Source: a virus (lineage: Duplodnaviria > Caudoviricetes). From it: a stretch of DNA of 57,276 bases. The stretch lies in the IMG/VR virus record IMGVR_UViG_3300025890_000031, positions 1 to 57,276 of that record. One strand, written 5' to 3'. A model generated the notes under the pieces. That model saw only the letters and a program-made list of their open reading frames with translations, did not search any database and was not told the origin of the DNA. This document shows, one piece after another, positions 1-57,276 of the stretch; within the stretch, counting starts at the first letter, position 1; each line of letters starts with the position of its first letter. Made by a program: the position numbers and the translations under genes.

Positions 1-509
1 GTAGTAACTACATAAGGATTACAAGCATCTGTTCCTGTAGGTGCTGACCAATCTGTTTGGTTAAATTCAAATGATACACCTGCATAAATGTTATAAACAC
101 TTTCAGTAGTTAAAGTAGAAACACTATTATCTGTTTCATTATTACTTCTAATTGCAAAATAAAAGTTTTCTCCTGATAAATCTGCAAAGTAATACTTTAA
201 ATCATCATTACTAAATGTATAGTATTGCCAAGTATTTGTTTGATGACCAAAAGATGTAGTAACACAGAAGCTATTTGTTTCAGTTATACCACTAGAACCA
301 CTAAAAAATATTGTGTAATTTTCAGGTGGGCTATCTTCAAATCCATCAGAACTTAATATACCAATAGTTATAGTTCCTGCGTTATTATCTGTTGTGAGGT
401 TTTGACCATAAGCAGGTTGTGTTGGAACATGGTCTGCCAATACAGGCATAGGATAAATAAGTAAGCCTACTACTAATAGTCTAAGGAAGGTATTTATTTT
501 TGATAGCAT
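1..509 (-). CDS. Partial exported/surface protein with N-terminal signal peptide (runs off the left edge)
   Basis: Not in the ORF track. Manual translation from ATG at 509 (AAGGA RBS just upstream) gives MLSKINTFLRLLVVGLLIYPMPVLADHVPTQPAYG..., open to base 1. Confidence 0.75.
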   Translation of the reverse strand, partial: MLSKINTFLRLLVVGLLIYPMPVLADHVPTQPAYGQNLTTDNNAGTITIGILSSDGFEDSPPENYTIFFSGSSGITETNSFCVTTSFGHQTNTWQYYTFSNDDLKYYFADLSGENFYFAIRSNNETDNSVSTLTTESVYNIYAGVSFEFNQTDWSAPTGTDACNPYVVT

Positions 510-513
510 ATCC

Positions 514-708
514 TTACATTAAGGCTTGAACTAAAACAGCTAGTGAAGCTACTGCTACAACCCAACCACTCAATTCGGCTCTGGAAATTTTTGAATTAAC
601 TTTCTCGTGTAGTTCGTCTATTCTATCGTTTATTTTATCTTGTCCGTCTAAAATCATTATTAGCATTTCTTTCTGTGTAAAGCCATTTCCATTATGTGAG
701 TTTGCCAT
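514..708 (-). CDS. Small membrane protein (coiled coil plus C-terminal TM helix), possible lysis accessory
   Basis: 64 aa, heptad segment followed by hydrophobic C-terminus; adjacent to a holin-like gene. Confidence 0.55.
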   Translation of the reverse strand: MANSHNGNGFTQKEMLIMILDGQDKINDRIDELHEKVNSKISRAELSGWVVAVASLAVLVQALM

Positions 709-710
709 TG

Positions 711-965
711 TTATCCTTTGTTGGGTACTGAATTAAATACTTCATTTACTTCTTCCCAAGTTAGCTTTCCATCATCAATATATTTTCTAGCTAGTCGTTC
801 AACAACATGAGCAACACCCATAATCCCTGCTAATAAAGCAGATTGATAAACGTCTATTCCTACTAAAGAACCAGCACCTAGTATCGATAATGCTTGTGCA
901 ATAAACACAGCAACAATTCGTTTAAATATACTACGATAAATAGCCCAGTCGATATTCATATCCAT
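711..965 (-). CDS. Holin-like membrane protein
   Basis: 84 aa with two hydrophobic helices and a charged C-tail, typical of actinophage holins. Confidence 0.6.
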   Translation of the reverse strand: MDMNIDWAIYRSIFKRIVAVFIAQALSILGAGSLVGIDVYQSALLAGIMGVAHVVERLARKYIDDGKLTWEEVNEVFNSVPNKG

Positions 966-1088
966 AAAGATATTTATACCACAAAATAAACTATGGGAAA
1001 ATTATACATTACATGTATAAAATAAATAAAAAAAACCGGAAATTTACGAAAACTTGTTTTTGGCTCTAAGCGATAAAAGCACTCAGTT

Positions 1089-2156
1089 TCAATCTAACCA
1101 AATATTTTCATAATCTGCTGTAACAATGCCTTTTGTAGGGTTAACAAACATCATTCTTTGAGCAGGTAATCCTAAAGCACCTAACATTTCAGCAGCATAA
1201 TAGTTATTAGATTCAGGTGAAGGTGAACATCTCATAGTTATACCTGCGTCTGTCCAAGTTAATTGTTGATGCCAATGACCAAAAGCTACATCTTTAAAAT
1301 CTGGAAAAGGCATATCAGGTTGTGAACCTAATGCTTTCCAAGCTACAACTTTCTTTTTGACACCGTACCATGGAATACCTAACTGACCACGGAATTGGTC
1401 ACCATGAATTAATAAGCAGGAATATTTACCAATTTTATCAACAGCATACCAACCTCTATCTCCTTCAAATTCTTCAGGATTTATCCACTCTAATCTTTTT
1501 TCATCTCTGAACATTAGTTTGGTTGTTTCATAAAGTATTCTGTCAGCGTTATCTTCAGGATGAAAAGTTCCATATCTTCCAATTCTTCCGTGATTACCAA
1601 TTACCGAAGTTACTTTAACTTCATCAAAAGTAGCTAACATCTCTCTAATAAAATTAGTTAATGTTTCTAATCCGTTTTTCATAATCTGTCTGTACAATCC
1701 AGAGTCAATAACCCATGCCTGACCTGGGAATATATCAACACCTTCTACAATATCCCCTAATATCCAAATATGTGCTTTTTTAATAACATGGGATTTTCTA
1801 TGTATAGCAGTTATTTCTTGAACTTTTTTAGCATACTGTTCAATTCTTTCCTGACATATTGCAGAGTTGTAAGTCGGTGTTTTTTTGCCCATTTGCCAGT
1901 CGGCTAGAGTTATTACAGCCACTTCTTCATTTTTACTTTTAGCAAATGTTAATTTTGGTGGTTTTACTTTTGGTATATCAACATCTGCTATTGCATCTTT
2001 AACAGCACTATAAATAGCTTCAGATAATTCATCTTGATTATTTTTAAGTTTGTCATTTTGTTTATGCAGCCTGTTGATTGTCTTTTGCATATCTTTAATC
2101 TTGTCAGATTCAGATTCAGCAATTAATTGTGCAATTTCTTTTTCACTAAGTGTCAT
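1089..2156 (-). CDS. Calcineurin-like metallophosphoesterase with N-terminal coiled coil
   Basis: Motifs ADWQMG, GDIVEG, GNHG, HGD and GHWH in canonical order. Confidence 0.85.
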   Translation of the reverse strand: MTLSEKEIAQLIAESESDKIKDMQKTINRLHKQNDKLKNNQDELSEAIYSAVKDAIADVDIPKVKPPKLTFAKSKNEEVAVITLADWQMGKKTPTYNSAICQERIEQYAKKVQEITAIHRKSHVIKKAHIWILGDIVEGVDIFPGQAWVIDSGLYRQIMKNGLETLTNFIREMLATFDEVKVTSVIGNHGRIGRYGTFHPEDNADRILYETTKLMFRDEKRLEWINPEEFEGDRGWYAVDKIGKYSCLLIHGDQFRGQLGIPWYGVKKKVVAWKALGSQPDMPFPDFKDVAFGHWHQQLTWTDAGITMRCSPSPESNNYYAAEMLGALGLPAQRMMFVNPTKGIVTADYENIWLD

Positions 2157-2167
2157 GTACGCTCCTG

Positions 2168-2422
2168 TTATAAAGTTAGTTCGTTAGCTTCAACTTTTAT
2201 TACTGCTCTTCTAAAGGCATCTAGTGAACCTTTAAAGTTAAATTTTTCTTTACAGATTTTAAAAGCTGAACTGTACGGAAATCTTGTCTTAGATTCAGCA
2301 CAATGCTTTGCTAAAGCGTGAACATACTGTTTACCATTGTCATCCATCTCATGTATACGAGATTTTTGTCCAGTATTGCTGAAAGTACTATCTATAAGAG
2401 ATTTAAGTTCATTTTCGTCCAT
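2168..2422 (-). CDS. Hypothetical protein
   Basis: 84-aa ORF with strong GGAGG RBS and upstream extended -10. Confidence 0.7.
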   Translation of the reverse strand: MDENELKSLIDSTFSNTGQKSRIHEMDDNGKQYVHALAKHCAESKTRFPYSSAFKICKEKFNFKGSLDAFRRAVIKVEANELTL

Positions 2423-2448
2423 ATTTCCTCCTTAAATATATTAAGGAC

Positions 2449-2459
2449 ATGATAGCACA
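2449..2459 (-). promoter_or_regulatory. Extended -10 promoter (TGTGCTATCAT)
   Basis: TGnTAnnnT in the intergenic gap upstream of the 2422 start. Confidence 0.45.
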
Positions 2460-2491
2460 TAAAATGCACTTTAAGCTACTTTAGGAATATA

Positions 2492-3751
2492 TTATTTCTT
2501 GCTCATTTTCCAAGTACCGCCCTTTGACTTGTATCTTTTTGCAGCCCATGCGTTTGCGTATGCACTTGGATAAACATCAAACTTAGATTTTGCTTCAGCA
2601 ATAGAAGAAGCCCATAATTTTGGTTTACTTGGAACTGGTTTAGCTTTGTAAACACCTACAACTAATTTTTTCTTCTTTTTTTTCTTCTTATAATTCCAGT
2701 CTGTACTATCTACATGAACATCTCCTGGAGTTAAATCTTTTTTAACATTTTTATAACGCTCTAACATCCTTCTACCTTTAGCAGCTAATTTTGCAGCGTC
2801 TGAACGATTTTTAGGAACAGGTTCGCCCCAAGCATTTGCAGCTAAAGCAAGTCTTGTTGGTTCGCCATTAGGTTTTGTCATAGCACCACTAGGGTTTGTA
2901 TAAAATCTTGTTAAGAAAGAACCTTTTCTTCTCATTTTCTCTGGTGTATTAGCAGCACCTTTGACACCAGGTTTTAAGTTAGCTCCTTCAGTTCTTTTGA
3001 AATGTGCACGACCAGCAGCAGTCAATCCACCTTTAGGATTTTTTAATCTTTTACTGACTTTTTTTTTTGATTGTGCGATAGCGATAGCCATAGCTTGACC
3101 CCTATCAGTTACAAGTTTTCCTTGTGCGTTTTTTAATTTTTTAGCATAAAATTCACGCATAACCATACCAATTTTATCTTTTCCTGCACCTTTACCCACA
3201 GCTTTTTGTGATTCCATGTGAGCTTGATTAAAAGTTTTGCCAGTTAGTATTCTTTTTCTCATATCTTTAATATGATTTGGTGTGTGATGTTTAGAATGTC
3301 TTTTTAATTTCTTTTCATCTTTTTCAGACATACCTTTTCCTACTTCTAGCATATCCATTTCAACTAATTCTCTTTGACCTTTTCCATGAACTGAAAATCC
3401 TGTATAAGAACCGTCTTTAACTTTTTCCCATACAGAGTCATCATCTACTTTAAATCCTATCCACCAACCTGCTGGTATAGAATCAGATTTAGAAACTAAT
3501 CCTAATGCTTCAAGTTTATCTGGTGTAACAACAAAAGATTCAACTACTCTTGCTACATTTTGATTAACGTGCATTTCTGCACCATTACGAGAGTGAAGAA
3601 CGTAATCATAAGCTGATTTTTCTAATTGACCAATGTCGTCAATAAAATCTCCTTGTGAATCAACGTAGACATCACCATCTTCATCTTTGATAATGTTTGC
3701 CCAACCAAATACTAACTTTTGTTCTTGGTCAAATTTTATTACTTCGTTCAT
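2492..3751 (-). CDS. XkdF-like putative prohead serine protease fused to several basic domains
   Basis: N-terminal ~130 aa has XkdF-type motifs (DSQGD, EMH, VVESF, WWIGFKV, YTGFSV). The C-terminus is K/R-rich with DUF6496-, DUF6321- and DUF5872-like segments. Confidence 0.75.
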   Translation of the reverse strand: MNEVIKFDQEQKLVFGWANIIKDEDGDVYVDSQGDFIDDIGQLEKSAYDYVLHSRNGAEMHVNQNVARVVESFVVTPDKLEALGLVSKSDSIPAGWWIGFKVDDDSVWEKVKDGSYTGFSVHGKGQRELVEMDMLEVGKGMSEKDEKKLKRHSKHHTPNHIKDMRKRILTGKTFNQAHMESQKAVGKGAGKDKIGMVMREFYAKKLKNAQGKLVTDRGQAMAIAIAQSKKKVSKRLKNPKGGLTAAGRAHFKRTEGANLKPGVKGAANTPEKMRRKGSFLTRFYTNPSGAMTKPNGEPTRLALAANAWGEPVPKNRSDAAKLAAKGRRMLERYKNVKKDLTPGDVHVDSTDWNYKKKKKKKKLVVGVYKAKPVPSKPKLWASSIAEAKSKFDVYPSAYANAWAAKRYKSKGGTWKMSKK

Positions 3752-4587
3752 GGTGTAGATTTTAGCTCATGTAATTGGCATCTGCAATTTGGGTGTATAG
3801 GTGGAGAAGTATAAGCACCCATAGTAGTTTGAAAAGGCTGTCCAGCTAAAACAACATCACCAGCAGATGGTGAACACTTACCACAAGGTTGAGAATCAGT
3901 TATCCATTGAACTTGAACAGGAACACCTGTAGATTTCCAAACATCTAACTTTGCACTTTCAATAGCAGTTTGCGTTTCTGTGTTAGCTATTAAAGCTGCT
4001 CTTTGTGCTAATAATTTTTCTGAATACTGCCCTACTTGTTTATTTATCTTTGTCTGAGATAAACCTTTAGTGCCTAAACTATTTCTTAAATTTTCTACAG
4101 CTCTAGCTCCCCTAGTATCTAATCCAATGTTTCCCTTAATCCTTTGAGCTATGTCTGGAATACTTGCTCCTGTTCTAAGACCATTTCCAACTGTTTCTCT
4201 TATGGCTAACTGTGTTTGTTTTGTTATACCTTCAACTAAAACAGCACCTCTCCTTTCGGCAAAATTAGCAGCTAAACCATTAATCAATTCAGGATTTTCA
4301 GGTAATGCTCGTGCTAATTTACTGTAAGCCAGGGAGGCAGCTTGTGTAAAAACTAGAGAGCTTAAAGCTATCATAAAAGTACTATCAAATGCTTCTACTT
4401 CTTCTGCAAAAACGCTTACTTCATTAATATTTTTAGATAATTTAGATATTTCAGACTTGTAAAGTCTTTCAGCTTCACGAATAGTTCTATTATAGATTTC
4501 TTCGTATTCTTCAAAGTCTTGTATGACTTCTTTTCTATTCTCCTTGGGGTTTATCGCCTTTTGGATTGAATTGCTGTCTAACTGCAT
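3748..4587 (-). CDS. MuF-like minor head (head morphogenesis) protein
   Basis: RAxxIAxTE, CxxC and PPIHPNCRC motifs; directly downstream of the portal gene. Confidence 0.85.
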   Translation of the reverse strand: MQLDSNSIQKAINPKENRKEVIQDFEEYEEIYNRTIREAERLYKSEISKLSKNINEVSVFAEEVEAFDSTFMIALSSLVFTQAASLAYSKLARALPENPELINGLAANFAERRGAVLVEGITKQTQLAIRETVGNGLRTGASIPDIAQRIKGNIGLDTRGARAVENLRNSLGTKGLSQTKINKQVGQYSEKLLAQRAALIANTETQTAIESAKLDVWKSTGVPVQVQWITDSQPCGKCSPSAGDVVLAGQPFQTTMGAYTSPPIHPNCRCQLHELKSTP

Positions 4588-6037
4588 CCTTAGCCTGTTC
4601 CTTTACTTGATTTACTGTTTCTTGTTGTTGTGCTAACTGAACAATTTTTTGGTAATCAATATCAGCAATACCAGTTGAATTATTTGGGTCTTGTGGTTGC
4701 AAATAATCTTCTTGGTCTTGCTTAGGCAAAGTAGCAATCTGACGTAAATATTCTTCAAGTTTTTGGTCAGGGAATATTTGCATACCAGACCCAGCAAGAG
4801 TTGATACGTATTGAGCCAATTCTTGTAGAGAAGGTGTTTCTAAGTCGCTATGTCTTAGTTTTGGTAACCTTGAAGTATCCATACCATTGATTTCAAATAA
4901 TTTTGGTATTGCATAGTCGTTAAAAACATTTGTAATATTATCTAAGTAACTTTCTAAAGCTACAGCAAATAGTCTAGTTTTATTACCAGCTAAAGAATAA
5001 GAGCCAGTTCCACCATGACCTAATAAAATAAAGTCGGCTAGTACTGTCATAGCTATTCGTTGTTCATATCTAGTTATAATACCTGTAGTATCAAACTGTC
5101 TACTTCCACCAGAGTTTAACAACTCAAATTCATATAATGGTTTTCCTGAAGAATCATAAACTCGTGGAAATATGATACCTTCTTGTGTATCTCTACGAAC
5201 ATTGACAATTAATTTTTTAATAGCTTCTAACATAGCTTGTTGGTCACTTGTAGCTCCAGCAGACATAATTGCAGGGTCTACATAAGCTATTGGAATACCA
5301 GCTAAATCTCTTTCTATACCAACACCTTCGATTTCTTCTATTCTTTTCTTAAAATACCAAGAGCGATATCCGTTTCTTAATATAGAACGACCTTCTGGAT
5401 TATTTTTATGTGTTTGTGTTCTAAACAATAAGCATTTTTCCATTGGTATAACAACTTGTTTGTAGGATGGTGGTGCTAACTGCATAAATCCTTTAATTCC
5501 ACCTTGTGGGTCAAAAATCCAATGGTCAATAGTATCTTGGGCACGCATAGGCATTTTTCTCCAACCTATTTTTCCATCATTAAACTTAGAACGCTGTTTT
5601 GCATCTTTGTTTTCTAATCCGCCACGCCTTTTGTAAACAATTTCGTGAACACTAAATCCATAAACTAACATTGACATAATTTCTGAAACAAACTCTAACC
5701 AAGTGTTAGACATGTCGTCCATACACTCTTGAACGAATTGAGCATCTTGAACGTCTTTTCTTTTAGCTGAATATGGTTCTACATCCCATTTAGTACTTCT
5801 GATAATTTGGTCTACTGCAAATAAAATAGCACCGATAATTGCATCATTATCTGCCATTTCACGATATGTCTTCATTCCCTTTCGACCTTGAAGGTCGTAC
5901 AGGAACTCTTCCATTACATATCCAGCTTGTCTGTTTAGACCAGACATACCAAACTCTGACATACCTACACTTTCGTTGATATTAGGTGAAGCACTTCCTA
6001 GTGCTTTTGATATGTCGTCAAAATCTTTTTCACTCAT
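4535..6037 (-). CDS. Portal protein (DUF935/Mu gp29-like)
   Basis: 500 aa; YGFSVHEIVY, NPEGRSILR and GIERDLAGIP motifs; followed by MuF. Confidence 0.85.
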   Translation of the reverse strand: MSEKDFDDISKALGSASPNINESVGMSEFGMSGLNRQAGYVMEEFLYDLQGRKGMKTYREMADNDAIIGAILFAVDQIIRSTKWDVEPYSAKRKDVQDAQFVQECMDDMSNTWLEFVSEIMSMLVYGFSVHEIVYKRRGGLENKDAKQRSKFNDGKIGWRKMPMRAQDTIDHWIFDPQGGIKGFMQLAPPSYKQVVIPMEKCLLFRTQTHKNNPEGRSILRNGYRSWYFKKRIEEIEGVGIERDLAGIPIAYVDPAIMSAGATSDQQAMLEAIKKLIVNVRRDTQEGIIFPRVYDSSGKPLYEFELLNSGGSRQFDTTGIITRYEQRIAMTVLADFILLGHGGTGSYSLAGNKTRLFAVALESYLDNITNVFNDYAIPKLFEINGMDTSRLPKLRHSDLETPSLQELAQYVSTLAGSGMQIFPDQKLEEYLRQIATLPKQDQEDYLQPQDPNNSTGIADIDYQKIVQLAQQQETVNQVKEQAKDAVRQQFNPKGDKPQGE

Positions 6038-6968
6038 TTTCAGGAAACCACATTTCTGCTTTGCTAAACAATTCTATTCTTTCGTCTTTACTTAAATCTG
6101 ATGGGTCATTACCCCAATCAGGTTTATACCTACCAACCATGATAGGTAAGTCTATCTTATCACATACACTAGCACTTGCTAATTTACCAGCCTTATCATT
6201 GTCAAAACATAGAGCAATATAGGCAGGGTTTAGACGATTTAAGAGGGTTTTTTGAAAATCGCTAAAATGTGAGCCTAAAATAGCTAAAGCAGGTATACCA
6301 ACTTCCCAAAAAGCCATTGCATCTAAAGCACCTTCGACTAAAGCTAATCCACCATCATAATTTAACTTTTTCATGTTCTCGTTTATAAGTTGTGACTTTT
6401 GATACTCATGCTGTCCAAATAAATATCCAGCTTTTTGAAAGCCTTTTGGATATAAATATCTAATATTTGCATCTGGGTCTAATCTTCTCTTAATCACACC
6501 AATAACTTTCCCATGAAAAGTTCGTAAAGGTATAGTTACTGAATTACTTAATGGGTCATAGCCTAAAGAAAACTTTTCAATAGTTTTATCAGTTAATCCT
6601 CTTTCAGACCAATAATCATGTGGATATTTATATTGTTCTAGCCATTTTTCATCATGATATGAAGTTTCTTTATCTTTTATTGGGTCTGAAACGTATTCAT
6701 CTAGTTCACGAATAATATTATCTATTGCATCTATTGGTATTTCTTGTAGATATGGATAATTTTTCTTTATTCCTAATCTTCTAAGTAATCCATTCCAATT
6801 ACCCTTTTCTTGACACCCATGACAAATCCATAATCCGTTTTCTTTGTTTACAGCAAAGCTAGGATTACTGTCTGAGTGAAAAGGACACCTACAATAGTAT
6901 TCTTCTTCCGATTCTGTTACAACATCTAAATGTTTTGAAACTATATCGGCACGATACTTATTGACCAC
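6030..6968 (-). CDS. dnaG: DNA primase (CHC2 zinc finger plus TOPRIM)
   Basis: CPFHSD..PSF..CHGC zinc finger; VEGALD and FDNDKAG TOPRIM motifs. Confidence 0.92.
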   Translation of the reverse strand: MVNKYRADIVSKHLDVVTESEEEYYCRCPFHSDSNPSFAVNKENGLWICHGCQEKGNWNGLLRRLGIKKNYPYLQEIPIDAIDNIIRELDEYVSDPIKDKETSYHDEKWLEQYKYPHDYWSERGLTDKTIEKFSLGYDPLSNSVTIPLRTFHGKVIGVIKRRLDPDANIRYLYPKGFQKAGYLFGQHEYQKSQLINENMKKLNYDGGLALVEGALDAMAFWEVGIPALAILGSHFSDFQKTLLNRLNPAYIALCFDNDKAGKLASASVCDKIDLPIMVGRYKPDWGNDPSDLSKDERIELFSKAEMWFPENE

Positions 6969-7302
6969 GGTTAATCAAATCAACAGCATACCTATCTGCT
7001 ATTACTGTTTGATATTCGCTATATTCAAAATGTTCCCCACCAGCATGTTCACCAGTAACTTTTATTTTCCAATGAGTTTCACCTTTGTTATCTACGATAT
7101 TATCTATTTTTTCAATAATAACGCCTTGCTTGAAATTTCCTTCTATAACCATTCCAACTTTTAAATCTGATGGCTTATATGCTTGTTTATTTCCTAAAGG
7201 TATAGTTCTGCCGTAGCTTAGATAATATCTAACACCTGTTTTTTTTGGCATTTTGCTCCCTTTCCTTTCTATTAGAACAAACTCCACTTGCTCTTCATTC
7301 AT
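6958..7302 (-). CDS. Hypothetical protein
   Basis: 114-aa ORF overlapping both neighbours in the operon. Confidence 0.65.
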   Translation of the reverse strand: MNEEQVEFVLIERKGSKMPKKTGVRYYLSYGRTIPLGNKQAYKPSDLKVGMVIEGNFKQGVIIEKIDNIVDNKGETHWKIKVTGEHAGGEHFEYSEYQTVIADRYAVDLINRGQ

Positions 7303-7477
7303 TATTTAATAATATTCTTCCACGAACACGAGGATATTTCGTCTTGTGGTGAATATAACAAAATTTTTGATTATTATACTTACTTAGCATTTGCTCACAC
7401 TTTTCAGATTCACAAATTCTATTTTCACCATAAGTTTTAGATTTTCTAGCCTTTGGTCTTTGTGTACCTTCAATCAT
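7295..7477 (-). CDS. Small Cys/His-containing hypothetical protein
   Basis: C-x4-C ... C-x2-H pattern; AAGGA RBS. Confidence 0.65.
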   Translation of the reverse strand: MIEGTQRPKARKSKTYGENRICESEKCEQMLSKYNNQKFCYIHHKTKYPRVRGRILLNNE

Positions 7478-7679
7478 ATTTTTCCTTTCTTCTTCGGTAG
7501 GGGGATTAGTTACTCTCTTACTTTATCTCGCTTTGAGCCCTACCTATCTTCTATAGTAATTTCACCATTTGAATTGTCAATGATTTGGTTAAACTTTTTT
7601 TCATACAATTTTTTGAGTAAGAAATCTGGGTCATCTTTAAGTTGCTTTGCTTTAAAAACAACCCATTGATATTCTTGCA

Positions 7680-8966
7680 TCAGTCGTAATCTAAATCGTC
7701 TTGGTCAGCTAATATCAAGTCTTGTGCAATATCCCCTGATATTTCTTCAAACGAACCATTCCCTGGTGTAAATTTACAAAACCAGTTTTTATTATCTTGT
7801 CCGTGTCGGAACTTAGCTAACTTGAATTTAACAACGTGGGGAGATTTCTGTACTAGCGTAACTACACAATCTGCATCCATACCTATGGCATCAGATTGAG
7901 ATAAGTGAATAACTGATGGTGGTTCATTACCACCACCCTCTCTATTCATTTGTGCAGCGGATATGATGGGTATGTCATATCTCTGAGCGATTGCCTTGAT
8001 ATCAGCACTTAACGAAGCAACTGCTCGCCAATCATCTCCCCCAGACTTTAGTAATGTTAAATAATCTATATAAACAACAGTAGGTTTGTGTTCTTGTATT
8101 CTACTAGCCACGACTGCTGGAGATACAGCACCACGACTACCATCAACAACAGTAAAACTACCTTTTATTTTTTTAGGTATGTCTTGTAAGAATTTTTTAT
8201 ATGCTCTGATATCAAAGTTTTCACCTTTCATCAAGTCTAAAGATTTAAAAGTTTCTTTTCCATATTCTGAAGAAAGAAAACTCTGTACCCTAAACCCAAT
8301 TTGTTTTGAAGGTTGTTCTAAAGATACAAAAAGAACTTTTTCTCCTGCTTGTAATGCTGAACAAGCCATACGGATTAAAGTCCATGTCTTACCTTGACCT
8401 AACCTAGCACCTACTACCCAGAAATCTCCACCTGATGCTCCACCAGTTAAATTATCTAAGCTGGGAAAACCTGTAGGTATTCCTGCTAAACCTCGTTTAT
8501 CTTTAGCTGCTATTCTTCTTTCAATATCTGCTAATAAATAATCTCCATCATCTAAAATATTTAAAGTACTAGAACCTGTAGTAACTTTTTTCTGAAGTAA
8601 TAAAATATCTTGATATAAAGAATCTAATAACTTTTCTCCTGTTTCTTTTTCTTTAATATCTTCAAAAGTATTCTTCATTACAGAACTTATTTTAGTTCTT
8701 ACATAGTTATCTTTTACTTCAGAACAAAAATGTTCTAAATCATCTACTTTATATAAAACTACTTCAGGAAAGTTAGTTTTAAAAGCATTAGTACTAGGTA
8801 AAGTTCTATGCTGTATAAAGTATTTTTCTATCCATGAATATTCTTCAGGATAAGATATAAAGTATTCTCTACTTATTCCTTGTTCAGCTATTACTGCGTA
8901 GTCTTTTCTACGAAGCAAAGCAGAAACAAGAAGTATCTCAGGATGTGCTGACATCTTCTGCTCCAA
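7680..8966 (-). CDS. dnaB: DnaB-like replicative helicase
   Basis: GIPTGF, Walker A GARLGQGKT, SLEQ, YIDYL, AAQMNR, AKFRHG. Confidence 0.93.
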   Translation of the reverse strand: MEQKMSAHPEILLVSALLRRKDYAVIAEQGISREYFISYPEEYSWIEKYFIQHRTLPSTNAFKTNFPEVVLYKVDDLEHFCSEVKDNYVRTKISSVMKNTFEDIKEKETGEKLLDSLYQDILLLQKKVTTGSSTLNILDDGDYLLADIERRIAAKDKRGLAGIPTGFPSLDNLTGGASGGDFWVVGARLGQGKTWTLIRMACSALQAGEKVLFVSLEQPSKQIGFRVQSFLSSEYGKETFKSLDLMKGENFDIRAYKKFLQDIPKKIKGSFTVVDGSRGAVSPAVVASRIQEHKPTVVYIDYLTLLKSGGDDWRAVASLSADIKAIAQRYDIPIISAAQMNREGGGNEPPSVIHLSQSDAIGMDADCVVTLVQKSPHVVKFKLAKFRHGQDNKNWFCKFTPGNGSFEEISGDIAQDLILADQDDLDYD

Positions 8967-9089
8967 TCATCTATTTATTTTATTGTCCACAAGCTCTTGT
9001 GATTTTTCTAATCTAATACATCTTAAATTTTATACAAACAATTTCTATATTTTTTTTTTCATAGTATGCTTTCTACTGAAGGAGAGAAT

Positions 9090-9281
9090 TTGGAAAAATA
9101 TAAAGACCTTTTAGAAAGAGTCGGATTTACATTTGCTGAAGCATTTATTGGTGCAGTAGCTGTAGCTCCACTCATTGACTTAAATGCCTCAACTTTACAG
9201 TTGGCAATTATAGCAGGTGCTTCTGCCGCTCTTGTAGTAGTAAAAGAATTTGTTAAGAAAAATATGCCAGCAAAAAGCTAA
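9090..9281 (+). CDS. Holin-like membrane protein (r1t-type)
   Basis: LERxxxTFAEAF start and two TM helices; probable TTG start at 9090 after GAAGGAG RBS. Confidence 0.65.
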   Translation: MEKYKDLLERVGFTFAEAFIGAVAVAPLIDLNASTLQLAIIAGASAALVVVKEFVKKNMPAKS

Positions 9282-9287
9282 AGGTTA

Positions 9288-9364
9288 GGGGTGGATAAGG
9301 TAAGACTTGTTTAGTGTTGCGGGACAGTAGATAAGTAACGAGGGTTCAACTCCCTCCCACTCCA
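9288..9364 (+). ncRNA. Mini-tmRNA-like RNA: tRNA-like domain only, no mRNA-like domain
   Basis: Acceptor stem GGGGTGG/CCACTCC with G3-U wobble and discriminator A; stemless D loop ATAAGGTAAGAC; 13-bp capped hairpin; T arm GAGGG-TTCAACT-CCCTC. Confidence 0.75.
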
Positions 9365-9369
9365 CAGAT

Positions 9370-9717
9370 ATGTACGAATACGAAGGAATAGTAGAAAGAG
9401 TAGTTGACGGTGATACCGTTGACTGTTTATTGGATTTAGGTTTTAACACTTGGAAGAAATCTCGTGTTAGATTAGCAGGTATAGATGCTCCAGAATCCAG
9501 AACAAGAGATTTAGTTGAAAAAGCAAAAGGGTTAGAAGCTAAGAAGTGGCTCATTGACACGATACAAGAAAACAACAACAGGGTTGTGGTCAAATCGTTA
9601 GGAGTTGGTAAGTACGGAAGGTGTTTAGGCATCATCCTACTTCCAACTATGAATGTCAACGACAAAATGGTTGAGTTAGGATATGCAGTAGCTTATGATG
9701 GGAAATCCGCTAGATAA
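9370..9717 (+). CDS. Thermonuclease (SNase-like nuclease)
   Basis: VVDGDT, RLAGIDAPE, KYGR and MVELGYA motifs. Confidence 0.92.
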   Translation: MYEYEGIVERVVDGDTVDCLLDLGFNTWKKSRVRLAGIDAPESRTRDLVEKAKGLEAKKWLIDTIQENNNRVVVKSLGVGKYGRCLGIILLPTMNVNDKMVELGYAVAYDGKSAR

Positions 9718-9889
9718 CGACAAAGAACTACAAGCAGCAGTAGAAAGAACGGTTGCTAGTTTAGAACAACTTCTATCAATGATAGATGATTACTCAAACG
9801 ATAGATATTATCGTTGTTTTACATGTAGAAGAAAACTTTCTCAGCATCCTGGGAAGGTCTTTTGTTTAGAACGAGTGCAGTTCGATTAA
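9695..9889 (+). CDS. Hypothetical protein with CxxC/H/C motif
   Basis: 64-aa ORF overlapping the nuclease stop. Confidence 0.55.
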   Translation: MMGNPLDNDKELQAAVERTVASLEQLLSMIDDYSNDRYYRCFTCRRKLSQHPGKVFCLERVQFD

Positions 9890-10095
9890 GCTCTTAAAAA
9901 ATTTCCCAAAATTTTCATGGGGAATTGTGCCACTAAGGTAAATCATCTTCTGTTAGACGCCAAATAAGACCTTCTGGGGTGCTTTTAAGGGCTTGTTTAA
10001 TACTTTTGTGTGTATATCGATAGACGGCAGGGGCAGGCGTTTTTAAAAAAAAAATTTCACGATTTTTACTCGATAGCCTCGCAAAGCTCGGCAGT

Positions 10096-10218
10096 TTAAT
10101 CCCAATCTTCATCATAGTCGTATTCTATGACTTCAAAGTTCGGTTGTGATAATGTTTTAATAAGCGTTAGTACTTCTTTGATGAAGTAACCAAATAAAAA
10201 CCCTACTAAATAATCCAT
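10096..10218 (-). CDS. Small membrane peptide (40 aa, acidic tail)
   Basis: Manual translation MDYLVGFLFGYFIKEVLTLIKTLSQPNFEVIEYDYDEDWD; AAGGT RBS. Confidence 0.55.
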   Translation of the reverse strand: MDYLVGFLFGYFIKEVLTLIKTLSQPNFEVIEYDYDEDWD

Positions 10219-10241
10219 AATACCTTTAAATATAACAATAT

Positions 10242-10351
10242 AAAAGGAAAAGTCCACTTAGTGCATATTCACTTGCGTGAACATTCGTTGCATCCAAGTA
10301 GACTTGACCTAACACACGTAAACAACACAATATAGGAATATATAAAATGTT
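10242..10351 (-). ncRNA. Candidate small structured RNA or leader with terminator-like hairpin
   Basis: Hairpin at 10251-10304 (11-bp stem with 2 G-U on the minus strand, GCAA tetraloop), U-rich tail, promoter at 10358-10386. Confidence 0.5.
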
Positions 10352-10357
10352 ACTTAC

Positions 10358-10386
10358 ATGATATAGGAATTTTTAAAAGCTGTCAA
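10358..10386 (-). promoter_or_regulatory. Sigma70-type promoter TTGACA-N17-TATCAT
   Basis: Exact -35 box, 17-bp spacer, 5/6 match to the -10 box. Confidence 0.7.
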
Positions 10387-10388
10387 AT

Positions 10389-10477
10389 AGATTTTGGGGA
10401 TTTTTCGGTCTTTAGCTTGTTACCTATGGACGATTGAGCATCTCAGTTATCAGTGACTGAAGAAACCCCCCAAATCT
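10389..10477 (-). ncRNA. Candidate ~90-nt stem-loop RNA
   Basis: ~22-nt imperfect terminal stem beginning just downstream of the promoter at 10485-10512. Confidence 0.45.
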
Positions 10478-10484
10478 TTTATTA

Positions 10485-10512
10485 ATTATAGACTATTCTT
10501 CCTCTTGTGCAA
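10485..10512 (-). promoter_or_regulatory. Promoter TTGCAC-N16-TATAAT
   Basis: Same architecture as the promoter at 20509-20536. Confidence 0.55.
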
Positions 10513-10754
10513 CATTTTTTGTCTGTAGTTTTCTCCCAAATTTCTTATTGTATTGTGTACAGCCAAGATTTTTACAATATCTATAGCCTTTGATATTTTT
10601 ATATTTTCTATTGCAATTTTTGCAATTTTCTATTTTTTTCATGCTCTCTATTCATCGACTTCTAAAAATTTTCTCTATGTAAAAAATCACCGACCCACAG
10701 ATTTGTGGAAAAATCGTAATTTTTGGTGGGGTGGGGTGAAATATTTAAAATTGT

Positions 10755-10787
10755 AGTACTCCTCTCCTTATTGCAAAGGGTTGCAAA
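10755..10787 (+). repeat. Boundary element copy 1: AGTACTC-N5-CTTATTGC-N6-TTGCAAA
   Basis: Same blocks and spacing as 18082-18114. Confidence 0.65.
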
Positions 10788-11087
10788 TGGGTTTTAACTA
10801 TCGTGTATGAATGTACGCTCTCTCTATCAATCTCTAAGCTCCAGCGACCAATGTCCATTAAACTTTAAGCTCTCATTACCAGACTTAGCAAGTGATAACT
10901 CGTGATGTAGGTAGGCTTTTGTGCTCTTATTTGAGTTATACGCTACCTGCAAGGGTGGGGGTTGTTGAATTGAGAACATTGGATTAGGTTTTTCTGTCTG
11001 GTTAAATATTAAATCTTTTAGCTCTACATTTTCTCCTGCTATTAGTCCCAGAGTGAATGCTGTCTGTATATTCATAATGCTCTCATT

Positions 11088-11525
11088 CTAGTCTTTAACT
11101 ATTTCTCCATCAATTTCATCTCGTATAGCTGATAAGTACTCATCTTTAGTCCCATCAACAATCATAACACCCTGCGTTATTGTTTGATTAATTTCACTCT
11201 TACGAGGGCTATCTAGTCCATACATTTTGCTTATTCTATCCATAATGCTCAACGCTCTATCAATAGCACCAAGCTCCCCCTGTTGCACTCTCTCCCAAAG
11301 GATAAGTAACATCTGGTTAAGTCGTTCATATTCAACTGTACGGAGTTCATCTGTTGGCTCGGCTATGATTGATTTCATACTACGTTGTATAGACTTATAT
11401 GCTCCAGAACTATCGGCATACCCTAACTGCTTTGCTATGACCTCATAACTCGCACCTGCTTTCCTAAGCTCTAATGCCTGTCTATCTTTCTCCCTGACCT
11501 CAATGGATTTATTATTTACTTTCAT
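11088..11525 (-). CDS. terS: Terminase small subunit (HTH)
   Basis: ALELRKAGASYEVIAKQLGY HTH followed by helical region ending RISKMYGLD, an actinophage TerS-like pattern. Confidence 0.7.
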   Translation of the reverse strand: MKVNNKSIEVREKDRQALELRKAGASYEVIAKQLGYADSSGAYKSIQRSMKSIIAEPTDELRTVEYERLNQMLLILWERVQQGELGAIDRALSIMDRISKMYGLDSPRKSEINQTITQGVMIVDGTKDEYLSAIRDEIDGEIVKD

Positions 11526-11552
11526 GTACTCACTTTACCATACCCAAAAACT

Positions 11553-11679
11553 TAACTGTATGCAACGCCAAACCCAAGCTATCTTGATTATCCCATAGAG
11601 AGCCTTATTTATTGACTTGTTCGCCAATACTTAGGTAGCCTTTTTTGAGTACTTCATTGTTTGCCCCTGCATACAGTTA
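11553..11679 (-). ncRNA. Candidate structured RNA in the terS leader
   Basis: Perfect 12-bp closing stem TAACTGTATGCA/TGCATACAGTTA with nested G-U-containing helices. Confidence 0.5.
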
Positions 11680-12340
11680 CTAAAAGTACTCGCTACTAAC
11701 CTTATAAATACTACCTCTTTCCTATGAGTGCTTTATTTGACTTCTCTCCGTGCTACTTTATGCTTTGACTTCTAAAATAACTTATAAATGAGTGCTAAGT
11801 CCATACTAATGTTCTGGATAACATCAACCCAATTTTTTTGATTTTTTTTCTTTTTTGTGGGGATTTCTGTAAACTTTTCCCCTCATGTTTTAAATGCACT
11901 CAAATATGTGGCTATCGGCATGGATTGGTATTCTGTATTACCCCTGTGACTTAAAACATATCTTATGAGCTCTTTTTGATTTATTTGCATACTTCGACTT
12001 TTTTCAATTCCCTACTATTTTTTATTTATTTTTGAAAAACTCTTGTTGGTCGTATAAGCTGAAAAGAGTGCACCTAACCCCAAATACTGTCAGCTATAGC
12101 TTGTGAAATAAATCACAAAGATATAGTCTAAGCTACGTACTCATAGGTTTTTTGCTCAAAAATGGCTTATTTCTCCATGAATAATATACATGAAAAATGT
12201 ATAATTATACATGATTTAGGGAGTACATAGGTCTATAAGCCTATGAAATAAGGCTTAAAATAGCCCTTATTTTATGGGGTTTTATGGACGAGTACTAAAA
12301 AAAAACTTTTAAAATAGGCTACCTAAAACAATTACCTACA

Positions 12341-12346
12341 TATAAT
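12341..12346 (+). promoter_or_regulatory. Candidate -10 box (TATAAT) of the early operon; a second TATAAT at 12200-12205
   Basis: Perfect -10 hexamers in an AT-rich gap upstream of the plus-strand operon; -35 not clear. Confidence 0.4.
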
Positions 12347-12375
12347 TGTATTAGATATCTATATATCTAAATTCT

Positions 12376-12862
12376 CTTGGATTATGAGGACAATAGGTGG
12401 TAATTAGTCTACAGTCGCTGTCGGAGGACGGAATGGAACTGACTTTTAGCCTAAGTGAAAAATCTCCCAAGAGGACACACAGAGCTTGTGTATTCAAGCT
12501 GACTAGAGGTCAAACGCCTTCTCTTGCGACCTTACTGTCAGATGAGTACATAAGTTATGCCTTCGGTCAAGAGGGCTTAGTCTGTTGTGTTGGTGGTTGA
12601 TTTTATCACAACCATACGACTTGCAGAGTACATCTCAGCATAGCGTGTTGCACCAAGCCTGTTGGAGGGCGATACTTCAGTTCAAGAAGTAAAAACTACC
12701 AAGCTAGGTAGAGGACTAATGCTATATGTGTTAGAAATTGTCTGTGCGTTGGCGTGTAAGGAGGTCTTATTGCAAGTAATCTCCTGTGTAGCCAAATAGT
12801 TTGTGCAAGAGTACCATAATCATATAGAAGTTGTCTTTTCTTAATAACCAAGTTGCTACTTA
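12376..12862 (+). ncRNA. Candidate large (~480 nt) multi-stem non-coding RNA
   Basis: About 45% GC versus about 32% for the genome, no convincing ORF, closing stem 12376-12394/12830-12852 and at least 7 internal hairpins with G-U pairs. Confidence 0.65.
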
Positions 12863-12930
12863 ATAGAGTACGCCTAGTGGATATTCATACGTTACATTTC
12901 GTAGTGTACTCCAGAGAGTGAGAATACATT

Positions 12931-13221
12931 ATGAATAGATTAACAAATATAGAAATGCAGGAAATAGTTGAACAGTATGGTGAGGTCACATTCACTAGAA
13001 AACAACTAAAAGTAATTCGTGCATTATTAAACGCTACAACCAAAAAATTAGTTAACGAGTACGACAACAAGAATAGTAAATCTTTTCAAGTTGCTCTAAG
13101 CTCTTTATCTAAATTTAACTTTGATTTTGCTGACTACTGTCAAGAGGTCAATGACAACTTCAAAAGAGAAGTTTGGTTTGATGCTAACAACCTAACACGC
13201 AACGCTAGGCGTATATGGTAA
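12931..13221 (+). CDS. Hypothetical early protein
   Basis: 96-aa ORF with a purine-rich leader. Confidence 0.7.
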   Translation: MNRLTNIEMQEIVEQYGEVTFTRKQLKVIRALLNATTKKLVNEYDNKNSKSFQVALSSLSKFNFDFADYCQEVNDNFKREVWFDANNLTRNARRIW

Positions 13222-13376
13222 GAGTACTTAAATCAAAGTATTGGTGGTATTATGGCTTATTGTTTACAAAAATAAACAATATTCATTGTAGAGTACACTA
13301 CAAGACATGGCTCAAAATGTATGACTTTTATTCTTATAAAATTGAAAAAGGACTATCTATGTGGGAGGACTGCTAA
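13215..13376 (+). CDS. Small hypothetical protein (53 aa, aromatic-rich)
   Basis: Manual translation MVRVLKSKYWWYYG...MWEDC; overlaps both neighbours. Confidence 0.5.
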   Translation: MVRVLKSKYWWYYGLLFTKINNIHCRVHYKTWLKMYDFYSYKIEKGLSMWEDC

Positions 13377-13528
13377 TGATGGTTGACACTAGAATAAAAT
13401 GTCTATGTGGAGAACACATGGCTAAAATAAGCGTAATGGCTAACGTAAAAAGTACAACATTAGTACAATTTTTATGTTTCCATTGTGGTGCGAGTACAAT
13501 CGCCAAAGAACAAAGTAAAAGAATATAG
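13376..13528 (+). CDS. Small zinc-ribbon protein (50 aa)
   Basis: Manual translation shows CLCG...CFHCG; GGAGG RBS; TAATG coupling. Confidence 0.65.
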   Translation: MMVDTRIKCLCGEHMAKISVMANVKSTTLVQFLCFHCGASTIAKEQSKRI

Positions 13529-13620
13529 GAATATATTGGAGTACACTACGAAGTGTATAGTATGAAATATAAATTCAGTTATCTACGATAGGTCTGTGTC
13601 CTCGGAAAAGGAATAATAAA

Positions 13621-14514
13621 ATGAGTAAGAACACTCTAGCAGAGAACATCTCTGCATTAATACCTAACAAATCGCTTGAAAATTATGTCAAGAGAATTGT
13701 TGACGGAGGTCAAAACGACCTAGAACTACTAGATTACGCACACAAAAGCAGACACAATGTCCTCATTTCTGGGGATACAGGTGTTGGAAAAACTCATTGT
13801 GTTTCGGCACATGCAGAGAACATTCAATTACCCTTTGTATCTATTGCTTGTAATGGTGCGACTAACCCAGACCAAATGTTCGGTATGTTTATGCCGAGTA
13901 CAGAGGGAAAAGGTTTTGAATGGACAGATGGTGTCGTGACCTCATTGGTTAGACATGGTGGCGTTCTTTTGCTTGATGAAGTGAACTTTATGAAAGCAGA
14001 TATTGCCGCTGCCCTCCACCCATTACTAGATAGTCGTAGAACACTAACCTTAGTTGAAAATGGGGGAGAGGTCATCAAAGCTCATAAGGATTTTCAAGTT
14101 GTTGCTTGTATAAATCCTAACTATGAGGGCACAAGACCATTAAACGAAGCCTTTAAAAATCGTTTTGCCTTACAGGTAGAATTTGATTATGAAGGTAACT
14201 CAGAGGACATTTTGATTGATGGTAGACCAAGTTTACTTGAATTAGCCGATAGGTTAAGAGAAAGTAGAGAAAATGGAACTATCACAACACCTGTGAGTAC
14301 AAACGCTTTAATGGAATTTTGTGAGTTTGTTGAGGACTTGGGAATAGAGTTTGCTATAAGCAACTTTGTTAACAGATTTGAAATAGATGAACGAAGTGCA
14401 ATCAAAGAGTACTTTGATGTATTAATTCCTCAAATAGCAAGTGAATTTGGAACTGATGTTCCTGAACTCTTTGTTGTTGAACAACCAGATGAGGAAACTG
14501 ATACAGATGAATAG
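13621..14514 (+). CDS. MoxR-family AAA+ ATPase (CbbQ/NorQ/CobS-like)
   Basis: Walker A GDTGVGKT, Walker B LLLDEVN, NPNYEG, and AFKNRF Arg finger. Confidence 0.92.
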   Translation: MSKNTLAENISALIPNKSLENYVKRIVDGGQNDLELLDYAHKSRHNVLISGDTGVGKTHCVSAHAENIQLPFVSIACNGATNPDQMFGMFMPSTEGKGFEWTDGVVTSLVRHGGVLLLDEVNFMKADIAAALHPLLDSRRTLTLVENGGEVIKAHKDFQVVACINPNYEGTRPLNEAFKNRFALQVEFDYEGNSEDILIDGRPSLLELADRLRESRENGTITTPVSTNALMEFCEFVEDLGIEFAISNFVNRFEIDERSAIKEYFDVLIPQIASEFGTDVPELFVVEQPDEETDTDE

Positions 14515-16483
14515 TCATGGCGAGGACAATCTAAGTTTAGATGAAGTCCAAAAAATTCTCAATATGCACGAGGACAACGAAGATAGAGTTTTCGGAGATA
14601 TTGAAATGCAAGAACGACATGAGGACGTACAACGAGAAAGCAGTCGTATGAAAGCGATTGGTAATGCCTTTGCGAGTACATTTACTAAAGTAAATCGTAT
14701 TCTATCAGGTCAAAACGAAATCAATGTACTTATGACAGAGGACAATGCAGGTGTTGACGCACCTGCTTGGACTGATGGAGAACACGTTTATTTGAATAAG
14801 GCTTATGTGAATAAATCTTTTTCTAGTATTTTTAATAATGCTAAAATTGATTTTTCACAAATAGCTGAGGTCAAAGGCTTGAACTACCATGAGTTAGCTC
14901 ATATATTCTATACCCCACGAATGAGTGATAAAATCACTAAGCTCGTGAGGGCAAAAGCCGATTTAGATAATGATTGGTGGTATGCGTACAATGTACTAGA
15001 GGATATGAGGGCAGAAAGCTCTATCATTCATGTTTATTCTAAAATGATTGACTATTTCACTTATACAGTTATTAAGTACATATTGAATAATGAGGACAAC
15101 GAAAATGACACTTCGTATTTTCTTTTAAGTGGTAGATTTTTTCTACCTATTGAAATGAGAAATATGATGAGGTCATTATTCGCTCAAAAATATGGTACTA
15201 AATTCACTAAGAATATGGATAGCATTGTTAAGAAATATGTGGCTGAGGTCACATATACTTCTGCAAGGTATCAAGAGGGCTATGATTTGATTGAACGATT
15301 TGTGCTTGAAGTAATCAAGCCAATGAGGGCAAAAAGTGGTCAAGCCTTACCTAAGTGTATCGGTGGTAGTAGCCACCAACAACACCACCATGCAGGAGCT
15401 AAACGAGGAGGACATTGGAATAGCCGAAATGAAATGGGCAATATGTGGAAAGGAAAAACACAAGTTGCAGACCAAAAAGAGGTCAAACCATTCATTGAGG
15501 AACTAATTGATGAAGTTGAGAGTTTAGAAAAACAGGCAGGAAAACTTGGTGCTAAAGCAAGTAAGGGGAGTACTGATAATTTAAGTGCTAGTGAAGTTAA
15601 TGTTGAATTAGAAAAAATCTTAGAGATTGTGGAAAAGAGTCCACAATTTAAGAGTGATGTTAAAATTACTCAAAAAGATATTAGTCATAAAATAGAAACA
15701 GCTATAGAGGACAGTTATATTAAAGGTCTTGAAGTAGCTCCTAGTTTATTGACACCTAGTCAGAGTACATTAGCTACAAAAATACGTTTAAGGCGTTATT
15801 TTAGACAATTAAGAATGGACTTAGAGCAGGATTGGTTGACAGAAAAGAGGTCAGGCAAGGTTGATTTAAGTCGTTTTATGTCTACAGAACATTTAGGAAA
15901 AACCGACATTTTTAAACGTTGGAAACCTAATGACGAGGACGTAGCTAGTGCTGAATGTGTAATTCTTGTTGATATGTCTGGTAGTATGTCAGGCGTTATG
16001 GACTCTGTTAGTCAAATAGCTTGGCTATTAAAGAGTGAGTTAGACAATATAAATGTGAGGACTTCAGTTCTTGGATTTGCTAATAATTGTTATAAACTAT
16101 ATACACCAAACCAAAAAGCCGACAGAGGTCAATACTCTGCTTGGGCTAGTGGTGGGGGTACACAACCAATTTACACATTAAAACAAGCTAATAAAATATT
16201 GACTAAAACCGATAGAAAAAATAAGGTAGTTATTGCCCTCACTGATGGTGCATGGACTAACCATGATGATGAAATCGAGGAGGTCAAGAACTTGACTAAA
16301 AATTGTGATAGCTCAAACTTGCTATTCTTTGGCTCTTTTTACTCTTTTGAGGACAGAGGCAAAGATGAGAAAGTGAGTTTTTCACATTTTGATAATCTTA
16401 TTAAAATTAATAAGATTGAGGACACAGTAAAAGTAGCTAAACAATTAGTTGCCGATATTGTAAATAAAGTAATAAACCAATAA
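14507..16483 (+). CDS. Metallopeptidase-like plus vWA domain protein (CobT-like MoxR partner)
   Basis: HELAH...NVLEDMR zincin motif; MIDAS DMSGSM...T...LTDG; ATG at 14507 preferred over the track start at 14441. Confidence 0.88.
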   Translation: MNSHGEDNLSLDEVQKILNMHEDNEDRVFGDIEMQERHEDVQRESSRMKAIGNAFASTFTKVNRILSGQNEINVLMTEDNAGVDAPAWTDGEHVYLNKAYVNKSFSSIFNNAKIDFSQIAEVKGLNYHELAHIFYTPRMSDKITKLVRAKADLDNDWWYAYNVLEDMRAESSIIHVYSKMIDYFTYTVIKYILNNEDNENDTSYFLLSGRFFLPIEMRNMMRSLFAQKYGTKFTKNMDSIVKKYVAEVTYTSARYQEGYDLIERFVLEVIKPMRAKSGQALPKCIGGSSHQQHHHAGAKRGGHWNSRNEMGNMWKGKTQVADQKEVKPFIEELIDEVESLEKQAGKLGAKASKGSTDNLSASEVNVELEKILEIVEKSPQFKSDVKITQKDISHKIETAIEDSYIKGLEVAPSLLTPSQSTLATKIRLRRYFRQLRMDLEQDWLTEKRSGKVDLSRFMSTEHLGKTDIFKRWKPNDEDVASAECVILVDMSGSMSGVMDSVSQIAWLLKSELDNINVRTSVLGFANNCYKLYTPNQKADRGQYSAWASGGGTQPIYTLKQANKILTKTDRKNKVVIALTDGAWTNHDDEIEEVKNLTKNCDSSNLLFFGSFYSFEDRGKDEKVSFSHFDNLIKINKIEDTVKVAKQLVADIVNKVINQ

Positions 16484-16556
16484 CACATTAGAGGGCATTA
16501 GACCTATCGTAGATAACTGAATATCTTAACTACTCTTTATAGAAATGGAGGACTGC

Positions 16557-16721
16557 ATGAATTTGCAACCTATGTTTTTCAAAGATTGCCCTAACTGTAA
16601 CATGAGTACAGTATGGACAGCTTTGGAACAAGTTAATGAACTCGAACAACGTGTAGAATGTGATGAATGTCAAACGACAGAAATCATGCCTAGAGTTGCA
16701 GAGGACTTAGTCAATGGTTGA
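16557..16721 (+). CDS. Small zinc-ribbon protein (54 aa)
   Basis: Manual translation shows CPNC...CDEC; GGAGG RBS. Confidence 0.7.
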   Translation: MNLQPMFFKDCPNCNMSTVWTALEQVNELEQRVECDECQTTEIMPRVAEDLVNG

Positions 16722-17100
16722 TGATATTAAAAACATTTTAATTTCACTTAACCAAATAAGATTAAGTCGTATGAGTTTAGATGACCAAGAGAGTACTTTA
16801 AAACAACGATTACTAGATTATTTTAAATCTAGTGATATGGCTAAATTCAATGTATCACATGAGGGCAAGAATATACGTGCTACCCAAGTGAACAATGATA
16901 GAGTTATTATTGATGAGTTAGGACTTATAGAGAACATATCTCCAGAACAATATGATAAAATCATAAAAAAATCTGTTGATAGAAAACTCTTAGAAATAGC
17001 CATTAGTAATGGGGATATTAGCGAGGACTTAGCTAAACAGTTTATTAAAGTACAAGCAGGAAAAAAATACATTAAACTTAATGTTGAGGAGGACAAGTAA
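16714..17100 (+). CDS. Hypothetical protein
   Basis: 128 aa, GAGG RBS, coupled to neighbours. Confidence 0.7.
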   Translation: MVDDIKNILISLNQIRLSRMSLDDQESTLKQRLLDYFKSSDMAKFNVSHEGKNIRATQVNNDRVIIDELGLIENISPEQYDKIIKKSVDRKLLEIAISNGDISEDLAKQFIKVQAGKKYIKLNVEEDK

Positions 17101-17399
17101 TGGTACAACCACCAAATACTAGCCCCTCAGCATTGAGGACTTATGTTAATAGTAAGACAAGAAATAAAATGTATTTACCAAGTGACCTAGCGAGGTCATT
17201 AGGTGTGTCTGTTAAAACAGTACGCAGGTGGATTAAGGAGAGCAAAATATTACCTAGTGTTCATTTAGAACAAGGAAAAAACCTTATACCCCTATGGACT
17301 GCCGAGGACATAATCTATGTACAGAATTGGTATCTAAAGAAAAGTAAAGGAAAACAACCCAAATATAGAGAGGAGGTCAGTACTGATGATAACATTTAG
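17100..17399 (+). CDS. MerR/excisionase-like HTH DNA-binding protein
   Basis: SDLARSLGVSVKTVRRW HTH. Confidence 0.8.
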   Translation: MVQPPNTSPSALRTYVNSKTRNKMYLPSDLARSLGVSVKTVRRWIKESKILPSVHLEQGKNLIPLWTAEDIIYVQNWYLKKSKGKQPKYREEVSTDDNI

Positions 17400-17589
17400 T
17401 AGTGGCTTACATTTCGGCATTATTGTAACTATGATTTCTGTAGTTATGTTTTTAGCATACGAGGTCTTTAATGTACTTCGTTTGTCTTATGCCGAATATA
17501 AATATAATAAAGAAAAACCTATTGAAGTAGACTTCTCCACGAGGTCTGGTAGAGAAAAGTTTTTCAATGAAACTTACAAAAAATGGTAA
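17386..17589 (+). CDS. Small membrane protein
   Basis: N-terminal TM helix; GGAGG RBS. Confidence 0.65.
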   Translation: MITFSSGLHFGIIVTMISVVMFLAYEVFNVLRLSYAEYKYNKEKPIEVDFSTRSGREKFFNETYKKW

Positions 17590-17798
17590 AAACATCTAGC
17601 TTAGACGAGGGCGATACTGTTGAACATTCGCTTACAGTTGAAACGAATGTTTTAGGCAATAAGATATGGCTTAAAACAGGAGCAACAACTAAGGTGAGGA
17701 CAGGGGAAACCCCAAGTGGTGCTAGTAAAAGATTAGCCAACTTTGTGAGTAGGAGAACATCTCAGCAATTACAAGAGTTGAGAAAAACAAGCGAGTAG
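17583..17798 (+). CDS. Hypothetical protein
   Basis: 71 aa, last gene before the terminator. Confidence 0.6.
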   Translation: MVKTSSLDEGDTVEHSLTVETNVLGNKIWLKTGATTKVRTGETPSGASKRLANFVSRRTSQQLQELRKTSE

Positions 17799-17820
17799 TT
17801 GAGTACGTATTTCATACAAT

Positions 17821-17869
17821 GGGATAGCAATTTTATTAATTTAAAATTTGCTATCCCCACTTTTTTTTT
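17821..17869 (+). terminator. Intrinsic terminator of the early operon
   Basis: GGGATAGCAA/TTGCTATCCC stem followed by T9. Confidence 0.8.
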
Positions 17870-18081
17870 GCTCTCTTTTTCACTTTCTTCTATCGCTGCT
17901 ATTTTTTATTATTGCTTTTTTTTTGCTCTCTTTTAGAAGCAAAATGGCTGGGGGTTCAGGTAAAAAAAAAGTACTCGTCACCATCATGGGCATCTGGATT
18001 GTTATAAAATGCACTCATATTTTTGGTGATTTCGTCAGGAGCATCTGCACTCTTTTAAATATTCTTCTTCCTTCGCTGCAC

Positions 18082-18114
18082 AGTACTCTAAAACTTATTG
18101 CGAACCCTTGCAAA
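18082..18114 (+). repeat. Boundary element copy 2: AGTACTC-N5-CTTATTGC-N6-TTGCAAA
   Basis: Matches 10755-10787, 7327 bp away. Confidence 0.65.
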
Positions 18115-18271
18115 AATAATTTGTACTCAAAAATGAGAAAAAAAAAGTTTTGTCCTCTTTTTCTACGGATATGTCTTCTAGGGACTTTTCAAAATGCACT
18201 CGGAAATTCAAAAACTTTACAATTCAGGTTGAAGGTGATTTATGTTTTACGAAAGTAGAGTGCTAAATTTA

Positions 18272-19657
18272 TTAAACAGACCAGGGACTTTTCTGTCTTA
18301 CAAAATCAATTAATGGTGCGATTGCTTCAAACTTATATCCACGTTCAGCCCAAGCTAAAGCCATAGCTACCATACTGTCAGGTGTATGACCATTTCCATA
18401 TATATCATCAAAACCTGCGTATTTGTGGTCTTGATACATACTTTCTACCATAGGACTTTGAATTAACCCACGCTCACAAGCAGATATATATTCAGAAAAT
18501 AAATTCTTTTTATTACTACCAGTAATTACATAAGGTATTGAATCTATTTCTATGTAATCTTCTACAACATTACCTATACCAGTAGCGTCATGTACTAGCT
18601 TACCAGGGTATTTCGCCACTCTATCCTGTGCTTTTTTAACCATATCTCCCCATGCTTCTCTGTGTGTTCTTTCAAAAGCAACTACACGCCATGGTTCTAC
18701 GTCAGTTCTAAGGGTTGCTATTACTGTGTAATCTCGTTGCTTAGCCCAGTCAATGCCAGTAATGTATACCCCCTCCCCATTGTATTTTTCAAATAAATAT
18801 TCTTTACCTACTTCTCCAGATACTTTTGGATGAGTGCTTAATGAAAACATTTCATCGACTTTAGCTGCGTCTATAGCTCTACCTTCAAAAGAAGGTTCTT
18901 GCATATCAAATTCTATATCCCACATAGCTTGTGAAACTTCACTTCTTTTTCTTTCTACTTCTGAAACTGGTAGCCAGCCATGTGGTTGTACTGTTTCTCT
19001 CCAACACCATTCATAAACAGGATATCCTTTTTCTTTAGCTCTTTTAAGCATTTCTGTCATAGTTTTATCTGGATACTGGTGTGTAGAAGAAGCTACAGTT
19101 TGTGTTTGAATGCCATTTTTAGACATAGGTTGCCCCTGTGCTGCCTCTAAAATCTCTAATTCCATTTCGTCTATCTCATCAAGCCTTAGTCTTTGTGGAT
19201 GTTGACCACGAACAGACCTTTGTGAAGCCGTTAAAGCTCTAATCCAAGCTCCTGTAGTTAAGTTTGTTGAATATTTATTAGGTTGGTCGACTAAAAGACC
19301 TGTAGGTGCGTTCTTATGTGCCCATGCTTCTAAAGATATTTCATAAACACGAAGTGATTGTGCTGCTGAACCACCTAAAACTGTTACTTGTGCCCCTAGT
19401 GTTACTGCTTCAGTTAAAGCTAGTAGCCCTAATGTATTAGTTTTTCCTCCCATACCACGACTAGCCTTCCAAATAGAAAAAGGTGACCTTGCAAAATAAG
19501 CATCAGCAAAAGCATCAAATGGAGATTGGTGGTGTGGACAAATAGGTGTTCTAGGTATTGATATTCCCCATAATAAACGAACTACTTCCCATAATTCATC
19601 ATTATCTTGTGGTGGTCTACCTAATATTAATTGTTTTTTTGCTTCGGTTTTTTCCAT
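18272..19657 (-). CDS. terL: Terminase large subunit
   Basis: Walker A SRGMGGKT, Walker B LRLDEID, nuclease GIDWA...D, DATGIG, PDSMVA. Confidence 0.9.
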   Translation of the reverse strand: MEKTEAKKQLILGRPPQDNDELWEVVRLLWGISIPRTPICPHHQSPFDAFADAYFARSPFSIWKASRGMGGKTNTLGLLALTEAVTLGAQVTVLGGSAAQSLRVYEISLEAWAHKNAPTGLLVDQPNKYSTNLTTGAWIRALTASQRSVRGQHPQRLRLDEIDEMELEILEAAQGQPMSKNGIQTQTVASSTHQYPDKTMTEMLKRAKEKGYPVYEWCWRETVQPHGWLPVSEVERKRSEVSQAMWDIEFDMQEPSFEGRAIDAAKVDEMFSLSTHPKVSGEVGKEYLFEKYNGEGVYITGIDWAKQRDYTVIATLRTDVEPWRVVAFERTHREAWGDMVKKAQDRVAKYPGKLVHDATGIGNVVEDYIEIDSIPYVITGSNKKNLFSEYISACERGLIQSPMVESMYQDHKYAGFDDIYGNGHTPDSMVAMALAWAERGYKFEAIAPLIDFVRQKSPWSV

Positions 19658-19673
19658 ATTATGGTTATGATTA

Positions 19674-19740
19674 TACCATAGGTAACTTCATTAGTGTAGT
19701 GGAGGTACACAGGAAACACATGAAGTTACCTTGAATGGTA
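19674..19740. promoter_or_regulatory. Intergenic branched stem-loop between divergent terL and JAB genes
   Basis: Perfect 12-bp AGGTAACTTCAT/ATGAAGTTACCT, outer TACCAT/ATGGTA, inner GTGTA/TACAC. Confidence 0.6.
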
Positions 19741-19768
19741 CTATTATTGTAGCAAATAAAAAAAGGAG

Positions 19769-20185
19769 ATGCTACTTATGTCAGAGATTACACATAGCAA
19801 CTATGTTCCAGAAAATTTGGAAGAGTTTATTTTAATTGAATTTGAGTTATTTGATACTATACCTTATAACACACAAAAACCTGATGAAGAACAGGTATTT
19901 TTTTGTTTAGGTCATTACACAGATTCTGATTATGTTGTTATTAAAAAAATAGTAGCAGTAGACAACATAGCTAAAGATAAGGCTAATACTTTTCAAGTAA
20001 GTAAAGAAGATTACGATAAATGGAGTAGCTTACTAATAGGAATAGTACATACACACCCTACAAACAATAGTATTTTTCCTTCAGATGAAGATGTAAAACA
20101 TATACCCAAAGATATCTTTGGTGGTATATATCAGCCAATAACCGACCATATTACATGGTGGAATGGCTATAAGTTAAATTTGTAA
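19769..20185 (+). CDS. JAB/MPN (Mov34) metalloprotease
   Basis: E...HTHP-x6-SDED JAMM motif. Confidence 0.8.
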   Translation: MLLMSEITHSNYVPENLEEFILIEFELFDTIPYNTQKPDEEQVFFCLGHYTDSDYVVIKKIVAVDNIAKDKANTFQVSKEDYDKWSSLLIGIVHTHPTNNSIFPSDEDVKHIPKDIFGGIYQPITDHITWWNGYKLNL

Positions 20186-20186
20186 A

Positions 20187-20501
20187 TTAACCTCTAGTTG
20201 TTCGTTTAGGTGTTCCAGTTTTAGGAGTTTTGAAACTTCTAGCAGCACCAGCTACAGCTTGGTTACCACTTCTAGCATTAACTTTATTCGCTCTTAAAAG
20301 GTTTCTAGCTGCTGTATTTTTCTTACGCGGGTTAGCGTTAACAGTTGCTTGTGCCCTTTTAATTTTTGAATAGTTTTTTGCTCTTGCAGAACCAGCTTTG
20401 AAAGGGTTTTTACCACCTTTTCTACCAGCTGCTCTTTGCCTTGCTGAACGAGTTTGACCTGAGCCAGAACCTGCACCTTGAATTATAATTATATTTTCCA
20501 T
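20187..20501 (-). CDS. Very basic small protein (R/K/A/G-rich, almost no acidic residues)
   Basis: Amino-acid composition; own promoter at 20509-20536. Confidence 0.7.
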   Translation of the reverse strand: MENIIIIQGAGSGSGQTRSARQRAAGRKGGKNPFKAGSARAKNYSKIKRAQATVNANPRKKNTAARNLLRANKVNARSGNQAVAGAARSFKTPKTGTPKRTTRG

Positions 20502-20508
20502 ATTAAAA

Positions 20509-20536
20509 ACTATAATTACTGAGAAATTAAGTGCAA
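20509..20536 (-). promoter_or_regulatory. Promoter TTGCAC-N16-TATAGT (leaderless start at 20501)
   Basis: -10 box ends 7 nt before the ATG; same design as 10485-10512. Confidence 0.55.
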
Positions 20537-20537
20537 G

Positions 20538-21968
20538 TTAGCCTTCTATATGCTTTGGAGTTGAACCTGGTTTAAGTGGGTCATACATATCTCCACCTTT
20601 ACCTTCTTTTTTATCATACACAACACCTCTTCTTTTCGCAGCAAAGTTGTCTAAGTATGTTACAGGCATATCAGGTTTTACTCTTTCTTTAACTAAATTT
20701 TGACCTGGGTTTCCACCGTATATTAACAAATGCTCTGGTTGTAAAGCATCTAAAGCTATTTTTGTACAATTAGCTAATACTTGTGTTGATTTTTCTCTTG
20801 TATCACGGTTTGGATTACCTTCTTCAGCGTCTATGTTTTGTAAGCAAATAGCTAAGATTGGTGGATTTTTTGGTATTCCTAACATAGCAATATCCATTGA
20901 TTGTTCATCTGCAAATTGAACACGTGGTATTACCTTCATACCAGTTTCTTGAAACATACGACCTAACCATTGTGCGTTATAGACTGCTTGTAAATGAAAA
21001 GCCTTTGGCTCTGTATAATAAAAAGAGAAGTCTGGTACAACTGCTGTTTTAATTCCAGCAGCTAAGACTTTTTGTATCATGTATCCAGTATGTGTTATAA
21101 AATTAAAAAACTTATCATCATAAGTAAAGAAAGACATAATAGCTCTGTCATACGGCATACCTATTGGTCTTGCTAATCCGTAGTTCCATAGCCAATGTGT
21201 TATACCATCATCAGGTGTAGCATCTCTACCTGCCCAAGTATCTAAGGGTTTTGGTAGTTTTTCTAATAACATATCTCTTCTAAGTTCTGGTATATCCCAT
21301 CTGTTATTTGTTGGTAAGAATAACTTTTCTTCGTCAATCATCATTATGTTATTATCTATTTGTTCGTCTAATTCTTCATTATCATCAAACCCATCCAGGT
21401 CATCTTCATTTTCTGTGCTCAAAATATTATCAGTTGGTAATCCGTCACCAATATCTAGTGTGTCTGGTATAGAAATATCTACACCTTGTGGGTTTGATAA
21501 ACCTTCAACATAAGTATCTAATCCTGCGTTCGTGCTTGTTAAACCTTCAAATGTTTGTGAAAGACTTCTGTCAACAGCATCAACTATTAAGCTAACATCT
21601 TGTTCTGTATAGCCAGTACCAATAGGGTTGCTAACATTTTGCAATAAATTAGCTAATTGACTTGTATCATAAGTTGCTAAATCGTTTGTTCTGTTGTCTG
21701 CTAATACTATTTTTGAAGCTGATTCATCATCTACATCAACAAAAGCTACTGATATAGTTTCCCATCCTAAAGATTTAGCCGCTAACCATGTGTGGTTTCC
21801 TGCTAAAATAGAATTATCTTTTTGGTTAACAACAATAGGTTTATACTGTTTATTTTCGTCTAATGATTCAGCTATAGCTTCTATGCTACCTATTCTGGGA
21901 TTTCCCTTGTATGCTTTTAATGTATCTAGCTTTACATCTTTTATTTCTACAACCCTATTGTTTGACAT
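20538..21968 (-). CDS. ParB/Srx N-terminal domain fused to a DUF4417-like domain
   Basis: NPR...PIVV...ILAGNH...LADNR ParB motif; FFTYDDKF, PDFSFY and GMKVIP DUF4417-like motifs; acidic linker. Confidence 0.75.
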   Translation of the reverse strand: MSNNRVVEIKDVKLDTLKAYKGNPRIGSIEAIAESLDENKQYKPIVVNQKDNSILAGNHTWLAAKSLGWETISVAFVDVDDESASKIVLADNRTNDLATYDTSQLANLLQNVSNPIGTGYTEQDVSLIVDAVDRSLSQTFEGLTSTNAGLDTYVEGLSNPQGVDISIPDTLDIGDGLPTDNILSTENEDDLDGFDDNEELDEQIDNNIMMIDEEKLFLPTNNRWDIPELRRDMLLEKLPKPLDTWAGRDATPDDGITHWLWNYGLARPIGMPYDRAIMSFFTYDDKFFNFITHTGYMIQKVLAAGIKTAVVPDFSFYYTEPKAFHLQAVYNAQWLGRMFQETGMKVIPRVQFADEQSMDIAMLGIPKNPPILAICLQNIDAEEGNPNRDTREKSTQVLANCTKIALDALQPEHLLIYGGNPGQNLVKERVKPDMPVTYLDNFAAKRRGVVYDKKEGKGGDMYDPLKPGSTPKHIEG

Positions 21969-22347
21969 TTTTCTCCTTTGCTTGCAATTCTAATACTTTT
22001 TCATAATTATCTTGTAATAATTTTCTTTCTTGTGGTGTGTAACCACCAAATATACCTTCGTCAGACTTTGTTATTACTGCAAAGTCTAAACATTCCCTTT
22101 GAACTTCACATCCTTTACAAATACTTTTAGCTTCATCTTCTGTGTATAAATATTCTCCATTTACTTTAACTGTTGGGAAGAAAATATTACTATCTCTACC
22201 AACGCAGTTACCATAGTTTTTCCAATCTCCTTCAAGTAATATCTGAATATCATCTATTGTTTTCCAGTTACTTGGCTTTTCTCTTATGAAAGAAGGTTGA
22301 AACTTAGGTATGAGCTTGCCATATTTAAGTTGTTCGTCTTCTTCCAT
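21955..22347 (-). CDS. whiB: WhiB-family transcription factor
   Basis: C...FFP...AKSICKGCEVQREC...GIFGGYTPQER. Confidence 0.92.
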   Translation of the reverse strand: MEEDEQLKYGKLIPKFQPSFIREKPSNWKTIDDIQILLEGDWKNYGNCVGRDSNIFFPTVKVNGEYLYTEDEAKSICKGCEVQRECLDFAVITKSDEGIFGGYTPQERKLLQDNYEKVLELQAKEKNVKQ

Positions 22348-22861
22348 TCACTACTTCCTTATCCCATCCGTAAAGTGCTATGCCTGTTGCATCACACATA
22401 TCTTGATTAGCAAATTCAGTCGTTGGGTACATACTTTTTATATGTGTAGCTATTTCATCTTTCTTAGCATTTCCTTTTCCTATGGCTACTTTTTTCCAGC
22501 TAGAGTTATTAACAAGCTGTGTCGGTATGTTGTATCTTTGTAGTGTATCTATTATCGCACCAGCTACATAAGTCTGACTAACTGTAGACCAAACGCCACC
22601 TTTACCCACTACTGCTCCTTCTACAAAAGCGTAAGTAGAATATTGTAAGTCTGGGTCTAGTTGTGTTACTACTCTATGTACGAATGTTGTAGCTACAGTT
22701 ATATGATTTAAGTCGAATTTATTACCTGGAAATGGTTGATAATAACAATATGGTTTTAAGTTTTCAGGATTAGTGTCGTCTTCTCCGTGAAATAGTGTTA
22801 GTGCTAGTCGTCTTGCGGATGGGTCAATTCCTATAACTTGCCATTTGATACCCTTCGTCAT
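22325..22861 (-). CDS. ruvC: RuvC-like Holliday junction resolvase
   Basis: IGIDP, FVEG, WKKVAIGKGNAKK and DMCDA motifs. Confidence 0.85.
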   Translation of the reverse strand: MTKGIKWQVIGIDPSARRLALTLFHGEDDTNPENLKPYCYYQPFPGNKFDLNHITVATTFVHRVVTQLDPDLQYSTYAFVEGAVVGKGGVWSTVSQTYVAGAIIDTLQRYNIPTQLVNNSSWKKVAIGKGNAKKDEIATHIKSMYPTTEFANQDMCDATGIALYGWDKEVVNGRRRTT

Positions 22862-23198
22862 TCTCTTGCTCCAATCTAGCGACTGTGATTCGCCTAGAGC
22901 CTAAGTCCACTTGCGACTTTAGAATCTCTAAACACGACCGCAGTTCCCCTGTTCTGAACTTATAGTGTTTACTGCCTTTCAGTATAACACCGTTGCTCTC
23001 TAATTGGTGCAATTTCATTTCGATTTCTTTTCCTCTTGCATAATAAGCTGTGGATAATTCCAGAAGTGTATCAACATTATCTGTTGGTAAAGGCGATTTA
23101 GTTCTACCAAACAATACATCAATATATTCTTGTAGTTCTTGCCTAACTTGTTCTAAATTTTTTAGTTCATGACCAACTTGTATAGCTTTAACGCCCAT
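22824..23198 (-). CDS. Hypothetical helical protein
   Basis: Probable start MGVKA at 23198 after GGAG. Confidence 0.65.
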   Translation of the reverse strand: MGVKAIQVGHELKNLEQVRQELQEYIDVLFGRTKSPLPTDNVDTLLELSTAYYARGKEIEMKLHQLESNGVILKGSKHYKFRTGELRSCLEILKSQVDLGSRRITVARLEQENDEGYQMASYRN

Positions 23199-23955
23199 GA
23201 TTATTAAACTCCAAACACCCATTTCTATATGGACACATCTGGTATTCTTTTCCTTGTCTAATTCTACAGTTGTCTTTAACGTCAGGATAAGTTTTAAAAG
23301 CAGCACTATCTTCTAATGATTGCATTTCCATTTTTACTTCAGTTAATAATTTTTCGTCTGGATAAACTAAAAACTCTTTCCAGTCTTGGGTTCTTTTATC
23401 TTCGTATACAACACTAAAGACTGTTATCTCAGGGTCTAAAACAAAGTAAGTGTGTATTTGTTTTAAGTGCATATCTGTTACAGCAGTAGGCATATAGCTA
23501 GTTCCTTTTAATTCAAAACCGTATTTACCATGTTTTGCATTTTTACCCATACCATCAACAGAACCACCAAAGGTAGGGTATTTTTCACTAGATACTTTTG
23601 CCTCTACTTCGGTTAAAGCACCAGAAAGTAAACACATCATTTGCCAACGTATGTGTCGCCATGTACCGTCATTAAATAAATTTTGTAACACTACATCAAT
23701 GGTATCTAGCTTTGTGATATCTCCTGTATACTCAAACACTTGTCTTCTTTCACATAAGCCACGGCTAGAAGCACCAAACCTTCCTGTTCTTTTTGAGTTT
23801 GAATTATCTGAAACAATATCAATTAAAGTTTGTTGTATCTTCTCATCAGTAACAACAATATTTCTTTCGTTTGCTAAAAACTTATCAACTATTGGTGTAA
23901 TAATCTTTTCAGTTTTTTCTAAATTCAAATCGTTCATTAAGCTAGTTAGTGACAT
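23188..23955 (-). CDS. Cas4-like PD-(D/E)xK exonuclease
   Basis: ASS..LC, G..H, GSVDG, ELKG, Q...Y and C-terminal C..C..C cluster; probable start at 23955. Confidence 0.75.
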   Translation of the reverse strand: MSLTSLMNDLNLEKTEKIITPIVDKFLANERNIVVTDEKIQQTLIDIVSDNSNSKRTGRFGASSRGLCERRQVFEYTGDITKLDTIDVVLQNLFNDGTWRHIRWQMMCLLSGALTEVEAKVSSEKYPTFGGSVDGMGKNAKHGKYGFELKGTSYMPTAVTDMHLKQIHTYFVLDPEITVFSVVYEDKRTQDWKEFLVYPDEKLLTEVKMEMQSLEDSAAFKTYPDVKDNCRIRQGKEYQMCPYRNGCLEFNNHGR

Positions 23956-24391
23956 TGTACCAATCCTTTTCTGGTGTCCACCATAAATATGGTTTATCAT
24001 TTGTTTCCGACCAACCAAATTGTTTGTAATGGTCAGCATCTTTTCTTAGTAAATTAGACCTATGCGAACTGTGTAGTTCTTCATTACCTAGCCAATGTGG
24101 CTTAGGTTTAGGTTCTTCAAATAGTATATCAGGATATTTATCTAATACTTTAGTTAAAACAGTATCTTGAAAACCTCTTTGTTTCCATTCGTGGCATATC
24201 ATAGTTGTATATAAAACTAGCCATTGTTCATGACCTTTCCACATTTTAACTATTGGATGGTGTTTCCAACCATTTCCTGTTTCTAATGTATTAAGTATTT
24301 GCATTGATTCAACTCTTTGCTTACCTAATCTTTTATCGTCTAATACTGAAGCACTTTTAAGAAAGTCTTCATACGGTAGAAAGGTCTGCAT
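23942..24391 (-). CDS. Pyrimidine-dimer DNA glycosylase-like protein (MSMEG_6728/endonuclease V family)
   Basis: MQTFLPY, LDDKRLGKQRVE, HPIVKMW, SHRSNLLRKD. Confidence 0.88.
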   Translation of the reverse strand: MQTFLPYEDFLKSASVLDDKRLGKQRVESMQILNTLETGNGWKHHPIVKMWKGHEQWLVLYTTMICHEWKQRGFQDTVLTKVLDKYPDILFEEPKPKPHWLGNEELHSSHRSNLLRKDADHYKQFGWSETNDKPYLWWTPEKDWYNVTN

Positions 24392-24519
24392 TATCACTCC
24401 TTTTTGTAAAACACTCATAACAAGCATTGACTTCAAAATTAATTACTGGGTCATCTTCAGGTTTAAGAAACCACTCCACTTCTGTAAGTATATCATTACA
24501 AAAATAACATTGTTGTAAT

Positions 24520-25200
24520 CTACTCACTTAGCCCTTCTTCCCCAAACACAAATGCTTCTATATAAAGACCTGTAATTTTTTGGAATACAGTTTCCATAGC
24601 TTGTAGATAAACAGGAGTAAGATTTATAAGCGAGTCTTTGAGCTCGTTATCCCACAAACCTTCAGTTAGCAATTTTGCTTTATCTACTTCAGGCTCATTT
24701 TCTTCATTTGTCCAATCAATAGACACCATAAAATCAGTAATATTTTCAAACTGTGGTCTTAGAATATCTTCATAATATCTAGTCATTTTTTCCATAAACC
24801 ATTGTTTATCTTCACCTAGTTTCATTTTGTCACCAAACATAGCTTGTGTGGTTGCTAGATATCTTCCAACAACAATAGAAGAAGATAAAGCTAACCAAAC
24901 AACAAATGCAACATCTGAAGTTAATTGGTTTGTGAAGGTTTTGTATAGATTTCCTTCTTCTTCATCATTTTTACTTTCTATTTCCCCTGCTGTTTTACTA
25001 TATGGTAAAACTTTAGATTTGATTTCCCATAAATTTAAAAAGCTAGGAGATTCGTCTATTAGCTCTGCAACGTTTCTAAGACCTTGCTCTACAAAGTTTA
25101 AAAGAGATTCTAGCTCATCATCATTATCAGCCATAAGTTCAATTTTTTGAATATCTATCTTGAACATAGCAAAGATTTCTTTTCTACTTAATTCTTCCAT
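24520..25200 (-). CDS. Hypothetical acidic protein
   Basis: 226-aa ORF in the operon. Confidence 0.7.
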   Translation of the reverse strand: MEELSRKEIFAMFKIDIQKIELMADNDDELESLLNFVEQGLRNVAELIDESPSFLNLWEIKSKVLPYSKTAGEIESKNDEEEGNLYKTFTNQLTSDVAFVVWLALSSSIVVGRYLATTQAMFGDKMKLGEDKQWFMEKMTRYYEDILRPQFENITDFMVSIDWTNEENEPEVDKAKLLTEGLWDNELKDSLINLTPVYLQAMETVFQKITGLYIEAFVFGEEGLSE

Positions 25201-25294
25201 TGCTAAAACTTTCTACTTATGCTTGATTTTTTACGCATTCCACGGTATTGTGCTTTTTTCTTAGACTTCATTGCTCTTCTTTCTGCTCTATTCA

Positions 25295-25714
25295 TTATAT
25301 TTCCTTTGTTAGCCAAATTTCAGCTAATAATTTATTTCCAAATTTTATATGCCAAACAACTTCTTTGTTTTGTGCTTGTGCATACCTTAATGATTTTAAC
25401 AGCTCATCTGATTTAAGTGTAAAGTTTTTATCAACTTTTTTTACCTCTATTATGGATGCTTCATTTTCTACAACAGCTTTACGCATACCGTCATATTTAA
25501 TACTTCCAGCACCAGACATTGGTGTTGGTTTACCACCGTAGCCTTTAACAGCTTTCTTTTCGTATCTACGACCAGCGTCTTGTGGGGTATCTACTTTCCA
25601 GCTAGGTCTGTTATCTTTTTCTTTAGCTTCGCTATTTCCTTCGGATTCTCCATCAGATGATTTTTGAAATTTTGATATCCAACTACTGCTTTTTCTTCCC
25701 CTGCTATCTTCCAT
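25295..25714 (-). CDS. Hjc-like PD-(D/E)xK resolvase/nuclease
   Basis: E...TPMSGAG..K.D...IEVK motif; start codon uncertain. Confidence 0.7.
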   Translation of the reverse strand: MEDSRGRKSSSWISKFQKSSDGESEGNSEAKEKDNRPSWKVDTPQDAGRRYEKKAVKGYGGKPTPMSGAGSIKYDGMRKAVVENEASIIEVKKVDKNFTLKSDELLKSLRYAQAQNKEVVWHIKFGNKLLAEIWLTKEI

Positions 25715-26601
25715 TTTTTAACACCTTCTCTAACTACTATATCGTTAATTAGTCCTACACTAATTATAAACGACAGTTCGTCTACTTGACCATTTTTTAA
25801 ATCAAAGTCAAAGAATATTTCTGTATATGGAGCAGACATCTTAGATTTTTCTATCTTAGCTCTTATCTTTTGTACTGTTATTCTGTTAGTCTTAACTGTT
25901 TTCTCTCCATCCCAAACATCAACTGTTTCAGTTTCCCTACCTGCTTTTCTTAAAGCAATCCTATAAGCAGCATAAAAAGGTAAAGCCTTGCCACCTGGAA
26001 CAGTTTCAGGGTTACCAAATATTTGTCCTACGTTTAGTCTTGTTTGGTTAATCATTAATACAGCTGTCTTTGTATTAGCTGCTGTAAGTTTTCTAAGAGC
26101 TTTTGACATAAGTGCAGCTAGTCTTGCTGGTTGATGATTAACACCTTTTTCTCTTTTATCTTCTTCAGACTGTGGCAACATAGCAGCAACACTATCCCAA
26201 ACAATTAAATCAATTTCTTGTCTTAATAAAACTTCAGTAACATCTACTGCTTCTTCTCCGTTTTGTGGTGTTAAGTAAATTAAGTCATCAGTATTAACTC
26301 CTAAAGATTTAGCCCACTCTGGGTCAAAGCTATGCTCAGTATCTACTAAGGCGGCAGTTCCTTTACCCTTTTGTGTTTCAGCTATAGCTTTATACGCAAC
26401 ATAACTCTTTAAGGTAGAGTAATCTCCGTATATTTCTACAAATCTATTCTTAGGCAATCCACCATCTAAAATATAATCTATAGGCAATATACCTGTGGGT
26501 ATTCTTTCTACTACTACACTAGAACCCATAACAACAGTATCTGCTCCTAATAGCTTGTTAATTTCTTTTCTTAGTTCATCAGCTTTCAATGTGTACCTCA
26601 A
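25591..26601 (-). CDS. recA: RecA/UvsX-like recombinase
   Basis: GGLP, EIYG...LKS, DTEH, WDSVAA, INQ, PGGKALPFYA. Confidence 0.93.
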   Translation of the reverse strand: MRYTLKADELRKEINKLLGADTVVMGSSVVVERIPTGILPIDYILDGGLPKNRFVEIYGDYSTLKSYVAYKAIAETQKGKGTAALVDTEHSFDPEWAKSLGVNTDDLIYLTPQNGEEAVDVTEVLLRQEIDLIVWDSVAAMLPQSEEDKREKGVNHQPARLAALMSKALRKLTAANTKTAVLMINQTRLNVGQIFGNPETVPGGKALPFYAAYRIALRKAGRETETVDVWDGEKTVKTNRITVQKIRAKIEKSKMSAPYTEIFFDFDLKNGQVDELSFIISVGLINDIVVREGVKKWKIAGEEKAVVGYQNFKNHLMENPKEIAKLKKKITDLAGK

Positions 26602-26857
26602 TTTCTATAGTTGCTTTTGATGGGGGCATATCATTTTGATTCCAATGCTGTAATAGCTTGGCTGATATAAAAACTTGTATGGCGTTTACTGTATCTTCAA
26701 TAGACTTCCTAGATAGTGTTACATTAGTTTGTGATAAATTTTCTATTGATTTTTCTAAACTAATTTTTAATTTATTTTCTGGATTTCTTTCAAACTCTTT
26801 AAACATAGTTGTAAACGTTTGTTCATTCAAGTCAATCCAATCTTTCTTTTTACTCAT
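26579..26857 (-). CDS. Hypothetical protein
   Basis: 92 aa, coupled to dnaE and recA. Confidence 0.65.
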   Translation of the reverse strand: MSKKKDWIDLNEQTFTTMFKEFERNPENKLKISLEKSIENLSQTNVTLSRKSIEDTVNAIQVFISAKLLQHWNQNDMPPSKATIEIEVHIES

Positions 26858-29529
26858 GAAAACCTTCCTACACCTAATGACCTTAAAGCCCCAGACCTTC
26901 TTAATTTCTGTGCTGTTCCCTTTAGTGTACCATCTTTTTTATATAAACTAGCACCTGTTAAAGTCCTAGCTGGAACACGACTAATCATGTCGTCAAAATC
27001 TGTAAATGGTGCTTTCTCTACTATGTTCGTAGCAGCAGTCATACCAATCCCATCTATCGATAGTAAGCCTTTTCTAATTCCTTGTTTATCTAGCTTCCAT
27101 AATATTCCTGACTTATTAACATCAGGTGCTAATAACTTTATACCTAGCCTTTGAGCTTCTTTAATATATTCTTTCTCTTTGGGTGTACCAGCAGTTGTTT
27201 CTAACAATGCACCCATATAAAGCAAAGGCATGTGTGTTTTCATATAAGCTGTTTCATACCCTAACTTGCCGTATGCGGTAGCGTGTGCCTTGTTAAACCC
27301 ATAAGCGTGAAAGCCTTGCATCATTTCCCAAACAGCGTCTGCCTGTACTTTATTTAAGCCTTTAGCTAGACATAAGTCATATATCAATCTTCTATTATCA
27401 TCAAAGGTTTTAGTAGAAGCGTCTGAATACCCACCTTTACCATGTTTTACTTTAATAGCTGATAAGAAAGCGTTTAAGTTGTCATCAGGTATACCTAGCA
27501 TTCTAAGTATTTGTAATACTTGTTCTTGATATACAACTAAACCTAAAGTGTCTTTTAATATATCTTCAAACATTTCATGTGGATAATCTACTCGTTCTTT
27601 TTTAAATCTTCTATCCAAAAACTTTTGTGTATATCCTGTATTCATAGTTGATGGTCTATATAAAGCCATAATTAAAATACAATCTTCTAATGAATTAACT
27701 TGCATTTCTCTACAACCTTTCATAGCTGTCCAACCTTCAAACTGAAATATTCCAGACTTATAACCATAAGGAACACCTCTGCGTAAAGCCATAAATGTTT
27801 TTTTATCTGCATAGTTAAAATTTTGATGATAGTCGTCTATTTCTTCTCCTAAATAATCATAAACTCTTTTAACAGTTGATAATGTTCTTAAACCTAACAA
27901 ATCTATTTTTACAAACCCAGAGTTTTCTACATCATCCATAGCCATTTGTGTAACTTGAACACCAGAACTAGGTATAAACATTTTAGGTACAATCTTATGA
28001 AAGTCTTGTCCGTCATGTACAATATATCCTGCTGCGTGAGCAGATGGTGATTTTAGAACTTGTAAATCTGAGAGCTTTTGCAAACCAGTTTGTAAGACTC
28101 TAGGTAAATCATTAACACTTTTTACATTTCCAAACTTTTTCTTAAATTCAGTAGCTGAATGTTTTCTTCTTTGTTTAGCCATGTATTGAACGAATAAAGA
28201 GCCTCTACCAAACTCATCTAGCCCTAACTTACTGTATGTGCCTAGCTGTACTAAGTTATATTGGCTTGATACCCAATCAACTACTTGTTGTCGCTTTGTA
28301 TCTTCCACATCTAAATCTATGTCAGGTGGTTTACTTCTATCCCTAGACATAAATCTAGCAAAATCTAACTTGAATTTTATTGGGTCAGCATTAGTTATTC
28401 CTAGTAAATAACAAACCATTGAGCCGTTAGCCGAACCTCTAGTATTAAAATATATATCATTTGCATTCATATATTCTGTAATACTGTTGATAAGTAAGAA
28501 ATAATCAGACATACTTACATCTTTGATAACATCTAATTCGTATTCTGCCCTTTCGATATAAGTATTTCCTAGCTTCTGTGCTCGTTTTATAACTTTATCT
28601 TTTAGCTCAACATCTGCATTTTCTGACATTGAAGGAACTTGATATTCATAATTATTTAATCTTTCAATATCGATATCGTGGTTGTCTAACATAAATTTAT
28701 TAGCACGTAATGATTTACGCCATACTTCTAATGAAAATTTAGATTTAATGTGTTCTGTAGATGACAAATGATAAGGGTCACCTGGAAAAGAACTATCTGT
28801 TGTATCGTAATACGATATTTCTTTCATTAAGTCATGTGTCTTTTGCTGTCTAGCATTTGTGTAATGACTATCGCTAGTAATAATTGTATCTGTATTAGTT
28901 TTCTCTGCTAATTCTAGTAGCTGTTTCACAATTTCGTCATCTTCTTCTTTACCGTGATGTTGTAATTCAACATAAGTATGTGGATATAATTTTTTTATTC
29001 TATTTAAAATAGCTACAGCAGCATCCATACCTTGATTAAAAATAGTTTGCTGTATAAGACCGAAGAAACAAGCAGTCAAAACTACAACATTTTCAGATGA
29101 ATATTTTTCTAAATCAGACCAGTCTATAAGTGGCTTTCTATAATAATTTTCTCTAGTATGACTTTCATTATTCATAGCTACTAAATCTTCATAGCCTTGG
29201 GTGTTTAAAGCAATTAAAAGTAAGTGATATCGTTTCTTTTTAAGTTCATCATCTTTTTTATCAAAAACAAAGTACGCTTCAATACCTATGAATGGTTTTA
29301 TATTGTTAGCTTTACAACTTTTATATAATTCAAATGCTGAAGATAAAACACCATGTTCAGTTAAAGTTAATGCTGGTTGTTTTTCTTCTACTGCTTTTTC
29401 TACTAATTCTTCTACTGATGTCATTCCATCTAGCCAAGAATATTTACTGTGTGAATGTGTATGAAACCAATCTATATCACGAACAGTTGTTCTTCTTCTC
29501 TTGCTAAAATTTTGCTTGTTCTTATCCAT
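26854..29529 (-). CDS. dnaE: DNA polymerase III alpha subunit (family C)
   Basis: PHP motifs HSHSKYS..DG and SDSHY; RGSANGS; PDIDLD; KIDLLGL; YGFNKAHA. Start uncertain (ORF open to 29598). Confidence 0.95.
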   Translation of the reverse strand: MDKNKQNFSKRRRTTVRDIDWFHTHSHSKYSWLDGMTSVEELVEKAVEEKQPALTLTEHGVLSSAFELYKSCKANNIKPFIGIEAYFVFDKKDDELKKKRYHLLLIALNTQGYEDLVAMNNESHTRENYYRKPLIDWSDLEKYSSENVVVLTACFFGLIQQTIFNQGMDAAVAILNRIKKLYPHTYVELQHHGKEEDDEIVKQLLELAEKTNTDTIITSDSHYTNARQQKTHDLMKEISYYDTTDSSFPGDPYHLSSTEHIKSKFSLEVWRKSLRANKFMLDNHDIDIERLNNYEYQVPSMSENADVELKDKVIKRAQKLGNTYIERAEYELDVIKDVSMSDYFLLINSITEYMNANDIYFNTRGSANGSMVCYLLGITNADPIKFKLDFARFMSRDRSKPPDIDLDVEDTKRQQVVDWVSSQYNLVQLGTYSKLGLDEFGRGSLFVQYMAKQRRKHSATEFKKKFGNVKSVNDLPRVLQTGLQKLSDLQVLKSPSAHAAGYIVHDGQDFHKIVPKMFIPSSGVQVTQMAMDDVENSGFVKIDLLGLRTLSTVKRVYDYLGEEIDDYHQNFNYADKKTFMALRRGVPYGYKSGIFQFEGWTAMKGCREMQVNSLEDCILIMALYRPSTMNTGYTQKFLDRRFKKERVDYPHEMFEDILKDTLGLVVYQEQVLQILRMLGIPDDNLNAFLSAIKVKHGKGGYSDASTKTFDDNRRLIYDLCLAKGLNKVQADAVWEMMQGFHAYGFNKAHATAYGKLGYETAYMKTHMPLLYMGALLETTAGTPKEKEYIKEAQRLGIKLLAPDVNKSGILWKLDKQGIRKGLLSIDGIGMTAATNIVEKAPFTDFDDMISRVPARTLTGASLYKKDGTLKGTAQKLRRSGALRSLGVGRFS

Positions 29530-29729
29530 TCCATATTCTTTCTGGTTCTTGCTATGCCTGCTTTTCTTAATGCCCACTCTGTTAAATCTTCTGGACACCT
29601 TACCACATTATATTCGGAATCTTTTCTAATCAACCAATATTTTCTTTGTGGGTTTACACTTAAAATAGCTTTGCCACATTTATGGCATACTAAAAATTCT
29701 GGTACTTGATTAGCTGGTGTATCTAGCAT
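29472..29729 (-). CDS. Hypothetical protein with CxxC
   Basis: 85-aa ORF. Confidence 0.6.
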   Translation of the reverse strand: MLDTPANQVPEFLVCHKCGKAILSVNPQRKYWLIRKDSEYNVVRCPEDLTEWALRKAGIARTRKNMEWIRTSKILAREEEQLFVI

Positions 29730-29982
29730 ATAGATTTATCTTCATATCTATAATTCTAGTTGTGAAATCAAAATGTGGGAATTTATCACTTCTTTTCCAT
29801 TGAGAAATATTATTCCTTAAAGACTTTTCTTGTGATAAAGGGTATGCTCCTACTAATCCCCATCTTCTTTTTGGGTCGTGACTAATCATTTGTTGTACGT
29901 GTTCTGGAAAGTATTTTGACTTTCCTTTTCTATCTGCTCCACCTGTTCGTTTGTCAGGTAGTTCTTCAAAAAACTCTACCAT
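29710..29982 (-). CDS. Hypothetical protein
   Basis: 90 aa, GAGG RBS. Confidence 0.7.
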   Translation of the reverse strand: MVEFFEELPDKRTGGADRKGKSKYFPEHVQQMISHDPKRRWGLVGAYPLSQEKSLRNNISQWKRSDKFPHFDFTTRIIDMKINLYARYTS

Positions 29983-30001
29983 GGTTTCCTCTCTTTATAG
30001 A

Positions 30002-30064
30002 TAGGTGTAGGTATTTATGGATATGAATATCAGGGCTACCGATGTTCTGAAATACCTACGCCTA
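30002..30064. promoter_or_regulatory. Intergenic long hairpin (processing site or terminator)
   Basis: TAGGTGTAGGTATTT/AAATACCTACGCCTA 15-bp stem. Confidence 0.55.
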
Positions 30065-30075
30065 AACTATTCTAC

Positions 30076-31038
30076 TTAACTAGCAGGATAAAATCCTGTA
30101 GCTTTAGCATATTTTGTCATGTCTGCAATATAATTAGTTTGGAACGTAATTATTTTTTCAGCTAATTTTTCTTTACTAGCTCCTGTAACAGATATTTCAA
30201 AATCGGTACACATTTCTTTTAGTTCACCTGTAGTAAGGTCTTTTAACTCTTCTACCTTGTAAAGTTCATCACCCCAACAAGTAGTGTTAAATTCTTCTAC
30301 AGACTCATAATCTGTGCCTTCTTCATCAAAAAACTCTTTGATTTCTTCAGCAGTATCAAATACTAAGTAGCCTGAACTTACATTCTCTTCTACTTCTTCA
30401 GTATCTTCTTCTACTATATCTTCAAATAATTCTTCAGATTCCTCAGTAGTTTCTTCAATAGAATCATCATCTTCTACAAAATCTACTGAATCATCTGTGA
30501 CTTCTGTTTTAGGTGTCTTAGAAAATAAAGCATTATCATCTCCTATTGCAGAGTTGAATGCAGTTTCTAAAATATCTAATAAGTCAATATTTGTGTACTT
30601 ACCAGCCTCAAAGCTAGTTGGTGCTTCAGGTGTAACATCATAAGATGTGTCTAACCCTTTACCAGTTCGCATGATTTCGTAATCTCTATCCATGATAGTG
30701 TTGTATCTATCAAACCTTAGAACTAAACGATTAGTTAAGTCTTTAGGCATTTTAAGAGCGATTACTTGGTCTGTTTCTCTGTCCACAACCTGTGCAAGAA
30801 ACCTTTGTGAAGGTCTTACAGGTGGTTCTACACCATCAGCTACTGGAATATATCTTCTTTTTTCGTTATCCCAATATTCCTGATATGCAAACCATTGGTC
30901 TGGTTCAGTTAAGAATCTGATAACTTTAGTGCTATCAGCTGGAACGTTGATTATTAGGCTTGATGTTTTGTTAAACATTCCTTTCAAGTGTCCCACGGAC
31001 TTGAAAGTGCCACCTTTGATTTGGGGTTTATCTCCCAT
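30076..31038 (-). CDS. gp32-like single-stranded DNA-binding protein with long acidic region
   Basis: IRFL, RDYEIMRTGKGLDTSY OB-fold pattern; D/E-rich stretch; C-terminal small helical (SAP/Rho-N-like) domain. Confidence 0.75.
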   Translation of the reverse strand: MGDKPQIKGGTFKSVGHLKGMFNKTSSLIINVPADSTKVIRFLTEPDQWFAYQEYWDNEKRRYIPVADGVEPPVRPSQRFLAQVVDRETDQVIALKMPKDLTNRLVLRFDRYNTIMDRDYEIMRTGKGLDTSYDVTPEAPTSFEAGKYTNIDLLDILETAFNSAIGDDNALFSKTPKTEVTDDSVDFVEDDDSIEETTEESEELFEDIVEEDTEEVEENVSSGYLVFDTAEEIKEFFDEEGTDYESVEEFNTTCWGDELYKVEELKDLTTGELKEMCTDFEISVTGASKEKLAEKIITFQTNYIADMTKYAKATGFYPAS

Positions 31039-31138
31039 ATTTTTCTCCTTTTGCTAAAAGCCACTAAGGGCTTATTTATTGCTATTAGTTAAATATAGTC
31101 TAACCGTTATTATAAGTATAAAAAATTGTAAAGTTTTT

Positions 31139-31663
31139 TTATATAGTTTTTAGACTTTTAGTTAAAGTCTTTTTTAATCTCTTAGCTGTTTCTGCTGAAC
31201 CAAATAAGTCTTTAATATTGATATATTCTATAGTTACAGGTTTACCTTCTAACATATAGTTAGCTATCTTTGCATACGCTTTTTTATACGCCACAGTAGA
31301 ATTACCGATAAATCCATCTTTACCTTTGTCTAAATCTTGTTGAGTTTCACCAAGTAATAAACAACCTGCGGTGTGTTCGTCCGTATTTCCTGTATGTATT
31401 AAAATGAACTCGAACCCAGGAACGTTTTGAACATGCAACATTCCATAGTGTGCATTCTTGTACTTAGCACTATATCTGGTATGAAATCCACCTACTTTTC
31501 TAAACTCAACATCATAAGTTCCTTCAGGTATACAGGTTTCACCCATTACTTTCACATCTCTGTGTTCATCTTCAAGCGTATAGCACTCAAATTTTCCATC
31601 AATAAAAAGCATTCCATTTGTTGCATCATCCCCAAATTGAAATCTTACAACTTGTAATTTCAT
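31139..31663 (-). CDS. DUF5675-family protein, putative endolysin
   Basis: CYTLE, CIPEGTY, ILIHTGN...TAGCLLLG. Confidence 0.75.
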   Translation of the reverse strand: MKLQVVRFQFGDDATNGMLFIDGKFECYTLEDEHRDVKVMGETCIPEGTYDVEFRKVGGFHTRYSAKYKNAHYGMLHVQNVPGFEFILIHTGNTDEHTAGCLLLGETQQDLDKGKDGFIGNSTVAYKKAYAKIANYMLEGKPVTIEYINIKDLFGSAETAKRLKKTLTKSLKTI

Positions 31664-31860
31664 GCTGTTCCTTCTGGTTTTATATCTTCTGGTACTTCTT
31701 CTTGCTGTGTAAGTGCCGTATATTTGTTTTTGTATTGATTAGCAATAACAGTCATCTGTACTAAATTATCTTCTAGTTCAGCTATTCTGTTTCTTTGTAC
31801 TGCTATTACAGTATGAGCATCTAATTGCTCACCTTGCATTTCTTTTGGTTGTTCAGACAT
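31660..31860 (-). CDS. Small coiled-coil protein
   Basis: 66 aa, GAGG RBS. Confidence 0.65.
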   Translation of the reverse strand: MSEQPKEMQGEQLDAHTVIAVQRNRIAELEDNLVQMTVIANQYKNKYTALTQQEEVPEDIKPEGTA

Positions 31861-31929
31861 TTATTTCCTCCATATTTATTCTAAGTTATTCTTTTGTTAA
31901 ATCAAAGTTAAAGTATATCACATATTGTA

Positions 31930-32682
31930 TTATTTAAACTTATCTGGATATTCTTTGTAATTAATTCGTTCTACTTGTGCTTTGAGTAGTTCTATTCGGT
32001 TATCTTCATATTCTTTTTCAGTACCTTTTCTAACTTCTAAAGTAAGTTTTTCTGTTTCTCTTTTATAAGGTATAACTTGAATTAACGGTGTACCAGCTGG
32101 TAATATAAATTCTTTTTCTTGTATGCTAAACGGAAATGTAATGTAACCCCATTTATCCGCTTCTACTAAACCTTCTAGTAATCTAATCTCTTTTCTAAAA
32201 TGATAGAATGGGTCAACGTACATCAAGTTGTACCCTTCTGGAACTATGAATTTATATGGACTTTCTAATTTTAAAACAGATTTATCTAATCTTCCTAAAT
32301 TAGCTAATCCTACATCCATATCTCCAACTTGTTTATCAAAATGTGAACCAAAAAAATTGTGGTCAAATGCTTTATTAGTTGTCATGCCATAATATGTTTG
32401 TGTTGCGTTTCCTTCATCATCATATTCATGCCCCATATACATTTTTCCCCATAATGGAATAATTACTCCTTCTGTCATTAAATCTTGAATAGCTGGACAT
32501 TTCTTTGCAGTAAACGCATCTTCACTCCAAACATTGTGAAACTCTTCTAAAAATGAAGCCATTTCATTTCCTAAATGTAAATCTTTAAACCATTGCGGTA
32601 TAAATCTATTTGCTGGTTGTGGTGGGTAAGCAGCAACTAAATCTTCAAACTTTTTTGATTTTGGTATAACTTCTATTTTCAT
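31930..32682 (-). CDS. dUTPase-fold-like/DUF6065-like hypothetical protein, paralog 1
   Basis: P.PA...IP.WF, KKCP, PEGY, GTPLIQVIPYKRE. Confidence 0.55.
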   Translation of the reverse strand: MKIEVIPKSKKFEDLVAAYPPQPANRFIPQWFKDLHLGNEMASFLEEFHNVWSEDAFTAKKCPAIQDLMTEGVIIPLWGKMYMGHEYDDEGNATQTYYGMTTNKAFDHNFFGSHFDKQVGDMDVGLANLGRLDKSVLKLESPYKFIVPEGYNLMYVDPFYHFRKEIRLLEGLVEADKWGYITFPFSIQEKEFILPAGTPLIQVIPYKRETEKLTLEVRKGTEKEYEDNRIELLKAQVERINYKEYPDKFK

Positions 32683-33152
32683 TTTCTGTAATCCTCTGGT
32701 ATTTTCATTTCTCCAACAATAGTATTTGTATATAATTGGTCATCTCTTAAACCGTAATAATCTTTACAAAAATAATTATCTTGCAAAAACTTTTGTCCAT
32801 CAATATTCCACAATCCGTTATCTAAAATTAATACGCATTGGCTGTTGCTATGTGTAAATGATAATTTTACAAGTTCATACCTACTTATGCAATCTGGGTC
32901 ATTATCAACAAAAATATAATCTGCTAATTTAATATCTTTTATTATTGGTTTTAAATCTTTATTTAATGTTTTATAAGCTACATTATCATATCTTTTTAAT
33001 TTATCTTGATACTCTTTATTGTTGTCGTATGAAATTACACTACTAAAATTATTTGCAAAAACTTTAGTTGAATATCCAGCACCAAACTCTAACATCAATT
33101 TATTAACTGTATTCCTACTGTTAATGTAATTTTCAAAAGATTTAATCAACAT
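32679..33152 (-). CDS. Class I SAM-dependent methyltransferase-like protein
   Basis: LEFGAGYST motif I; YIFVD; ILDN. Confidence 0.7.
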   Translation of the reverse strand: MLIKSFENYINSRNTVNKLMLEFGAGYSTKVFANNFSSVISYDNNKEYQDKLKRYDNVAYKTLNKDLKPIIKDIKLADYIFVDNDPDCISRYELVKLSFTHSNSQCVLILDNGLWNIDGQKFLQDNYFCKDYYGLRDDQLYTNTIVGEMKIPEDYRK

Positions 33153-33846
33153 TTCTTGAATAACCAGATTTGAATTTATTAACTACTTTGTAGTGTCCTT
33201 TTCGTATCATTTTTCCTAATTTTTCGTTAATAGGTACAAACTGATAATTAAAACTTTCTCTCTTATAGGGAACTATATAGCATAAAGGTGTACCTTGTTT
33301 GATAAGAATTTCATCATCACTAGAAGTATAAAAAATTTGTACTGACAATTCGTGAAGTTTGTCTGTATGTACAACGCCATAGTTAGCTTCCCAATCTTTA
33401 TTAAAAGTGTATATCATAGGTATGTACCTAAGACTGTAACCTTTAGGTGTAATGCAAAACCAGTTAGTATTAATATTTATTGTTGCTCTGACCCCTGCTC
33501 CTTCAGGTATATAATCTAAAAATTGTTTTGGGTCATGTGTTCTTACTATAAACTCGTCATTAGCAGGATTAATATACAATTCTCCATTATGTATTGCTAG
33601 GTGTATATCGCAAGGTGCTACTAAAACGTACCCCTCTCTAAATACTTCTACAAAACTAGGACAATGTCTAGCTCCTTTATAGTTAGGTATAATCTTAGAT
33701 ACAAAACCGTCTTTGTTTGGTATAGGTAAATCCATAGGCATGTTAGTAAACCACTTTGGTATAAAGTTTTTAGCAGGTTGTGGCTTTGTAAATTCTATTT
33801 CATCATAGCCAGTAGTATCTGTAGTAAATTTTATACTTGCCTTCAT
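33142..33846 (-). CDS. dUTPase-fold-like/DUF6065-like hypothetical protein, paralog 2
   Basis: Shares PQPA..FIP.WF, CP, PKGY and GTPL..IVPYKRE with 31930..32682. Confidence 0.55.
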   Translation of the reverse strand: MKASIKFTTDTTGYDEIEFTKPQPAKNFIPKWFTNMPMDLPIPNKDGFVSKIIPNYKGARHCPSFVEVFREGYVLVAPCDIHLAIHNGELYINPANDEFIVRTHDPKQFLDYIPEGAGVRATININTNWFCITPKGYSLRYIPMIYTFNKDWEANYGVVHTDKLHELSVQIFYTSSDDEILIKQGTPLCYIVPYKRESFNYQFVPINEKLGKMIRKGHYKVVNKFKSGYSRNVD

Positions 33847-33878
33847 AATGCTATTCTATCATGCTATTATATCTATTA

Positions 33879-34889
33879 ATGAAAAATTTTCACATAAAAA
33901 TACAAGGAAGTGGACTGCCAGCACACTTAGCATTGCTTAAATACCACAAATACAATAAAATTAATTGGAATTATGCTGATACAGAATTTACCTTACCTAT
34001 GTCATCTACATTGGACTTTATACCTTTTATGCAAGATTCAATAAATTTTAGTTGGTCTGATTTAAAATTGTTTAATGGTAATTTAAAAACTGGTGTAAAT
34101 AAAGTAAACTTTAACAATAAATCATTTGATTCAAACTTTAAACCACCTTTTGTAGCTCTACACTTTGATTCTTTAAGTATGTCTAAATATCTATATAGTA
34201 AATGCAAATATAATTCTACAAAAAAAAGTGATATTTTAATAGATGCAAGTAAGCCAGTTGACATGTCAAATTATCTAACTTTAAATCATGTACCGACTAA
34301 TTGTGCTATTGGATATAAATATAAAGAGGAATATGCTTCAACTAAAACTAAGTTAGAAGCTACTGAACATGGATGGATTCAGACTATACCGACTGCTAAA
34401 TATGTTTATGTTTATTACATTTTTAATAGTGATATTAATAATCCACAAGATATCGCTGATTCCTTGCCACTAAGAAATTATAACTATGAATTAATAAACT
34501 TTTCTAGTTACTATTTGCAAAATCCTTTTTTAGAAAATCATTTAAAATTAGGATTAAATACTTTTTTTATTGAACCTTTTGATGCTACATCTTTAAGTGG
34601 TAATTTAAGACTTTTAGATTTATTTACTGACGTACAAAATAAACACATGAAGCACTCTGATGCTTTATATTATTACTTTGATTATATTAAAGAAGCTATG
34701 GAGGTATTAATGCTACATTACGTATCAGACGTACCTTTTAAATCAGAATTTTGGCGAAATGCTAAAGATAAAGCTGAAGATTATTTAATTAATACTGGTA
34801 TAAAAAAAAGAGATATAAGTAATTTTTATAGCAAAGAAGGTTATAAAAAATTATATAAAAACTTGAACGTTTCTAATTATATTCAATAA
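33879..34889 (+). CDS. Divergent tryptophan-halogenase-like flavoprotein
   Basis: Degenerate GSG FAD motif, HFD, GWIQTIP, FIEPFDATS, LHY...SEFW. Confidence 0.65.
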   Translation: MKNFHIKIQGSGLPAHLALLKYHKYNKINWNYADTEFTLPMSSTLDFIPFMQDSINFSWSDLKLFNGNLKTGVNKVNFNNKSFDSNFKPPFVALHFDSLSMSKYLYSKCKYNSTKKSDILIDASKPVDMSNYLTLNHVPTNCAIGYKYKEEYASTKTKLEATEHGWIQTIPTAKYVYVYYIFNSDINNPQDIADSLPLRNYNYELINFSSYYLQNPFLENHLKLGLNTFFIEPFDATSLSGNLRLLDLFTDVQNKHMKHSDALYYYFDYIKEAMEVLMLHYVSDVPFKSEFWRNAKDKAEDYLINTGIKKRDISNFYSKEGYKKLYKNLNVSNYIQ

Positions 34890-35148
34890 TTTCTGTGTAG
34901 TTTCTTGCATCATTAGAAGTTGGCTGTGCATAACCATCTGAAGCACTACGTATTGTTGTTGCATTTTCTAAATGTACATGTGCTTTTCTATCTCCAGCCG
35001 CACTTGTAGAACCAGCTGATTGATACAATACTGTTTTATTTACATCAACTGCTGATATTGTATTAGTTCTATTGTATGTGTTGTTAGATTGTGCAAGAAA
35101 TTGTTTCGATTTAATCGCACCTCTACCACGCCCTGAATATCTACCCAT
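34873..35148 (-). CDS. Small virion-associated paralog (MGR...IKS...EY family) 4
   Basis: IKS.Q...TISAVD.NKT...EY pattern. Confidence 0.65.
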   Translation of the reverse strand: MGRYSGRGRGAIKSKQFLAQSNNTYNRTNTISAVDVNKTVLYQSAGSTSAAGDRKAHVHLENATTIRSASDGYAQPTSNDARNYTEIIEYN

Positions 35149-35414
35149 TAGTAATACTCCACTACATATACTGTCATATTTCCGCCCCCTAAGCTGTTGT
35201 AATTATGTCCTGTAAAATTCACATTAGTTGTTGATGATAACCTACAACGTGGACTGTTGCTTTCTCTTCTATTGTTGCCATCTTGTGCAGTATCATATAA
35301 AACTGTATTAGCCATATCTACGGCAGATATAGTTACGTTAGTATTTGTAGAATTACTTCCAGCAGATACAATTTGTCTACTTTTGATTATAGGACTTGAC
35401 ATTCTTCTGACCAT
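35148..35414 (-). CDS. Small virion-associated paralog 3
   Basis: Same pattern, ends VVEYY. Confidence 0.65.
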   Translation of the reverse strand: MVRRMSSPIIKSRQIVSAGSNSTNTNVTISAVDMANTVLYDTAQDGNNRRESNSPRCRLSSTTNVNFTGHNYNSLGGGNMTVYVVEYY

Positions 35415-35743
35415 TAGTAATACTCCACAACTTGTATTTCAACATAATTATTTCTACGATTAGAGTTATTAATTCCTATTCTTCTAATAATAACATTTGT
35501 TGAACTATCTAATTTTGCACCTATTTGTGGCGAACTTTGAAAGTTGTAATAATAATTTTCCCATGCAGAAATACCACGTGTGTGTCCATTACTAGAATTA
35601 TGCACTAAAACTGTATTGTTTTCATTTACTGCCGAAATAGTATTATTCACGTTAGCAGTAGATGTTGAAGTATTAGTATATGTAATTCTTTGAATTGACT
35701 TTATAATACTATGTGGTCTTGTTCTACCCATTACATCATCTCC
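35414..35743 (-). CDS. Small virion-associated paralog 2
   Basis: Same pattern; probable true start MGRTRP near 35731 (ORF open to 35764). Confidence 0.6.
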   Translation of the reverse strand, partial: GDDVMGRTRPHSIIKSIQRITYTNTSTSTANVNNTISAVNENNTVLVHNSSNGHTRGISAWENYYYNFQSSPQIGAKLDSSTNVIIRRIGINNSNRRNNYVEIQVVEYY

Positions 35744-36081
35744 ACTACTTGATAGCCTACCCATTGTTTTTCGCTTTGACCAAAACTAGATACTCTATAA
35801 GCTATGCGTATAGTATTTTCATCTTGTAAAGTTACTTTAGCTTGTGGTGCAGGATATACACGGTTATCAGTAACACCACCACCTTCAGTAGTAACTGGAT
35901 AATTCATAGCTTCGTTAACTACCATAAATGTTTTGTTAACATCAACTGGTTCTATTGTTCTGTCAATATTTTGTTGTGCGGTTGAACCATTTGCATGGTC
36001 GCCAGAAGCATCACCATATTGTCCACGTTGTATGGACTTTATACCTGCATTAGGTGCAACGTTAACTCCGTATCTTCCCAT
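35731..36081 (-). CDS. Small virion-associated paralog 1
   Basis: MGRY...IKSIQRG...PVDVNKT...QVVE. Confidence 0.65.
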   Translation of the reverse strand: MGRYGVNVAPNAGIKSIQRGQYGDASGDHANGSTAQQNIDRTIEPVDVNKTFMVVNEAMNYPVTTEGGGVTDNRVYPAPQAKVTLQDENTIRIAYRVSSFGQSEKQWVGYQVVEMM

Positions 36082-36082
36082 A

Positions 36083-36379
36083 TCAAGGAGTAATTTCTAT
36101 GCTACCAGTTATATTGCCGTCATCATCATAAGTATTACCATACTTTGTGCCTTCAAACCACCAATAATCGTTACCTTCTGCATCTTGACCTGGACTTGTC
36201 CATACACCGTCAATTAATTTCAAACCAATTGTATCTTCATCAAAAGTAGATAATTCTACATGGTCTGATAAATCAGAAAATAATTCCTCAGTGCCATCTA
36301 CAACTTGAATTACATCTGATGTTACTTGCTTAACTGCAAAACATACATTATGTTCGTCTTTAACTGCAAAAAATTTCAT
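36083..36379 (-). CDS. Acidic tail-fibre-associated protein
   Basis: Location in the fibre cluster; GGAG RBS. Confidence 0.55.
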   Translation of the reverse strand: MKFFAVKDEHNVCFAVKQVTSDVIQVVDGTEELFSDLSDHVELSTFDEDTIGLKLIDGVWTSPGQDAEGNDYWWFEGTKYGNTYDDDGNITGSIEITP

Positions 36380-36388
36380 TTAATCTCC

Positions 36389-36700
36389 TTATACTGCTTC
36401 TTCTATACCCCAAACATTTGCAACTGAACCAGCACTAGCATTAACTGCTATAAATGCTCCAGCTTCTAATACAATGTTTGTTCTTTCAAGAACATTTTGC
36501 CCACTTAAACTAAGAACGTCAACTTTGTGTTCAGTTCCTAATGTAGCCCCAGAAGGTGCAACGTAAACTGTTACATCATCAGCACTTGTGGTTGTATTTG
36601 CAATGTTTAAGTTAACTACTGCTAGTGTACTTGAAGGCACGGTATATACTGTACCGTTTGAGTCATCTCCATCTCTTCTAGCTAATAATCCACTTGCCAT
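36389..36700 (-). CDS. Small beta-rich virion structural protein
   Basis: VYTVP...LERTNIVL pattern; fibre cluster. Confidence 0.6.
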   Translation of the reverse strand: MASGLLARRDGDDSNGTVYTVPSSTLAVVNLNIANTTTSADDVTVYVAPSGATLGTEHKVDVLSLSGQNVLERTNIVLEAGAFIAVNASAGSVANVWGIEEAV

Positions 36701-36712
36701 TTATCTCTCCTT

Positions 36713-37498
36713 TTATCCGTTTAACCCAAAAAACAATGCCGAGCTATTTAGACTTGCTGGACTTGCTATTTGACTTGTTTTTACTTTTTTAACGGCACTA
36801 GCACTATTGTCATACAATAATACTAAATCATTATCGCCATCAACTGTAATACTTGTTCCGTCTGTTGCACCGTTTATATCTAAAGCTAATGCTCCAGATG
36901 TCATTGATACGCCACTAGATGCCGAAAAATATGCTGTTATAGCAGCAGTAGTAGGTATAGAAGTATCGTTATCCGAACTAGCTATTCCCTCTGAAGAAGT
37001 AACAATGGCTGTTCCTTTAAAATTGTCAACTTCAATATTTGAAAGTGTATTGTTATCAAGGTCTAAAGTTTTATTAGTTAATGTCTGTGAACCAGCTAAT
37101 GTTACAGCGTTAGCATCAATATATGTTTTAGCTGCTTTAGCAGAAGCTAATGTATCATCACTAGAACTTACAGAAGATAAATCTGTATCTAATACTCCAG
37201 AAGCAAAATCAGCAACTTCTACATTACTTAAAGCGTTACCTGTTCCATTTGCATCAAATGTTTTATTAGTTAGTGTTTCTGTGGCATCAGGAGCTACTTG
37301 TACCCAAGCAGAACCATTGTAATACTCAAAATCATTGGTTGTAGTATTAAATCTTATTTCTCCAGTTGAAGGTGAACTGTTTCTTTGTGCAGTTGTTCCT
37401 GCTGGCACTCTTAATCCAGCGTTTGCACCATCAGGAAATTCTTTAACACCATCATAGGTGCTTCCTGTCTGTGTTACCATTAAAGGTCTATTAGCCAT
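36713..37498 (-). CDS. Tail fibre-like protein, paralog A
   Basis: PAGTTAQR..GEIRFNTT..EYYNGSAW; TLTNKT repeats. Confidence 0.7.
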   Translation of the reverse strand: MANRPLMVTQTGSTYDGVKEFPDGANAGLRVPAGTTAQRNSSPSTGEIRFNTTTNDFEYYNGSAWVQVAPDATETLTNKTFDANGTGNALSNVEVADFASGVLDTDLSSVSSSDDTLASAKAAKTYIDANAVTLAGSQTLTNKTLDLDNNTLSNIEVDNFKGTAIVTSSEGIASSDNDTSIPTTAAITAYFSASSGVSMTSGALALDINGATDGTSITVDGDNDLVLLYDNSASAVKKVKTSQIASPASLNSSALFFGLNG

Positions 37499-38289
37499 TA
37501 TTCTCCTCCGTTAGCTATAAAAAATACCTTAGTTGTGCTAAGTGCAATTTTTGCAGCCATTTGGTTTGCTTTTATCTTTTTATTAGCCCCAGCGTCATTG
37601 TCATAAATAACTAATTCATCTGAACTAATATCAACATCTATGCTAGTACCATCAGTAGTCCCTGTAAAGTTAAGACTAAAAGCACCATTACTGTAAGTAA
37701 TACCGTTTCCACCAGAATAATAGTCAAAAACAGCAGCAGTTGTTGCTATAGAAGTGTTGTTATCACTAGAACTAATTCCTTCTCCTTCTAAAACTATCGC
37801 ACTTGCTTTAAAGTTATCAACTTCAATATTAGAAAGTGTGTTACTGTCAATGTCTATAGTTTTATTAGTAATAGTTTGGGAGCTTGAAGTGTTTGCTAAA
37901 GCAGTGCTTATATAATCTACTAAAGATTTTGCTGAAAATAAAGTATCGTCACTTGAACTTACTGAGCTTATATCTACATCTAAAACACCAGATGCAAAGT
38001 TATCAACTTCTATATTTGAGATTGTGTTACCTGTTCCATTTGCATCTATAGTTTTGTTAGTTAACGTTTGTGTTGCAACTGAACCAGCTTGTATCCAAGC
38101 ACTTCCGTTATAAAATTCTATAACATTGTCAGTAGTATTAAATCTTATTTCTCCATCATTTGGACTTGAATTTCTTTGTGCTGTAGTTCCAGCAGGTAAT
38201 GTTAAACCAGCATCTGCTCCGTCTGCATAAATACTAAGACCAGAAGCATTTCCTCCTGTGTCAGTAGCGTGAATCGGTCTTGTAGCCAT
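37498..38289 (-). CDS. Tail fibre-like protein, paralog B
   Basis: Colinear duplicate of 36713..37498. Confidence 0.7.
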   Translation of the reverse strand: MATRPIHATDTGGNASGLSIYADGADAGLTLPAGTTAQRNSSPNDGEIRFNTTDNVIEFYNGSAWIQAGSVATQTLTNKTIDANGTGNTISNIEVDNFASGVLDVDISSVSSSDDTLFSAKSLVDYISTALANTSSSQTITNKTIDIDSNTLSNIEVDNFKASAIVLEGEGISSSDNNTSIATTAAVFDYYSGGNGITYSNGAFSLNFTGTTDGTSIDVDISSDELVIYDNDAGANKKIKANQMAAKIALSTTKVFFIANGGE

Positions 38290-38798
38290 TATGTAATCTC
38301 CAATAAACTAAGAGTCATATCTATATAACTTCCTTCTAAAGCACCAGTAAAAGCATTTAACTTATCTCCAGTTTCTAAAAATAATTTGCCTTCAATTAAA
38401 TTATCTTTTGTATCAGCAGCAACAGTATAATCTTTAACTAGAAATACTGATTTGCCAGTTGATTTATCCAGTCGTAAATTAACATCTCCATTAGTGTCTA
38501 CAACATTAGCTACTTGTGCAGCTACAATTACTGTTTGAGTATTGCTAGGACAAGTATATAACAATGGATTAACTACTGTTAAGTTGTTTGTACTTCCTGT
38601 TTCATCTGTTATTACTAAAATATCACTAGCAGAAACATCAATAGAATCTGAAGAATCACCAGAAGCGTCAGTAAAAGCTAAATCTCCACTACTATCTAAT
38701 TCTAGCTGTGTTTGTGTGCCAGCAGCTGTAACAAAAGGAATAGAATGTTCCGTTTCATCTTCTAAATTAAATACTAAGTTTTTAAATGTTTCTGCCAT
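38289..38798 (-). CDS. Virion structural protein
   Basis: LYTCP...KLFLETGD..L...SLLEIT pattern. Confidence 0.6.
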   Translation of the reverse strand: MAETFKNLVFNLEDETEHSIPFVTAAGTQTQLELDSSGDLAFTDASGDSSDSIDVSASDILVITDETGSTNNLTVVNPLLYTCPSNTQTVIVAAQVANVVDTNGDVNLRLDKSTGKSVFLVKDYTVAADTKDNLIEGKLFLETGDKLNAFTGALEGSYIDMTLSLLEIT

Positions 38799-38804
38799 AA
38801 TTTC

Positions 38805-41372
38805 CTAACTTAACGCTAACAACAATCCTAACGACACTCCTACATCTTCAGCACTAACGCTCTCGTTTTCAGGTTGCCATTCTCCAGCTGTTGAATCCCA
38901 TTTTAATACCTGATTGGATTGTGGGCTAGTTGAAGAAACGTTGGATAAATCTCCTAAAAGTACAGTTCCTAAGTTAATATCTATTTCGTCATTTGAAGTA
39001 TCGTCTGTAACTGTTATTTTTGTTGAACCTGCATTTAGTTTTTTAAATTGTAAGTCTTCAACAGATTTTTGTTTAAATATACCTACACCAGCAGTACCAA
39101 CGTTAGACGCTGTATTTGATTCACCAGAACCAGCTAATCCACCTACAGATGATAATAAGAAACTTCCTGAACTATTATCCCAGAAAACGACTTTACCATC
39201 TTCAGGCGAACCAGGAGCAGAAAATCCTATATTGTTTAAATTTTCTAAGTCTGCTGCTGCAATTCTTGCATCTGCTCTAGCGTTAGTAAAGTATAAATTT
39301 GTACCTTCTGATAAGTCAGCTGTATCTTTAGTTGCTAATCTTGTATCAAATCGTGCATTTGTATAATACAGATTAGTTGAACCTTCACCGATATCATCTG
39401 TGTCTAAAGTAACATTAACCCAAGCAGACCCACTATATCTTAATACTTGATTTGTAGCTAAAGATGTTATAGTTACATCATTCATTTCGCTTATTTCATT
39501 TTCATTAGCTACTGCATTTGTAACAAAAGTTTCTGTAGCGTAACTATTGGTTGATAGATAACTTGCAACTCTTGCGTCTGTATAATACAGATTTGAACTA
39601 CCTTCTGATAAATTATCGGTGTCAAAGCCTGATAAAGATACAGTTGCGTTGATACCTCCATCAGTAGAATCATCATAAGTAAAACTTATTCCTGTATGAC
39701 TTCCGTTTGTTACTATTTGTCCACCAACAATGTCTTGAACATCTTCGGTATTAACAGTAGCTGTATTTGCTATTGTTAATGTATTCGCATTATCGTCATA
39801 GGTAATTGAAATATCTGTACCTGCTTGAAGTAAAGCATCTACTCTATCGTCTACTCTTTCGTCTGTATAATATTTATTAGACCCTTCAGATAAATCTCCT
39901 GTATCTTTACTTGCGAAATCAGTATTAAATAAACTTGTAGCGTAATATTTATTAGTTGTTCCTTGTGATAAATCATCTGTGTCTTTAGAAGTAAATCTTG
40001 TATCAAATCTAGCATTTGTATAATATTGGTTTGTACTTCCTTCAGTTAAGTTATCAGTAGTGTTTGAACCTAAATCTGTTCCTGATATAGATATAGCACC
40101 TGTACCTCCCATGCCAGAGTGTGCTGTACAGTAATAATATAATAAATCAGGTGTAGAGGCATCTACTACTATTTGAACATAAGCACCAGAAGTTCCAGAA
40201 GTTCCAGAAACTGTAACACCTGTTCCATAGTTAGTACCAGAGTTATGTGTTCCATCAGAAGTTGTACTAAATCTAAAAGGATGACCAGATACTGTATTAC
40301 TAGATACGTCAAATCTATAAGTTAAACCTGGTATTAATTGAATACGAGCAGTTTCTTCTCCATCTAAGAAATATCTATTACCAGAACCTGGGTTAGAAAC
40401 TGTTACTGCAAATTCAATAATACCTGTGTTATCTTCAAAGTTTATTGTTGAACTGTTTAATGTACCTTCAAGTGTACCTGCTACAAATGTTTCGCTTCCT
40501 ACTGTCCACTTATCAGTAGTTTCGTTCCAAATAAGTGTTTTATTAGTGTCATCTCCTCTTTCTACTTCTATACCAGCGTTTTCACTAGCAGAGCCAGTAG
40601 CATTAGAGTTAAGAACAATTTGATTATCAGCTAAGTTAATAGTTTCAGTATTAACTTCTGTAGTTGTTCCTGATACTGTTAAGTTACCTGAAACAATTAA
40701 GTTGTTAAATGTTACATTAGAAGTTGTAGCTACTTCCTGACCAATAGATATTGCACCAGTAGTGTTGTTATAAGTAACACCAGATGTTCCAGATAAACTT
40801 GTAAGGCTTATGAATGCACTATCATTAGTAAGAGTAGATATATTATCGCTTGGTTGTGTTGCACTATCAGCTAATGTACCTTGGGCAGCAGTAGCAAATC
40901 CTGCACTACTTATTCCATCTAAAGTGTCTGCATCTACATTTAAACCATCAATAAAAGATTTAGTTACTCTAGCGTCTATTGCAGTATTGGCTCTAGTAGT
41001 TGTAAAATATTCATTAGTGCTTCCTTCACTGACATCATCTGTATCAAAAGCAACATCTTGTGTACCATCAAAAGAAACACCATTAATTGTTCTAGCTGTT
41101 TCTAATTGTTCTGCTTTATAAGCAATAAACCCTATACCGCTAGCATCAATGTTATTAGCTAATTGAGAAACAGTAATAGTACTTAGAGTAGATAACGAGC
41201 CTAGACCTAAGCTAGTTCTTGCACCAGAAGCTGTATCAGCACCAGTACCACCATGAATAAGAGGTACAACGTGTCTAGTACTAACTGTATCTGAAAACTC
41301 TACAAGCGTAGTCGGATTACCATTACTATCTAATGTAACGGATATCGGCTTTTTATTTACTAAACTAGGCAT
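38805..41372 (-). CDS. Long tail fibre protein
   Basis: Many TDDLSEGxxNxYYTxAR repeats and an internal YYYCTAHSGMG domain. Confidence 0.75.
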   Translation of the reverse strand: MPSLVNKKPISVTLDSNGNPTTLVEFSDTVSTRHVVPLIHGGTGADTASGARTSLGLGSLSTLSTITVSQLANNIDASGIGFIAYKAEQLETARTINGVSFDGTQDVAFDTDDVSEGSTNEYFTTTRANTAIDARVTKSFIDGLNVDADTLDGISSAGFATAAQGTLADSATQPSDNISTLTNDSAFISLTSLSGTSGVTYNNTTGAISIGQEVATTSNVTFNNLIVSGNLTVSGTTTEVNTETINLADNQIVLNSNATGSASENAGIEVERGDDTNKTLIWNETTDKWTVGSETFVAGTLEGTLNSSTINFEDNTGIIEFAVTVSNPGSGNRYFLDGEETARIQLIPGLTYRFDVSSNTVSGHPFRFSTTSDGTHNSGTNYGTGVTVSGTSGTSGAYVQIVVDASTPDLLYYYCTAHSGMGGTGAISISGTDLGSNTTDNLTEGSTNQYYTNARFDTRFTSKDTDDLSQGTTNKYYATSLFNTDFASKDTGDLSEGSNKYYTDERVDDRVDALLQAGTDISITYDDNANTLTIANTATVNTEDVQDIVGGQIVTNGSHTGISFTYDDSTDGGINATVSLSGFDTDNLSEGSSNLYYTDARVASYLSTNSYATETFVTNAVANENEISEMNDVTITSLATNQVLRYSGSAWVNVTLDTDDIGEGSTNLYYTNARFDTRLATKDTADLSEGTNLYFTNARADARIAAADLENLNNIGFSAPGSPEDGKVVFWDNSSGSFLLSSVGGLAGSGESNTASNVGTAGVGIFKQKSVEDLQFKKLNAGSTKITVTDDTSNDEIDINLGTVLLGDLSNVSSTSPQSNQVLKWDSTAGEWQPENESVSAEDVGVSLGLLLALS

Positions 41373-42186
41373 AATCTACTTCCTCTAATTCTAAATTAAC
41401 TGAATTTCCATCACTATCAAGTATAGGAATAAGTAAATTAGTTCCATCTGATTTAGCAGTAGGAAATAAATTAGTGTTTGTTCCGTCTTGTTTAATAAAA
41501 TCAAAAGTTTGTGCTTCTCTTGCATACAAACCATCTTGAAAGAAAAAAGATTCAGCATCTATCTGAGTTGTAGTACTGTCAGATTTAGTAAACGGTATTG
41601 CTTTCCAACCAGGTCGTCTAGTATCTGTGTCTGTAACACCACTACCAGAAGCTGTAGAGTTAATTGTTATTGTATCAGATGAATCATCAGTAGTAATTGT
41701 TATGTTTGTTCCAGCTACAAAAGTTAAAGTATCAGAAGTGCTATCAGCTACAACATTGCTTTGACCTGATACAGATATAGTATTGAACGAATTAGGTAAT
41801 GTTTGCGGATTAGTCCAAGTAATATTCCCATTACCATCTGTTTTTAAAACTTGATTTGCTGTACCTGTATTTCCATTAATTTTTAATTTAGCTGAAAGTA
41901 TATCTACCATACCGTCTGTTTGTACTTTTATAGCAGGAACACCATAAGCAGCTATGAAAACAGGATGTTCTTGTGTTGTACCTAGAGTTAAAGATTGGTT
42001 AGAAAGAACAGACATACCGTCTAAATACAAGAAAGCATTAGAGCCAGTAACGCCAGCAGATTCTACATGAACAGTAGCATTTGCTACTTGTATGCCAGAT
42101 ACACCATCTTCAAAAGTCCACGCATCAGAACCACTAGCACTCGTTAATAATTTAACAGAAGTATTTTGATGTGTAGTTAAACTCAT
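41365..42186 (-). CDS. Tail fibre/minor tail protein
   Basis: QVLKTDGNG..W and DTLTFVAG fibre motifs. Confidence 0.65.
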   Translation of the reverse strand: MSLTTHQNTSVKLLTSASGSDAWTFEDGVSGIQVANATVHVESAGVTGSNAFLYLDGMSVLSNQSLTLGTTQEHPVFIAAYGVPAIKVQTDGMVDILSAKLKINGNTGTANQVLKTDGNGNITWTNPQTLPNSFNTISVSGQSNVVADSTSDTLTFVAGTNITITTDDSSDTITINSTASGSGVTDTDTRRPGWKAIPFTKSDSTTTQIDAESFFFQDGLYAREAQTFDFIKQDGTNTNLFPTAKSDGTNLLIPILDSDGNSVNLELEEVDYA

Positions 42187-45100
42187 GTTTCTAACTCCTC
42201 AACTCTAGCTTTTAATTCTTGTATTGATTTAACTAATACAGGGATAAGTTCTTGCATTCTAAGACCATAAAGTTCCCATCCATCTTCTGGTTCTTCCATT
42301 AGGTTTCCATCTCTATCAGTTTCTGTATAATTTTCTACTTCATAAGAACCTTGGGTGTACATTGCATAATTTTGACTATTACCTTTGTAATCAATAAGTT
42401 TTTGTTTTATATCTTGTGCAGAGAAACCGAGATGTGTTCTTACACCACCATCTTCCCATTTGTATTCAATAGGGCTTAATGTATCTATAAAATCTAATCC
42501 TAAAGTAATATCTTCTATATCTGTCTTTAAAGTTATATCAGAACTGTTAATAGTTGTATCTACAGCCCAAAGGTCTTGCCATCTCCTAGAAGAACTTCCT
42601 AATCCAAAAGAGTTATCTAAATTAGGTCTAAAATCTGAATTAATATAAGAAACACCTGTTCCAGATAATTGTAATCCAGTACTACCACCATTTGGTCTTA
42701 ACAAGAAAGTAGAACTACTTCCAATGTCAATAAAAGAGTTTGTAGCACCTACATGTTCTAGCCTATCGCCAGTTTGTACATTACCAGTAGCTTTTACTGT
42801 TTGACCTTGAACTGTTAAAGCTGAAGTAATATTTGCAGAAGTATTAATGAATACTGATGCTAAAGAAGCCGTACTTATTCTTGCAGCAGATATAGTTCCA
42901 GCGGTAATTTTGCTTGCATCTAAACTACCTATTTTAGCATTAGTAACAGAACCGTCTGCTAACTTAGCTTCTATTACTGCACCTGATGCAATTTTATCTG
43001 AATTAATAGCATTGTTTTGTATAGCATTTTGATAAACAGCATTACTTGCTAATATCGCATCAGTTACCGCATCATTAATTAATTGTGCAGTGTCTACAGC
43101 GTTATCTGCTATCTTATCTTGATTGATAGCATCATTGGCTATCATATCTCTAATAATATTTATAGAACTAGAAGATATTTTATTAAAGTCAAGCGAACCA
43201 GCATTGATTCTATCTGCATTTAATGTACCACCAGTAATGTTACTTGCTGATAAATTAGTCACAGTTATAGAACTTGCATCTATTGTTCCAGCAGTTAATT
43301 TGTCTGCTGATAAAGAATTTATCTTAGCATTTGTTATTTGTGCATCACCAATCTTAGCAGTAGTTATTTGAGCAGTACCAATGTGTGCAGTAGCAATAGC
43401 AGCAGTAGCTATGTGTTGTGAATCTATTAATGTAGCAGTAGCATTTTGCTGTGTACTAGGTACACTTTCATTACCGCTTCTATCTACAGCAGTAAATTTA
43501 AAATAATTTACATCAGTTGAATCTAATGGTATTACACCTTGAACAGGTATTTGTGAAGAAATATTTGCAAAAGTTACTGGTATTTCTCCTATCTTACTAT
43601 CAGTATTTACTGTAAATCCAGAAGTAGTAGAGCCATAAACATTTAATCTTTCTATATCTTTTTCAAGTGTGTAATCATTTAAGTCACCTTGTTTTCCTAA
43701 GCTGTGTGTAATCATTACTCTTAATGCTGAAGTAGCAATAGCGTCTGCTTGTTTAGGTTGAGAAGGAGCTGTACTGTCTGCTGGTATAGCAACAGTTATA
43801 TTTGAACTGTAAGTACTTTCATAGCCTTTAGTGTCCACAGCAGCAACACCAATGTGATAAGAAGTTCCTGTTATTAAGGAATATAGTGTGACTGCTCTAT
43901 CACTAAAGTCTGTAGCAACATATTGATATCCTGACGCTGTAGTTGGTTTATATCTAATTCTGTATTGGTAACCATCTACAATAGTTGTACCATCAGTATT
44001 ATTTGGTTGATTCCAAGTAACATCAACTGCACCTTCTGTAATACCTTCGTTATTAAGATATGTAGCAGCAGAACCAGCAACGCCAGTAGGTGTATCTGGA
44101 ACAGAGCCTAAGTCTGCATATTTATCTTGTATTCTTACACCAGAGAATTTTAAGTCATCAATTAAACTTTTTGGACTTTCACCAACTTCAATAGTTGCTT
44201 CTCCTGTGTCATATTGAACAAAACCACCTAGTGCTTCATAATTACCATCTTTATCTCTGTGATAAATACCCATACCAGCTGATACTGGAAAAGTAATTCC
44301 TAGTACACGAATAGAAACAGGGTTAATAATTTGACCACGATATTCTACAGAATTAGTTTCATCAACAAAATCTATGTCTGGGTCGTAAACAAATATACTG
44401 TCACCTGTATTATATTCTCCGTTAACATCATATATTTCTGTAATAAGTCTAATTGTTTGCTTAGTTCTGTTAAATTCATCTAAAGAAGCAGTGGCTCTTA
44501 CGTCTTTTTGATTGTCAGGTATATTAGCTTCGCTAATTAAAGCTGTTCTTTTCATAGTATTACCAAATAAATCTTTATAAGGTATAGAACTTTGTGTTGC
44601 TACACCTTCTGTAACACTAAACCCAGCATCTTCTCCTAATAATCGAACTTCAGAAACATAATCTTCAGCGTTAAATTCAGATTTAAGTTGTGATATTTGA
44701 ACACCAGTAATATTTGGGTCATCTCCACCTTGATTTCTAACAACAACTGTTGTTGGTGTAGTTGTAAATAAAGCAGATTGGCTACCTACATCTATTTCTC
44801 CATCTGGATTAATTCTATATTCTGCACCAGTCTGAACACATATTTGTTCCAATGCAGACTTTGCATTAGTGTAAATAAACCTACCAGTAAAATTTGTTCC
44901 TGTTTCTGTAATAGTACCTTTAATAACACCACCAGTAGCACCACTGTCATCTCTTAATATTCCATAAGGTGTTGTGTTGCTATCTAAAGCAGTATTAATT
45001 GAAACGTTATTAAAAGACCTAGTTGGTGTGTTTATCATTCGACCACGGTTATCTTTATCCCCTAACCATGTACCTAATCCCCTACCAACGACTGTCATAG

Positions 45101-45314
45101 TATCGCCATCAGTTTCTTTTCTTAAAATAACACCTGTATATCTAGCATTAGCCAAAATAGTATTGTCGTTATATTCATCTGGAGAAACAGGCTGTGGTGT
45201 CAATACAATGTGTGACCAAGCTGTTAATTTATTTAATACAGAAGTTGGTGTTGAATTAACATTTATTCTGATGTCAAAACGACCATCACCCATAAGTTTT
45301 TCAGTAACACTCAT
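42183..45314 (-). CDS. Central tail tip/fibre protein with FN3-like domains and C-terminal S74 intramolecular chaperone
   Basis: FN3-like region, 10-aa ITxAKI repeats, SDITLK..I...G..AQ...ELIPVLVKSIQEL. Confidence 0.85.
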   Translation of the reverse strand: MSVTEKLMGDGRFDIRINVNSTPTSVLNKLTAWSHIVLTPQPVSPDEYNDNTILANARYTGVILRKETDGDTMTVVGRGLGTWLGDKDNRGRMINTPTRSFNNVSINTALDSNTTPYGILRDDSGATGGVIKGTITETGTNFTGRFIYTNAKSALEQICVQTGAEYRINPDGEIDVGSQSALFTTTPTTVVVRNQGGDDPNITGVQISQLKSEFNAEDYVSEVRLLGEDAGFSVTEGVATQSSIPYKDLFGNTMKRTALISEANIPDNQKDVRATASLDEFNRTKQTIRLITEIYDVNGEYNTGDSIFVYDPDIDFVDETNSVEYRGQIINPVSIRVLGITFPVSAGMGIYHRDKDGNYEALGGFVQYDTGEATIEVGESPKSLIDDLKFSGVRIQDKYADLGSVPDTPTGVAGSAATYLNNEGITEGAVDVTWNQPNNTDGTTIVDGYQYRIRYKPTTASGYQYVATDFSDRAVTLYSLITGTSYHIGVAAVDTKGYESTYSSNITVAIPADSTAPSQPKQADAIATSALRVMITHSLGKQGDLNDYTLEKDIERLNVYGSTTSGFTVNTDSKIGEIPVTFANISSQIPVQGVIPLDSTDVNYFKFTAVDRSGNESVPSTQQNATATLIDSQHIATAAIATAHIGTAQITTAKIGDAQITNAKINSLSADKLTAGTIDASSITVTNLSASNITGGTLNADRINAGSLDFNKISSSSINIIRDMIANDAINQDKIADNAVDTAQLINDAVTDAILASNAVYQNAIQNNAINSDKIASGAVIEAKLADGSVTNAKIGSLDASKITAGTISAARISTASLASVFINTSANITSALTVQGQTVKATGNVQTGDRLEHVGATNSFIDIGSSSTFLLRPNGGSTGLQLSGTGVSYINSDFRPNLDNSFGLGSSSRRWQDLWAVDTTINSSDITLKTDIEDITLGLDFIDTLSPIEYKWEDGGVRTHLGFSAQDIKQKLIDYKGNSQNYAMYTQGSYEVENYTETDRDGNLMEEPEDGWELYGLRMQELIPVLVKSIQELKARVEELET

Positions 45315-46507
45315 GGCTTAACTGCTTTGACTACTTCATAGGCATTGTCTATATATTGGTCGTATACACTATCTGCTGTGTCAAAAGAATTAGCAGAAGA
45401 ACCACCTAATACATAACCAACCATAACTCTAAACTTTTCAGTTGATGACCTTGTTATAGCACCGTTTGTTTCGTCAAAAGTAATTGTATTAGCTGACCCT
45501 AGTAAATATCTAGTAGTGCTTAAATTTGATTGAATATATTTTTCATTAATATGTTTTGTTCCAGCTTCTGATGAAGTTAAACTAACCTTCATATTTGCAG
45601 CAGTCCATTGTGTCAATAATATATTTGCATGATGTGCACCTCTACGAAGTGTGAAGTCAGCAGTTAGTAATCCGCTAGTGTTAGCGTTGTAATAGCTAGT
45701 CAATCTAACTCCTACTTGTTCAGGCGAATTTTTTAATAAATGTAAGGTTTTCCATCCTCTAAATTCAGCTAAAGATGAACCACTTTCTATTTTATATTCT
45801 TTTGAAGTACCAAAACTGCCACTATCAAATATAGAAGTAGTAAATCTAGTTTGGTTTGTTCCTTCTCCAAAAGCTATTTTTATTATTCCGTTTGTAATGT
45901 AAGAGTTTGTAATATCATCTTGAAAGAATAAAGATGTTCTCGTTTTATTACCAGCAACTATTTTGCAACTGCCTTTATAAAAATCATCTTCGCCTACATA
46001 CCAAAAAGCAGAACCACCTTTTAAGGTTGTACCATATCTAATGTATTGTGTTCCTTCATCTGTAGTTCTAGTAACTGAGTTAAAACTTTGTTCCGAATCA
46101 TAGTTAAACGAACCTACAGGAGCAGCATGAAACTGACCATTAGTTGTACTACTAATACCAAAATTATTTGCTACTACTGCACCAGTAAATCTTGATTCAA
46201 ACTTTATATTGTTTGCGTCACCTAATTGGTTGATACTTATTCTATAACTAAAGCCACCAAAGCTAATTTTATTCATACTTATTTGTGCAGTTAATATCTG
46301 ACAAAAACCATTTAGTGTTGTGTCACCAGTGTATGAAAAAGGAACTGTTTCTTTCATAGAAGCTAATCCAGTTAGTTCATCTCTTAAATATTTCATATCG
46401 ACTATTTGTTGATTATTTAATATACCTGAAAAGTTTAAAGTACCATTCTCGTCTACTGATAGTTTAGCAGGTGAATTAATTGTTAATCTTCCTATTGTTA
46501 AACTCAT
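45311..46507 (-). CDS. Minor tail protein (distal tail position)
   Basis: Immediately downstream of the tape measure gene. Confidence 0.65.
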   Translation of the reverse strand: MSLTIGRLTINSPAKLSVDENGTLNFSGILNNQQIVDMKYLRDELTGLASMKETVPFSYTGDTTLNGFCQILTAQISMNKISFGGFSYRISINQLGDANNIKFESRFTGAVVANNFGISSTTNGQFHAAPVGSFNYDSEQSFNSVTRTTDEGTQYIRYGTTLKGGSAFWYVGEDDFYKGSCKIVAGNKTRTSLFFQDDITNSYITNGIIKIAFGEGTNQTRFTTSIFDSGSFGTSKEYKIESGSSLAEFRGWKTLHLLKNSPEQVGVRLTSYYNANTSGLLTADFTLRRGAHHANILLTQWTAANMKVSLTSSEAGTKHINEKYIQSNLSTTRYLLGSANTITFDETNGAITRSSTEKFRVMVGYVLGGSSANSFDTADSVYDQYIDNAYEVVKAVKP

Positions 46508-49500
46508 CTACTTAGCAATCCTCCTCTGCCTTCTTCTTCTATCCTTACTAATTCTCTTCTAATATTTTCAGCTATATTTCTAGCAACTATTGGGTCAGTT
46601 GGAAAGCCTGTAACATTGACAGTTACATTAGTTTCACCAAATCCACCACTTTCTAATGGTGATACTTTTACACCACTAGATGTAGATGTAATTAATTCTG
46701 CTCCTCTTTCTCCTACTACTCCTTGACCACCTACTGGTAAGAAACCTCCTTTAGAAAACATTGGAAGATTTGGCGGAATAACAAATGAACCACTAGATGT
46801 AGTGGTTGTAGTTGTAGGAGGTACTACTACTGGTGGTGTACTAACTGTTGTAGGAAACAATGAATATTTACCTAGTAAACTATCTATTCGAGATTCTGCT
46901 ATACCAGCAGATACAGCAATAGAAGTAAAGAACGCTACTTGTCCAGCCGCTAAATCAGGCAAACTATCATTAATTGTATTTAATTGTTGTTGTGCACTAG
47001 CAACTCTTAGTATAGCTTCTTCTTCCCTTGAACGAGCATCTGCTATTTCGTCAGGTAAATCTTTTATTTTTGTTTGTATATCTAATAATTCTTGTTCTGC
47101 TGTTATTAATTCTCTTGTAGGTTCATCAGCTTCTTTCATTGCGTCTGCTAATTCTTCTTCTGCAACAGCTAATTCTAAGGTAGCGTCTTGTCCTTCTTCT
47201 ACAGCTTTTTTGAGAAAATCTCTTCTTCTAGTTATATCCCTTATTCGTAATCTTTCAGAAGCAGTTCTTTGACCATCTCTTTCTCTAAGTCTATCAACTT
47301 CAGATAATGCACCAGCTAAGCTATTTGTTACATCAGTTTGCTCTGTTAATAAATCATTTAATTTTTTAGTAGCTGAAGCTAAGTTTCTGTCAGCTGCTAC
47401 TTTAGAAATCTTGCTTTCTATTGCATCTATAATAGTTGCAAAACCTTCTAAGTTTTTATCAAATTCTGATACAAAATCTCCAGCTAAATCAGCACTTATA
47501 GCATCTATTTCATTTTTTACATCAGAATCTAAAAATACTCTACTATAGAAAGTCATTAAATCATCTTTAGTCATGTTTATATTTCCTTCGTCTAATAGTT
47601 GTGGTATAAACGATTGTGGAACATTTGCTGCTGTAAAAAAATCATTAGATTCACCAAAAATACTGAGTGCATTTTTTTGGAAACCAGAATTGAAACTTGC
47701 ACCTATTTTTCCACCATTGTCTGCAAATTGTTTTTCTATTTCACTAAATATTGGTGGTAGTTCACTACCAAACATTTCTTTGAAAAACTGAGGATTATTT
47801 TCTGCTATTAACATTTCCATAAATCTACCTAAATCTTGGTCGCCAGCTAATATTTGATTTATTAATTTAGTTGTTCCTGCACCTTCTTGTCTAAATACAT
47901 CCACTAACCCAGCTAGTCCTGCTTCAGCTAATCCTTTTAATGCTTCTTCAAATTCTTCTTGCCTTTGTAACTTAACAACTAACCTAGCTATAAACTCATC
48001 TATACTTGTTTCTACATCTGGAGCAATATCTGAGAAAGCATCAAAACCATCACGAAGACTTTCTTTTACTGAATCATTGAAAAAATCTAAAGCAGATTTA
48101 ATAGAACCTTGTCCTTCCTGTAGTCCTTCTGCTAAAGCATCTCCAACATCTATTCCTAATGCTTTTAACGCTTCTACTTCAGCTTGAAGTAAAGGTTCGT
48201 TTTCTTCTATACCTTCTAATATAGATAAAATTAACCGTGCTGCTCCCATTTTTAGTTTATTTGCTGGGTCGAGCATAGCTTGTGGCTGTACTTCATTTGC
48301 TATAGCTTTTTGTATTTCTTCTATTGTATTTATACCATTAACACTTAGCTCATCAAATCCAGTTATACTATCTACTATTCCTATAAGTTGTTCTTTTAAT
48401 TTAAAAGCATCTCCAGAGTTAACACCATTATTAATAGCGTTAAATAACATATTGATATCTACGCCAGCATCTTGTAGTAATTTTAAGTCTTCTCTTGGGT
48501 TGTCACCTAATAATCGTTCTATTAGGTCTAGTTTTTCTGCTGCCGATAGTTCGTCAAAACTAGCTCTAAGATTAGATACTGCATCTACAAAGTTAGCTGT
48601 TTTTATTTCAGCTCTTATCATCTGTGCTACAACTAATCCTATTACTGCTAACGCTGCTGTAAATCCACCAGCTAGTGCACCTACACTTCTAGTTGCACCA
48701 AGCATAGCTATTTCAGTTGCTCCTATTGTTGTTTTTAAAACAGCAAATGCAGTTTTGTAAGCCAGAATACCAATAATTGAAGAAGCCATTAACATTCCTA
48801 AGTTTCTAACTAAAAATATTGTTAATTTAATAGAAGCACTTCCTTGATTGTAAGCATTAGTTAAACCAGCTACTGTATCAGCTACATTTTTGACCATAGG
48901 TAAGAATGCTTCACCTAAGTCAATTTTTAAATCATTAATAGCATTATTCATCAGAATTAATCTTGAAGTTGCTGTTTCTACTCTCTTCTGAAATTCTTCT
49001 TCCAAAGCATTAGCTGCATCTTCTATTTCTTCTTGTGCCCTTGCTAATTCAAGAGCTTTGAAAAACTCTGGAGCTGCTTGTGATGACCTTAAAAGAACAT
49101 CTCTAACACGAACTGCATTAAGACCTAATTTTTCCATAATGGCGAATACATCTTCACCATCTTCTTTCATAGCGTTTAAGCCTTTCAAAAATTCAGCAAC
49201 TGCCATAGCAGCGTCATCTTCAAACGCTTCCTTAAATTTATTTGCAGACATACCAGCTACTCTTGCTATAGTGTTTAATTCTTCTCCACCTGTTCTAGTA
49301 GCTTGTTGTACAGTTACTAAGAAACGGCTCATAGCAGTACCACCTAATTCAGCTCTAACACCTACTTGTGAAATAGCTGCTGATAAAGCAAATATATCAG
49401 GAACAGACATACCAACTACACGACCAGTACCAACTATTCTCATAGCTAAGTTAGTCATCATACCTTCTGTGGTAGCAAAGTTGTTACCAAGTTCAACTAT

Positions 49501-50031
49501 TACACCACCTAGCATTTTGAAAGAACTTTCAGGTAATTTAGCAATAGAGGCTAACCTAGCCAAACTGAATGCTGCACTTTCGGATGACATAGTTGTAGTT
49601 GCTGCTAATTTAGCGACTGTTTCAGTAAAAGCTATTAATCCAGATTTACTAATTCCTAACTGACCTGCTACTTCGCCAATTCTATTTATTTCTTCTACAG
49701 CTATTGGTAATTCTTTAGATAAGTTTCTGATACCAGCAGCTAATATTTCAAATTCTGCATCAGTTGCTTCTACTGTTTTTCTAACACCTGTGAAACTATC
49801 TTCAAAACTTCTAGCAGCCGTTATAATATCTGCAAAGTTTCTAGCTACTGCTCTTGCTCCTAAACCAGCTACGAAAGCAGCAGAAAATTGTCCACCCATT
49901 GTACGAGCGAATTGCACCACCATGGGTGCTTGTCCACGCATACCTGTTCTGAATTGTGTTCCGAAACCAGCAAACGAAGGTAAAATTTGAAGCAGTCCAG
50001 CTAAACCGCCTTTTCCAATGTCTTCTGCCAT
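46504..50031 (-). CDS. Tape measure protein (TP901 family)
   Basis: 1175 aa helical; FEDSFTGVRKT, LGNNFATTE, AELGGTAMSR; C-terminal VGERGAEL. Confidence 0.92.
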   Translation of the reverse strand: MAEDIGKGGLAGLLQILPSFAGFGTQFRTGMRGQAPMVVQFARTMGGQFSAAFVAGLGARAVARNFADIITAARSFEDSFTGVRKTVEATDAEFEILAAGIRNLSKELPIAVEEINRIGEVAGQLGISKSGLIAFTETVAKLAATTTMSSESAAFSLARLASIAKLPESSFKMLGGVIVELGNNFATTEGMMTNLAMRIVGTGRVVGMSVPDIFALSAAISQVGVRAELGGTAMSRFLVTVQQATRTGGEELNTIARVAGMSANKFKEAFEDDAAMAVAEFLKGLNAMKEDGEDVFAIMEKLGLNAVRVRDVLLRSSQAAPEFFKALELARAQEEIEDAANALEEEFQKRVETATSRLILMNNAINDLKIDLGEAFLPMVKNVADTVAGLTNAYNQGSASIKLTIFLVRNLGMLMASSIIGILAYKTAFAVLKTTIGATEIAMLGATRSVGALAGGFTAALAVIGLVVAQMIRAEIKTANFVDAVSNLRASFDELSAAEKLDLIERLLGDNPREDLKLLQDAGVDINMLFNAINNGVNSGDAFKLKEQLIGIVDSITGFDELSVNGINTIEEIQKAIANEVQPQAMLDPANKLKMGAARLILSILEGIEENEPLLQAEVEALKALGIDVGDALAEGLQEGQGSIKSALDFFNDSVKESLRDGFDAFSDIAPDVETSIDEFIARLVVKLQRQEEFEEALKGLAEAGLAGLVDVFRQEGAGTTKLINQILAGDQDLGRFMEMLIAENNPQFFKEMFGSELPPIFSEIEKQFADNGGKIGASFNSGFQKNALSIFGESNDFFTAANVPQSFIPQLLDEGNINMTKDDLMTFYSRVFLDSDVKNEIDAISADLAGDFVSEFDKNLEGFATIIDAIESKISKVAADRNLASATKKLNDLLTEQTDVTNSLAGALSEVDRLRERDGQRTASERLRIRDITRRRDFLKKAVEEGQDATLELAVAEEELADAMKEADEPTRELITAEQELLDIQTKIKDLPDEIADARSREEEAILRVASAQQQLNTINDSLPDLAAGQVAFFTSIAVSAGIAESRIDSLLGKYSLFPTTVSTPPVVVPPTTTTTTSSGSFVIPPNLPMFSKGGFLPVGGQGVVGERGAELITSTSSGVKVSPLESGGFGETNVTVNVTGFPTDPIVARNIAENIRRELVRIEEEGRGGLLSR

Positions 50032-50072
50032 ACATTAATTAGACAGGATATATAATTAAAATCAAGATAGGA

Positions 50073-50366
50073 TTACGGCTTATATAATTGGTATTTTAAA
50101 GTTAGCTCTTCTAATGGTTCTATATTTCTAATAGTATGTAAATACCAAAATCTACCATCTTTAACTATTTGACAATTAGGTTTTTCAGAATAATTAACAA
50201 AACCACCAAGCGGTGTTCTAATAATTTCTCCAGTTTCCATATCAATAACATGGGTGTTTCCTAAATTTATATCTTTATCAATATCACTTAAAGAAAATAA
50301 TCCTAAGCCTTCTATTTTACTAGGCTTAATAGTTAAAAAATCTGGTAATGGTCTATAGCTTGTCAT
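50073..50366 (-). CDS. Minimal SET-domain protein (lysine methyltransferase-like)
   Basis: S.IEGLGLF, GGFVNYSEKPNC, EELTLKY. Confidence 0.85.
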   Translation of the reverse strand: MTSYRPLPDFLTIKPSKIEGLGLFSLSDIDKDINLGNTHVIDMETGEIIRTPLGGFVNYSEKPNCQIVKDGRFWYLHTIRNIEPLEELTLKYQLYKP

Positions 50367-50419
50367 TTTTCAATAACCATATAAACAGATAATTGAATAT
50401 AACAATAAATAATACTACT

Positions 50420-50986
50420 TCAACCATACTGTTCACCTTTCCACTTTGTATTAAAGATATCTTCATCTTCCCAGCACCATTTGCTACTGCTCCAGTCTTT
50501 CCATTGTGTTCTATTATAAATATCTTCTGCGAGTATTGATGCAAACATTATATTGTAATATGGAGAAAACTGAACTTTTGTTTGATTAAAATTAAAAGAA
50601 GTTTTAGATACTTCTGAATTGATATATGGTTCGCCTTTATAAAAGATTTCCCAATAATTATATTCTGGTAAAGCGTATTCTTTTGCTATCCAATTCCATG
50701 TCCAAGGTACAAACTGCATGACACCAGAATCGCCATTATCATCTCTATAAGCATTTACTTTACCACGACTTTCACACCAACCTATTCTTACAGCAGTTGA
50801 TATATTTTCTTCATCAAAAAATTTATAGTATAAGTTTGAATATTGATACATAGATTCAGGAACATTATCTTTACAGTTAATGTATCCGTCTATGTAATAA
50901 TCATCAGGCATATCTCCACTACCTAAAGTAGCCAAGAATATTATGCAACTTGCTATCATAAGGATTATTTTAACTAGATATATCAT
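50420..50986 (-). CDS. Secreted lytic transglycosylase (SLT/lysozyme-like)
   Basis: Signal/TM N-terminus, CES catalytic Glu, GVMQF..W, W..W. Confidence 0.75.
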   Translation of the reverse strand: MIYLVKIILMIASCIIFLATLGSGDMPDDYYIDGYINCKDNVPESMYQYSNLYYKFFDEENISTAVRIGWCESRGKVNAYRDDNGDSGVMQFVPWTWNWIAKEYALPEYNYWEIFYKGEPYINSEVSKTSFNFNQTKVQFSPYYNIMFASILAEDIYNRTQWKDWSSSKWCWEDEDIFNTKWKGEQYG

Positions 50987-51282
50987 CCAATGTCAACGTT
51001 TTAGTTGGATTTCTTTTAGGCTGTTTAAATGTTTCTCTAAATTTATCTTTAGCCCATTGATTTGGAGCTTCTTTAGCCTTTTGTTCTTCTTGTTCTACGC
51101 TCTCTGTTTTTTGGTTTAGCAGCCTGAAGAAATTACTTTCTGGTGGTAAAGAAAATAAAAGCCTACGAAACCTAGTCCATACAAGTAATAAAGGATTTTT
51201 TATATTATAGAAATGTAAAAAATCAGATTCTATATACGCCCAATATAATAATACGTCATTGAACGACCATATTATTTTGGGG
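50970..51282 (-). CDS. C-terminal -1 frame of the tail assembly chaperone (gpT-like)
   Basis: -1 frame open from the slippery site to TAA at 50970; contains W..IESDF..FY and WTRF..LL..LPPES. Confidence 0.75.
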
Positions 51283-51646
51283 AATCAGCTGATTCTTCAC
51301 CTTCAACTATTTTTTCTAGCTTTTCGTCTAAATCTAATTCTGGTGCTATTCCGTATTGTTGTAATAACCAAGTAGCTAAATCATTAATTTGTTCCCAAGT
51401 TGCTCCAGATTCTAAAATAGATTCTAAGTTCTTTTCTCCAATTAATACTTCTAGCCATAATGGTATTTGATTAGGGTCTATCATTGCATCATTAGCAAAA
51501 AATTCCATTTGCTTTAGTACTGCTTTAGCTGATATTTTACCTGGCAAGGTATACGAAATACCTTTCATGTTAAACACAATATCTGGAACTTCTAGTTCCT
51601 CTACTGCTTCGTCAAAGTCTTTAAATTTTAATGGTTTATCTGACAT
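51272..51646 (-). CDS. Tail assembly chaperone (gpG-like)
   Basis: Between the major tail and tape measure genes; ends in slippery CCCCAAAA-TAA. Confidence 0.8.
   Translation of the reverse strand: MSDKPLKFKDFDEAVEELEVPDIVFNMKGISYTLPGKISAKAVLKQMEFFANDAMIDPNQIPLWLEVLIGEKNLESILESGATWEQINDLATWLLQQYGIAPELDLDEKLEKIVEGEESADSPK
51275..51282 (-). promoter_or_regulatory. Programmed -1 frameshift site C-CCA-AAA
   Basis: XXXYYYZ heptamer just before the stop codon; open -1 frame downstream. Confidence 0.75.
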
Positions 51647-51685
51647 AACCTCCACTTACTCCTGTCTGTTCAGTTACTATTTAAT

Positions 51686-52273
51686 CTAGTCTGCTGTTTC
51701 GTCAACAATTTTAAATATATCAGTTCCATTACCACTTAATGCGGATGGCACTAATAATCTAAATTGAGCTGAAACGAGAGTTTTAGCAGGTGCTTTTTGA
51801 TGTTGCATCTGTATTGCCCCTACTGCTACTGCTCTAGGTATTTGGACTTCTCTGACTCTATTGTCAGCATCGCCTCCACCACCTCCTGGTGCTTGTACCC
51901 TAAGCATAACAGACCACTCGGTAAATCCTGCTGTTGTTGGTGGTACAAAAGTTTTAGTGTTTGCACTAGAATCAGTTGTAATAGTTCCACCAGACATTGC
52001 ATATTTGAGATTCTCCAATGTAGCCTGAGCTAACTCGCCAGATAGATTAATGGTTTGAGCTGTTTTATAAATATCTATTGGGTCGATTTCCTCAGCTACT
52101 ACAATATCTTCAAAAGTTCGGTCAATCTCAAATGTCCAACCGTCTTCGGAATAACCAACATGTGTCCAACCACTTGCAGGTGTTGTAGAAGGGTTTGCAG
52201 GAAAGTCTGTACCAACTGCACCAATGTATAAATCACCAGTACCAATTAAGACATCATCTACGCTTTTAGCCAT
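51686..52273 (-). CDS. Major tail (tube) protein
   Basis: G.G.LY...W..VGYSEDG pattern; position after tail terminator. Confidence 0.85.
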   Translation of the reverse strand: MAKSVDDVLIGTGDLYIGAVGTDFPANPSTTPASGWTHVGYSEDGWTFEIDRTFEDIVVAEEIDPIDIYKTAQTINLSGELAQATLENLKYAMSGGTITTDSSANTKTFVPPTTAGFTEWSVMLRVQAPGGGGGDADNRVREVQIPRAVAVGAIQMQHQKAPAKTLVSAQFRLLVPSALSGNGTDIFKIVDETAD

Positions 52274-52297
52274 TTTCTAGCTCCTTCTCTTATCCTA

Positions 52298-52513
52298 TTA
52301 TTCTTCTTCGTCAGAAGAATCTTCTATAAGTAACGGTAAACCTGCAATTACAAGCAAATCTAACCCACTATCTTTTTTATTTTGAACTTTCTTCCAATCA
52401 CTTTCGGTCATTGAAGCTATTTCACCTTTTTTAATTGTATCGCCATTTGGTAAAATTACCGCATCAACAGATACTTCAGGGTTGATATTTACTTGTAGTT
52501 TAGCTTTATTCAC
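52298..52513 (-). CDS. Hypothetical protein
   Basis: 71 aa in the tail operon. Confidence 0.6.
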   Translation of the reverse strand: MNKAKLQVNINPEVSVDAVILPNGDTIKKGEIASMTESDWKKVQNKKDSGLDLLVIAGLPLLIEDSSDEEE

Positions 52514-52961
52514 TATTACTCCTGTAGGTCATTGTAGCATCAAAAGAATAACGTGCTAGTCCTATGCCTTCTTCGTCTATCCTTCTAACATTACTTGTAA
52601 CACTAAATCCGTATATATAACCAACAGCTGCACCTGATGAAGTTATTTGGTTATCTTGATTAGCAAACGCTTCTTTTAATACTGTATTTGCTACATTAAA
52701 AGCCGTTTGATAATCAGGCTTATTCTTTGTATTATCTCCACCCCAATTACCAGCGTAAGCATCAAATTGAAAATCTGCTCTACCAATTAATGCTTCAGAT
52801 TCATCAACGCTACCACCTAATAGAGTTATAACTAGAAAAGGTAGTGTTGGTTCGGTTGGTAAGTTAGTTGCTACTCTAGTTCCTAATAAATCAGTAATAG
52901 AGGTTTTAGATAAACACCATTGTCTAACTAATATTTCTGAATCTGGTAATGCAGTAACCAT
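52506..52961 (-). CDS. Tail terminator/completion protein
   Basis: LP...LPFLVI...QFDAYA pattern; synteny. Confidence 0.7.
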   Translation of the reverse strand: MVTALPDSEILVRQWCLSKTSITDLLGTRVATNLPTEPTLPFLVITLLGGSVDESEALIGRADFQFDAYAGNWGGDNTKNKPDYQTAFNVANTVLKEAFANQDNQITSSGAAVGYIYGFSVTSNVRRIDEEGIGLARYSFDATMTYRSNSE

Positions 52962-53443
52962 TATAAAGTACCTTTTTTACTTGCCTCTATTGTAGCACGT
53001 AAGCCTTTTCTTATATAACCAGATGCCCTTTGACCATTTATAAATCCATATATCCAGTTATCTGGATTTCCTACTGGTTTTTTAATTTCTGTAAACACTC
53101 CTCTTATACCTGTTCCATACTCTACGAAAGACCAATAAGGTGCTAAGTCAGCTCTTTTGTTCTTTGGAGTTGAAGCACCAATAGTTATACCAGCGATATA
53201 TTTTGGTTTATATCTTTGACCAGACTGCACGACTAAACCAACATCTTTTTCAGGGTCTAATGGTAATATTGAATCTCTTAATCTACCTGTATCTACAGGT
53301 GTAAATCTTCTTACTTCTCTAGCTAATCTATTACTAATTTTTCTTAAAAAACTTACATAGTTTCTTTGATTTTCTAATGCTTTTAATAAAGCAGGTTCAT
53401 TTACAGTTACTTCAAACACACCACCAAATTTAAAACTATTCAT
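52961..53443 (-). CDS. HK97 gp10-like neck protein
   Basis: TPVDTGRLRDSI and FVEYGT motifs. Confidence 0.85.
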   Translation of the reverse strand: MNSFKFGGVFEVTVNEPALLKALENQRNYVSFLRKISNRLAREVRRFTPVDTGRLRDSILPLDPEKDVGLVVQSGQRYKPKYIAGITIGASTPKNKRADLAPYWSFVEYGTGIRGVFTEIKKPVGNPDNWIYGFINGQRASGYIRKGLRATIEASKKGTL

Positions 53444-53781
53444 TCGGTTGTGTTCCTTCGCATTTCTATTCTTTTATGATGATTAGTACCGTCAAAATCT
53501 CTAACTAACCTTACTGAAGTAACATTATAATATTTAGTATCATATTTGATTCTATCAAATTCATCTACAGCAGTATCTGGTTCAACAACAGCTAAGTATC
53601 GTTCTATATTAAAATTTAAAGTTCTATTCTCATCATCTCTGACTTCACGAATATAAGTTTTCACACCAGCTGAAGTTGTAGCCCATGATTCAGTAGAGTT
53701 ACCTCTATCATCTAAACCACTTCCAGAAGTTTTTTGTATGTCTATAGTTTGATTTAATACGGATTTAACTGCTCTATCCAT
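53440..53781 (-). CDS. Head-tail joining (stopper) protein
   Basis: DDRGN...W, DRI...Y.V pattern; synteny. Confidence 0.7.
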   Translation of the reverse strand: MDRAVKSVLNQTIDIQKTSGSGLDDRGNSTESWATTSAGVKTYIREVRDDENRTLNFNIERYLAVVEPDTAVDEFDRIKYDTKYYNVTSVRLVRDFDGTNHHKRIEMRRNTTE

Positions 53782-53784
53782 AGA

Positions 53785-54237
53785 CTACCTCTGACCTGGG
53801 TCGTATAATTCTCCTCGCCTACCTTCGCCTTCAGGGTGGTCGTGTATTTCTATTTCAAAATTGGGTTGCACTAAATTATCATTTTCGTGATAAGAATATG
53901 CTTCTTTCTCATGTTTATCAATAGAAGCAGCAAATGGTTTTGCAGGAGCTACTCTCATAGCCATAGTTCTTAGTTGATTAGCCATATTTAAGTAGTTTTC
54001 AAATCTTTGTCTTTTAGCAATAGACATGCCTTCTAATGTAGTGGAAACATCTCTACTAAATTTTCCTGCAATAGTTTCACAGCATTGTGCTGCCGAATAA
54101 TAAACATTAGGTTGTTGTGACGAAACGAAATCTATTTCTTCGTCTGATAATAGTTGGTCGCTTGTATCTGTGTCACCGATTAGTAGTCGGATTTTATCTC
54201 TATCGGTAGATACTGATGCGTTATACGTCCAAGTCAT
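53785..54237 (-). CDS. Head-tail adaptor protein
   Basis: DKIRLLIGDTD...LLSDEEI. Confidence 0.75.
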   Translation of the reverse strand: MTWTYNASVSTDRDKIRLLIGDTDTSDQLLSDEEIDFVSSQQPNVYYSAAQCCETIAGKFSRDVSTTLEGMSIAKRQRFENYLNMANQLRTMAMRVAPAKPFAASIDKHEKEAYSYHENDNLVQPNFEIEIHDHPEGEGRRGELYDPGQR

Positions 54238-54550
54238 CTTCGCCTACTTCTGGCTCAGATACTTGCTCCCATGCTTCATTAACATCAGGAGTAGATGGGT
54301 CATCTGCTTTAAAAGTTCCATCTTCTTTTTTAGCCCTTTTCTTTTTAGCCTGTGGTTTAGGCTTAGGCTTAGGCTTTTCCTCTTTAACTTGTTCTACTTC
54401 TTCTATCTCTTCTATAACTATTTCTCCAGCAGAAACAAGTGCTGGTAAATTAACAAAAGTTTCTACGATTTCAGCAGGAAGTTCCTCCCCAAAGTCAAAT
54501 AATTTGCCTTCGAGTTTGATTAACTTACCTGCTGAGTATCGTACTGACAT
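54221..54550 (-). CDS. Hypothetical protein downstream of the major capsid gene
   Basis: E-rich and KP-rich linker; ADDPSTPDVNEAW tail. Confidence 0.65.
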   Translation of the reverse strand: MSVRYSAGKLIKLEGKLFDFGEELPAEIVETFVNLPALVSAGEIVIEEIEEVEQVKEEKPKPKPKPQAKKKRAKKEDGTFKADDPSTPDVNEAWEQVSEPEVGEDDLDV

Positions 54551-54557
54551 GTTAGTT

Positions 54558-55535
54558 TTAACCTACACATCCTGAAAAGAAGATACCTAAATCAGAGCTT
54601 ATTAGCTTGGAATCAAAAGCCATTTGACCTTCAATTCTATCTGATTCGGTTGCTTCCATACGGAATCTTTTAATTCTAACACCTGCACCACCTGCACCTG
54701 AGAAACCAGTCCAAGCAAAGTGATATCCAGCAGACGGTTGATTTAGTCCTGGATTTGGATTTGAATACATTAATAATGCGTTCTTACCAAAAACGAAACC
54801 CATGCTATCAGAGGCTTGCTCTTCAGCAGTGTTTTCTATAGACATTGCAACCACAACTTTGTCCACACCGAATAGGGACGCAAGAAGGTCTGTCGAAACA
54901 ATACCTCTTTGAGTATATTTTATTCTATCAAGAATATCAGCGTGATTACGCAAGGAGTTAAGAACTTCAGCTCCAATTACAAGAACATTAGGCATGTACC
55001 CTGTGGACTTAGCCATAGCGATAGCATTATTCTGTATGTCTTGAATTGGTGTCGAACCTGACGCATCCCATTGCTTAATCTGGGAACTGTTAGGTGTCCC
55101 TGACACTCCTGTTTTATCTGTGTCCCAGATACCAGTAGTGAAATAAGTGCTTGTCCAAATCTTCTCTCTTTTAAGGAGTAGTTGATTTGTGACGAACATT
55201 GTTGCGTCTTTGTCCATGTTAATAGGACTGTCGGCGTTAGCTTTAGTTTGGTCATCCACATCTTTGTGAACCGCATACACATCTGCATAGTATGTAGGTG
55301 TGTTGTCGATTGTATAACCAACCCCTTTAGATTCCGAACCAGGAGCTCTTAGGTCTGCCTCGGTACGAAACCAGTCGCCTTTGTTGTACTTGAAGTATCT
55401 GTCGGATTGTTTTTGTACAGGAATAATTGGGAATACAGTACCTGCAATATACTTTTCAGCTTTTTGCATGTACGCAACCGATATGTTAGTAAGTGGCTTA
55501 TTAACATGAACATCTGATGCTGTTGGATTTGCCAT
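54558..55535 (-). CDS. Major capsid protein
   Basis: 325 aa; LTNISVAY, FP..PV.KQS, PN..V.G pattern; elevated GC3; follows the decoration gene. Confidence 0.88.
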   Translation of the reverse strand: MANPTASDVHVNKPLTNISVAYMQKAEKYIAGTVFPIIPVQKQSDRYFKYNKGDWFRTEADLRAPGSESKGVGYTIDNTPTYYADVYAVHKDVDDQTKANADSPINMDKDATMFVTNQLLLKREKIWTSTYFTTGIWDTDKTGVSGTPNSSQIKQWDASGSTPIQDIQNNAIAMAKSTGYMPNVLVIGAEVLNSLRNHADILDRIKYTQRGIVSTDLLASLFGVDKVVVAMSIENTAEEQASDSMGFVFGKNALLMYSNPNPGLNQPSAGYHFAWTGFSGAGGAGVRIKRFRMEATESDRIEGQMAFDSKLISSDLGIFFSGCVG

Positions 55536-55915
55536 TATGCACCCCTTCCAATATTACCTAATAGTACAGTTGCAAGTTCCCCTGCTGCTGCACCTTCTAA
55601 TACTAATCCAGCTGAATACTTCGTTGTATCTGTTCCAGCTGCAAAAACAGCTGCCTGACCATCAGCAGAAGAATGAACCAAATTGCCTGCGGCAAGAGTT
55701 TCATCTGCTTCTACTTTTGATACACCTGATATCATTACCTTTGCAGCCTGACCTGCTTCAGGTTTATTTTGCAATACACCTAAAACAATGTCTGTTTCTG
55801 CATCTGCTAAATCAATTTGTCCATCAGATTCCATTGTTACGAATTGGAACTGATTGGATGACAAATCTTCTCCAGCGGTGAAAGATAGTACGTATAATGG
55901 AGTTTCAAACGCCAT
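55535..55915 (-). CDS. Capsid decoration/cement protein
   Basis: GVLQNKP..G..A.V...G..KV pattern; between scaffold and capsid genes. Confidence 0.75.
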   Translation of the reverse strand: MAFETPLYVLSFTAGEDLSSNQFQFVTMESDGQIDLADAETDIVLGVLQNKPEAGQAAKVMISGVSKVEADETLAAGNLVHSSADGQAAVFAAGTDTTKYSAGLVLEGAAAGELATVLLGNIGRGA

Positions 55916-55917
55916 AA

Positions 55918-56832
55918 TTAACTCACCTTTCCTTCGAGATATCTTTGATACAATTCTGGGTTATCTAGTAGTGCTTTCTCATAGGCTTGCTCGTAAGTTG
56001 TACCGTCAGTCATTAAAGACTTAGCTACAGCTTCGATTTCGCCATTTGAGTCAGATTCACTAGATGAACCAACTTCAGCGAAAAGTGAAGATTTTCCGAT
56101 TGTAGAATCAACACCGTTAAGCATTTCTTCTAATGCAGAAAATTCTTCATCTTCCAAAGTTTCAGCAACTTTTTTCAATAGAGAAGCTAATGCTTCTTGT
56201 TCTATTGGTAAGTTACTGAATGTTCCAGCTTTATCAGAATACTCTTTAGAAAGTCTAGCTTCCTTTTCAGCTTCAGCGATAGCCATTGCATTATCTGCAT
56301 CAGCTTGTGCTTTAGCTACAAGTTCCTGTATTACTGGGTCTGCCGATTTAAGAATAGCTTCTTCTTCATCTACTTCCTCAACGGAAATGTCAGAAAATGC
56401 TTTTTCTAGCTCGGAGATTTTACTGTCTTGCTCTTCGGCTGTTGCCTCTAAAGCAGTAACAGTATCTTCCAGTTTCGATACGTATGAACGTATCTCTTCT
56501 GGAGTTTCTTCAAGCATAGTTGACAAGTTTTCTTCATTTAAGTTTTCACTCATAATGATATTTTCTCCTTCTTCTATGTTATCTTGATTGTTTAAGGAAA
56601 TTGTATCAACTTCCTCAACACCTGCAAATTCACTTTCGCCAGATTTGTGCAAAACGACTGTTGCTAACTCGTTAGCTGGTCGTCCTACTAAACTGACTTC
56701 GTCAAAAACCATATTCTGTAATCTTTTAGCAAATGGAAGTTTTTTCTTCTTCTTTTTTTTACGACCATCCATTGGGTCGGTCATAGCGTCTTTTGCACTA
56801 TACTCTTTGTTATATTTTTCTACTTCACTCAT
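55918..56832 (-). CDS. Scaffolding protein with protease-like EVSLV motif
   Basis: DEVSLVGRPAN followed by a long acidic coiled coil. Confidence 0.75.
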   Translation of the reverse strand: MSEVEKYNKEYSAKDAMTDPMDGRKKKKKKKLPFAKRLQNMVFDEVSLVGRPANELATVVLHKSGESEFAGVEEVDTISLNNQDNIEEGENIIMSENLNEENLSTMLEETPEEIRSYVSKLEDTVTALEATAEEQDSKISELEKAFSDISVEEVDEEEAILKSADPVIQELVAKAQADADNAMAIAEAEKEARLSKEYSDKAGTFSNLPIEQEALASLLKKVAETLEDEEFSALEEMLNGVDSTIGKSSLFAEVGSSSESDSNGEIEAVAKSLMTDGTTYEQAYEKALLDNPELYQRYLEGKVS

Positions 56833-57145
56833 TGTATATAAATCTGTCTGCTAATCCTTCATTACTTTTTTTAAATGTGCTCACCATTATAGGCTTTTTG
56901 CCATCACGTGCAACTTTAGATTCTGCCTTACGCTTACGGCTAACAGCACTTCTTTTTTGAGAATCTGACATTGAAGATGCTACCCTAGAAGGAACACATT
57001 TAGGGTACTTTCTTTGGTATTCTCTTGATGACATACCAGCTGATGGTCTACCACATGCTTGGTAACCTCCACCTTTTTTAGGTGCAGATATATCAACCCA
57101 TGACTCTTTAAACCAGCGTCTTAATCCACCTTGATATGTAGACAT
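56825..57145 (-). CDS. Basic DUF5872-like protein
   Basis: GLRRWFKESWVDI...CGR...YPKCVP. Confidence 0.65.
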   Translation of the reverse strand: MSTYQGGLRRWFKESWVDISAPKKGGGYQACGRPSAGMSSREYQRKYPKCVPSRVASSMSDSQKRSAVSRKRKAESKVARDGKKPIMVSTFKKSNEGLADRFIYNE

Positions 57146-57276
57146 TATCTACAACAATTCGCTTCTATCCAAGCTAATCTAGTTTGTATTTCTCTAACTA
57201 CATTTAAGTCTTGGTCTTGGTCTATAAGTTGTGTTTCAAGACGAGTAATTTGTATTTTGATATCGTCCCATTCCCA
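57145..57276 (-). CDS. Partial ORF (3' end; enters from the right edge)
   Basis: ...WEWDDIKIQITRLETQL...EANCCR* with TAATG coupling to the next gene. Confidence 0.6.
   Translation of the reverse strand, partial: WEWDDIKIQITRLETQLIDQDQDLNVVREIQTRLAWIEANCCR

Follow-up and report, generated by a model that had tools for sequence, protein, structure and literature searches.

A probable tRNA-like-domain-only tmRNA in a marine phage and its virus-enriched family

The 57,276-nt viral sequence analysed here (the window) carries on its + strand, at positions 9288 to 9364, an RNA gene of 77 nt counted to the discriminator base A73. Its fold, its alignment to the Rfam tmRNA model and its scores with two family models (R1 and R2) indicate that it is very probably a CDS-less tmRNA homologue, reduced to the tRNA-like domain (TLD) and of the same kind as the form known from mycobacteriophage DS6A. 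The element belongs to a virus-enriched family. Taken whole, the explanation that we favour, and hold to be somewhat probable, is that a TLD-only phage tmRNA competes in the ribosome rescue of the host. As the TLD-only form has already been published for DS6A, its novelty is lower than was implied by the preliminary description of this DNA, which had been made from the letters alone.

Structure and setting of the element

The element begins with the 5' acceptor strand GGGGTGG (9288-9294, G3 being 9290), which pairs with CCACTCC (9357-9363) in a 7-bp acceptor stem (P1) that includes a G3-U70 pair (G9290-T9361); the 3' strand and A73 together occupy 9357-9364. The stemless D loop (9295-9304; ATAA-GG-TAA and the G of GAC) is unpaired in the fold and is aligned by Rfam to the tmRNA D loop. 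A P2a-like hairpin at 9305-9336 replaces the pseudoknots and tag frame of tmRNA, as judged from the fold, the Rfam alignment and compensatory changes. Its strands (9305-9318 and 9323-9336) form 13 pairs with one G-G mismatch and are separated by a GCGG tetraloop alone, PK1-PK4 being absent. An AAC linker (9337-9339), for which the family consensus is G-N-A-C, leads to the T arm GAGGG-TTCAACT-CCCTC (9340-9356), which is seen in the fold and in the covariation of the T stem and has a loop of the TTCRANY type. CCA is not encoded, A73 being followed by CAG. The preliminary description had named the acceptor with its G3-U pair, a D loop reading GG-TAA-GAC, the AAC before the T arm, the 13-bp hairpin and the incomplete CCA, and all are present. 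The minimum-energy and centroid folds given by RNAfold are both identical to this structure (-32.1 kcal/mol, z = -3.61), and none of 200 shuffles folded equally well. The GC content of the element is 0.49, against about 0.34 for the genome.

The Rfam tmRNA model (RF00023) scored the element at 40.0 bits (E = 3.4e-16 on the record), which is below its gathering cut-off of 47 bits. P1, the D loop, P2a and the T arm were aligned at the two ends of the element, with 12 P2a model pairs placed on 9304-9336, and 303 of the 374 model positions (pseudoknots, resume codon and tag frame) were deleted, with 9 nt standing in their place. At gathering thresholds Rfam returned nothing for the window, and ARAGORN called neither a tmRNA nor a tRNA at the element. 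The mitochondrial tmRNA model (RF02544) gave no match at E up to 10. Classification as a canonical tRNA was rejected: the Rfam tRNA model (RF00005) gave 23.4 bits against its threshold of 29, the hairpin loop has 4 nt, there is no D stem, and ARAGORN made no call. The element thus scores better as tmRNA than as tRNA, and the proposal that it is the TLD of a tmRNA with alanine identity and no tag frame is supported. Both the RF00023 alignment and ARAGORN indicate that the mRNA-like domain (a resume codon and a tag frame with its stop) is absent, and because these parts are lacking a TLD-only RNA cannot tag proteins. A suggested role as a decoy for anticodon nucleases is unlikely, since the element has no anticodon loop.

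The element lies between two + strand genes. Upstream is a 71-aa ORF (9066-9281), the stop codon of which ends 6 nt before the RNA gene; it had been called holin-like, and it does contain two hydrophobic segments, although the label is unconfirmed because the ORF has no Pfam or PHROG match. Downstream, as the preliminary description had it, is a thermonuclease, a staphylococcal-nuclease-fold endonuclease (9370-9717; PF00565, E = 1.1e-14; phrog_452, E = 2.2e-37) with its ATG at 9370, 5 nt past A73. A DnaB-like helicase (7680-8966, - strand; PF03796) is divergently transcribed. A promoter scan found no sigma-70-like site directly upstream of the element. A WhiB-like regulator is encoded at 21955-22347 (- strand; PF02467, E = 8.4e-18), and as this family matched only Corynebacterium among 14 control genomes, it suggests that the host is an actinobacterium. 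No SmpB was found in the window.

Close relatives and the wider family

The DnaB-like helicase served as a synteny anchor and gave 34 related loci, nine of which have a 95% identical DnaB and carry the element at the same place. In close relatives the G4-C69 pair is flipped to C4-G69 with G3-U70 retained, and in the hairpin of relatives L072-L080 compensatory swaps are seen (T-A to C-G and T-A to A-T). Variants from metagenomes carry a compensatory change at 9310/9331 of the hairpin, and the element is retained in marine metagenomes from several studies. Its distribution is patchy, as it is absent within 3 kb at 22 of the 34 loci, including one with 90% DnaB identity; in one near-identical copy (L071) the 3' acceptor strand is replaced and the acceptor stem broken. 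L072-L080 have TATAAT 7 nt before G1, which is absent in the window, and the next ATG is 4 nt past A73 in these relatives and 1 nt past it in L033. A contig of 1198 nt from a metatranscriptome library covers 8993-10190; such contigs give no RNA ends, strand or level, and DNA carry-over is possible, so that this cover is no proof of transcription.

One narrow search pattern found 47 distinct sequences in viral contigs and about five clear copies (R1 at least 55 bits) in 185,579 bacterial species genomes. In an alignment of 51 distinct family sequences (A4), 96.7% of cells are paired against 70.4% in shuffles, and there are 202 double-change cells against 61.6; none of 500 shuffles reached the observed values. 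Acceptor pairs 4-7 covary across the family, as do the T-stem pairs (99.6% paired) and the basal P2a pairs (90.5% paired). The question of whether the element is conserved, raised when it was first described, is therefore answered by family conservation with covariation. The identity elements were counted in a scan in which the 3' side was left free. Among the 47 distinct sequences with all six other acceptor pairs, G3-U70 is present in 44 and G-C in 3, and A73 is present in 46; CCA is encoded in 19 of the 56 distinct sequences with at least five of those six pairs.

The window was included in the seed of model R1, whereas the seed of R2 was built without the window subfamily, and DS6A was not in it. 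Seven sequences were out of register in the acceptor stem in the MAFFT alignments A1 and A2; they were left out of seeds A3 and A5 and realigned by the model. Ten distinct sequences of the 47 pattern matches were kept out of the seeds. L017, L020, L028, L039/L063, L041, L047, L058 and L062 were excluded because their fold was odd, their start was shifted or they were called as tRNAs, and L014 and L018 because of shorter hairpins, although these two have the family architecture in their fold and score at the level of members. L028 was rejected as a tRNA-Tyr and L039 as a tRNA-Val called by ARAGORN. The window scores 57.5 bits with R1, in the seed of which it stands, and 50.9 bits (E = 6.4e-09) with R2, the seed sequences of which share the motifs of the search pattern with it. 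It is the sole match of both models across the 57-kb window. R2 gives 66.2 bits for DS6A (28478-28557) and 76.1 bits for the cultured Streptomyces phage pSt2308; the elements of both phages are unannotated. False matches in R1 searches (tRNA-Tyr, tRNA-Ala, the ends of true tmRNAs and an attP-like piece of Mycobacterium phage Nibb) reached 42 bits at most.

The best Rfam match is tmRNA for 18 of 20 other family members, 10 of which reach its cut-off, and tRNA for none. ARAGORN was run on 48 loci, 44 of which are family members, and made no tmRNA call at 40 of these 44; at the other four it called a tRNA or an over-extended tmRNA, and its calls at L062 are neighbouring tRNAs. Region 8900-9800 had no blastn match among cultured phages, and blastn proved insensitive when short family members were the queries. 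With the DS6A element as query, seven records were found, two of which, Achromobacter phage JWDelta (29.6 bits) and Tunturiibacter phage Tunturi_5 (19.2 bits), were unconvincing as members. With L048 as query, blastn found unrelated structural genes only.

Several family members lie within phage tRNA clusters, and several between prohead protease and capsid genes. Thirteen of 51 distinct elements begin 4-7 nt after the stop codon of an upstream ORF, and in seven of the 51 an ORF starts no more than 10 nt downstream. No constant protein partner was found among 138 flanking proteins at 42 loci. None of 50 viral records with the element encodes SmpB, so an SmpB partner, if there is one, must be that of the host.

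Comparison with known tmRNAs

The closest known system is the 'TLD only' or CDS-less tmRNA of DS6A, which is described in PMC4131195 and PMC11915505 and has an entry in the tmRNA Website. Both elements are phage-borne and about 80 nt long, with a P1 that includes G3-U70 and A73, a stemless D loop, a short closed P2a and a T arm, and both are devoid of tag frame and pseudoknots; the window element lies within the range of about 60-90 nt and has the P1, D loop, closed P2a and T arm that characterise the DS6A type in a phage genome. The two are recognised by the same models (R1, 63.7 bits for DS6A; R2, as given above) and both fall short of the Rfam cut-off, DS6A scoring 43.2 bits with the tmRNA model. 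Both phages resemble actinophages, and each has its element next to replication genes. The two differ in the hairpin: the window has one continuous stem of 13 pairs, closed by a GCGG loop and bearing an apical TTGCGGGAC motif, whereas DS6A and most of the family have a stem of 7-9 bp, an A-rich internal loop and a 3-4-bp mini-helix, CC(G/C)C...GG. In addition, the window D loop reads GG-TAA-GAC, not GG-NNNC-GAC, and the window linker is one nucleotide longer (GTAAC). The window genome is low-GC and marine with no integrase seen, whereas DS6A is temperate.

Canonical one-piece tmRNA (ssrA, RF00023) shares with the element the G3-U70 and A73 of P1, the GG...GAC of the D loop, a P2a that starts from GAC, the G-N-A-C junction and the T arm. 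It differs in having the pseudoknots, resume codon and tag frame; the window element cannot template a tag, and its 40 bits are set against a cut-off of 47. The CDS-less tmRNAs of jakobid mitochondria (RF02544) and Mallomonadaceae plastids are likewise reduced to a TLD of about 65-80 nt (PMC11915505), although the window element has no sequence-level match to RF02544. The organellar RNAs are vertical descendants of the tmRNA of the organelle itself and work on organelle ribosomes, whereas the window element is carried by a virus and its targets must be components of the host. Full-length phage tmRNAs, such as those of Mycobacterium phage Kumao, the cluster C1 phages and Melnitz, are also phage-borne ssrA homologues but keep the tag frame. 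The Kumao tmRNA is 407 nt long and scores only 23-24 bits with R1 and R2, and the marine myophage Melnitz has a two-piece tmRNA with a riboswitch (PMC9004378).

Possible functions and their alternatives

The gene would encode a tmRNA that has kept P1, the stemless D loop, a tetraloop-closed P2a and the T arm and has lost the pseudoknots and tag frame. It would be co-transcribed with its + strand neighbours and excised in the manner of a tRNA, with RNase P acting at the 5' end and host enzymes trimming the 3' end and adding CCA. Host AlaRS would then add alanine by way of G3-U70 and A73, and host SmpB would bind the RNA. No protein tagging would be possible, and ssrA tagging, possibly also rescue, would be lowered in the infected cell. 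Host tmRNA may in this way be outcompeted for SmpB and stalled ribosomes, an inhibitor mechanism that we infer and on which our confidence is evenly divided. A similar molecule is reported to have inhibited trans-translation in E. coli, with no rescue, and the inhibition reportedly did not depend on chargeability (Mao et al. 2009, cited through PMC4131195 and PMC11915505). Since the reported inhibition was independent of charging, pure titration of SmpB does not explain the conservation of G3-U70 and A73, and this conservation suggests that charging matters.

An unlikely though substantial alternative to competition is productive rescue without a tag, the role suggested for CDS-less tmRNAs in jakobid mitochondria: an alanyl-TLD, with host SmpB and EF-Tu, would enter the stalled ribosome, accept the nascent chain and free the ribosome with no degradation tag added, so that phage proteins made from broken mRNAs would escape ssrA-directed proteolysis. 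Where CDS-less tmRNAs occur in mitochondria and plastids, SmpB is found as well, and a role in dealing with incomplete mRNAs is assumed for them (PMC11915505). The identity elements, which were not forced by the search (G3-U70 in 44 of 47, A73 in 46 of 47), and the CCA encoded in 19 of 56 sequences would also fit, because they point to selection for charging and not for SmpB binding alone; the gene adjoining the window element is, moreover, a nuclease. However, we know of no termination route for a ribosome that holds peptidyl-TLD and has no reading frame, which this alternative would need. No gene resembling a peptidyl-tRNA hydrolase or release factor was found among the 138 flanking proteins at 42 loci or the 60 window ORFs scanned, and the sole test reported in PMC4131195 and PMC11915505 gave inhibition. 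Rather less probable is that the fold serves as an RNA-processing signal, recruiting RNase P and the 3' tRNA enzymes to split the upstream ORF from the nuclease gene and to leave a 5-nt leader for leaderless translation in an actinobacterial host. Leaderless mRNAs are frequent in actinobacteria, the WhiB-like regulator suggests such a host, and the spacing is suitable: 6 nt separate the element from the preceding stop codon, the next ATG follows A73 by 5 nt (by 4 nt or 1 nt in the relatives), a similar upstream spacing is found in 13 of 51 elements, and several elements stand between prohead protease and capsid genes. Tight packing is nevertheless ordinary in phage genomes, many members are in tRNA clusters or far from ORFs, with an ORF start within 10 nt downstream in 7 of 51 only, and a processing signal would not need the tmRNA-specific D loop and P2a or G3-U70 and A73, which are kept in dozens of diverged sequences.

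Two readings would leave the element functionless, and both are very improbable. Phages often integrate in tmRNA genes, attP and the 3' half of the target then having 30-45 bp in common (PMC10865867), and the element could be part of a host ssrA or tRNA gene, kept as attP or acquired by imprecise excision. For one family sequence (L035/L056) the distance to an integrase is about 1.2 kb, and in phage Nibb a 3' piece resembling ssrA stands 90 nt upstream of the integrase. That piece, however, scores only 36-37 bits (37.0 with R2), and the window element extends beyond a 3' half, having the 5' acceptor strand, D loop and closing hairpin. Its 23-nt 3' end has no exact match in the 185,579 species genomes, and a search of the window record for integrases yielded none, as did the scan of 60 window ORFs. 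The earlier suggestion that the element might be an attP-like copy of the ssrA 3' end is answered in the negative by these results. In the family, 42 of 51 records have no integrase and in seven of the nine that have one it is at least 10 kb away; the integration site of DS6A is tRNA-Lys-CTT, not tmRNA. A decayed tRNA-Ala pseudogene or a chance cluster of hairpins might be proposed from the silence of ARAGORN, the scores below both Rfam cut-offs and the broken acceptor stem of L071. It is disfavoured by the compensatory changes in close relatives and the covariation across the family, by the fold z-score and the raised GC content, by the conserved syntenic place in nine relatives and by retention in marine metagenomes from several studies.

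A further proposal, which we put forward only tentatively, goes beyond mere titration of SmpB. TLD-only tmRNAs would be a widespread phage device that needs alanylation, a requirement proposed because G3-U70 is kept in 44 of 47 sequences; it would go into stalled ribosomes and take over the nascent chain, with the result that either phage proteins escape ssrA tagging or host ribosomes jam. In the low-GC actinophage lineage, excision of the RNA may also yield a near-leaderless mRNA for the next gene.

Bacteria rescue stalled ribosomes mainly by trans-translation, and a phage RNA that mimics only the entry step of this path would be a natural inhibitor or hijacker of it. DS6A, as the single published case, looked like a curiosity; the form now appears in many places, namely a marine phage sampled around the globe, no fewer than 47 distinct viral sequences, tRNA clusters, capsid operons and a cultured Streptomyces phage. 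The family has been missed by standard annotation, as ARAGORN is mostly silent on it and the window copy falls below the Rfam cut-off. A role for charging would refine the idea of SmpB titration. If the proposal is true, the family would be a set of natural mutants in which tmRNA has its tRNA function uncoupled from its mRNA function, and would offer a lead on why phages interfere with ribosome rescue.

Architecture of the element and its relation to tmRNA

The element at 9288-9364 (+) had been read in a preliminary description as a tmRNA reduced to its tRNA-like domain (TLD), with alanine identity and no tag reading frame, and that description matches the sequence part by part. The 5' strand of the acceptor stem (P1; GGGGTGG, 9288-9294) pairs with CCACTCC (9357-9363), giving the wobble pair G3-U70 (G9290-T9361); the discriminator A73 (9364) is followed by CAG, and CCA is not encoded. 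The D loop (9295-9304) forms no pairs and holds GG, TAA and the first base of GAC. It is followed by a hairpin (9305-9318/9323-9336) of 13 pairs, interrupted by a single G-G mismatch and capped by a GCGG loop, an AAC linker (9337-9339) and, directly 3' of the linker, the T arm (GAGGG-TTCAACT-CCCTC), all on the (+) strand. The minimum free energy and centroid structures from RNAfold were both the described structure (-32.1 kcal/mol, z = -3.61), and none of 200 dinucleotide shuffles was as stable. The GC content of the element is 0.49, against ~0.30-0.39 for the genome.

ARAGORN called no tRNA or tmRNA anywhere in the window, which was likewise without any Rfam match at gathering thresholds. When the Rfam tmRNA model was scored directly, 9288-9367 spanned model positions 1-374 with 40.0 bits (E = 3.4e-16 for the record; cut-off 47 bits). 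The alignment covers P1, the D loop, twelve pairs of the hairpin stem (P2a) of the model, the junction and the T arm, and has 9 nt in place of 303 internal model positions. The Rfam tRNA model gave 23.4 bits, below its cut-off of 29 bits, and the mitochondrial tmRNA model gave no match to the element. Judged by these model scores, the element is nearer to tmRNA than to tRNA, without the pseudoknots and the tag frame. Twenty other family members were compared with all of Rfam: tmRNA was the best match for 18, ten of the 20 were at or above the cut-off, two had no match, and tRNA was the best match for none. Elsewhere in the window, a weak tRNA-model match (22 bits; cut-off 29) at 1281-1352 (-), within an exonuclease gene (1089-2156), is probably spurious.

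A structured family with conserved alanine identity

Viral contigs were searched with a pattern derived from the element (GGGG, N7, GG, N3, GAC, N20-50, T loop, N7, TCCA), which yielded 60 loci with 47 distinct sequences. Most of the 47 fold into the same architecture, and in 17 CCA directly follows A73. The homologue search and covariation check proposed in the preliminary description thus found a family: in an alignment of 70 matches (51 distinct) to R1, a covariance model with the window in its seed, 96.7% of cells were paired compared with 70.4% in shuffles, and 202 cells were changed on both sides compared with 61.6, although the alignment is model-fitted and its sequences are related to each other. 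Neither value was reached in any of 500 shuffles, and slid controls all fell to 43-62% paired. The search pattern fixes G1-G4, GG, GAC, the T loop and TCCA; P1 pairs 4-7, three T-stem pairs and the base of P2a were free in the search, and vary. The C of GAC is always the first base of the hairpin, whose last base precedes (N)AC; in most members the hairpin comprises a stem of 7-9 bp, an A-rich internal loop and an apical mini-helix of 3-4 bp. A low-GC subgroup (the window, its close relatives and loci L033 and L044) shares the apical motif TTGCGGGAC and a GTAAC linker, and a continuous stem with a GCGG tetraloop occurs only in the window and its close relatives. The motif lies at 9317-9325 in the window; the stems beneath it differ among the window clade, L033 and L044. 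All records with this motif (the window clade, L033 and L044) have WhiB.

G3-U70 is the identity element for AlaRS. The viral scan was repeated with the 3' side unconstrained, giving 97 stretches (83 distinct), of which 27 distinct sequences had no acceptor stem and were taken as chance matches. Where the six other acceptor pairs were all complementary (n = 47), G3-U70 was present in 44 sequences, G3-C70 in three and A73 in 46; where at least five of the six were complementary (n = 56), 48 had G-U. The alanine identity seen in the element is therefore kept in the family, and the rarity of the helix-strengthening change from U70 to C points to selection on the wobble itself.

Relatives of the window's DnaB were found at 34 viral loci, 12 of which had an R1 match. 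In nine (L072-L080; DnaB 95% identical) the element occupies the same place, upstream of the opposite-strand DnaB gene; G4-C69 is replaced by C4-G69 with G3-U70 retained, the hairpin carries the swaps T-A to C-G and T-A to A-T, and the G-G mismatch and apical motif are the same as in the window. Variation of the same kind occurs at 9310/9331 within the window's own population (9310 T>C and 9331 A>G, with 9330 G>A, in one contig of low depth (2.4) from run X6). In L093/L094 (DnaB 46% identity) the element lies ~1.1 kb upstream. The remaining copy, in L071 (DnaB 100% identical; same contig as L008; element at 27-103, -), is identical to the window from the upstream ORF up to and including the T arm, but has unrelated sequence in place of the 3' acceptor strand, and the contig stops 37 nt further on; the cause is either disruption of the element or a break in the assembly. 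At the other 22 loci, one of them at 90% identity, no element was found within 3 kb; L082, among these, has no upstream sequence at all.

Distribution, gene neighbourhoods and host

The same pattern found 51 loci in 185,579 bacterial and archaeal species genomes, most of them tRNA-Tyr genes or true tmRNA ends at 42 bits or less (ARAGORN, R1). Only four reached at least 75 bits under R1 and one had 55 bits; two loci of one genome (L109, L144), which ARAGORN did not call, scored 47.4 bits, and L113 (48.1 bits) lies inside a true tmRNA. The family is virus-enriched. SmpB was found in none of 50 element-bearing viral records, including 12 at least 90% complete. With the window counted, tyrosine integrase was found in nine of 51 such records and WhiB in ten; in two records that share one element sequence (L035/L056), the integrase is only ~1.2 kb away from it.

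No constant protein neighbour was found among 138 flanking proteins. Members lie within phage tRNA clusters (L010, L051/L065, L062), near a phage tRNA gene (L012, L024; within ~0.25 kb) and next to repressor-like S24 peptidase genes (L061, L064). Four distinct members (~1501-1580 of L036, L046 and L048; 544-622 of L031) have a prohead protease gene (Peptidase_S78) on one side and a major capsid gene (Phage_capsid) on the other, beginning 6-7 nt past the protease stop codon. Loci L004, L005, L034 and L054 form a related group whose members sit immediately 5' of a Phage_capsid_3 gene block. Within 1 kb of a short, 70-nt member on a phage contig of 185 kb (L014, 2372-3070) are TROVE (Ro60-like) and tRNA-Asn genes.

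The IMG/VR record is linear (57,276 bp; estimated completeness 81%). The window encodes a siphovirus-type structural module (portal, Mu-F-like protein, capsid, tape measure, tail fibres), a replication module (DnaB, primase, Pol III alpha, RecA, SSB-like protein), an AAA+/VWA pair and a WhiB-like regulator (21955-22347, -). Neither integrase nor SmpB was found in this record, which is 81% complete, so that the whole phage may differ. The upstream gene, a 71-aa ORF stopping 6 nt 5' of the element, had been called holin-like; two of its stretches are hydrophobic, but it matched no known family. The downstream gene (ATG at 9370) is indeed a nuclease, a staphylococcal-nuclease-fold endonuclease. 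Of 14 control genomes, Corynebacterium alone was positive with the WhiB model; Pol III alpha has its nearest cultured relatives in Gordonia phages (37-38% identity), and those nearest to the capsid protein include Arthrobacter (45-47%) as well as Roseobacter and Pseudomonas phages (~45-46%). On the basis of WhiB and these relatives, the host is probably a low-GC marine actinobacterium. The regulator is found here in a marine phage of 34% GC that also encodes a pyrimidine-dimer glycosylase, besides RecA and Pol III alpha.

The stretch was found again in marine metagenomes of several studies. Within the nuclease gene, contigs of all four runs compared skip 69 nt within 9423-9493, and a pile-up of many unrelated contigs at 9464-9571 is a conserved nuclease motif common to other organisms, not a phage-specific feature. 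Metatranscriptome contigs from two runs of one study cover 8993-10190 (1198 nt, 2 differences) and 9266-9372 exactly (151 nt); as they show neither RNA ends nor strand, and DNA carry-over is possible, they are at most a weak hint of transcription.

Published precedent and possible function

Hudson, Lau and Williams (2014) include an entry "Mycobacterium phage DS6A (TLD only)" (PMC4131195), and CDS-less tmRNAs are described, in a passage of PMC11915505, in mitochondria and two plastids. R1 gave one match in DS6A (28478-28557, 63.7 bits), between gp33 and the Pol III gene and unannotated in the GenBank and RefSeq records; the genome also has an RtcB-like RNA ligase gene. The DS6A and window elements score alike under the Rfam tmRNA model (43.2 and 40.0 bits). 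Under R2, a covariance model without the window subfamily in its seed, the window scored 50.9 bits (E = 6.4e-09), DS6A 66.2, Streptomyces phage pSt2308 76.1 (77.1 under R1), an ssrA-like piece adjoining the integrase of Mycobacterium phage Nibb 37.0, and the full-length tmRNA of phage Kumao 23.4. By its scores the pSt2308 element (L259 1201-1278, record 33356-33433), unannotated within a tRNA cluster of this cultured phage, is a clear family member.

The preliminary description had also raised the reading of the element as an attP-like copy of the host ssrA 3' end. This reading was rejected: the 5' half of the element is complete, no integrase occurs in the window, the 23 nt at the 3' end match none of the 185,579 species genomes exactly, and DS6A, according to an excerpt of PMC10865867, integrates at tRNA-Lys-CTT, not ssrA. 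The Nibb piece (L257 1160-1229; 36-37 bits under R1 and R2), 90 nt upstream of a tyrosine integrase and also adjoining a queuine tRNA-ribosyltransferase gene, looks like an attP core, and is a useful contrast to the true family.

The element is thus a homologue of the tmRNA TLD that is conserved, structured and enriched in viruses; it lacks a coding part, and selection acts on its alanine identity. We infer that it would be excised like a tRNA, receive CCA from the host, be charged by AlaRS and bind host SmpB. Lacking a resume codon, it could not tag, and would therefore compete with host tmRNA. That competition would take place off the ribosome, through SmpB titration, or on stalled ribosomes that the element enters. 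The sole experimental support for competition is a second-hand report, in passages of PMC4131195 and PMC11915505, of inhibition by such a molecule in E. coli for which chargeability was not needed (Mao et al. 2009). Conservation of alanine identity in the family suggests that charging matters in nature. Its conflict with chargeability-independent inhibition keeps in play a less likely reading, in which the charged TLD frees stalled ribosomes without a degradation tag; conserved alanine identity would fit such rescue, whereas the E. coli report is of inhibition. The fold may also be a processing signal. The window element lies 6 nt past a stop codon (spacer 9282-9287) with the next ATG 5 nt past A73 (spacer 9365-9369), so that 3' processing of the tRNA type would yield an mRNA almost without a leader; the ATG follows A73 by 4 nt in L072-L080 and 1 nt in L033, making three subgroup lineages, and 13 of the 51 distinct elements start 4-7 nt past an upstream stop codon. 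Processing would leave the tmRNA-specific conservation unexplained, however, and is therefore at most a second role beside the proposed competition with host tmRNA.

The original finding is accordingly real and was correctly read: the window element is a TLD-only tmRNA like that of DS6A, already published once, and here found in a marine low-GC actinophage. Judging from the literature on mini-tmRNA, phage tmRNA-like RNAs and the DS6A tmRNA, and from broader searches, what is apparently unpublished is how widely the family occurs in viral metagenomes, the conservation of its alanine identity and its repeated occurrence within tRNA clusters and capsid operons.

Follow-up and report, generated by a model that had tools for sequence, protein, structure and literature searches.

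Why would a phage carry some 120 copies of one short word, at nearly constant intervals, through the coding sequence of a single 7.6-kb block of its DNA? The window analysed here is the complete genome of a marine phage (57,276 bp), and the block lies at 10643–18263 (Table 1). It contains 122 distinct GAGNNC sites, ~16 per kb, in line with the ~120 sites at ~60-bp spacing of the original prediction, whose counts were reproduced for the core (80 plus-strand sites, and nine reverse sites at the same positions), for the left part (23 mixed sites) and for the flank on the side of the large terminase gene, TerL (ten sites, nearly all reversed). The entire window has 98 forward and 50 reverse sites, of which ~25 fall in the remaining 49.6 kb (0.46 per kb). 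The word is therefore sparse outside, as had been claimed, and the borders are sharp, the final site (18258) lying immediately ahead of the TerL stop at 18272. GC content is constant across the zone, which is a divergently transcribed early-type module.

The inter-site distance in the zone has a mean of 62.9 bp (SD 19.0, CV 0.30, range 27–113). Among 20,000 uniform placements, the minimum CV was 0.73 and the smallest maximum gap 172; among 20,000 placements with a 27-bp exclusion, the corresponding values were 0.41 and 130. The spacing is more regular than random or hard-core placement, and the proposed check for under-dispersion is borne out. The same holds for the codon-preserving control: the genes of the zone carry 75 sense GAGNNC, against 25.8 ± 3.8 in synonymous-codon shuffles (maximum 38; n = 300). 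Beyond the zone, synonymous-codon shuffles of the genes (n = 300) give 52.3 ± 6.0 sense sites (minimum 37) where 13 are observed, and 40.2 ± 5.1 antisense sites (minimum 28) where seven are observed. By this measure GAGNNC is ~3-fold enriched, and evenly spaced, inside the zone and 4–6-fold depleted elsewhere; the enrichment in the zone distinguishes this pattern from the genome-wide depletion of plain restriction-site avoidance. The zone sites occupy all three codon frames and are mostly intragenic. The refined motif is GAG[G/T][A/G/T]C[A/T], with an information content limited to 6–7 bp. Specifically, GAGTAC, GAGGAC, GAGGTC and GAGGGC make up 91 of the 123 oriented zone sites and none of the 25 elsewhere, and each site is a bare word with degenerate positions, devoid of flanking structure or composition signal.

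The lattice core is the sole long plus-strand gene block, and its nine reverse copies are located in the largest forward gaps, of 97–172 bp. The regularity observed with the reverse copies filling these gaps was reached by none of 20,000 random placements, both in the window and in its relative L002. Because the reverse copies fill the largest gaps, and because the word is avoided on both strands outside, the signal is read on duplex DNA, which upholds the proposal of a dsDNA-level signal over ribosome binding sites or codon bias. The core proteins would permit 133 sense and 118 antisense placements, of which 69 and seven are used, and the ~10:1 orientation bias of the core is not forced by coding. 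Orientation follows transcription in the core, where forward and reverse sites number 80:9 in the window, 86:10 in L002 and 92:2 in the syntenic relative L003. The TerL-side flank shows 1:9 in the window, 1:8 in L003 and 5:10 in L002, where the reversal is weaker; its sites point toward the core in a converging orientation. In the left 1.6 kb, which spans two minus-strand genes and a divergent intergenic region, orientation is mixed in all three genomes.

Table 1. Positions of the lattice, its parts and the neighbouring features in the window.
Feature	Position	Strand	Remarks
GAWTC-free interval	9493..18540	.	coincides with the zone
Whole lattice zone	10643..18263	.	122 GAGNNC, CV 0.30, maximum gap 113
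Left lattice part	10643..12142	.	23 sites, mixed orientation
HTH protein, 145 aa	11088..11525	-	probable small terminase (TerS)
Perfect palindrome, ATGTATAATTATACAT	12197..12212	.	TGTATAAT on both strands
Lattice core	12221..17806	+	sole long block of plus-strand genes; 80 sites forward, 9 reverse
Conserved non-coding leader within the lattice	12360..12930	+	sites denser, ~49 bp
AAA_5 (MoxR/CobS-like) ATPase and VWA (CobT-like) protein	13621..16483	+	bear much of the lattice
Candidate reader, 99-aa MerR-like winged-helix protein	17100..17399	+	invariant C-terminal tail; encoded within the zone
Hairpin followed by T-run	17821..17869	+	read from the sequence; site orientation flips here
TerL-side flank, non-coding	17870..18263	-	9 reversed sites ~43–46 bp apart, and forward site 18258
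Large terminase gene (TerL)	18272..19657	-	bounds the zone; single GAGNNC at 18832

Several features mark the limits of these sub-regions. The palindrome, at which the uniform forward run starts, is kept in four relatives (L001, L002, L003 and L004) and is likely a divergent promoter or operator. The hairpin at the far end of the core, which a simple terminator scan did not list, is likely the terminator of the plus block. Between them, the leader differs from that of L002 by 9–20% mismatch with no codon periodicity, and 17 of its 179 predicted pairs show compensatory changes among four sequences. It is probably a structured RNA leader, and has no Rfam match. Homologues of the AAA_5 ATPase and the VWA protein are present also in relatives without the lattice. 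An ORF overlapping the TerL-side flank (17848–18258) has no relative in L002 or L003.

Comparison with relatives reveals that the word itself can change. L003 carries, in the equivalent lattice, 125 GCGNNC sites (mean spacing 60, CV 0.32), with two outside; this GCG type, whose word differs from the GAG word by one letter, is known from this one contig only. The original prediction of a lattice for a sequence reader is thereby supported. L003 shows no avoidance of GAGNNC: beyond its zone there are 13 sites versus 17.3 expected from 3-mer counts, or 2.39 per kb, versus 0.46–0.94 per kb in GAG-type phages. The avoidance of GAGNNC is tied to GAG-type phages. Furthermore, 60 of 90 forward sites are retained in the same alignment column at ~65–70% nucleotide identity, and motif columns are 0.71–0.81 identical versus 0.52–0.69 for their flanks, a degree of conservation that places the lattice sites under selection. 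The lattice is restricted to one small clade (7 of 48, 2 of 3 and 6 of 33 loci in three surveys). The GAG and GCG types point to co-evolution of a reader and its word, and to a DNA-reading protein of a kind not described so far. New here are the equivalent GCGNNC lattice in a relative, the gap-filling reverse copies and the orientation bias unforced by coding.

The best candidate for such a reader is the 99-aa protein, which shares the narrow clade restriction of the lattice and is similar to RacA, BldC and Xis. Only seven clusters of it occur among 5.8 billion proteins, and tblastn gave no match in loci without the lattice; the same clade specificity is shown by two Zn-ribbon proteins and several small ORFs. 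In Pfam, the protein matches MerR at E 1.8e-6 (28.1 bits, 0.1 bit short of the cut-off of 28.2) and HTH_17 at E 2.3e-5 (25.0 bits, cut-off 27). The RacA DNA-binding domain matches it at E 0.014, and lambda Xis at E 0.18–0.32. With a structural model of pLDDT just 69.8, the best Foldseek match is a RacA–DNA complex (prob 1.00, target-normalised TM 0.67, a weak E of 8.6e-3), followed by BldC, Pukovnik Xis and gpNu1; the top matches all belong to the winged-helix RacA/BldC/Xis class and have a superposable fold. Specifically, the invariant residues K39 and R43 align with RacA K15 and R19, which contact bases according to the available text of PMC4914108. Position 42, located between them, carries R throughout the alignment apart from the two GCG-type rows (P0125 and the L003 fragment), which have K instead, a single correlation that accompanies 25% overall divergence of the protein; the recognition helix is otherwise invariant. 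We regard the 99-aa protein tentatively as the reader, at a little under an even chance. It was among the candidates named at the outset. The probable TerS of 145 aa, encoded upstream of TerL on the same strand in relatives without the lattice, was rejected as specificity factor, its HTH being identical in GAG-type and GCG-type phages; ParB-DUF4417, which belongs to a large and widespread family, is a poor candidate.

Taken as a whole, the data lean modestly toward a protein-binding lattice that is read on duplex DNA by a factor specific to the phage lineage. The zone would be a cis-acting array of ~120 short asymmetric sites bound by a phage-encoded protein, most likely the winged-helix protein encoded within it. 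Related proteins (RacA, BldC, Xis and D29 Gp36) occupy short sites that are GC-rich or directly repeated, and they multimerise on or coat DNA. Since the phage avoids the word in the other 50 kb, the coat would be confined to the early block, which it would most likely shut off or insulate as a single unit. The additional avoidance of restriction-like words in this block, detailed below, suggests that the host encounters it first. Silencing as the outcome is itself doubtful, and RacA-like compaction or anchoring is a close second; a coat, a ratchet and silencing are not separable from sequence. A few roadblocks would suffice for silencing, and 120 even sites suggest rather that the DNA itself has to be covered. 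The mixed orientation of the left part counts against the proposed array too, as does the 145-aa gene of L003 with two sense and five antisense sites. As for a weak binder of a 6–7 bp word, the strong avoidance of isolated outside sites suggests a single-site effect, which an enzyme fits at least equally well.

The array could be a very dense, zone-limited analogue of actinophage stoperators. Like those of Cluster A mycobacteriophages (L5 gp71-type), it has many asymmetric sites, whose orientation follows transcription in the core though not in the left 1.6 kb; a link of orientation to transcription is described for stoperators in the available text of PMC9283540. There a phage protein of evolving specificity reads the sites, as is proposed here, and the host is likewise an actinobacterium (PMC9283540; PMC6550527, in the parts available). 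However, the stoperators described in these sources are 13-mers that number a little more than 20 per genome and are located, genome-wide, in promoters and short intergenic spaces. The lattice has neither a 13-bp site nor a genome-wide intergenic spread: its word of 6–7 bp occurs in ~120 copies at an even ~60 bp, mostly in coding sequence and in 7.6 kb only, and is avoided elsewhere. The distinction from stoperators drawn in the original prediction therefore stands. Pfam and PHROG scans named no gp71-like two-domain repressor (HTH plus stoperator domain).

The candidate reader shares its small MerR-like winged-helix fold class with D29 Gp36, BldC and lambda Xis. Gp36 represses downstream genes and has GC-rich direct repeats as its binding sites (PMC12266134, available text), and BldC is described, in the portion of its source at hand, as binding direct repeats as multimers. 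In contrast to the 7.6-kb lattice, these proteins use two to four adjacent repeats ~10–20 bp apart at few loci. The RacA–ram centromere of Bacillus subtilis offers a further parallel, RacA being the best structural match of the candidate: in the available text of PMC4914108, RacA, besides coating, compacting and anchoring DNA, binds GC-rich sites that are grouped within a single chromosomal domain. That system differs in its 25 palindromic 14-bp sites across 612 kb, its DivIVA-binding long coiled coil and its role on a host chromosome (same text).

The first alternative, which we consider unlikely, is an enzymatic mark, in which a restriction–modification-like enzyme of phage or host nicks or modifies one strand at the sites, and co-orientation would confine every mark to a single strand of the core. 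The bare degenerate 6–7-mer without flanking signal resembles Type IIS, Type III or ISP sites. Lone sites are strongly avoided on both strands beyond the zone, and restriction pressure on the genome is extreme (GATC 0 observed versus 88.8 expected, GAGAC 0 versus 27.7). Site-specific single-strand interruptions are borne by T5 (T5 annotation). However, an enzymatic mark does not predict even spacing, the reverse copies would mark the other strand, and Pfam and PHROG scans, which left many ORFs unannotated, recognised no methyltransferase and no nicking or restriction-type nuclease; the self-methylation mark suggested at the outset is not supported.

Similarly improbable is a ratchet or protective coat on first-entering DNA, in which a pre-existing host protein or an injected one binds each site during DNA entry, either rectifying diffusion or acting as a shield, with a motif that follows the host's protein. 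Such a reading works with either site orientation, and even spacing, which minimises the sum of squared gaps, would be the optimum of a Brownian ratchet. It also draws on words avoided in the zone only. The zone genes contain GAAGA once versus 14.0 ± 3.2 expected, GAWTC 0 versus 5.9 and CCAGT 0 versus 5.3, and none is clearly avoided beyond the zone (199 versus 190.8, 64 versus 81.4 and 67 versus 71.1, respectively). GAAGA has one site within 10497–17886, CCAGT none within 8443–18519, and GAWTC is missing from the zone in five of five genomes. The zone thus has the domain-specific lack of restriction sites reported for T5 first-step-transfer DNA. This pattern is consistent with DNA that encounters the restriction enzymes of the host at a time when the remainder of the genome is not yet protected, and it lends indirect support to the original idea of early DNA that is exposed first. 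The companion idea of a long terminal repeat gains no support: in four runs the zone shows no change in contig depth and contigs bridge the right border, a weak test based on assembled contigs. These observations count against the ratchet or coat as well, which also leaves avoidance elsewhere and orientation bias unexplained. Although T5 first-step-transfer DNA is likewise an early-gene block of special status (~8–10 kb; T5 annotation), it is a terminal repeat with no evenly spaced motif of this kind.

A packaging signal in the form of a giant pac region, which the small terminase would read and which would set the direction of packaging, has a low probability. The zone lies between TerL and the probable TerS, and the 99-aa protein resembles TerS and gpNu1 DNA-binding domains (7lw0, 1j9i), has a PHROG TerS match at E 5.6e-5 and ends in an invariant tail, as expected for a partner-binding peptide. 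Yet the HTH surface of the probable TerS does not track the site, and known pac sites extend over hundreds of bases rather than 7.6 kb.

Polar guide or Chi-like signals for a translocase or exonuclease, converging on a genome end near 17.83 kb, are highly improbable. Short words such as matS, Noc/SlmA sites, KOPS and Chi mark a DNA domain or give direction by polarity, as the lattice word may do, and core and TerL-side flank converge in all three genomes examined (the window, L002 and L003). However, those words are orders of magnitude sparser and unevenly spaced. KOPS and Chi are read strand-specifically, and their readers would ignore reverse copies, which here fill gaps; even spacing and avoidance elsewhere are not predicted, and contigs bridge 17.83 kb. 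An RNA-level signal or a compositional or codon artefact, suggested by the mostly sense core sites and the RNA leader, is largely refuted and has a negligible chance, since enrichment persists in synonymous shuffles, antisense sites are avoided as strongly as sense sites, reverse sites fill gaps, all frames are used, GC content is constant and the GCG variant excludes a Shine-Dalgarno-like reading.

Returning to the protein-binding lattice, its broadest implication, which we rate as speculative, is a phage 'chromatin domain' with its own code, in which a self-encoded reader and a lattice of ~120 sites mark the early, first-exposed DNA as a separate physical unit, coated, compacted or anchored. 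If so, reader and word would drift together, from GAG to GCG, with the remainder of the genome kept free of the word. The array may then also serve as an exclusion or immunity code among related phages: an incompatibility between co-infecting relatives that would be the lytic-phage counterpart of immunity groups.

The window is the whole genome of record IMGVR_UViG_3300025890_000031 (57,276 bp, single contig) and contains 98 GAGNNC sites on the plus strand and 50 on the minus strand. In particular, 122 distinct sites occupy a single lattice zone at a density of 13–18 per kb, most 1-kb bins outside the zone contain zero or one, and GC content is unchanged across the zone. These counts reproduce all those of the original prediction. 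Spacing between zone sites averages 62.9 bp (SD 19.0, range 27–113), and the resulting CV of 0.30 falls below every one of 20,000 uniform random placements (lowest CV 0.73), as expected from the predicted under-dispersion. Random placement with a 27-bp exclusion gives a lowest CV of 0.41 and a smallest maximum gap of 130 bp, versus the observed 113 bp, indicating that the regularity exceeds steric exclusion alone. Within the zone the word extends to GAG[G/T][A/G/T]C[A/T]; specifically, of the 123 oriented zone sites 91 are GAGTAC, GAGGAC, GAGGTC or GAGGGC, whereas none of the 25 sites outside is one of these four. Spectral peaks near 10–11 bp, which would reflect helical phasing of the sites, are weak and inconsistent, and no hairpin or composition signal was seen flanking GAGNNC sites. 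A literature search returned no published description of such a lattice, its matches to 'GAGNNC' being unrelated.

Sites in the zone are carried in all three codon frames. With 300 synonymous-codon shuffles per gene set, zone genes contain 75 sense GAGNNC words versus 25.8 ± 3.8 in shuffled sequences (maximum 38), whereas genes outside the zone contain 13 sense words versus 52.3 ± 6.0 (minimum 37) and 7 antisense words versus 40.2 ± 5.1 (minimum 28), indicating that GAGNNC is enriched in the zone and truly avoided on both strands elsewhere. The nine reverse sites of the core occupy forward gaps of 97–172 bp (median gap 69 bp), and a forward-and-reverse CV as low as that observed did not arise in 20,000 random placements, either here or in the close relative L002; the core of a second relative, L003, has only two reverse sites (gap-filling P 0.06). 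The reverse copies thus count as sites and speak against a reader of RNA or of a single strand; together with the enrichment that survives synonymous shuffling, this upholds the proposal of a signal at the level of double-stranded DNA rather than of ribosome-binding sites or codon bias. The core is nevertheless strongly polar, with sense:reverse ratios of 80:9 in the window, 86:10 in L002 and 92:2 in L003. In the non-coding TerL-side flank reverse sites predominate instead (9:1, 10:5 and 8:1, respectively), and the left 1.6 kb of the lattice is mixed. The encoded protein sequences leave room for 133 sense and 118 antisense occurrences of the word, of which 69 and 7 are used, indicating that coding does not impose the orientation bias. 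Site spacing is 46–49 bp where coding constraint is weak or absent, versus 66 bp in genes.

Relatives, all of them metagenomic contigs, were collected with a TerL profile (80 loci in metagenome contigs and 10 in genome contigs), DnaB (34 loci), the AAA ATPase (7 loci) and an HTH profile (5 loci). The TerL, AAA ATPase, DnaB and HTH queries lead to a small clade of marine viral contigs with TerL at least 88% identical, a GC content of 34–36% and the same zone at ~70% nucleotide identity. When loci were scanned without bias for gapped words that are localised and under-dispersed, a lattice appeared in 7 of 48 loci (at least 5 kb), 2 of 3 loci and 6 of 33 loci, every one of them in the close clade. 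No third motif type was found among the scanned TerL, DnaB, AAA ATPase and HTH loci, and none of the distant relatives (TerL 38–60%, DnaB 42–51%, AAA 41% identical) has a lattice; six other close-relative loci end within 1.4 kb of DnaB in the direction of the zone and are uninformative on it. A blastn search of the INPHARED phage collection gave no match, and VWA protein queries in viral contigs gave no relatives, the L003 query matching its own contig only. Between the window and L002, 60 of 90 forward sites lie in the same alignment column (46 identical, 14 with altered NN positions) and 30 are lost, although L002 has the higher total. Motif columns are 0.71–0.81 identical, versus 0.52–0.69 for flanks. 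Judged from these alignments, selection acts on the lattice, with individual sites turning over.

The GCG type is represented by one examined contig, L003 (= L092), which is partial, syntenic and 88% identical in TerL. Its GAGNNC zone is absent. Instead, an unbiased k-mer comparison recovers GCGTAC (25), GCGGAC (23), GCGTTC (21) and GCGGTC (21), all with zero occurrences outside its zone, and 125 GCGNNC sites span 2928–10398 with a mean spacing of 60 bp and a CV of 0.32, two further sites lying outside. Equivalent motif zones therefore exist in relatives, with GAGNNC in the close clade and GCGNNC in L003, and the two types share the part of the word that follows GAG or GCG, [G/T][A/T/G]C[A/T]. 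Of the 122 window sites, only 18 fall in the same alignment column as a site of L003, indicating that the lattice is largely re-laid between types. In L003, GAGNNC has a density of 1.9 per kb within the zone and 2.39 per kb in the remaining sequence (there, 13 words versus 17.3 expected from 3-mer counts); the latter compares with 0.46–0.94 per kb outside the zones of GAG-type genomes. Avoidance thus tracks the lattice word, and one reader would account for both lattice and avoidance. A full GCG-type genome exists as a 60,223-bp contig carrying P0004.

Most of the genome is encoded on the minus strand, including capsid, tail, PolIII alpha, RecA, WhiB, ParB-DUF4417, TerL, DnaB, DnaG and portal genes. 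The host is probably a low-GC marine actinobacterium, since the phage has a WhiB gene and comes from marine runs. Other features in and around the zone are listed below. Divergence is much faster in the zone proteins than in neighbouring ones, with identities between the window and L003 of 37% (VWA) and 58% (AAA) versus 88% (TerL) and 92% (SNase). One of the two small Zn-ribbon proteins is acidic (pI 4.1) with a weak match to Lar restriction-alleviation protein (E 0.04), and the other is basic (pI 9.8). The putative leader is the best-conserved stretch of the zone (9–20% mismatch to L002), without codon periodicity and with indels not in threes; from just four sequences, RNAalifold predicts 179 pairs, of which 17 show compensatory changes. 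In L003 it is recognisable over the first ~110 positions only, comprising the putative promoter palindrome and first hairpin. Rfam has no family in the window, nor in 12100–13000 at E ≤ 1, and a promoter and terminator scan of the window gave no excess over shuffled expectation.

Features of the lattice zone and its surroundings
Feature	Coordinates	Strand	Remarks
GAWTC-free interval	9493–18540		median GAWTC gap elsewhere 332
Zn-ribbon protein	10493–10642	−	small, clade-specific
Interval with a single GAAGA	10497–17886		
Lattice zone	10643–18263		
Left part of zone	10643–12142		
145-aa HTH protein	11088–11525	−	probable small terminase
T-rich intergenic stretch	11830–11970		strain-variable; contigs from several runs break or show indels (loose ends at 11834 and 11855, one 115-bp skip)
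Perfect 16-bp palindrome ATGTATAATTATACAT	12197–12212	both	extended −10-like TGTATAAT; kept in all relatives, L003 included; at start of uniform forward site run
Zone core	12221–17806	+	only long plus-strand block
Conserved non-coding leader	12360–12930	+	~550 nt; resembles a structured leader RNA or ncRNA
MoxR/CobS-like AAA_5 ATPase, CobT-like VWA protein		+	in core block
Small ORFs, Zn-ribbon, 128-aa, 99-aa HTH, two small ORFs		+	in core block
Fast-diverging zone proteins	13621–16483		
Zn-ribbon protein	16545–16721	+	small, clade-specific
99-aa protein	17100–17399	+	candidate reader
TerL-side flank	17870–18263		non-coding
TerL	18272–19657	−	
104-aa protein	20187–20501	−	pI 12.0, low complexity, R/K/A/G-rich (25 K+R, 1 D+E); no family match; L003 identity only 38%; looks protamine- or histone-tail-like

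The candidate reader of the lattice word is the 99-aa winged-helix protein. It forms only 7 clusters among 5.8 billion proteins, a tblastn search of non-lattice loci gave no match, and this narrow distribution parallels that of the lattice. One variant of the protein, P0126, is 67% identical. It scores just under the cut-offs of the MerR and HTH_17 models, and its profile matches the RacA DNA-binding domain (E 0.014), lambda Xis (E 0.18–0.32) and BldC (E 0.58). The AlphaFold model (pLDDT 69.8, core 73–84) best matches RacA-DNA, followed by TerS DNA-binding domains, MerR regulators, BldC, Pukovnik Xis and gpNu1. Proteins of this class are reported to recognise short GC-rich sites or direct repeats and to multimerise on DNA or coat it; examples are RacA, which coats DNA and contacts bases through K15 and R19 (PMC4914108), D29 Gp36, on GC-rich direct repeats (PMC12266134), and BldC, on direct repeats and in multimers. 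RacA K15 and R19 align with invariant K39 and R43 of the 99-aa protein. Position 42 lies between these residues on the same helix face, and in alignment A7 (eight rows, two redundant) it is K only in the two GCG-type rows (P0125, the GCG-type counterpart, and the L003 fragment) and R in all others. All full-length rows share one C-terminal tail, GKQPKYREEV(S/R)TDD(N/S)I, from which only the GCG-type protein departs, by two substitutions; we take this tail to be a partner-binding peptide. Relatives that lack a lattice encode homologues of AAA, VWA, TerL and the 145-aa HTH protein. There, the 145-aa gene and TerL are on one strand, with TerL downstream, and the 145-aa product is therefore probably the small terminase; it was rejected as a reader because the GAG and GCG types do not differ in its HTH. 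ParB-DUF4417 was likewise rejected, its family being large and widespread (947 matches). PDB sequence searches with ParB-DUF4417, the VWA protein and the 145-aa protein gave nothing informative.

Genes outside the zone contain no GATC (88.8 expected), GAGAC (27.7) or GGCC (10.9), and the whole window has none of GATC, GGCC, GCGC and GAGAC and one each of CCGG and CGCG; by its word content, the genome is under heavy restriction-type selection. ACGT is absent from L003 and occurs 66 times in the window, a contrast that, with the genome-wide absences, suggests host- or strain-specific restriction pressure. In L003 the GCG lattice brings 5 GCGC and 16 CGCG words into the zone (2925–10400), each of which occurs once or not at all outside, and thus overrides their avoidance. 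The zone genes alone avoid three further words: GAAGA (1 versus 14.0 ± 3.2 expected, minimum 6 in 300 shuffles), GAWTC (0 versus 5.9 ± 2.1, minimum 1) and CCAGT (0 versus 5.3, minimum 1). Outside the zone, GAAGA (199 versus 190.8) and CCAGT (67 versus 71.1) show no clear avoidance and GAWTC is slightly low (64 versus 81.4, minimum 68). None of the five genomes compared, L003 included, has GAWTC in its zone. CAGCAG was discarded, its deficit in the zone (0 versus 1.7) being insignificant with amino-acid content kept. These patterns are indirect indications that the zone may be exposed to host restriction in a manner not shared by the rest of the genome. The first-step-transfer DNA of phage T5 has a comparable region-specific avoidance of restriction words, but differs in that a scan of that region found no lattice.

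A domain-wide protein coat over the zone would fit best, because of duplex reading, even coverage and exclusion of the word elsewhere. By analogy, we favour a coat that would shut off or insulate the early block, since the core polarity recalls stoperators, whose orientation goes with the direction of transcription (PMC9283540). Compaction or anchoring of the block would be a close second. The motif switch would then also change the set of relatives open to silencing by a resident phage. Three points count against shut-off: far fewer sites would suffice for silencing, the polarity of the left part is mixed, and the avoidance of isolated sites suggests that each site acts by itself. These points leave room for a nicking or modifying enzyme with the lattice sites as its targets, but family scans recognised no such enzyme among the genes of the window. 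Depth in assembled contigs is flat across the zone, which gives the originally proposed terminal repeat no support, and contig records 17027–19754 and 16563–19296 bridge the right border.

If the winged-helix protein and the written-through lattice define a domain, they would represent a new partitioning of a viral chromosome, in time or space. If true, this would be a clean natural case of co-evolution between a DNA word and its reader over ~120 sites in coding sequence, and the lattice offers a tractable test of how much of a second, positional code coding DNA can bear. Together with the zone-specific restriction avoidance, the lattice may reveal staged DNA entry or an early-exposure phase, which would concern phages of abundant, uncultured marine bacteria.

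Follow-up and report, generated by a model that had tools for sequence, protein, structure and literature searches.

Do two 33-bp elements that lie 7327 bp apart in a marine phage genome mark the ends of its DNA, or are they sites of another kind? The window that we analyzed is the whole 57,276-nucleotide stretch of IMG/VR record IMGVR_UViG_3300025890_000031, in which the elements, called twins here, stand at the two edges of a zone rich in short hexamer motifs. To us the twins look like protein-binding boundary marks rather than genome ends.

The twin elements

The elements, their parts and the zone that they border are as follows.

10755-10787, match on the + strand, 33 bp: E1, the left twin element, AGTACTCCTCTCCTTATTGCAAAGGGTTGCAAA
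18082-18114, match on the + strand, 33 bp: E2, the right twin element, AGTACTCTAAAACTTATTGCGAACCCTTGCAAA
10772-10785: dyad of E1, TGCAA-AGGG-TTGCA, with perfect 5-bp inverted arms
18099-18112: dyad of E2, TGCGA-ACCC-TTGCA, with arms that match at 4/5 each
10756-10761: zone hexamer GAGTAC within E1
18083-18088: zone hexamer GAGTAC within E2
18123-18128: second GAGTAC, on the other flank of the E2 dyad
10756-18157: hexamer-coded zone, 91 sites, 74 on the + strand and 17 on the - strand

On the - strand E1 reads TTTGCAA-N6-GCAATAAG-N5-GAGTACT, and E2 has the same architecture, each twin consisting of one zone hexamer and a dyad at fixed spacing. The two match at 24/33 bases, with perfect runs of 7, 8 and 7, and their 9 mismatches are confined to two blocks, the spacers having fully diverged. 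When 9 mismatches were placed at random over 33 positions, such blocks arose in 7.25e-4 of 200,000 trials. The likeness ends abruptly at either edge. A 22-base pattern allowing up to 3 mismatches had E1 and E2 as its sole two matches in the whole window, and the mean in 100 dinucleotide-preserving shuffles was 0.00. The elements are thus real and lie where the initial annotation had placed them. It had also described them as a related pair marking the edges of the motif zone, and we agree that the relationship is beyond chance. None of the 91 zone sites lies further left than the E1 hexamer, which makes E1 the last hexamer-bearing site for leftward movement, and the E2 hexamer is third from the right end of the zone.

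The cores AAGGGTT (E1) and AACCCTT (E2), reported as reverse complements, are exactly that on direct reading. The dyad had been given as TTGC-N8-GCAA, which is present in both twins, but the pattern is not rare: the window holds 3 matches vs 1.05 expected, and at least 3 are reached in 11/100 shuffles. TGCAA-N4-TTGCA is a better description of the twins.

Both sites had been assigned to non-coding DNA, and effectively both are non-coding. Where tested, the ORFs that overlap them, at 10553-10756 (+), 10745-10858 (-) and 17848-18258 (+), matched no family, and the ORF at 17848-18258 has no counterpart among the ORFs of the relatives L004 or L005. The large terminase gene, terL, is followed by a 474-bp non-coding spacer that holds E2 at 158 bp from the terL stop. 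E1 follows an 82-aa ORF at a distance of 40 bp and the gene for a 145-aa helix-turn-helix (HTH) protein at 300 bp.

The hexamer zone and its genes

Four hexamers make up the 91 sites of the zone, GAGTAC (30), GAGGAC (28), GAGGTC (20) and GAGGGC (13), and their spacing is regular, at about 60-80 bp. Outside the zone the same four occur 0 times in 49,705 bp, where Markov models expect 17-41 and triplet shuffling yields 33.6 +/- 5.7, the lowest count among 300 shuffles being 21. The avoidance there applies to both strands and to isolated sites. Inside ORFs we find 63 of the 91 hexamers, of which 58/63 are on the sense strand, where they fall in all three frames (34/18/6). Close relatives retain the zone, with the difference that the L005 lineage has GCG where others have GAG. 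At the 91 window hexamers, L004 has 53 that are identical and 12 more that have changed to another allowed hexamer; background hexamers in the L004 comparison show 20% identity. Given their absence elsewhere, their sense orientation and their retention in L004, the zone hexamers behave like functional sites, and judging from the sequences they appear to be an oriented code specific to this phage lineage.

The genes and other features of the module and its terL neighbor are listed here.

11088-11525, - strand: predicted DNA-binding protein of 145 aa, an N-terminal HTH followed by long helices (phrog_645)
11526-12930: ORF-poor control region between the leftward and rightward genes, where hexamer polarity switches
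12385-12885: candidate structured RNA, conserved, inside the ORF-poor region
13621-16483, + strand: AAA_5 (MoxR/CobS-like) ATPase and VWA protein (AAA_5 E 1.5e-23, VWA_2 E 5.6e-7)
17100-17399, + strand: MerR/excisionase-type HTH protein of 99 aa, a candidate DNA binder
17821-17869, + strand: hairpin at 17821-17857 followed by 9 T, a terminator-like end of the rightward block
18272-19657, - strand: terL (large terminase), 461 aa (phrog_9 E 2.9e-5)

The AAA_5 ATPase and VWA genes are the largest of the module. The hairpin at 17821-17857 (-21.8 kcal/mol, z -4.62; 0/200 shuffles fold as well) lies about 210 bp before E2, and both twins are downstream of leftward genes. The phage also carries WhiB, plus actinophage-like DnaE, AAA and capsid genes. 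The module is probably divergently transcribed and of early class, the transcript directions and the "early" label being derived from the strands and content of the genes and from a single hairpin of terminator type.

The twins had been placed just downstream of terS (E1) and terL (E2). The second half of this statement stands, as the terL profile also hits TerL nuclease domains of known structure (5tge E 5.7e-10), but the identity of terS is not confirmed. In the AF2 model of the 145-aa protein (pLDDT 78.5), the stretch of residues 4-54 is similar to the DNA-binding domain of DeoR (Z 8.7, rmsd 1.2, 50 aligned), and the match to the G20c TerS (Z 5.8, rmsd 9.4) is in the unspecific range of the tool. 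Neither a Pfam terminase family nor a PDB sequence matches the protein, its Foldseek E values are above 2, and databases name it "hypothetical" or "transcriptional regulator". On sequence and model we regard its role as terS as unproven.

Genome ends, relatives and alternative readings

The initial annotation had proposed that packaging starts and stops at the twins, which would delimit a ~7.3-kb long terminal repeat. In the style of T5 or SPO1, the terminase would cut or nick at both twins, and each virion genome would carry the zone twice. Direct repeats at a 7327-bp distance around an early-type gene block beside terL are in keeping with this, and a collapsed terminal repeat would likewise give a circular assembly map; the map does close as a circle of about 57 kb, and contigs bridge both E1 and E2. 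A doubling of coverage between ~10.7 and ~18.1 kb had been suggested as a check. The comparison used contigs, in which molecule ends are invisible, and depth was taken as the per-contig k-mer mean, a coarse proxy, in Logan contigs of four runs (X2, X3, X5 and X7). By this proxy, contigs wholly inside the zone had doubled depth in 0/4 runs. In X2 the depths were 7.14, 7.99 and 6.2 inside vs 6.36, 6.73 and 6.27 outside; X3 averaged about 7.0 inside and outside alike; and in X5 (labelled a viral metagenome) and X7 the mean was lower inside the zone than outside. E1 is also missing in relatives that retain the same zone. The check contradicts the proposal, and we consider a terminal repeat bounded by the twins extremely improbable.

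The comparison with relatives, which had also been suggested, supports the terL side of the pair and not the other. The core of E2 is kept in 8/8 aligned relatives as a hexamer, then a dyad, then a hexamer-like word; the dyad of the relatives is TGC(A/G)A-N5-TTGCA, with one arm altered in L010, and in L005 both hexamers flanking the E2 dyad read GCGTAC, matching that lineage's own code. E1 is lineage-specific, and only its hexamer is kept (GAGTAC in L003, L004 and L006; GCGTAC in L005). No dyad is present at the aligned place in L003, L004, L005 or L006 (4/4), so a design with two gates is not conserved in the clade. Just outside E1 is a G-rich tract, GGTGGGGTGGGGTG (10725-10738, + strand), which is nearly invariant in 4/4 aligned relatives, including L005.

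The E2 of the window is without 7 nt that are present in relatives, and E1 has the same derived spacing, so E1 may be a recent copy and not an independently selected site. In that case illegitimate recombination or gene conversion between the hexamer-rich edges would have copied a short patch of E2 to the left edge, and a function of its own would belong only to E2, or to neither twin. The occurrence of the E1 dyad in this lineage only, its sharing of the lineage-specific spacing of E2, and a stretch of ~50 bp from the 82-aa ORF to the E1 hexamer that fails to align with relatives, as if it had been replaced, all favor such copying. Against it, the differences between the twins are limited to the two spacer blocks, with the 22 designated positions identical (P about 7e-4), and variation seems lower in E1 than in the flank to its right, with 1 variable position in 33 bp vs 8 in the adjacent 31 bp among the rows listed. 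Judging from the sequences, block-wise identity would be expected of contact positions under selection and not of a decaying duplicate. We regard the copied patch as unlikely, although it carries real weight.

Packaging without a long terminal repeat is another reading, in which E2 alone or both twins would be a pac or cos site bound by the HTH of the small terminase, and the twin found in this lineage would be a second terminase binding site. E2 is non-coding, directly downstream of the confirmed terL and conserved in the clade; TTGCAA-like hexamers recur at a 10-bp period; and a circular or permuted map agrees with headful packaging. The HTH-plus-helical-hairpin layout of the 145-aa protein in its AF2 model is presumably compatible with small terminases and would also support this reading. 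Nevertheless, that protein is not demonstrably TerS on the sequence and structure comparisons given above, and we think a terminase binding site of this type improbable.

Recombination or operator sites had been offered as an alternative to packaging. The dyad is operator-like. If instead the twins were site-specific recombination sites, the dyad arms would surround an asymmetric core, and the reverse-complement cores would lead to inversion of the 7.3-kb block, or to its excision if the sites were direct. The inverted arms, the 4-bp core and the opposite orientation of the cores are suggestive of this, as is the transcription of the intervening block opposite to the rest of the genome. However, integrase, invertase and resolvase families were not found in about 80 ORFs searched with PHROGs and Pfam, and since the map is complete, no gene set is missing. 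The block is inverted or missing in 0/4 syntenic relatives, the contigs of the four runs have no inversion or deletion joint at the twins, and E1 is not present in relatives. The extended flank AGTACTC-N5-CTTA is also on the same side of both twins, unlike inverted sites. With no recombinase gene or rearranged junction in the ~57-kb map, the 4 runs and the 4 relatives, only the operator part of the suggestion is retained, and recombination at the twins seems highly unlikely.

The twins might also act as RNA signals, either intrinsic terminators or promoters of leftward transcripts. Both come after leftward genes, and promoter-like words can be read on the - strand (TTGCAA-N17-TAGAGT in E2 and TTTGCA-N16-TACAAT in E1), but these match at just 8-9/12 positions and are unlike between the twins, and scans for sigma-70-type promoters around both twins were at chance (13 vs 13.8 in shuffles; 6 vs 12.4). 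RNA hairpins at E1 and E2 are not significant (z -0.05 to -1.12), and the folding of the - strand is no better than that of shuffles (z -0.70 and -0.05). An intrinsic terminator at the twins was rejected on these grounds, the terminator-like hairpin being instead at 17821-17869. Without a significant hairpin at either twin, a terminator made of nucleic acid only is unlikely, and a protein partner would be needed. Overall we give an RNA signal very little probability.

Proposed boundary sites and known systems

Our preferred reading, which we hold tentatively and at less than even confidence, is that proteins bind the twins as oriented composite sites that mark the two boundaries of a divergent, probably early gene module. 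The dyad would be occupied by a dimeric DNA-binding protein of the phage, which along with a reader of the hexamers would make up an orientation-dependent stop or insulator at each edge. Both twins would face the same way relative to leftward movement on the - strand, E2 being where leftward transcription leaving terL would enter the module and E1 being the exit point of the module's own leftward transcript. The analysis shows the twins with their block-wise identity and their place at the zone edges, the conservation of E2, the hexamers with their orientation, and a contig depth that is not doubled; we infer protein binding, the transcription-boundary function, the early timing and the identity of the reader. 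In favor of boundary sites we counted the modular likeness of the twins, the outlying position of their hexamers, the E2 architecture retained by relatives, the site-like behavior of the hexamers, the lack of a significant hairpin at either twin, the low variability of E1, the oriented stop sites of L5 and the two HTH proteins encoded within the module. Against them we counted the missing E1 dyad in relatives, the chance that E1 is a recent copy, the promoter scans at chance level and the recognition helices of the two HTH proteins, which show no clear tracking of the GAG-to-GCG switch. The avoidance of single hexamers outside the zone is also no less compatible with a single-site enzyme that cuts, nicks or modifies DNA than with a cooperative roadblock.

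A broader and somewhat doubtful idea is that the whole 7.4-kb module carries a lineage-specific DNA "zip code", with an oriented hexamer ~60-80 bp apart, embedded in codons, purged elsewhere and served by a dedicated reader. Working on individual sites, for example through strand-specific modification, a nick or a roadblock, such a reader would turn the entire early module on or off together, and it would be loaded or stopped at the composite twins. If this is true, the GAG-to-GCG change in the sister lineage would amount to a re-keyed lock, by which the two lineages are controlled independently or made immune to each other.

Among known systems, the twins are like the operators of dimeric HTH proteins in their 5-bp inverted arms, their 4-5-bp spacer and the HTH proteins encoded nearby. 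Unlike such operators, they are at the 3' ends of genes without a recognizable promoter and are fused to an asymmetric hexamer at fixed spacing. The long terminal repeats of T5 and SPO1 carry early or host-takeover genes, and the module is like them in being a block of several kb with defined bounds, small early-type genes and many repeats beside packaging genes, but coverage doubling was seen in 0/4 runs and one boundary site is not conserved. On host chromosomes, domain-restricted or polar motifs such as matS with MatP, GATC clusters with SeqA, Chi and KOPS work at a scale of hundreds of kb. As with these motifs, each of which is read by a dedicated protein, the distribution or orientation of a short word, more than its bare presence, would carry the information here. 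To our knowledge, none of the matS, SeqA-GATC, Chi and KOPS systems combines ~60-80 bp spacing, embedding in coding sequence, total avoidance elsewhere and a lineage-specific word.

Cluster A mycobacteriophages offer a further comparison. The L5 repressor is described as binding more than 20 asymmetric 13-mers, whose orientation follows transcription and which lie in promoters and short intergenic gaps genome-wide (PMC9283540). The word in our phage is 6 bp long and present in 91 copies, 63 of them in ORFs, and unlike the genome-wide L5 sites these are regularly spaced, all within 7.4 kb and strictly avoided elsewhere. Stoperators are paired with a monomeric two-domain repressor, of the gp71 type in L5; here, no ORF scanned with PHROGs or Pfam hit a family annotated as an immunity repressor. 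As with the Cluster A stoperators, many copies of an asymmetric site are oriented with transcription (91 sites; 58/63 of those in ORFs are sense) and the site sequence varies between related phages. The Cluster A phages have actinobacterial hosts, and actinophage-like genes, WhiB included, are present here. By analogy, the boundary-stop logic that we propose for the twins would be comparable to that of the oriented "stoperator" sites of these phages.

Genome map and the terminal-repeat reading

Two similar 33-bp elements, E1 on the left and E2 on the right near terL, lie at the edges of a block rich in the hexamers GAGTAC, GAGGAC, GAGGTC and GAGGGC (the zone, 10756-18157). The initial annotation proposed these twins as candidate genome-end or terminase sites bounding a ~7.3-kb long terminal repeat, to be recognized by doubled depth between them, or else as a pair of recombination or operator sites. 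Judged on assembled contigs of four of 23 available sequencing runs, from four studies (X2, X3, X5 and X7), in which molecule ends are invisible, the terminal repeat is unsupported, as contig depth between the twins was doubled in none of the four runs.

Depth of contigs entirely inside or entirely outside the zone, by run
Run; zone-internal contigs; outside contigs
X2; 7.14, 7.99, 6.2; 6.36, 6.73, 6.27
X3; 6.69, 8.84, 5.46; 9.17, 7.63, 3.66, 7.65
X5; 5.38, 4.35, 3.1, 5.97; 5.67, 4.89, 7.63
X7; 2.9-4.0; 10.5, 4.7, 7.28

Contigs span E1 in X2, X5 and X7 and E2 in X2, X3 and X7, and no joints pointing to inversion or deletion at the twin sites were found in the four runs. This removes a false lead, and the genome should not be annotated with a 7.3-kb terminal repeat. 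Contig cover was thinner inside the zone in X5 and X7, which we read as strain variation. In the control region, the poly-T-rich stretch 11834-11860 is a strain-variable point at which several runs have contigs that break off or diverge, leaving loose ends at 11834, 11850 and 11855.

The window is a viral contig of 57,276 bp. The 56,842-bp contig G001 of a relative connects the right end of the window (w57149) to the left end (w515). The map is therefore circular, ~57 kb and essentially complete, and the CheckV completeness of 81% is probably an underestimate. At L090 19637-19845, where a relative's contig crosses the window ends (1 and 57276) without a break, ~208 bp stand in place of the ~640 bp at the junction. 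We also noted, in X2, X3 and X7, a contig in which 20430 is linked back to 19634 through 12 additional letters; its depth of 30-96 far exceeds the ~7 of the phage itself. The link may reflect a tandem duplication or a small circle, or else an abundant relative whose genes around the JAB-domain gene are ordered differently.

The genome is of siphovirus type, with tape measure protein, major tail protein, portal and capsid genes, and it encodes a DnaE-like polymerase, a DnaB-like helicase, a primase, a RecA/UvsX-like recombinase and a ParB-DUF4417 protein. A profile match to solved TerL nuclease domains (5tge, E 5.7e-10) establishes the identity of terL. The - strand carries nearly every gene, apart from a + strand block at ~12.4 to 17.8 kb. 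Other genes of interest are:

21955-22347, WhiB-like regulator (E 8.4e-18)
23942-24436, T4 endonuclease V-like pyrimidine-dimer glycosylase (Pyr_excise, E 5.4e-24)
33861-34889, + strand, tryptophan-halogenase-like gene, the lone + gene in a - strand block

Among cultured phages, even the closest are only distantly related, and they are actinophages and a few others: the capsid is about 46% identical to those of Arthrobacter phages and Roseobacter phage RDJL Phi 1, and Gordonia phages match the AAA ATPase at 41-48% and DnaE at 35-38%. Searches of INPHARED phages gave no match to the 9 kb around the zone and none to terL (tblastn).

A hexamer code confined to one module

All 30 copies of GAGTAC, over both strands, lie between 10756 and 18128. 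Together with GAGGAC (28), GAGGTC (20) and GAGGGC (13) they make 91 sites within 10756-18157, and there are none on either strand in the remaining 49,705 bp of the window. Outside the zone, Markov models of order 0-3 predict 5-14 sites for the + strand and 12-29 for the - strand, and triplet-block shuffling predicts 33.6 +/- 5.7 (300 shuffles, lowest count 21). Among neighbouring words outside the zone, GAGAAC, GAGATC and GAGTTC are depleted too, but GAGTGC and GAGAGC are not.

Of the 63 zone hexamers that lie in ORFs, 58 are on the sense strand and occupy all three frames (34, 18 and 6); the 28 others are non-coding. Their polarity is leftward from 10756 to ~12137, rightward at 11647-17801 and leftward again at 17971-18152; as this last stretch is non-coding, hexamer orientation there is no codon effect. 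The base after the hexamer is C at only 1 of the 91 sites, and there is no further flanking consensus. Sites in the window are regularly spaced, at a median distance of 69 bp and never closer than 27. In the zone of the relative L005, 114 sites have a mean spacing of 64.5 (sd 23.6, CV 0.37), where random scatter would give a CV near 1. Phasing at the helical repeat (~10.5 bp) was considered and set aside as inconsistent (P 0.01 in the window, 0.09 in the relative L004 and 0.23 in L005).

Several other features mark the zone and its edges:

10725-10738, G-rich tract GGTGGGGTGGGGTG, ~17 bp beyond the E1 hexamer and outside the zone, nearly invariant in all aligned relatives, the GCG-type lineage (below) included (alignment A1)
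12884-12913 / 13537-13566, 30-nt inverted repeat (90%) with GAGTAC, bracketing a small-ORF cluster
13573-13595 / 16500-16522, perfect 23-nt inverted repeat bracketing the AAA and VWA genes, each arm adjoining a zone hexamer
17821-17869, strong hairpin with a T9 run that ends the rightward block ~210 bp before E2 (z -4.62, 0 of 200 shuffles)

The two inverted repeats could be long-range RNA stems or cassette ends. We also noted a candidate structured RNA of ~500 nt in non-coding DNA (12385-12885, + strand), which carries 12 zone hexamers and has no Rfam match. It is conserved at 79-81% nucleotide identity versus about 70% for neighbouring genes, and RNAalifold on four genomes predicted 150 pairs and a long-range closing helix, with compensatory changes at 12 of the pairs. 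There are no tRNA genes and no Rfam family at gathering score, with a single sub-threshold match in 10600-13700.

Four viral contigs whose terL is 88-92% identical share gene order with the window across the zone, where nucleotide identity is 70-80%, and further contigs of the same clade were found by metagenome and HTH-protein scans. In L003, L004 and L006, 96-106 GAG-family sites are limited to the homologous zone, save one GAGGGC inside terL, and in the whole of G001 all 50 GAGGAC fall within 6.65 kb. In L005, GAG-type words are not in excess (9 in 12.9 kb), and there are instead 114 GCG words: GCGTAC 25, GCGGAC 23, GCGGTC 21, GCGTTC 21, GCGGGC 13 and GCGTGC 11. All of its GCG[GT][AGT]C words lie at 2993-10286, which is its zone, and none outside; the contig L097 is likewise GCG-type.

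When the 91 sites of the window are followed into L004, 53 are unchanged, 12 are another allowed hexamer, 22 are lost and 4 fall in gaps, against a background hexamer identity of 20%. None are kept in L005, versus a background of 8%; positions aligned with GAG sites show loss of the site there, not its conversion. The sites are thus under selection, the four words can replace one another, and one lineage has re-keyed its word. Proteins encoded in the zone have diverged more quickly than their neighbours: the VWA protein of the window is 37% identical to that of L005 and the AAA protein 58%, against 88% for terL.

The zone is absent in terL relatives of at most 56% identity (L007, L008 and 26 longer metagenome loci), in 49 loci of at least 9 kb outside the close clade that encode relatives of a 145-aa HTH protein of the window, and in Gordonia phage GMA6, though its gene layout around the AAA and VWA genes is similar. 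Clustered hexamers in distant relatives are only tandem repeats such as (CAGTAC)n. Such microsatellites, along with a GCTAGC-rich tandem array, occur in unrelated contigs (L149-L151, e.g. L151 7146-7290; L122 5210-5673) that encode relatives of the 145-aa protein, and they are distinct from the zone.

The twin elements

The initial annotation placed the twins exactly:

10755-10787, + strand, E1
18082-18114, + strand, E2, 7327 bp from E1

They are identical at 24 of 33 bases, with the 9 differences in two blocks and perfect runs of 7, 8 and 7, a layout that random placement of the differences gave in 7.25e-4 of trials. The likeness ends sharply on both sides. Allowing up to 3 mismatches, the 22-base twin pattern matches at E1 and E2 only (shuffle expectation 0.00), and the exact 33-bp pattern was found in 0 other records of a viral contig collection, from which the window's own record was possibly excluded. 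The central AAGGGTT and AACCCTT are reverse complements, as had been noted. The TTGC-N8-GCAA dyad first described is real in the twins, but as a pattern it is not rare (3 matches versus 1.05 expected), and TGCAA-N4-TTGCA is a better description of the sites. Read on the - strand, E1 and E2 are alike: the dyad, then 9 nt, then GAGTAC(T).

ORFs overlapping the twins have neither a family match nor a conserved counterpart. RNA folding of E1 and E2 on either strand is no better than that of shuffled sequence (z -0.05 to -1.12), promoter-like matches there are weak and unlike each other, and scans for sigma-70 promoters and simple terminators were at chance level.

The element was expected to be conserved in relatives, and this held for one twin. 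The core of E2 is kept in eight relatives as TGC(A/G)A-N5-TTGCA, with one variant arm in L010, and is flanked on both sides by zone-type words, both of them GCGTAC in L005 (alignments A2 and A4), but the E1 dyad and ~50 bp to its right have no counterpart; a dyad pattern search found one dyad only per relative, on the terL side. The E1 hexamer, the outermost site of the zone, is kept in L003, L004 and L006, whereas L005 has GCGTAC at this place in the alignment (A1). E2 of the window lacks 7 nt that other relatives have, and because E1 has the same derived spacing, E1 would most simply be a copy of E2 that arose in the window's lineage. Its block-wise identity suggests that it may since have been kept by selection; among the rows listed for the run contigs, E1 is variable at 1 of 33 positions versus 8 of 31 to its right.

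Candidate readers and a proposed boundary role for the twins

The gene of the 145-aa protein was called terS in the initial annotation. Pfam, PDB sequence search, an AF2 model, Foldseek and VIA-align gave only a generic HTH, with no significant match to small terminases. The predicted structure pairs a long helical hairpin with an N-terminal HTH that is DeoR-like (Z 8.7, rmsd 1.2 over 50 residues), and relatives of the protein carry the public names 'hypothetical' or 'transcriptional regulator'. In a comparison meant to identify the hexamer reader by covariation, its HTH hardly differs between phages of the GAG and GCG types, and a 99-aa HTH protein varies with no clear pattern; neither clearly tracks the switch of word. 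No methyltransferase, restriction enzyme, RNA polymerase or integrase families were found among the window genes. Outside the zone, isolated hexamers are avoided on either strand, which argues for a reader acting at single sites; such a reader may be an enzyme that nicks or modifies a single strand, as opposed to a cooperative coat.

A boundary role for the twins is supported. E1 and E2 have the same orientation relative to leftward movement: transcription running leftward out of terL would meet E2 on entering the module, and E1 sits at the end of the module's own leftward genes. Given this shared orientation, the edge positions, the lack of RNA structure, and a dyad and code hexamer at identical spacing, we tentatively infer that the twins are composite protein-binding boundary sites, which might work like oriented stop sites; we hold this as a possibility somewhat short of probable. 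The twins are the most tractable entry point to the system, since they are short and defined and the phage encodes few DNA-binding proteins.

The lineage-specific, oriented and regularly spaced hexamer code, confined to one module, is a robust and unusual finding, and in the portions of the literature covered by our search there is no description of a comparable zone in phages. If this interpretation is right, a phage can address a contiguous set of genes by a short, dense DNA word, through coding and non-coding DNA, and keep its other genes free of it. Such a partition of the genome into regulatory domains would be new for phages within those same portions of the literature. The sister lineage, with a one-base change of word from GAG to GCG at more than 100 places, provides a natural experiment on co-evolution of code and reader.

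The stoperators of Cluster A mycobacteriophages, as described in PMC9283540, are asymmetric 13-mers present at more than 20 per genome, with an orientation tied to transcription. The twins and the zone differ from them in site length, number, location and distribution and so fall outside that family, but Cluster A stoperators are the closest precedent for reading the twins as oriented stop sites.

Follow-up and report, generated by a model that had tools for sequence, protein, structure and literature searches.

Long-range complementary arms around the early gene cassettes of an uncultured marine phage

Why would a phage operon carry complementary segments that lie 0.6 to 2.9 kb apart, on either side of successive groups of genes? 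The question is raised by the early region of the window—the whole 57,276-nt stretch that was analysed, positions 1 to 57,276 of IMG/VR record IMGVR_UViG_3300025890_000031—which comes from an uncultured marine phage (Caudoviricetes) and whose record is 81% complete. The original prediction described four such pairs in series and a fifth enclosing them, and read the whole as a giant cloverleaf that might be processed in the manner of an rRNA operon.

Here we favour, with slightly more confidence than doubt, a reading from sequence in which the paired segments form helices of 11-40 bp in the early, plus-sense RNA, divide that mRNA into cassettes and are probably cut by host RNase III. The original picture is partly supported: three abutting helices bracket cassettes in one probable transcription unit, and an RNA-level arrangement like that of rRNA operons fits better than DNA inversion.

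Complementary arms and the unit that contains them

The arms of the three helices, which we call I1, I2 and P4, all lie on the coding strand between one promoter region and one terminator (Table 1). At the upstream end is a perfect palindrome that is kept in the alignment of the window, clade B and L007, the three lineages discussed below; it is a candidate for divergent early promoters, with a rightward start near 12212. Neither the palindrome nor the main terminator appears in the list from a simple sigma-70 scan, which gave 19 promoter-like sites against 24.1 expected. The terminator foreseen beyond the outermost pair is present as a hairpin followed by a U-run. Two RNA runs of the same study (X16, X17) gave short contigs on parts of the operon, with other parts uncovered and no single transcript spanned. 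Among these contigs, one stops at 17867 close to the terminator, another stops at 12879 and another begins at 16497. Such boundaries cannot show RNA ends, and the library may contain DNA, so we draw no evidence from them.

Table 1. Features of the early operon, in window coordinates.
Feature	Position	Strand	Description
Palindrome, 16 bp, perfect	12197..12212	.	TGTATAAT on both strands; read from sequence
Leader hairpin, then short U-run	12234..12284	+	Inverted repeat I9, 20 nt at 80%; kept in alignment A1
Outer 5' arm of the original prediction	12345..12358	+	Unsupported; directly after -10-like hexamer 12341-12346
Conserved non-coding stretch ('ncRNA candidate')	12375..12852	+	Alignment A1, RNAalifold
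I1 5' arm	12884..12914	+	Ends 17 nt ahead of ATG at 12931
I1 cassette, small ORFs	12931..13528	+	96 aa; doubtful 53 aa; 55-aa zinc-ribbon-like
I1 3' arm	13536..13566	+	Begins 8 nt past stop codon 13526-13528
I2 5' arm	13573..13603	+	Ends 17 nt ahead of ATG at 13621; Shine-Dalgarno-like AAGGA outside helix
I2 cassette	13621..16483	+	MoxR/CobS-like AAA+ ATPase 13621-14514; vWA/CobT-like protein about 14507-16483
I2 3' arm	16491..16522	+	Begins 8 nt past stop codon 16481-16483
P4 5' arm	16525..16535	+	2 nt past I2; ends 21 nt ahead of likely ATG 16557
P4 cassette, five small ORFs	16545..17798	+	Includes zinc-ribbon-like ORF; 99-aa MerR-like HTH protein 17100-17399
P4 3' arm	17793..17803	+	Overlaps last stop codon 17796-17798
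Intrinsic terminator	17821..17869	+	Hairpin 17821-17857, then U-run; MFE -23.2, z = -5.2

The pair around the three small ORFs, I1, is real and conserved: 27 of 30 positions are complementary between 12884-12913 and 13537-13566, and RNAduplex forms 28 pairs at -45.5 kcal/mol. I1 is found in both the MFE and the centroid structure of its own cassette (z = -8.6 against 20 shuffles); the ORFs that it encloses matched no Pfam or PHROG family. The perfect 23 bp reported around MoxR-vWA, 2.9 kb apart, are likewise present and conserved. All 23 positions of this I2 core (13573-13595/16500-16522) are complementary, and beyond a 1-nt bulge 8 more pairs, 2 of them G·U, extend the helix to 13603/16491, for 31 pairs in total and -51.7 kcal/mol. 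No exact inverted repeat in the window is longer than I2; the next are 18, 17 and 16 nt, the last being the I1 core. Of 30 whole-window shuffles, 29 had a longest exact repeat of 15-18 nt and one reached 21 nt. The enclosed proteins match Pfam AAA_5 (1.5e-23), VWA_2 (5.6e-7) and PHROG 249 (7.6e-47). As ungapped helices I1 and I2 score 58 and 55, where 5 shuffles of the 6.7-kb segment gave 35-47, and both appear when the probable 5.7-kb transcript (12212-17870) is folded to its MFE as a whole.

P4, with 10 Watson-Crick pairs and one G·U, is unremarkable by itself and missing from that fold; of the folding expected over long range, I1 and I2 were thus recovered and P4 was not. The pair around the five ORFs is instead validated through relatives. 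Deviations from complementarity in the window are mostly G·U, as had been claimed: one G·U and two other mismatches in I1, two G·U and one bulge in I2, and one G·U in P4.

The remaining two pairs fared differently. Pair 1 (12376-12394/12830-12852), drawn around the non-coding stretch, requires gaps and is not above chance; its columns in the RNAalifold structure are invariant and speak neither for nor against it, and the 10 best duplex partners of its 3' arm do not include its 5' arm. The outer pair (12345-12358/17807-17820) reaches -9.3 kcal/mol, against -14.0 to -15.8 kcal/mol for the 12 best other partners of its 3' tail; the hexamer next to its 5' arm is kept as TAnnnT in clade B. Because neither pair is above chance, a closed giant cloverleaf is unsupported. 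The close spacing of the series holds for I1 to I2 (6 nt) and I2 to P4 (2 nt); I1, however, begins 31 nt after pair 1 rather than 2-6 nt. Circularised cassettes, which had also been suggested, are likewise unsupported: the helices as drawn show no bulge-helix-bulge-like geometry. The non-coding stretch itself is roughly 90% identical between lineages by eye, with genes of the same lineages at about 70% and alignment A1 overall at 86% mean column identity; RNAalifold predicts 143 pairs in it, 11 with changes on both sides. Searches returned no Rfam family and, with ARAGORN, no tRNA.

Conservation and cassette variability in relatives

Relatives were collected in several ways: a search with the terminase-like protein found 4 loci, vWA alignments gave 5 metagenome and 9 viral loci (several on the same contigs), and terminase alignments gave 6 loci. 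The stretch itself occurs in 15 DNA runs. The cultured-phage collection yielded nothing by blastn of 12000-18200 or tblastn of the terminase-like protein, single-protein locus searches with vWA and MoxR found no relatives, and the exact I2 23-mer has no match in viral contigs. Distant matches L020-L024 were set aside as GC-rich and lacking both motif arrays and comparable stems. The motif in question is the hexamer GAGKDC, present in about 80 regularly spaced, strand-specific copies in the early region and depleted elsewhere in the genome; L007 has GCGKDC in its place. An orientation switch lies near 17.85 kb. A scan for the promoter palindrome hit 28 loci, of which only 7 carry motif arrays, all on six known viral contigs, and so added no lineage.

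I1, I2 and P4 are found in the window, clade B (8 loci) and L007, three lineages that share the intergenic positions of the helices and differ both in helix sequence and in the genes enclosed. In each of 5 genomes no other helix scores as high as the I1 and I2 equivalents, and likewise in L009, L010 and L015; L012 and L018 stop short of the 3' arm of I2, and L013 is not long enough for comparison. The I2 arms of clade B depart from those of the window at two positions, both compensated, and L007 has a largely different helix of 40 pairs at the I2 position. When arm is aligned against arm, paired states differ through changes on both sides in 16 of 35 I1 columns and 22 of 42 I2 columns, counts that stand for few independent events because the collections searched hold only three deep lineages. 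Compensatory change has maintained the stems even where relatives carry other genes between them.

P4 owes its credibility to the same comparison. For the 22 nt past the I2 3' arm, the best duplex partner among 1237-1337 windows lies at the last stop codon in 5 of 5 genomes, a pairing achieved with three different sequences. It comprises 11-13 pairs in the window and clade B, and in L007 it is supported by these duplex-partner searches.

The geometry around the arms is equally constant. Helices range from 11 to 40 bp (I1 and I2 from 22 to 40 pairs in the genomes compared), the 5' arm lies 15-21 nt from the ATG in the cases measured, and the stop codon lies 0-8 nt from the 3' arm. In the window, Shine-Dalgarno-like sequences (AAGGA, 13608-13612; GGAGGA, 16547-16552) sit 4-12 nt outside the helices. 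Successive helices are separated by 6 and 2 nt in the window, 8 and 1 nt in clade B, and 10 and 0 nt in L007. Loops of the long-range helices measure 288-3029 nt; those of I1 vary from 288 to 621 nt, and the first gene of that cassette differs between relatives. Some clade B genomes have a fourth cassette: L005, L006, L012 and L018 carry an additional 66-aa ORF together with a 23-nt stem of its own, Ix, inserted inside the I1 5' arm so that the helices are nested; no crossing helices were found, all being adjacent or nested.

Proposed processing of the mRNA and the competing readings

Because the arms stay complementary in relatives of different sequence, the early mRNA is probably folded into separately processed units. 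From this pattern we infer that the folding molecule is RNA, that RNase III is the cutter, and what cleavage would achieve. The early transcript would start at a promoter near 12.2 kb and end at the 17.86-kb terminator, and each helix would tie the untranslated spacer upstream of a gene group to the spacer downstream, making of the mRNA consecutive panhandle domains that hold the small ORFs, the MoxR/vWA pair and the five small ORFs. Cleavage by host RNase III is the most likely use of near-perfect double-stranded RNA of 28 bp (I1) and 31 bp (I2); it would leave cassette mRNAs whose 5' and 3' ends are still paired, with stability and translation insulated from neighbours, and would allow cassettes to be exchanged or added. 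Judging by WhiB, matched among the ORFs of the phage, the host is probably a low-GC marine actinobacterium. I1 and I2, formed by the flanks of the unit, reach about two helical turns or more; P4 has only 11-13 pairs. Local folds and ribosomes in translation must compete with pairing over 0.3-3 kb, and kilobase-range mRNA pairing that survives translation is, to our knowledge, rarely documented in bacteria or phages.

It is conceivable, if unlikely, that the helices form in RNA and pair both ends of each cassette with no cleavage at all. Such clamps could protect against exonucleases or 5'-end-dependent RNases, bring the last stop codon beside the first ribosome-binding site, or prevent misfolding with neighbours. 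All structural and comparative evidence for cleavage applies to them equally, the short arm-ATG (15-21 nt) and stop-arm (0-8 nt) distances place termination and initiation sites together, and P4, at 11-13 bp, is shorter than one would expect of a classical RNase III substrate. However, near-perfect duplex RNA of 28-40 bp, the range of I1 and I2, is what the enzyme generically cuts, and escape would call for special antideterminants.

Whether the pairing belongs to RNA or to DNA can be approached through the strand on which deviations are tolerated. The arm-alignment cells contain 150 Watson-Crick, 16 G·U, 2 A·C and 11 other mismatched combinations for I1, and 97, 5, 0 and 1 for I2. Plus-strand G·U far exceeds A·C oppositions in the window and L007, and duplex energies (plus/minus sense, kcal/mol) follow: -45.5/-39.5 for I1 and -51.7/-44.4 for I2 in the window, and -45.9/-24.8 and -61.5/-55.4 in L007. 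Clade B is neutral or slightly opposite—its I2 energies are about equal (-52.2/-51.6), its ungapped I2 repeat reaches 9 nt further in the minus sense (score 64 vs 55), and Ix has two adjacent A·C oppositions that become G·U in the minus sense (-31.6 plus vs -34.6 minus). The claim of a single-stranded plus-sense fold therefore draws support from the window and L007; clade B does not share it.

We regard it as quite improbable that the arms are DNA-level repeats engaged in recombination (inversion, exchange or insertion), kept alike by copying, with RNA pairing as a by-product. Cassettes do vary, with the extra one lying exactly within an arm, and in clade B the minus sense gives repeats of equal or better quality. 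Both compensated I2 changes, moreover, are T·A to A·T transversions without a wobble intermediate, and fit DNA-level copying between arms equally well. Other observations speak against it. The I1 arms of L007 include 7 G·U among their pairs and are 21 kcal/mol weaker when taken in the opposite sense, which identity-based recombination does not predict, and non-crossing helices with fixed start and stop distances are not required by recombination. RecA is encoded by the phage, but arms of 11-40 nt are short for it; no invertase, integrase or transposase family was matched in 55 ORFs (13 in the operon and 42 others; Pfam; record 81% complete). Inversion between 13573 and 16522, raised in the original prediction as the alternative, found no trace: arm-spanning DNA contigs from two independent runs (X2, X3) contain no inverted joint, a weak negative since contigs represent the dominant form only and drop rare ones, and the relatives compared are collinear. 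The four compared by BLAST (L005-L008) have the gene order and orientation of the window, with no inverted isoform, and stem order is unchanged in the other clade B loci. Because the strand-specific motif has a single orientation in every cassette, cassette orientation appears evolutionarily stable.

Very little weight can be given to the arms as paired sites for a lineage-specific DNA- or RNA-binding protein (in looping, for example), whose copies change together with the protein: the copies do change in concert between lineages, and the operon encodes a small HTH protein and zinc-ribbon-like ORFs, but I1, I2, P4 and Ix are four unrelated sequences that would need four proteins, and their copies are always inverted, abutting or nested, with deviations of wobble type rather than random. 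Least probable of all is a plus DNA strand that folds while single-stranded during replication, packaging or injection; DNA tolerates G·T wobbles with the same strand asymmetry as RNA, yet as much as 3 kb would need to be exposed as a single strand at one time, and the start/stop-codon geometry and the single promoter-terminator unit have no DNA rationale.

Known systems and a possible early mark

If the helices are cut as we propose, a phage precedent is found in the early genes of T7, where RNase III acts on local hairpins a few tens of nucleotides long and the cut leaves a protective structure. Both are early polycistronic mRNAs punctuated between genes by double-stranded RNA elements; here, however, the two strands of a helix lie on opposite sides of genes, with loops of 288-3029 nt. 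Short inverted repeats also delimit the invertible segments of Hin/Gin/Cin and the attC-bearing cassettes of integrons, and the content of these varies, as does that of our cassettes between relatives. Unlike the former, the phage operon has no serine or tyrosine recombinase (55 ORFs, Pfam) and no alternative orientation was seen, and deviations are one-strand wobbles; unlike the latter, it has no local attC-like hairpin and no integrase among those ORFs, and the arms lie on opposite sides of the cassette.

In bacterial rRNA operons, RNase III cuts within stems that flank 16S and 23S rRNA (PMC6582327). Helices whose strands lie 1.5-3 kb apart likewise enclose a unit there and occur in series on one transcript, as those of the phage probably do; the phage cassettes, in contrast, are protein-coding and translated, their helices abut within 0-10 nt, and cleavage would be by analogy. 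Within long-range intramolecular mRNA helices RNase III cuts in B. subtilis (PMC11780869); those targets are scattered cellular mRNAs, whereas here a series of helices encloses one gene group after another exactly, over distances of up to 2.9 kb, and is conserved together with the cassette organisation. For icaR of Staphylococcus aureus, PMC3868564 reports a 5'-UTR/3'-UTR pairing that is an RNase III substrate and in which the 3'-UTR covers the Shine-Dalgarno region and blocks translation. The untranslated ends of a unit pair in both cases; unlike in icaR, the Shine-Dalgarno-like sequences of the phage stay 4-12 nt outside the helices.

Should the helices prove to serve in processing or insulation, they would be nature's version of the RNA-processing insulators used between genes in synthetic biology, and would explain how small early genes can be swapped without disturbing the expression of neighbours. 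With three to four helices in 5.5 kb, this conserved and compact case is a convenient test bed for mapping ends and probing structure.

The helices and the hexamer could also be read jointly, as plug-and-play RNA cassettes combined with a lineage-specific six-base mark read by a phage-specified factor; we consider this combination doubtful. Each accessory gene group would travel with its own kilobase-range complementary arms, new cassettes would enter within existing arms, like Ix, and a double-strand-specific RNase would resolve the transcript into autonomous mRNAs with paired ends. The mark, GAGKDC or, in L007, GCGKDC, is spaced at intervals of about 70 nt along the transcribed strand in early units and purged elsewhere, and a phage-specified factor would use it to separate early from late nucleic acid. 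A strand-specific, regularly spaced hexamer that switches between lineages may point to a so far unrecognised way of marking early transcripts or early DNA.

Helices that bracket the early gene groups

Almost every gene of this phage lies on the minus strand; the sole plus-strand island, at 12.0-17.9 kb, has its GC and AT skew reversed and carries three gene groups between the 5' arm of the first long-range helix and an intrinsic terminator. Each group sits between the arms of one helix (I1, I2 or P4; see table). The inverted pairs of I1 and I2 proved, on an inverted-repeat search and a pairing check, to be as first described. No exact inverted repeat in the window is longer than I2; of 30 shuffles of the whole window, 29 had a longest repeat of 15-18 nt and the remaining one reached 21 nt. 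An unbiased helix scan of a 6.7-kb segment scored I1 at 58 and I2 at 55 (35-47 in five shuffles), and a plus-sense scan that covered the entire window and allowed up to 8 kb between arms placed the two at ranks two and three—rank one being a 40-nt imperfect match within tail genes.

Long-range folding of the presumed transcript (12212-17870) recovered I1 (27 pairs) and I2 (31 pairs) exactly in the minimum free energy (MFE) structure, but not P4, nor two further proposed stems, pair 1 (12376-12394/12830-12852) and the closing outer pair (12345-12358/17807-17820). I1 is also present in the MFE and centroid structures of its own cassette (z = -8.6). Pairing is weak in both pair 1 and the outer pair, whose arms pair better with other sites; of the giant cloverleaf originally predicted, three helices are largely right but the closure is wrong.

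Features of the early region and its surroundings (window positions)
Feature	Position	Strand	Remark
Arm pair I1	12884-12914/13536-13566		around the small ORFs
Arm pair I2	13573-13603/16491-16522		around MoxR-vWA
Arm pair P4	16525-16535/17793-17803		around the five small ORFs
Small ORFs	12931-13528	plus	I1 cassette
MoxR/CobS-like AAA+ ATPase and vWA/CobT-like protein	13621-16483	plus	I2 cassette
Five small ORFs	16545-17798	plus	P4 cassette; include a MerR-like HTH protein
16-bp perfect palindrome	12197-12212		extended -10 TGTATAAT on each strand; upstream, at the divergence point of two early units
Leader hairpin	12234-12284	plus	upstream of gene groups
Conserved non-coding stretch	12375-12852		upstream of gene groups
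Intrinsic terminator	17821-17869	plus	after gene groups
Hexamer array	12066-17801	plus	
Hexamer array	10648-12142	minus	leftward early unit
Hexamer array	17875-18201	minus	400 nt from terminator to terminase-like gene
145-aa early protein	11088-11525	minus	PHROG 645 match, label 'Rnase E', 8.5e-27
Terminase-like gene	18272-19657	minus	

Conservation and geometry in relatives

A terminase-like protein search yielded four related loci (terminase 88-92% identical, operon DNA 67-81% identical), and alignment-based searches added further metagenome and viral loci, all in the same groups. There are three lineages: the window, clade B (L005, L006, L008, L009, L010, L012, L015 and L018, plus duplicates) and the locus L007; further searches, by terminase alignment and by a promoter-palindrome scan, found no fourth. 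In each of the five genomes compared at first, and likewise in L009, L010 and L015, the equivalents of I1 and I2 score highest among the helices.

In keeping with the proposed stems, pairing is maintained by change in both arms among relatives whose enclosed genes differ. Clade B again has a perfect I2 (23/23), with two of its pairs differing from the window through a change in each arm; the L007 counterpart has 40 pairs, its sequence is largely different and its arms lie 3.0 kb apart. At least five variants of the I1 sequence occur, their loops spanning 288-621 nt and the first enclosed gene varying from genome to genome, and P4 has three different sequences across the lineages. For the 22 nt that follow the I2 3' arm, the best partner lies at the last stop codon in 5/5 genomes (among 1237-1337 windows per segment). 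The spacers between helices are 6 and 2 nt in the window, 8 and 1 nt in clade B, and 10 and 0 nt in L007; the first ATG follows the 5' arm by 15-21 nt in the cases measured, and 0-8 nt separate the last stop codon from the start of the 3' arm.

Four clade B loci (L005, L006, L012 and L018) hold an extra 66-aa cysteine-rich ORF within its own 23-nt stem (loop 226-227 nt), whose insertion splits the I1 5' arm into an outer and an inner part. The 5' arm of this fourth cassette resembles that of I1, and the outer I1 pairing (TCATAC/GTATGA) is still able to close over both cassettes. The nested insertion of an ORF with its own stem indicates that cassettes are gained and lost together with their arms, the helices remaining nested.

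The folding molecule and its possible processing

Aligning 5' arms to the reverse complements of 3' arms, a method neutral as to strand, gave 150 Watson-Crick, 16 G·U, 2 A·C and 11 other mismatched cells for I1, and 97, 5, 0 and 1 for I2; these cells are non-independent events, with the strand signal coming mainly from two lineages. Plus-sense duplexes are stabler than minus-sense ones by 6.0 (I1), 7.3 (I2) and 3.8 (P4) kcal/mol in the window, and by 21.1, 6.1 and 0.8 kcal/mol in L007. Clade B is strand-neutral, and two of its features lean to the minus sense: two adjacent A·C oppositions in the extra stem, and an I2 repeat that is 9 nt longer in that sense. The claim that deviations from pairing point to a single-stranded fold of the plus strand is borne out in the window and L007, but not in clade B. 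Taken together, the strand signal, codon-linked geometry, non-crossing helices and single transcription unit make it likely that the arms form a plus-sense RNA structure.

Near-perfect double-stranded RNA of 28-40 bp is a generic RNase III substrate. On the most economical reading, which is plausible, the early polycistron would be cut by RNase III into cassette mRNAs with their ends still paired. The enzyme is described as cutting both the helices that flank rRNAs (PMC6582327) and long-range mRNA helices in B. subtilis (PMC11780869). The original interpretation, a stem-processed early mRNA, is plausible, its key step standing as a proposal; the main alternative is that the helices act as a clamp without cleavage.

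Against inversion of the cassettes between their arms, 4/4 BLAST-compared relatives are collinear with the window, and the remaining clade B loci keep the same stem order. In two independent runs, DNA contigs span the arms with no joints seen, although rare isoforms could escape contigs, and a Pfam scan of 55 window ORFs (record 81% complete) found no invertase-like gene. A strand-specific motif inside the cassettes shows their orientation to be old. Nothing supports circularised cassettes. A limited full-text literature search found no report of phages with such a stem-bracketed arrangement.

The hexamer array and the surrounding genome

The strand-specific motif is the hexamer GAG[G/T/A][A/G/T]C, mostly followed by A or T, with 81 plus-strand copies in 12.0-18.3 kb that fall in ORFs (all three frames) and non-coding parts. 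Its spacing is regular: the minimum is 27, the median 69, and only 1/80 gaps exceeds 172, whereas an equal-density random process would put about 30% of gaps below 27. The rest of the window is depleted of the hexamer on both strands (5 vs 18-39 expected, and 12 vs 37-78); sibling words are not depleted. L007 (terminase 87-88% identical) uses GCG[G/T][A/G/T]C instead; its operon strand (its minus strand, about 2950-9500; L019 and L025 are duplicates of it) has 95 GCGNNC and only 5 GAGNNC, against 86-96 GAGNNC and 2-4 GCGNNC in the window and clade B. In the vWA gene, 13/26 window positions are common to clade B and 3/26 to L007. This sharing and the GCG form indicate that it is density and spacing, not exact sites, that are conserved, and that the recognised base has switched between lineages. 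Candidate roles are an early-RNA mark for a phage factor or nuclease, roadblock sites akin to mycobacteriophage stoperators (as treated in PMC9283540), and Chi-like end protection near 17.85 kb.

Upstream, the palindrome is kept in 3/3 lineages and may be a back-to-back promoter pair, an operator, or both. The non-coding stretch is roughly 90% identical between window and clade B as judged by eye (genes about 70%; averaged over every column of the alignment, 86%) and has no Rfam family; in its place L007 has another sequence of about the same length. The stretch is probably a structured early RNA, for which RNAalifold predicts 143 pairs; 11 of these show changes on both sides. In the leftward unit, the 145-aa protein lacks a Pfam family and resembles a helix-turn-helix protein by eye, so its PHROG label may be misleading.

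The window is an IMG/VR virus record taken whole, linear, 57,276 nt long and an estimated 81% complete, with Pfam matches to a Mu-like portal, a tape-measure-like protein, a tail tube protein, a DnaE-type polymerase, DnaB, primase, RecA, WhiB and a ParB-N/DUF4417 protein. Judging by the WhiB gene and the GC content of 34%, the host may be a low-GC marine actinobacterium; WhiB-bearing marine phages are treated in PMC3861242 and PMC7771536. The stretch is present in marine/seawater metagenomes from 13 studies, and a search of a cultured-phage collection found no relative.

The tail 3' of P4 (17804-17820, GAGTACG...TTCATAC) repeats 12866-12892, the lead-in and beginning of the I1 5' arm; its best duplex partner in clade B is the I1 3' arm, and it may be a leftover arm or an alternative pairing. 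Just past the terminator, at 17860-17935, lies a T-rich direct repeat of 20 nt, whose two copies match exactly and are 55 nt apart. In two runs, DNA contigs show small indels or end loosely at 17903-17962. This spot, adjoining the terminase-like gene, is variable or hard to assemble.
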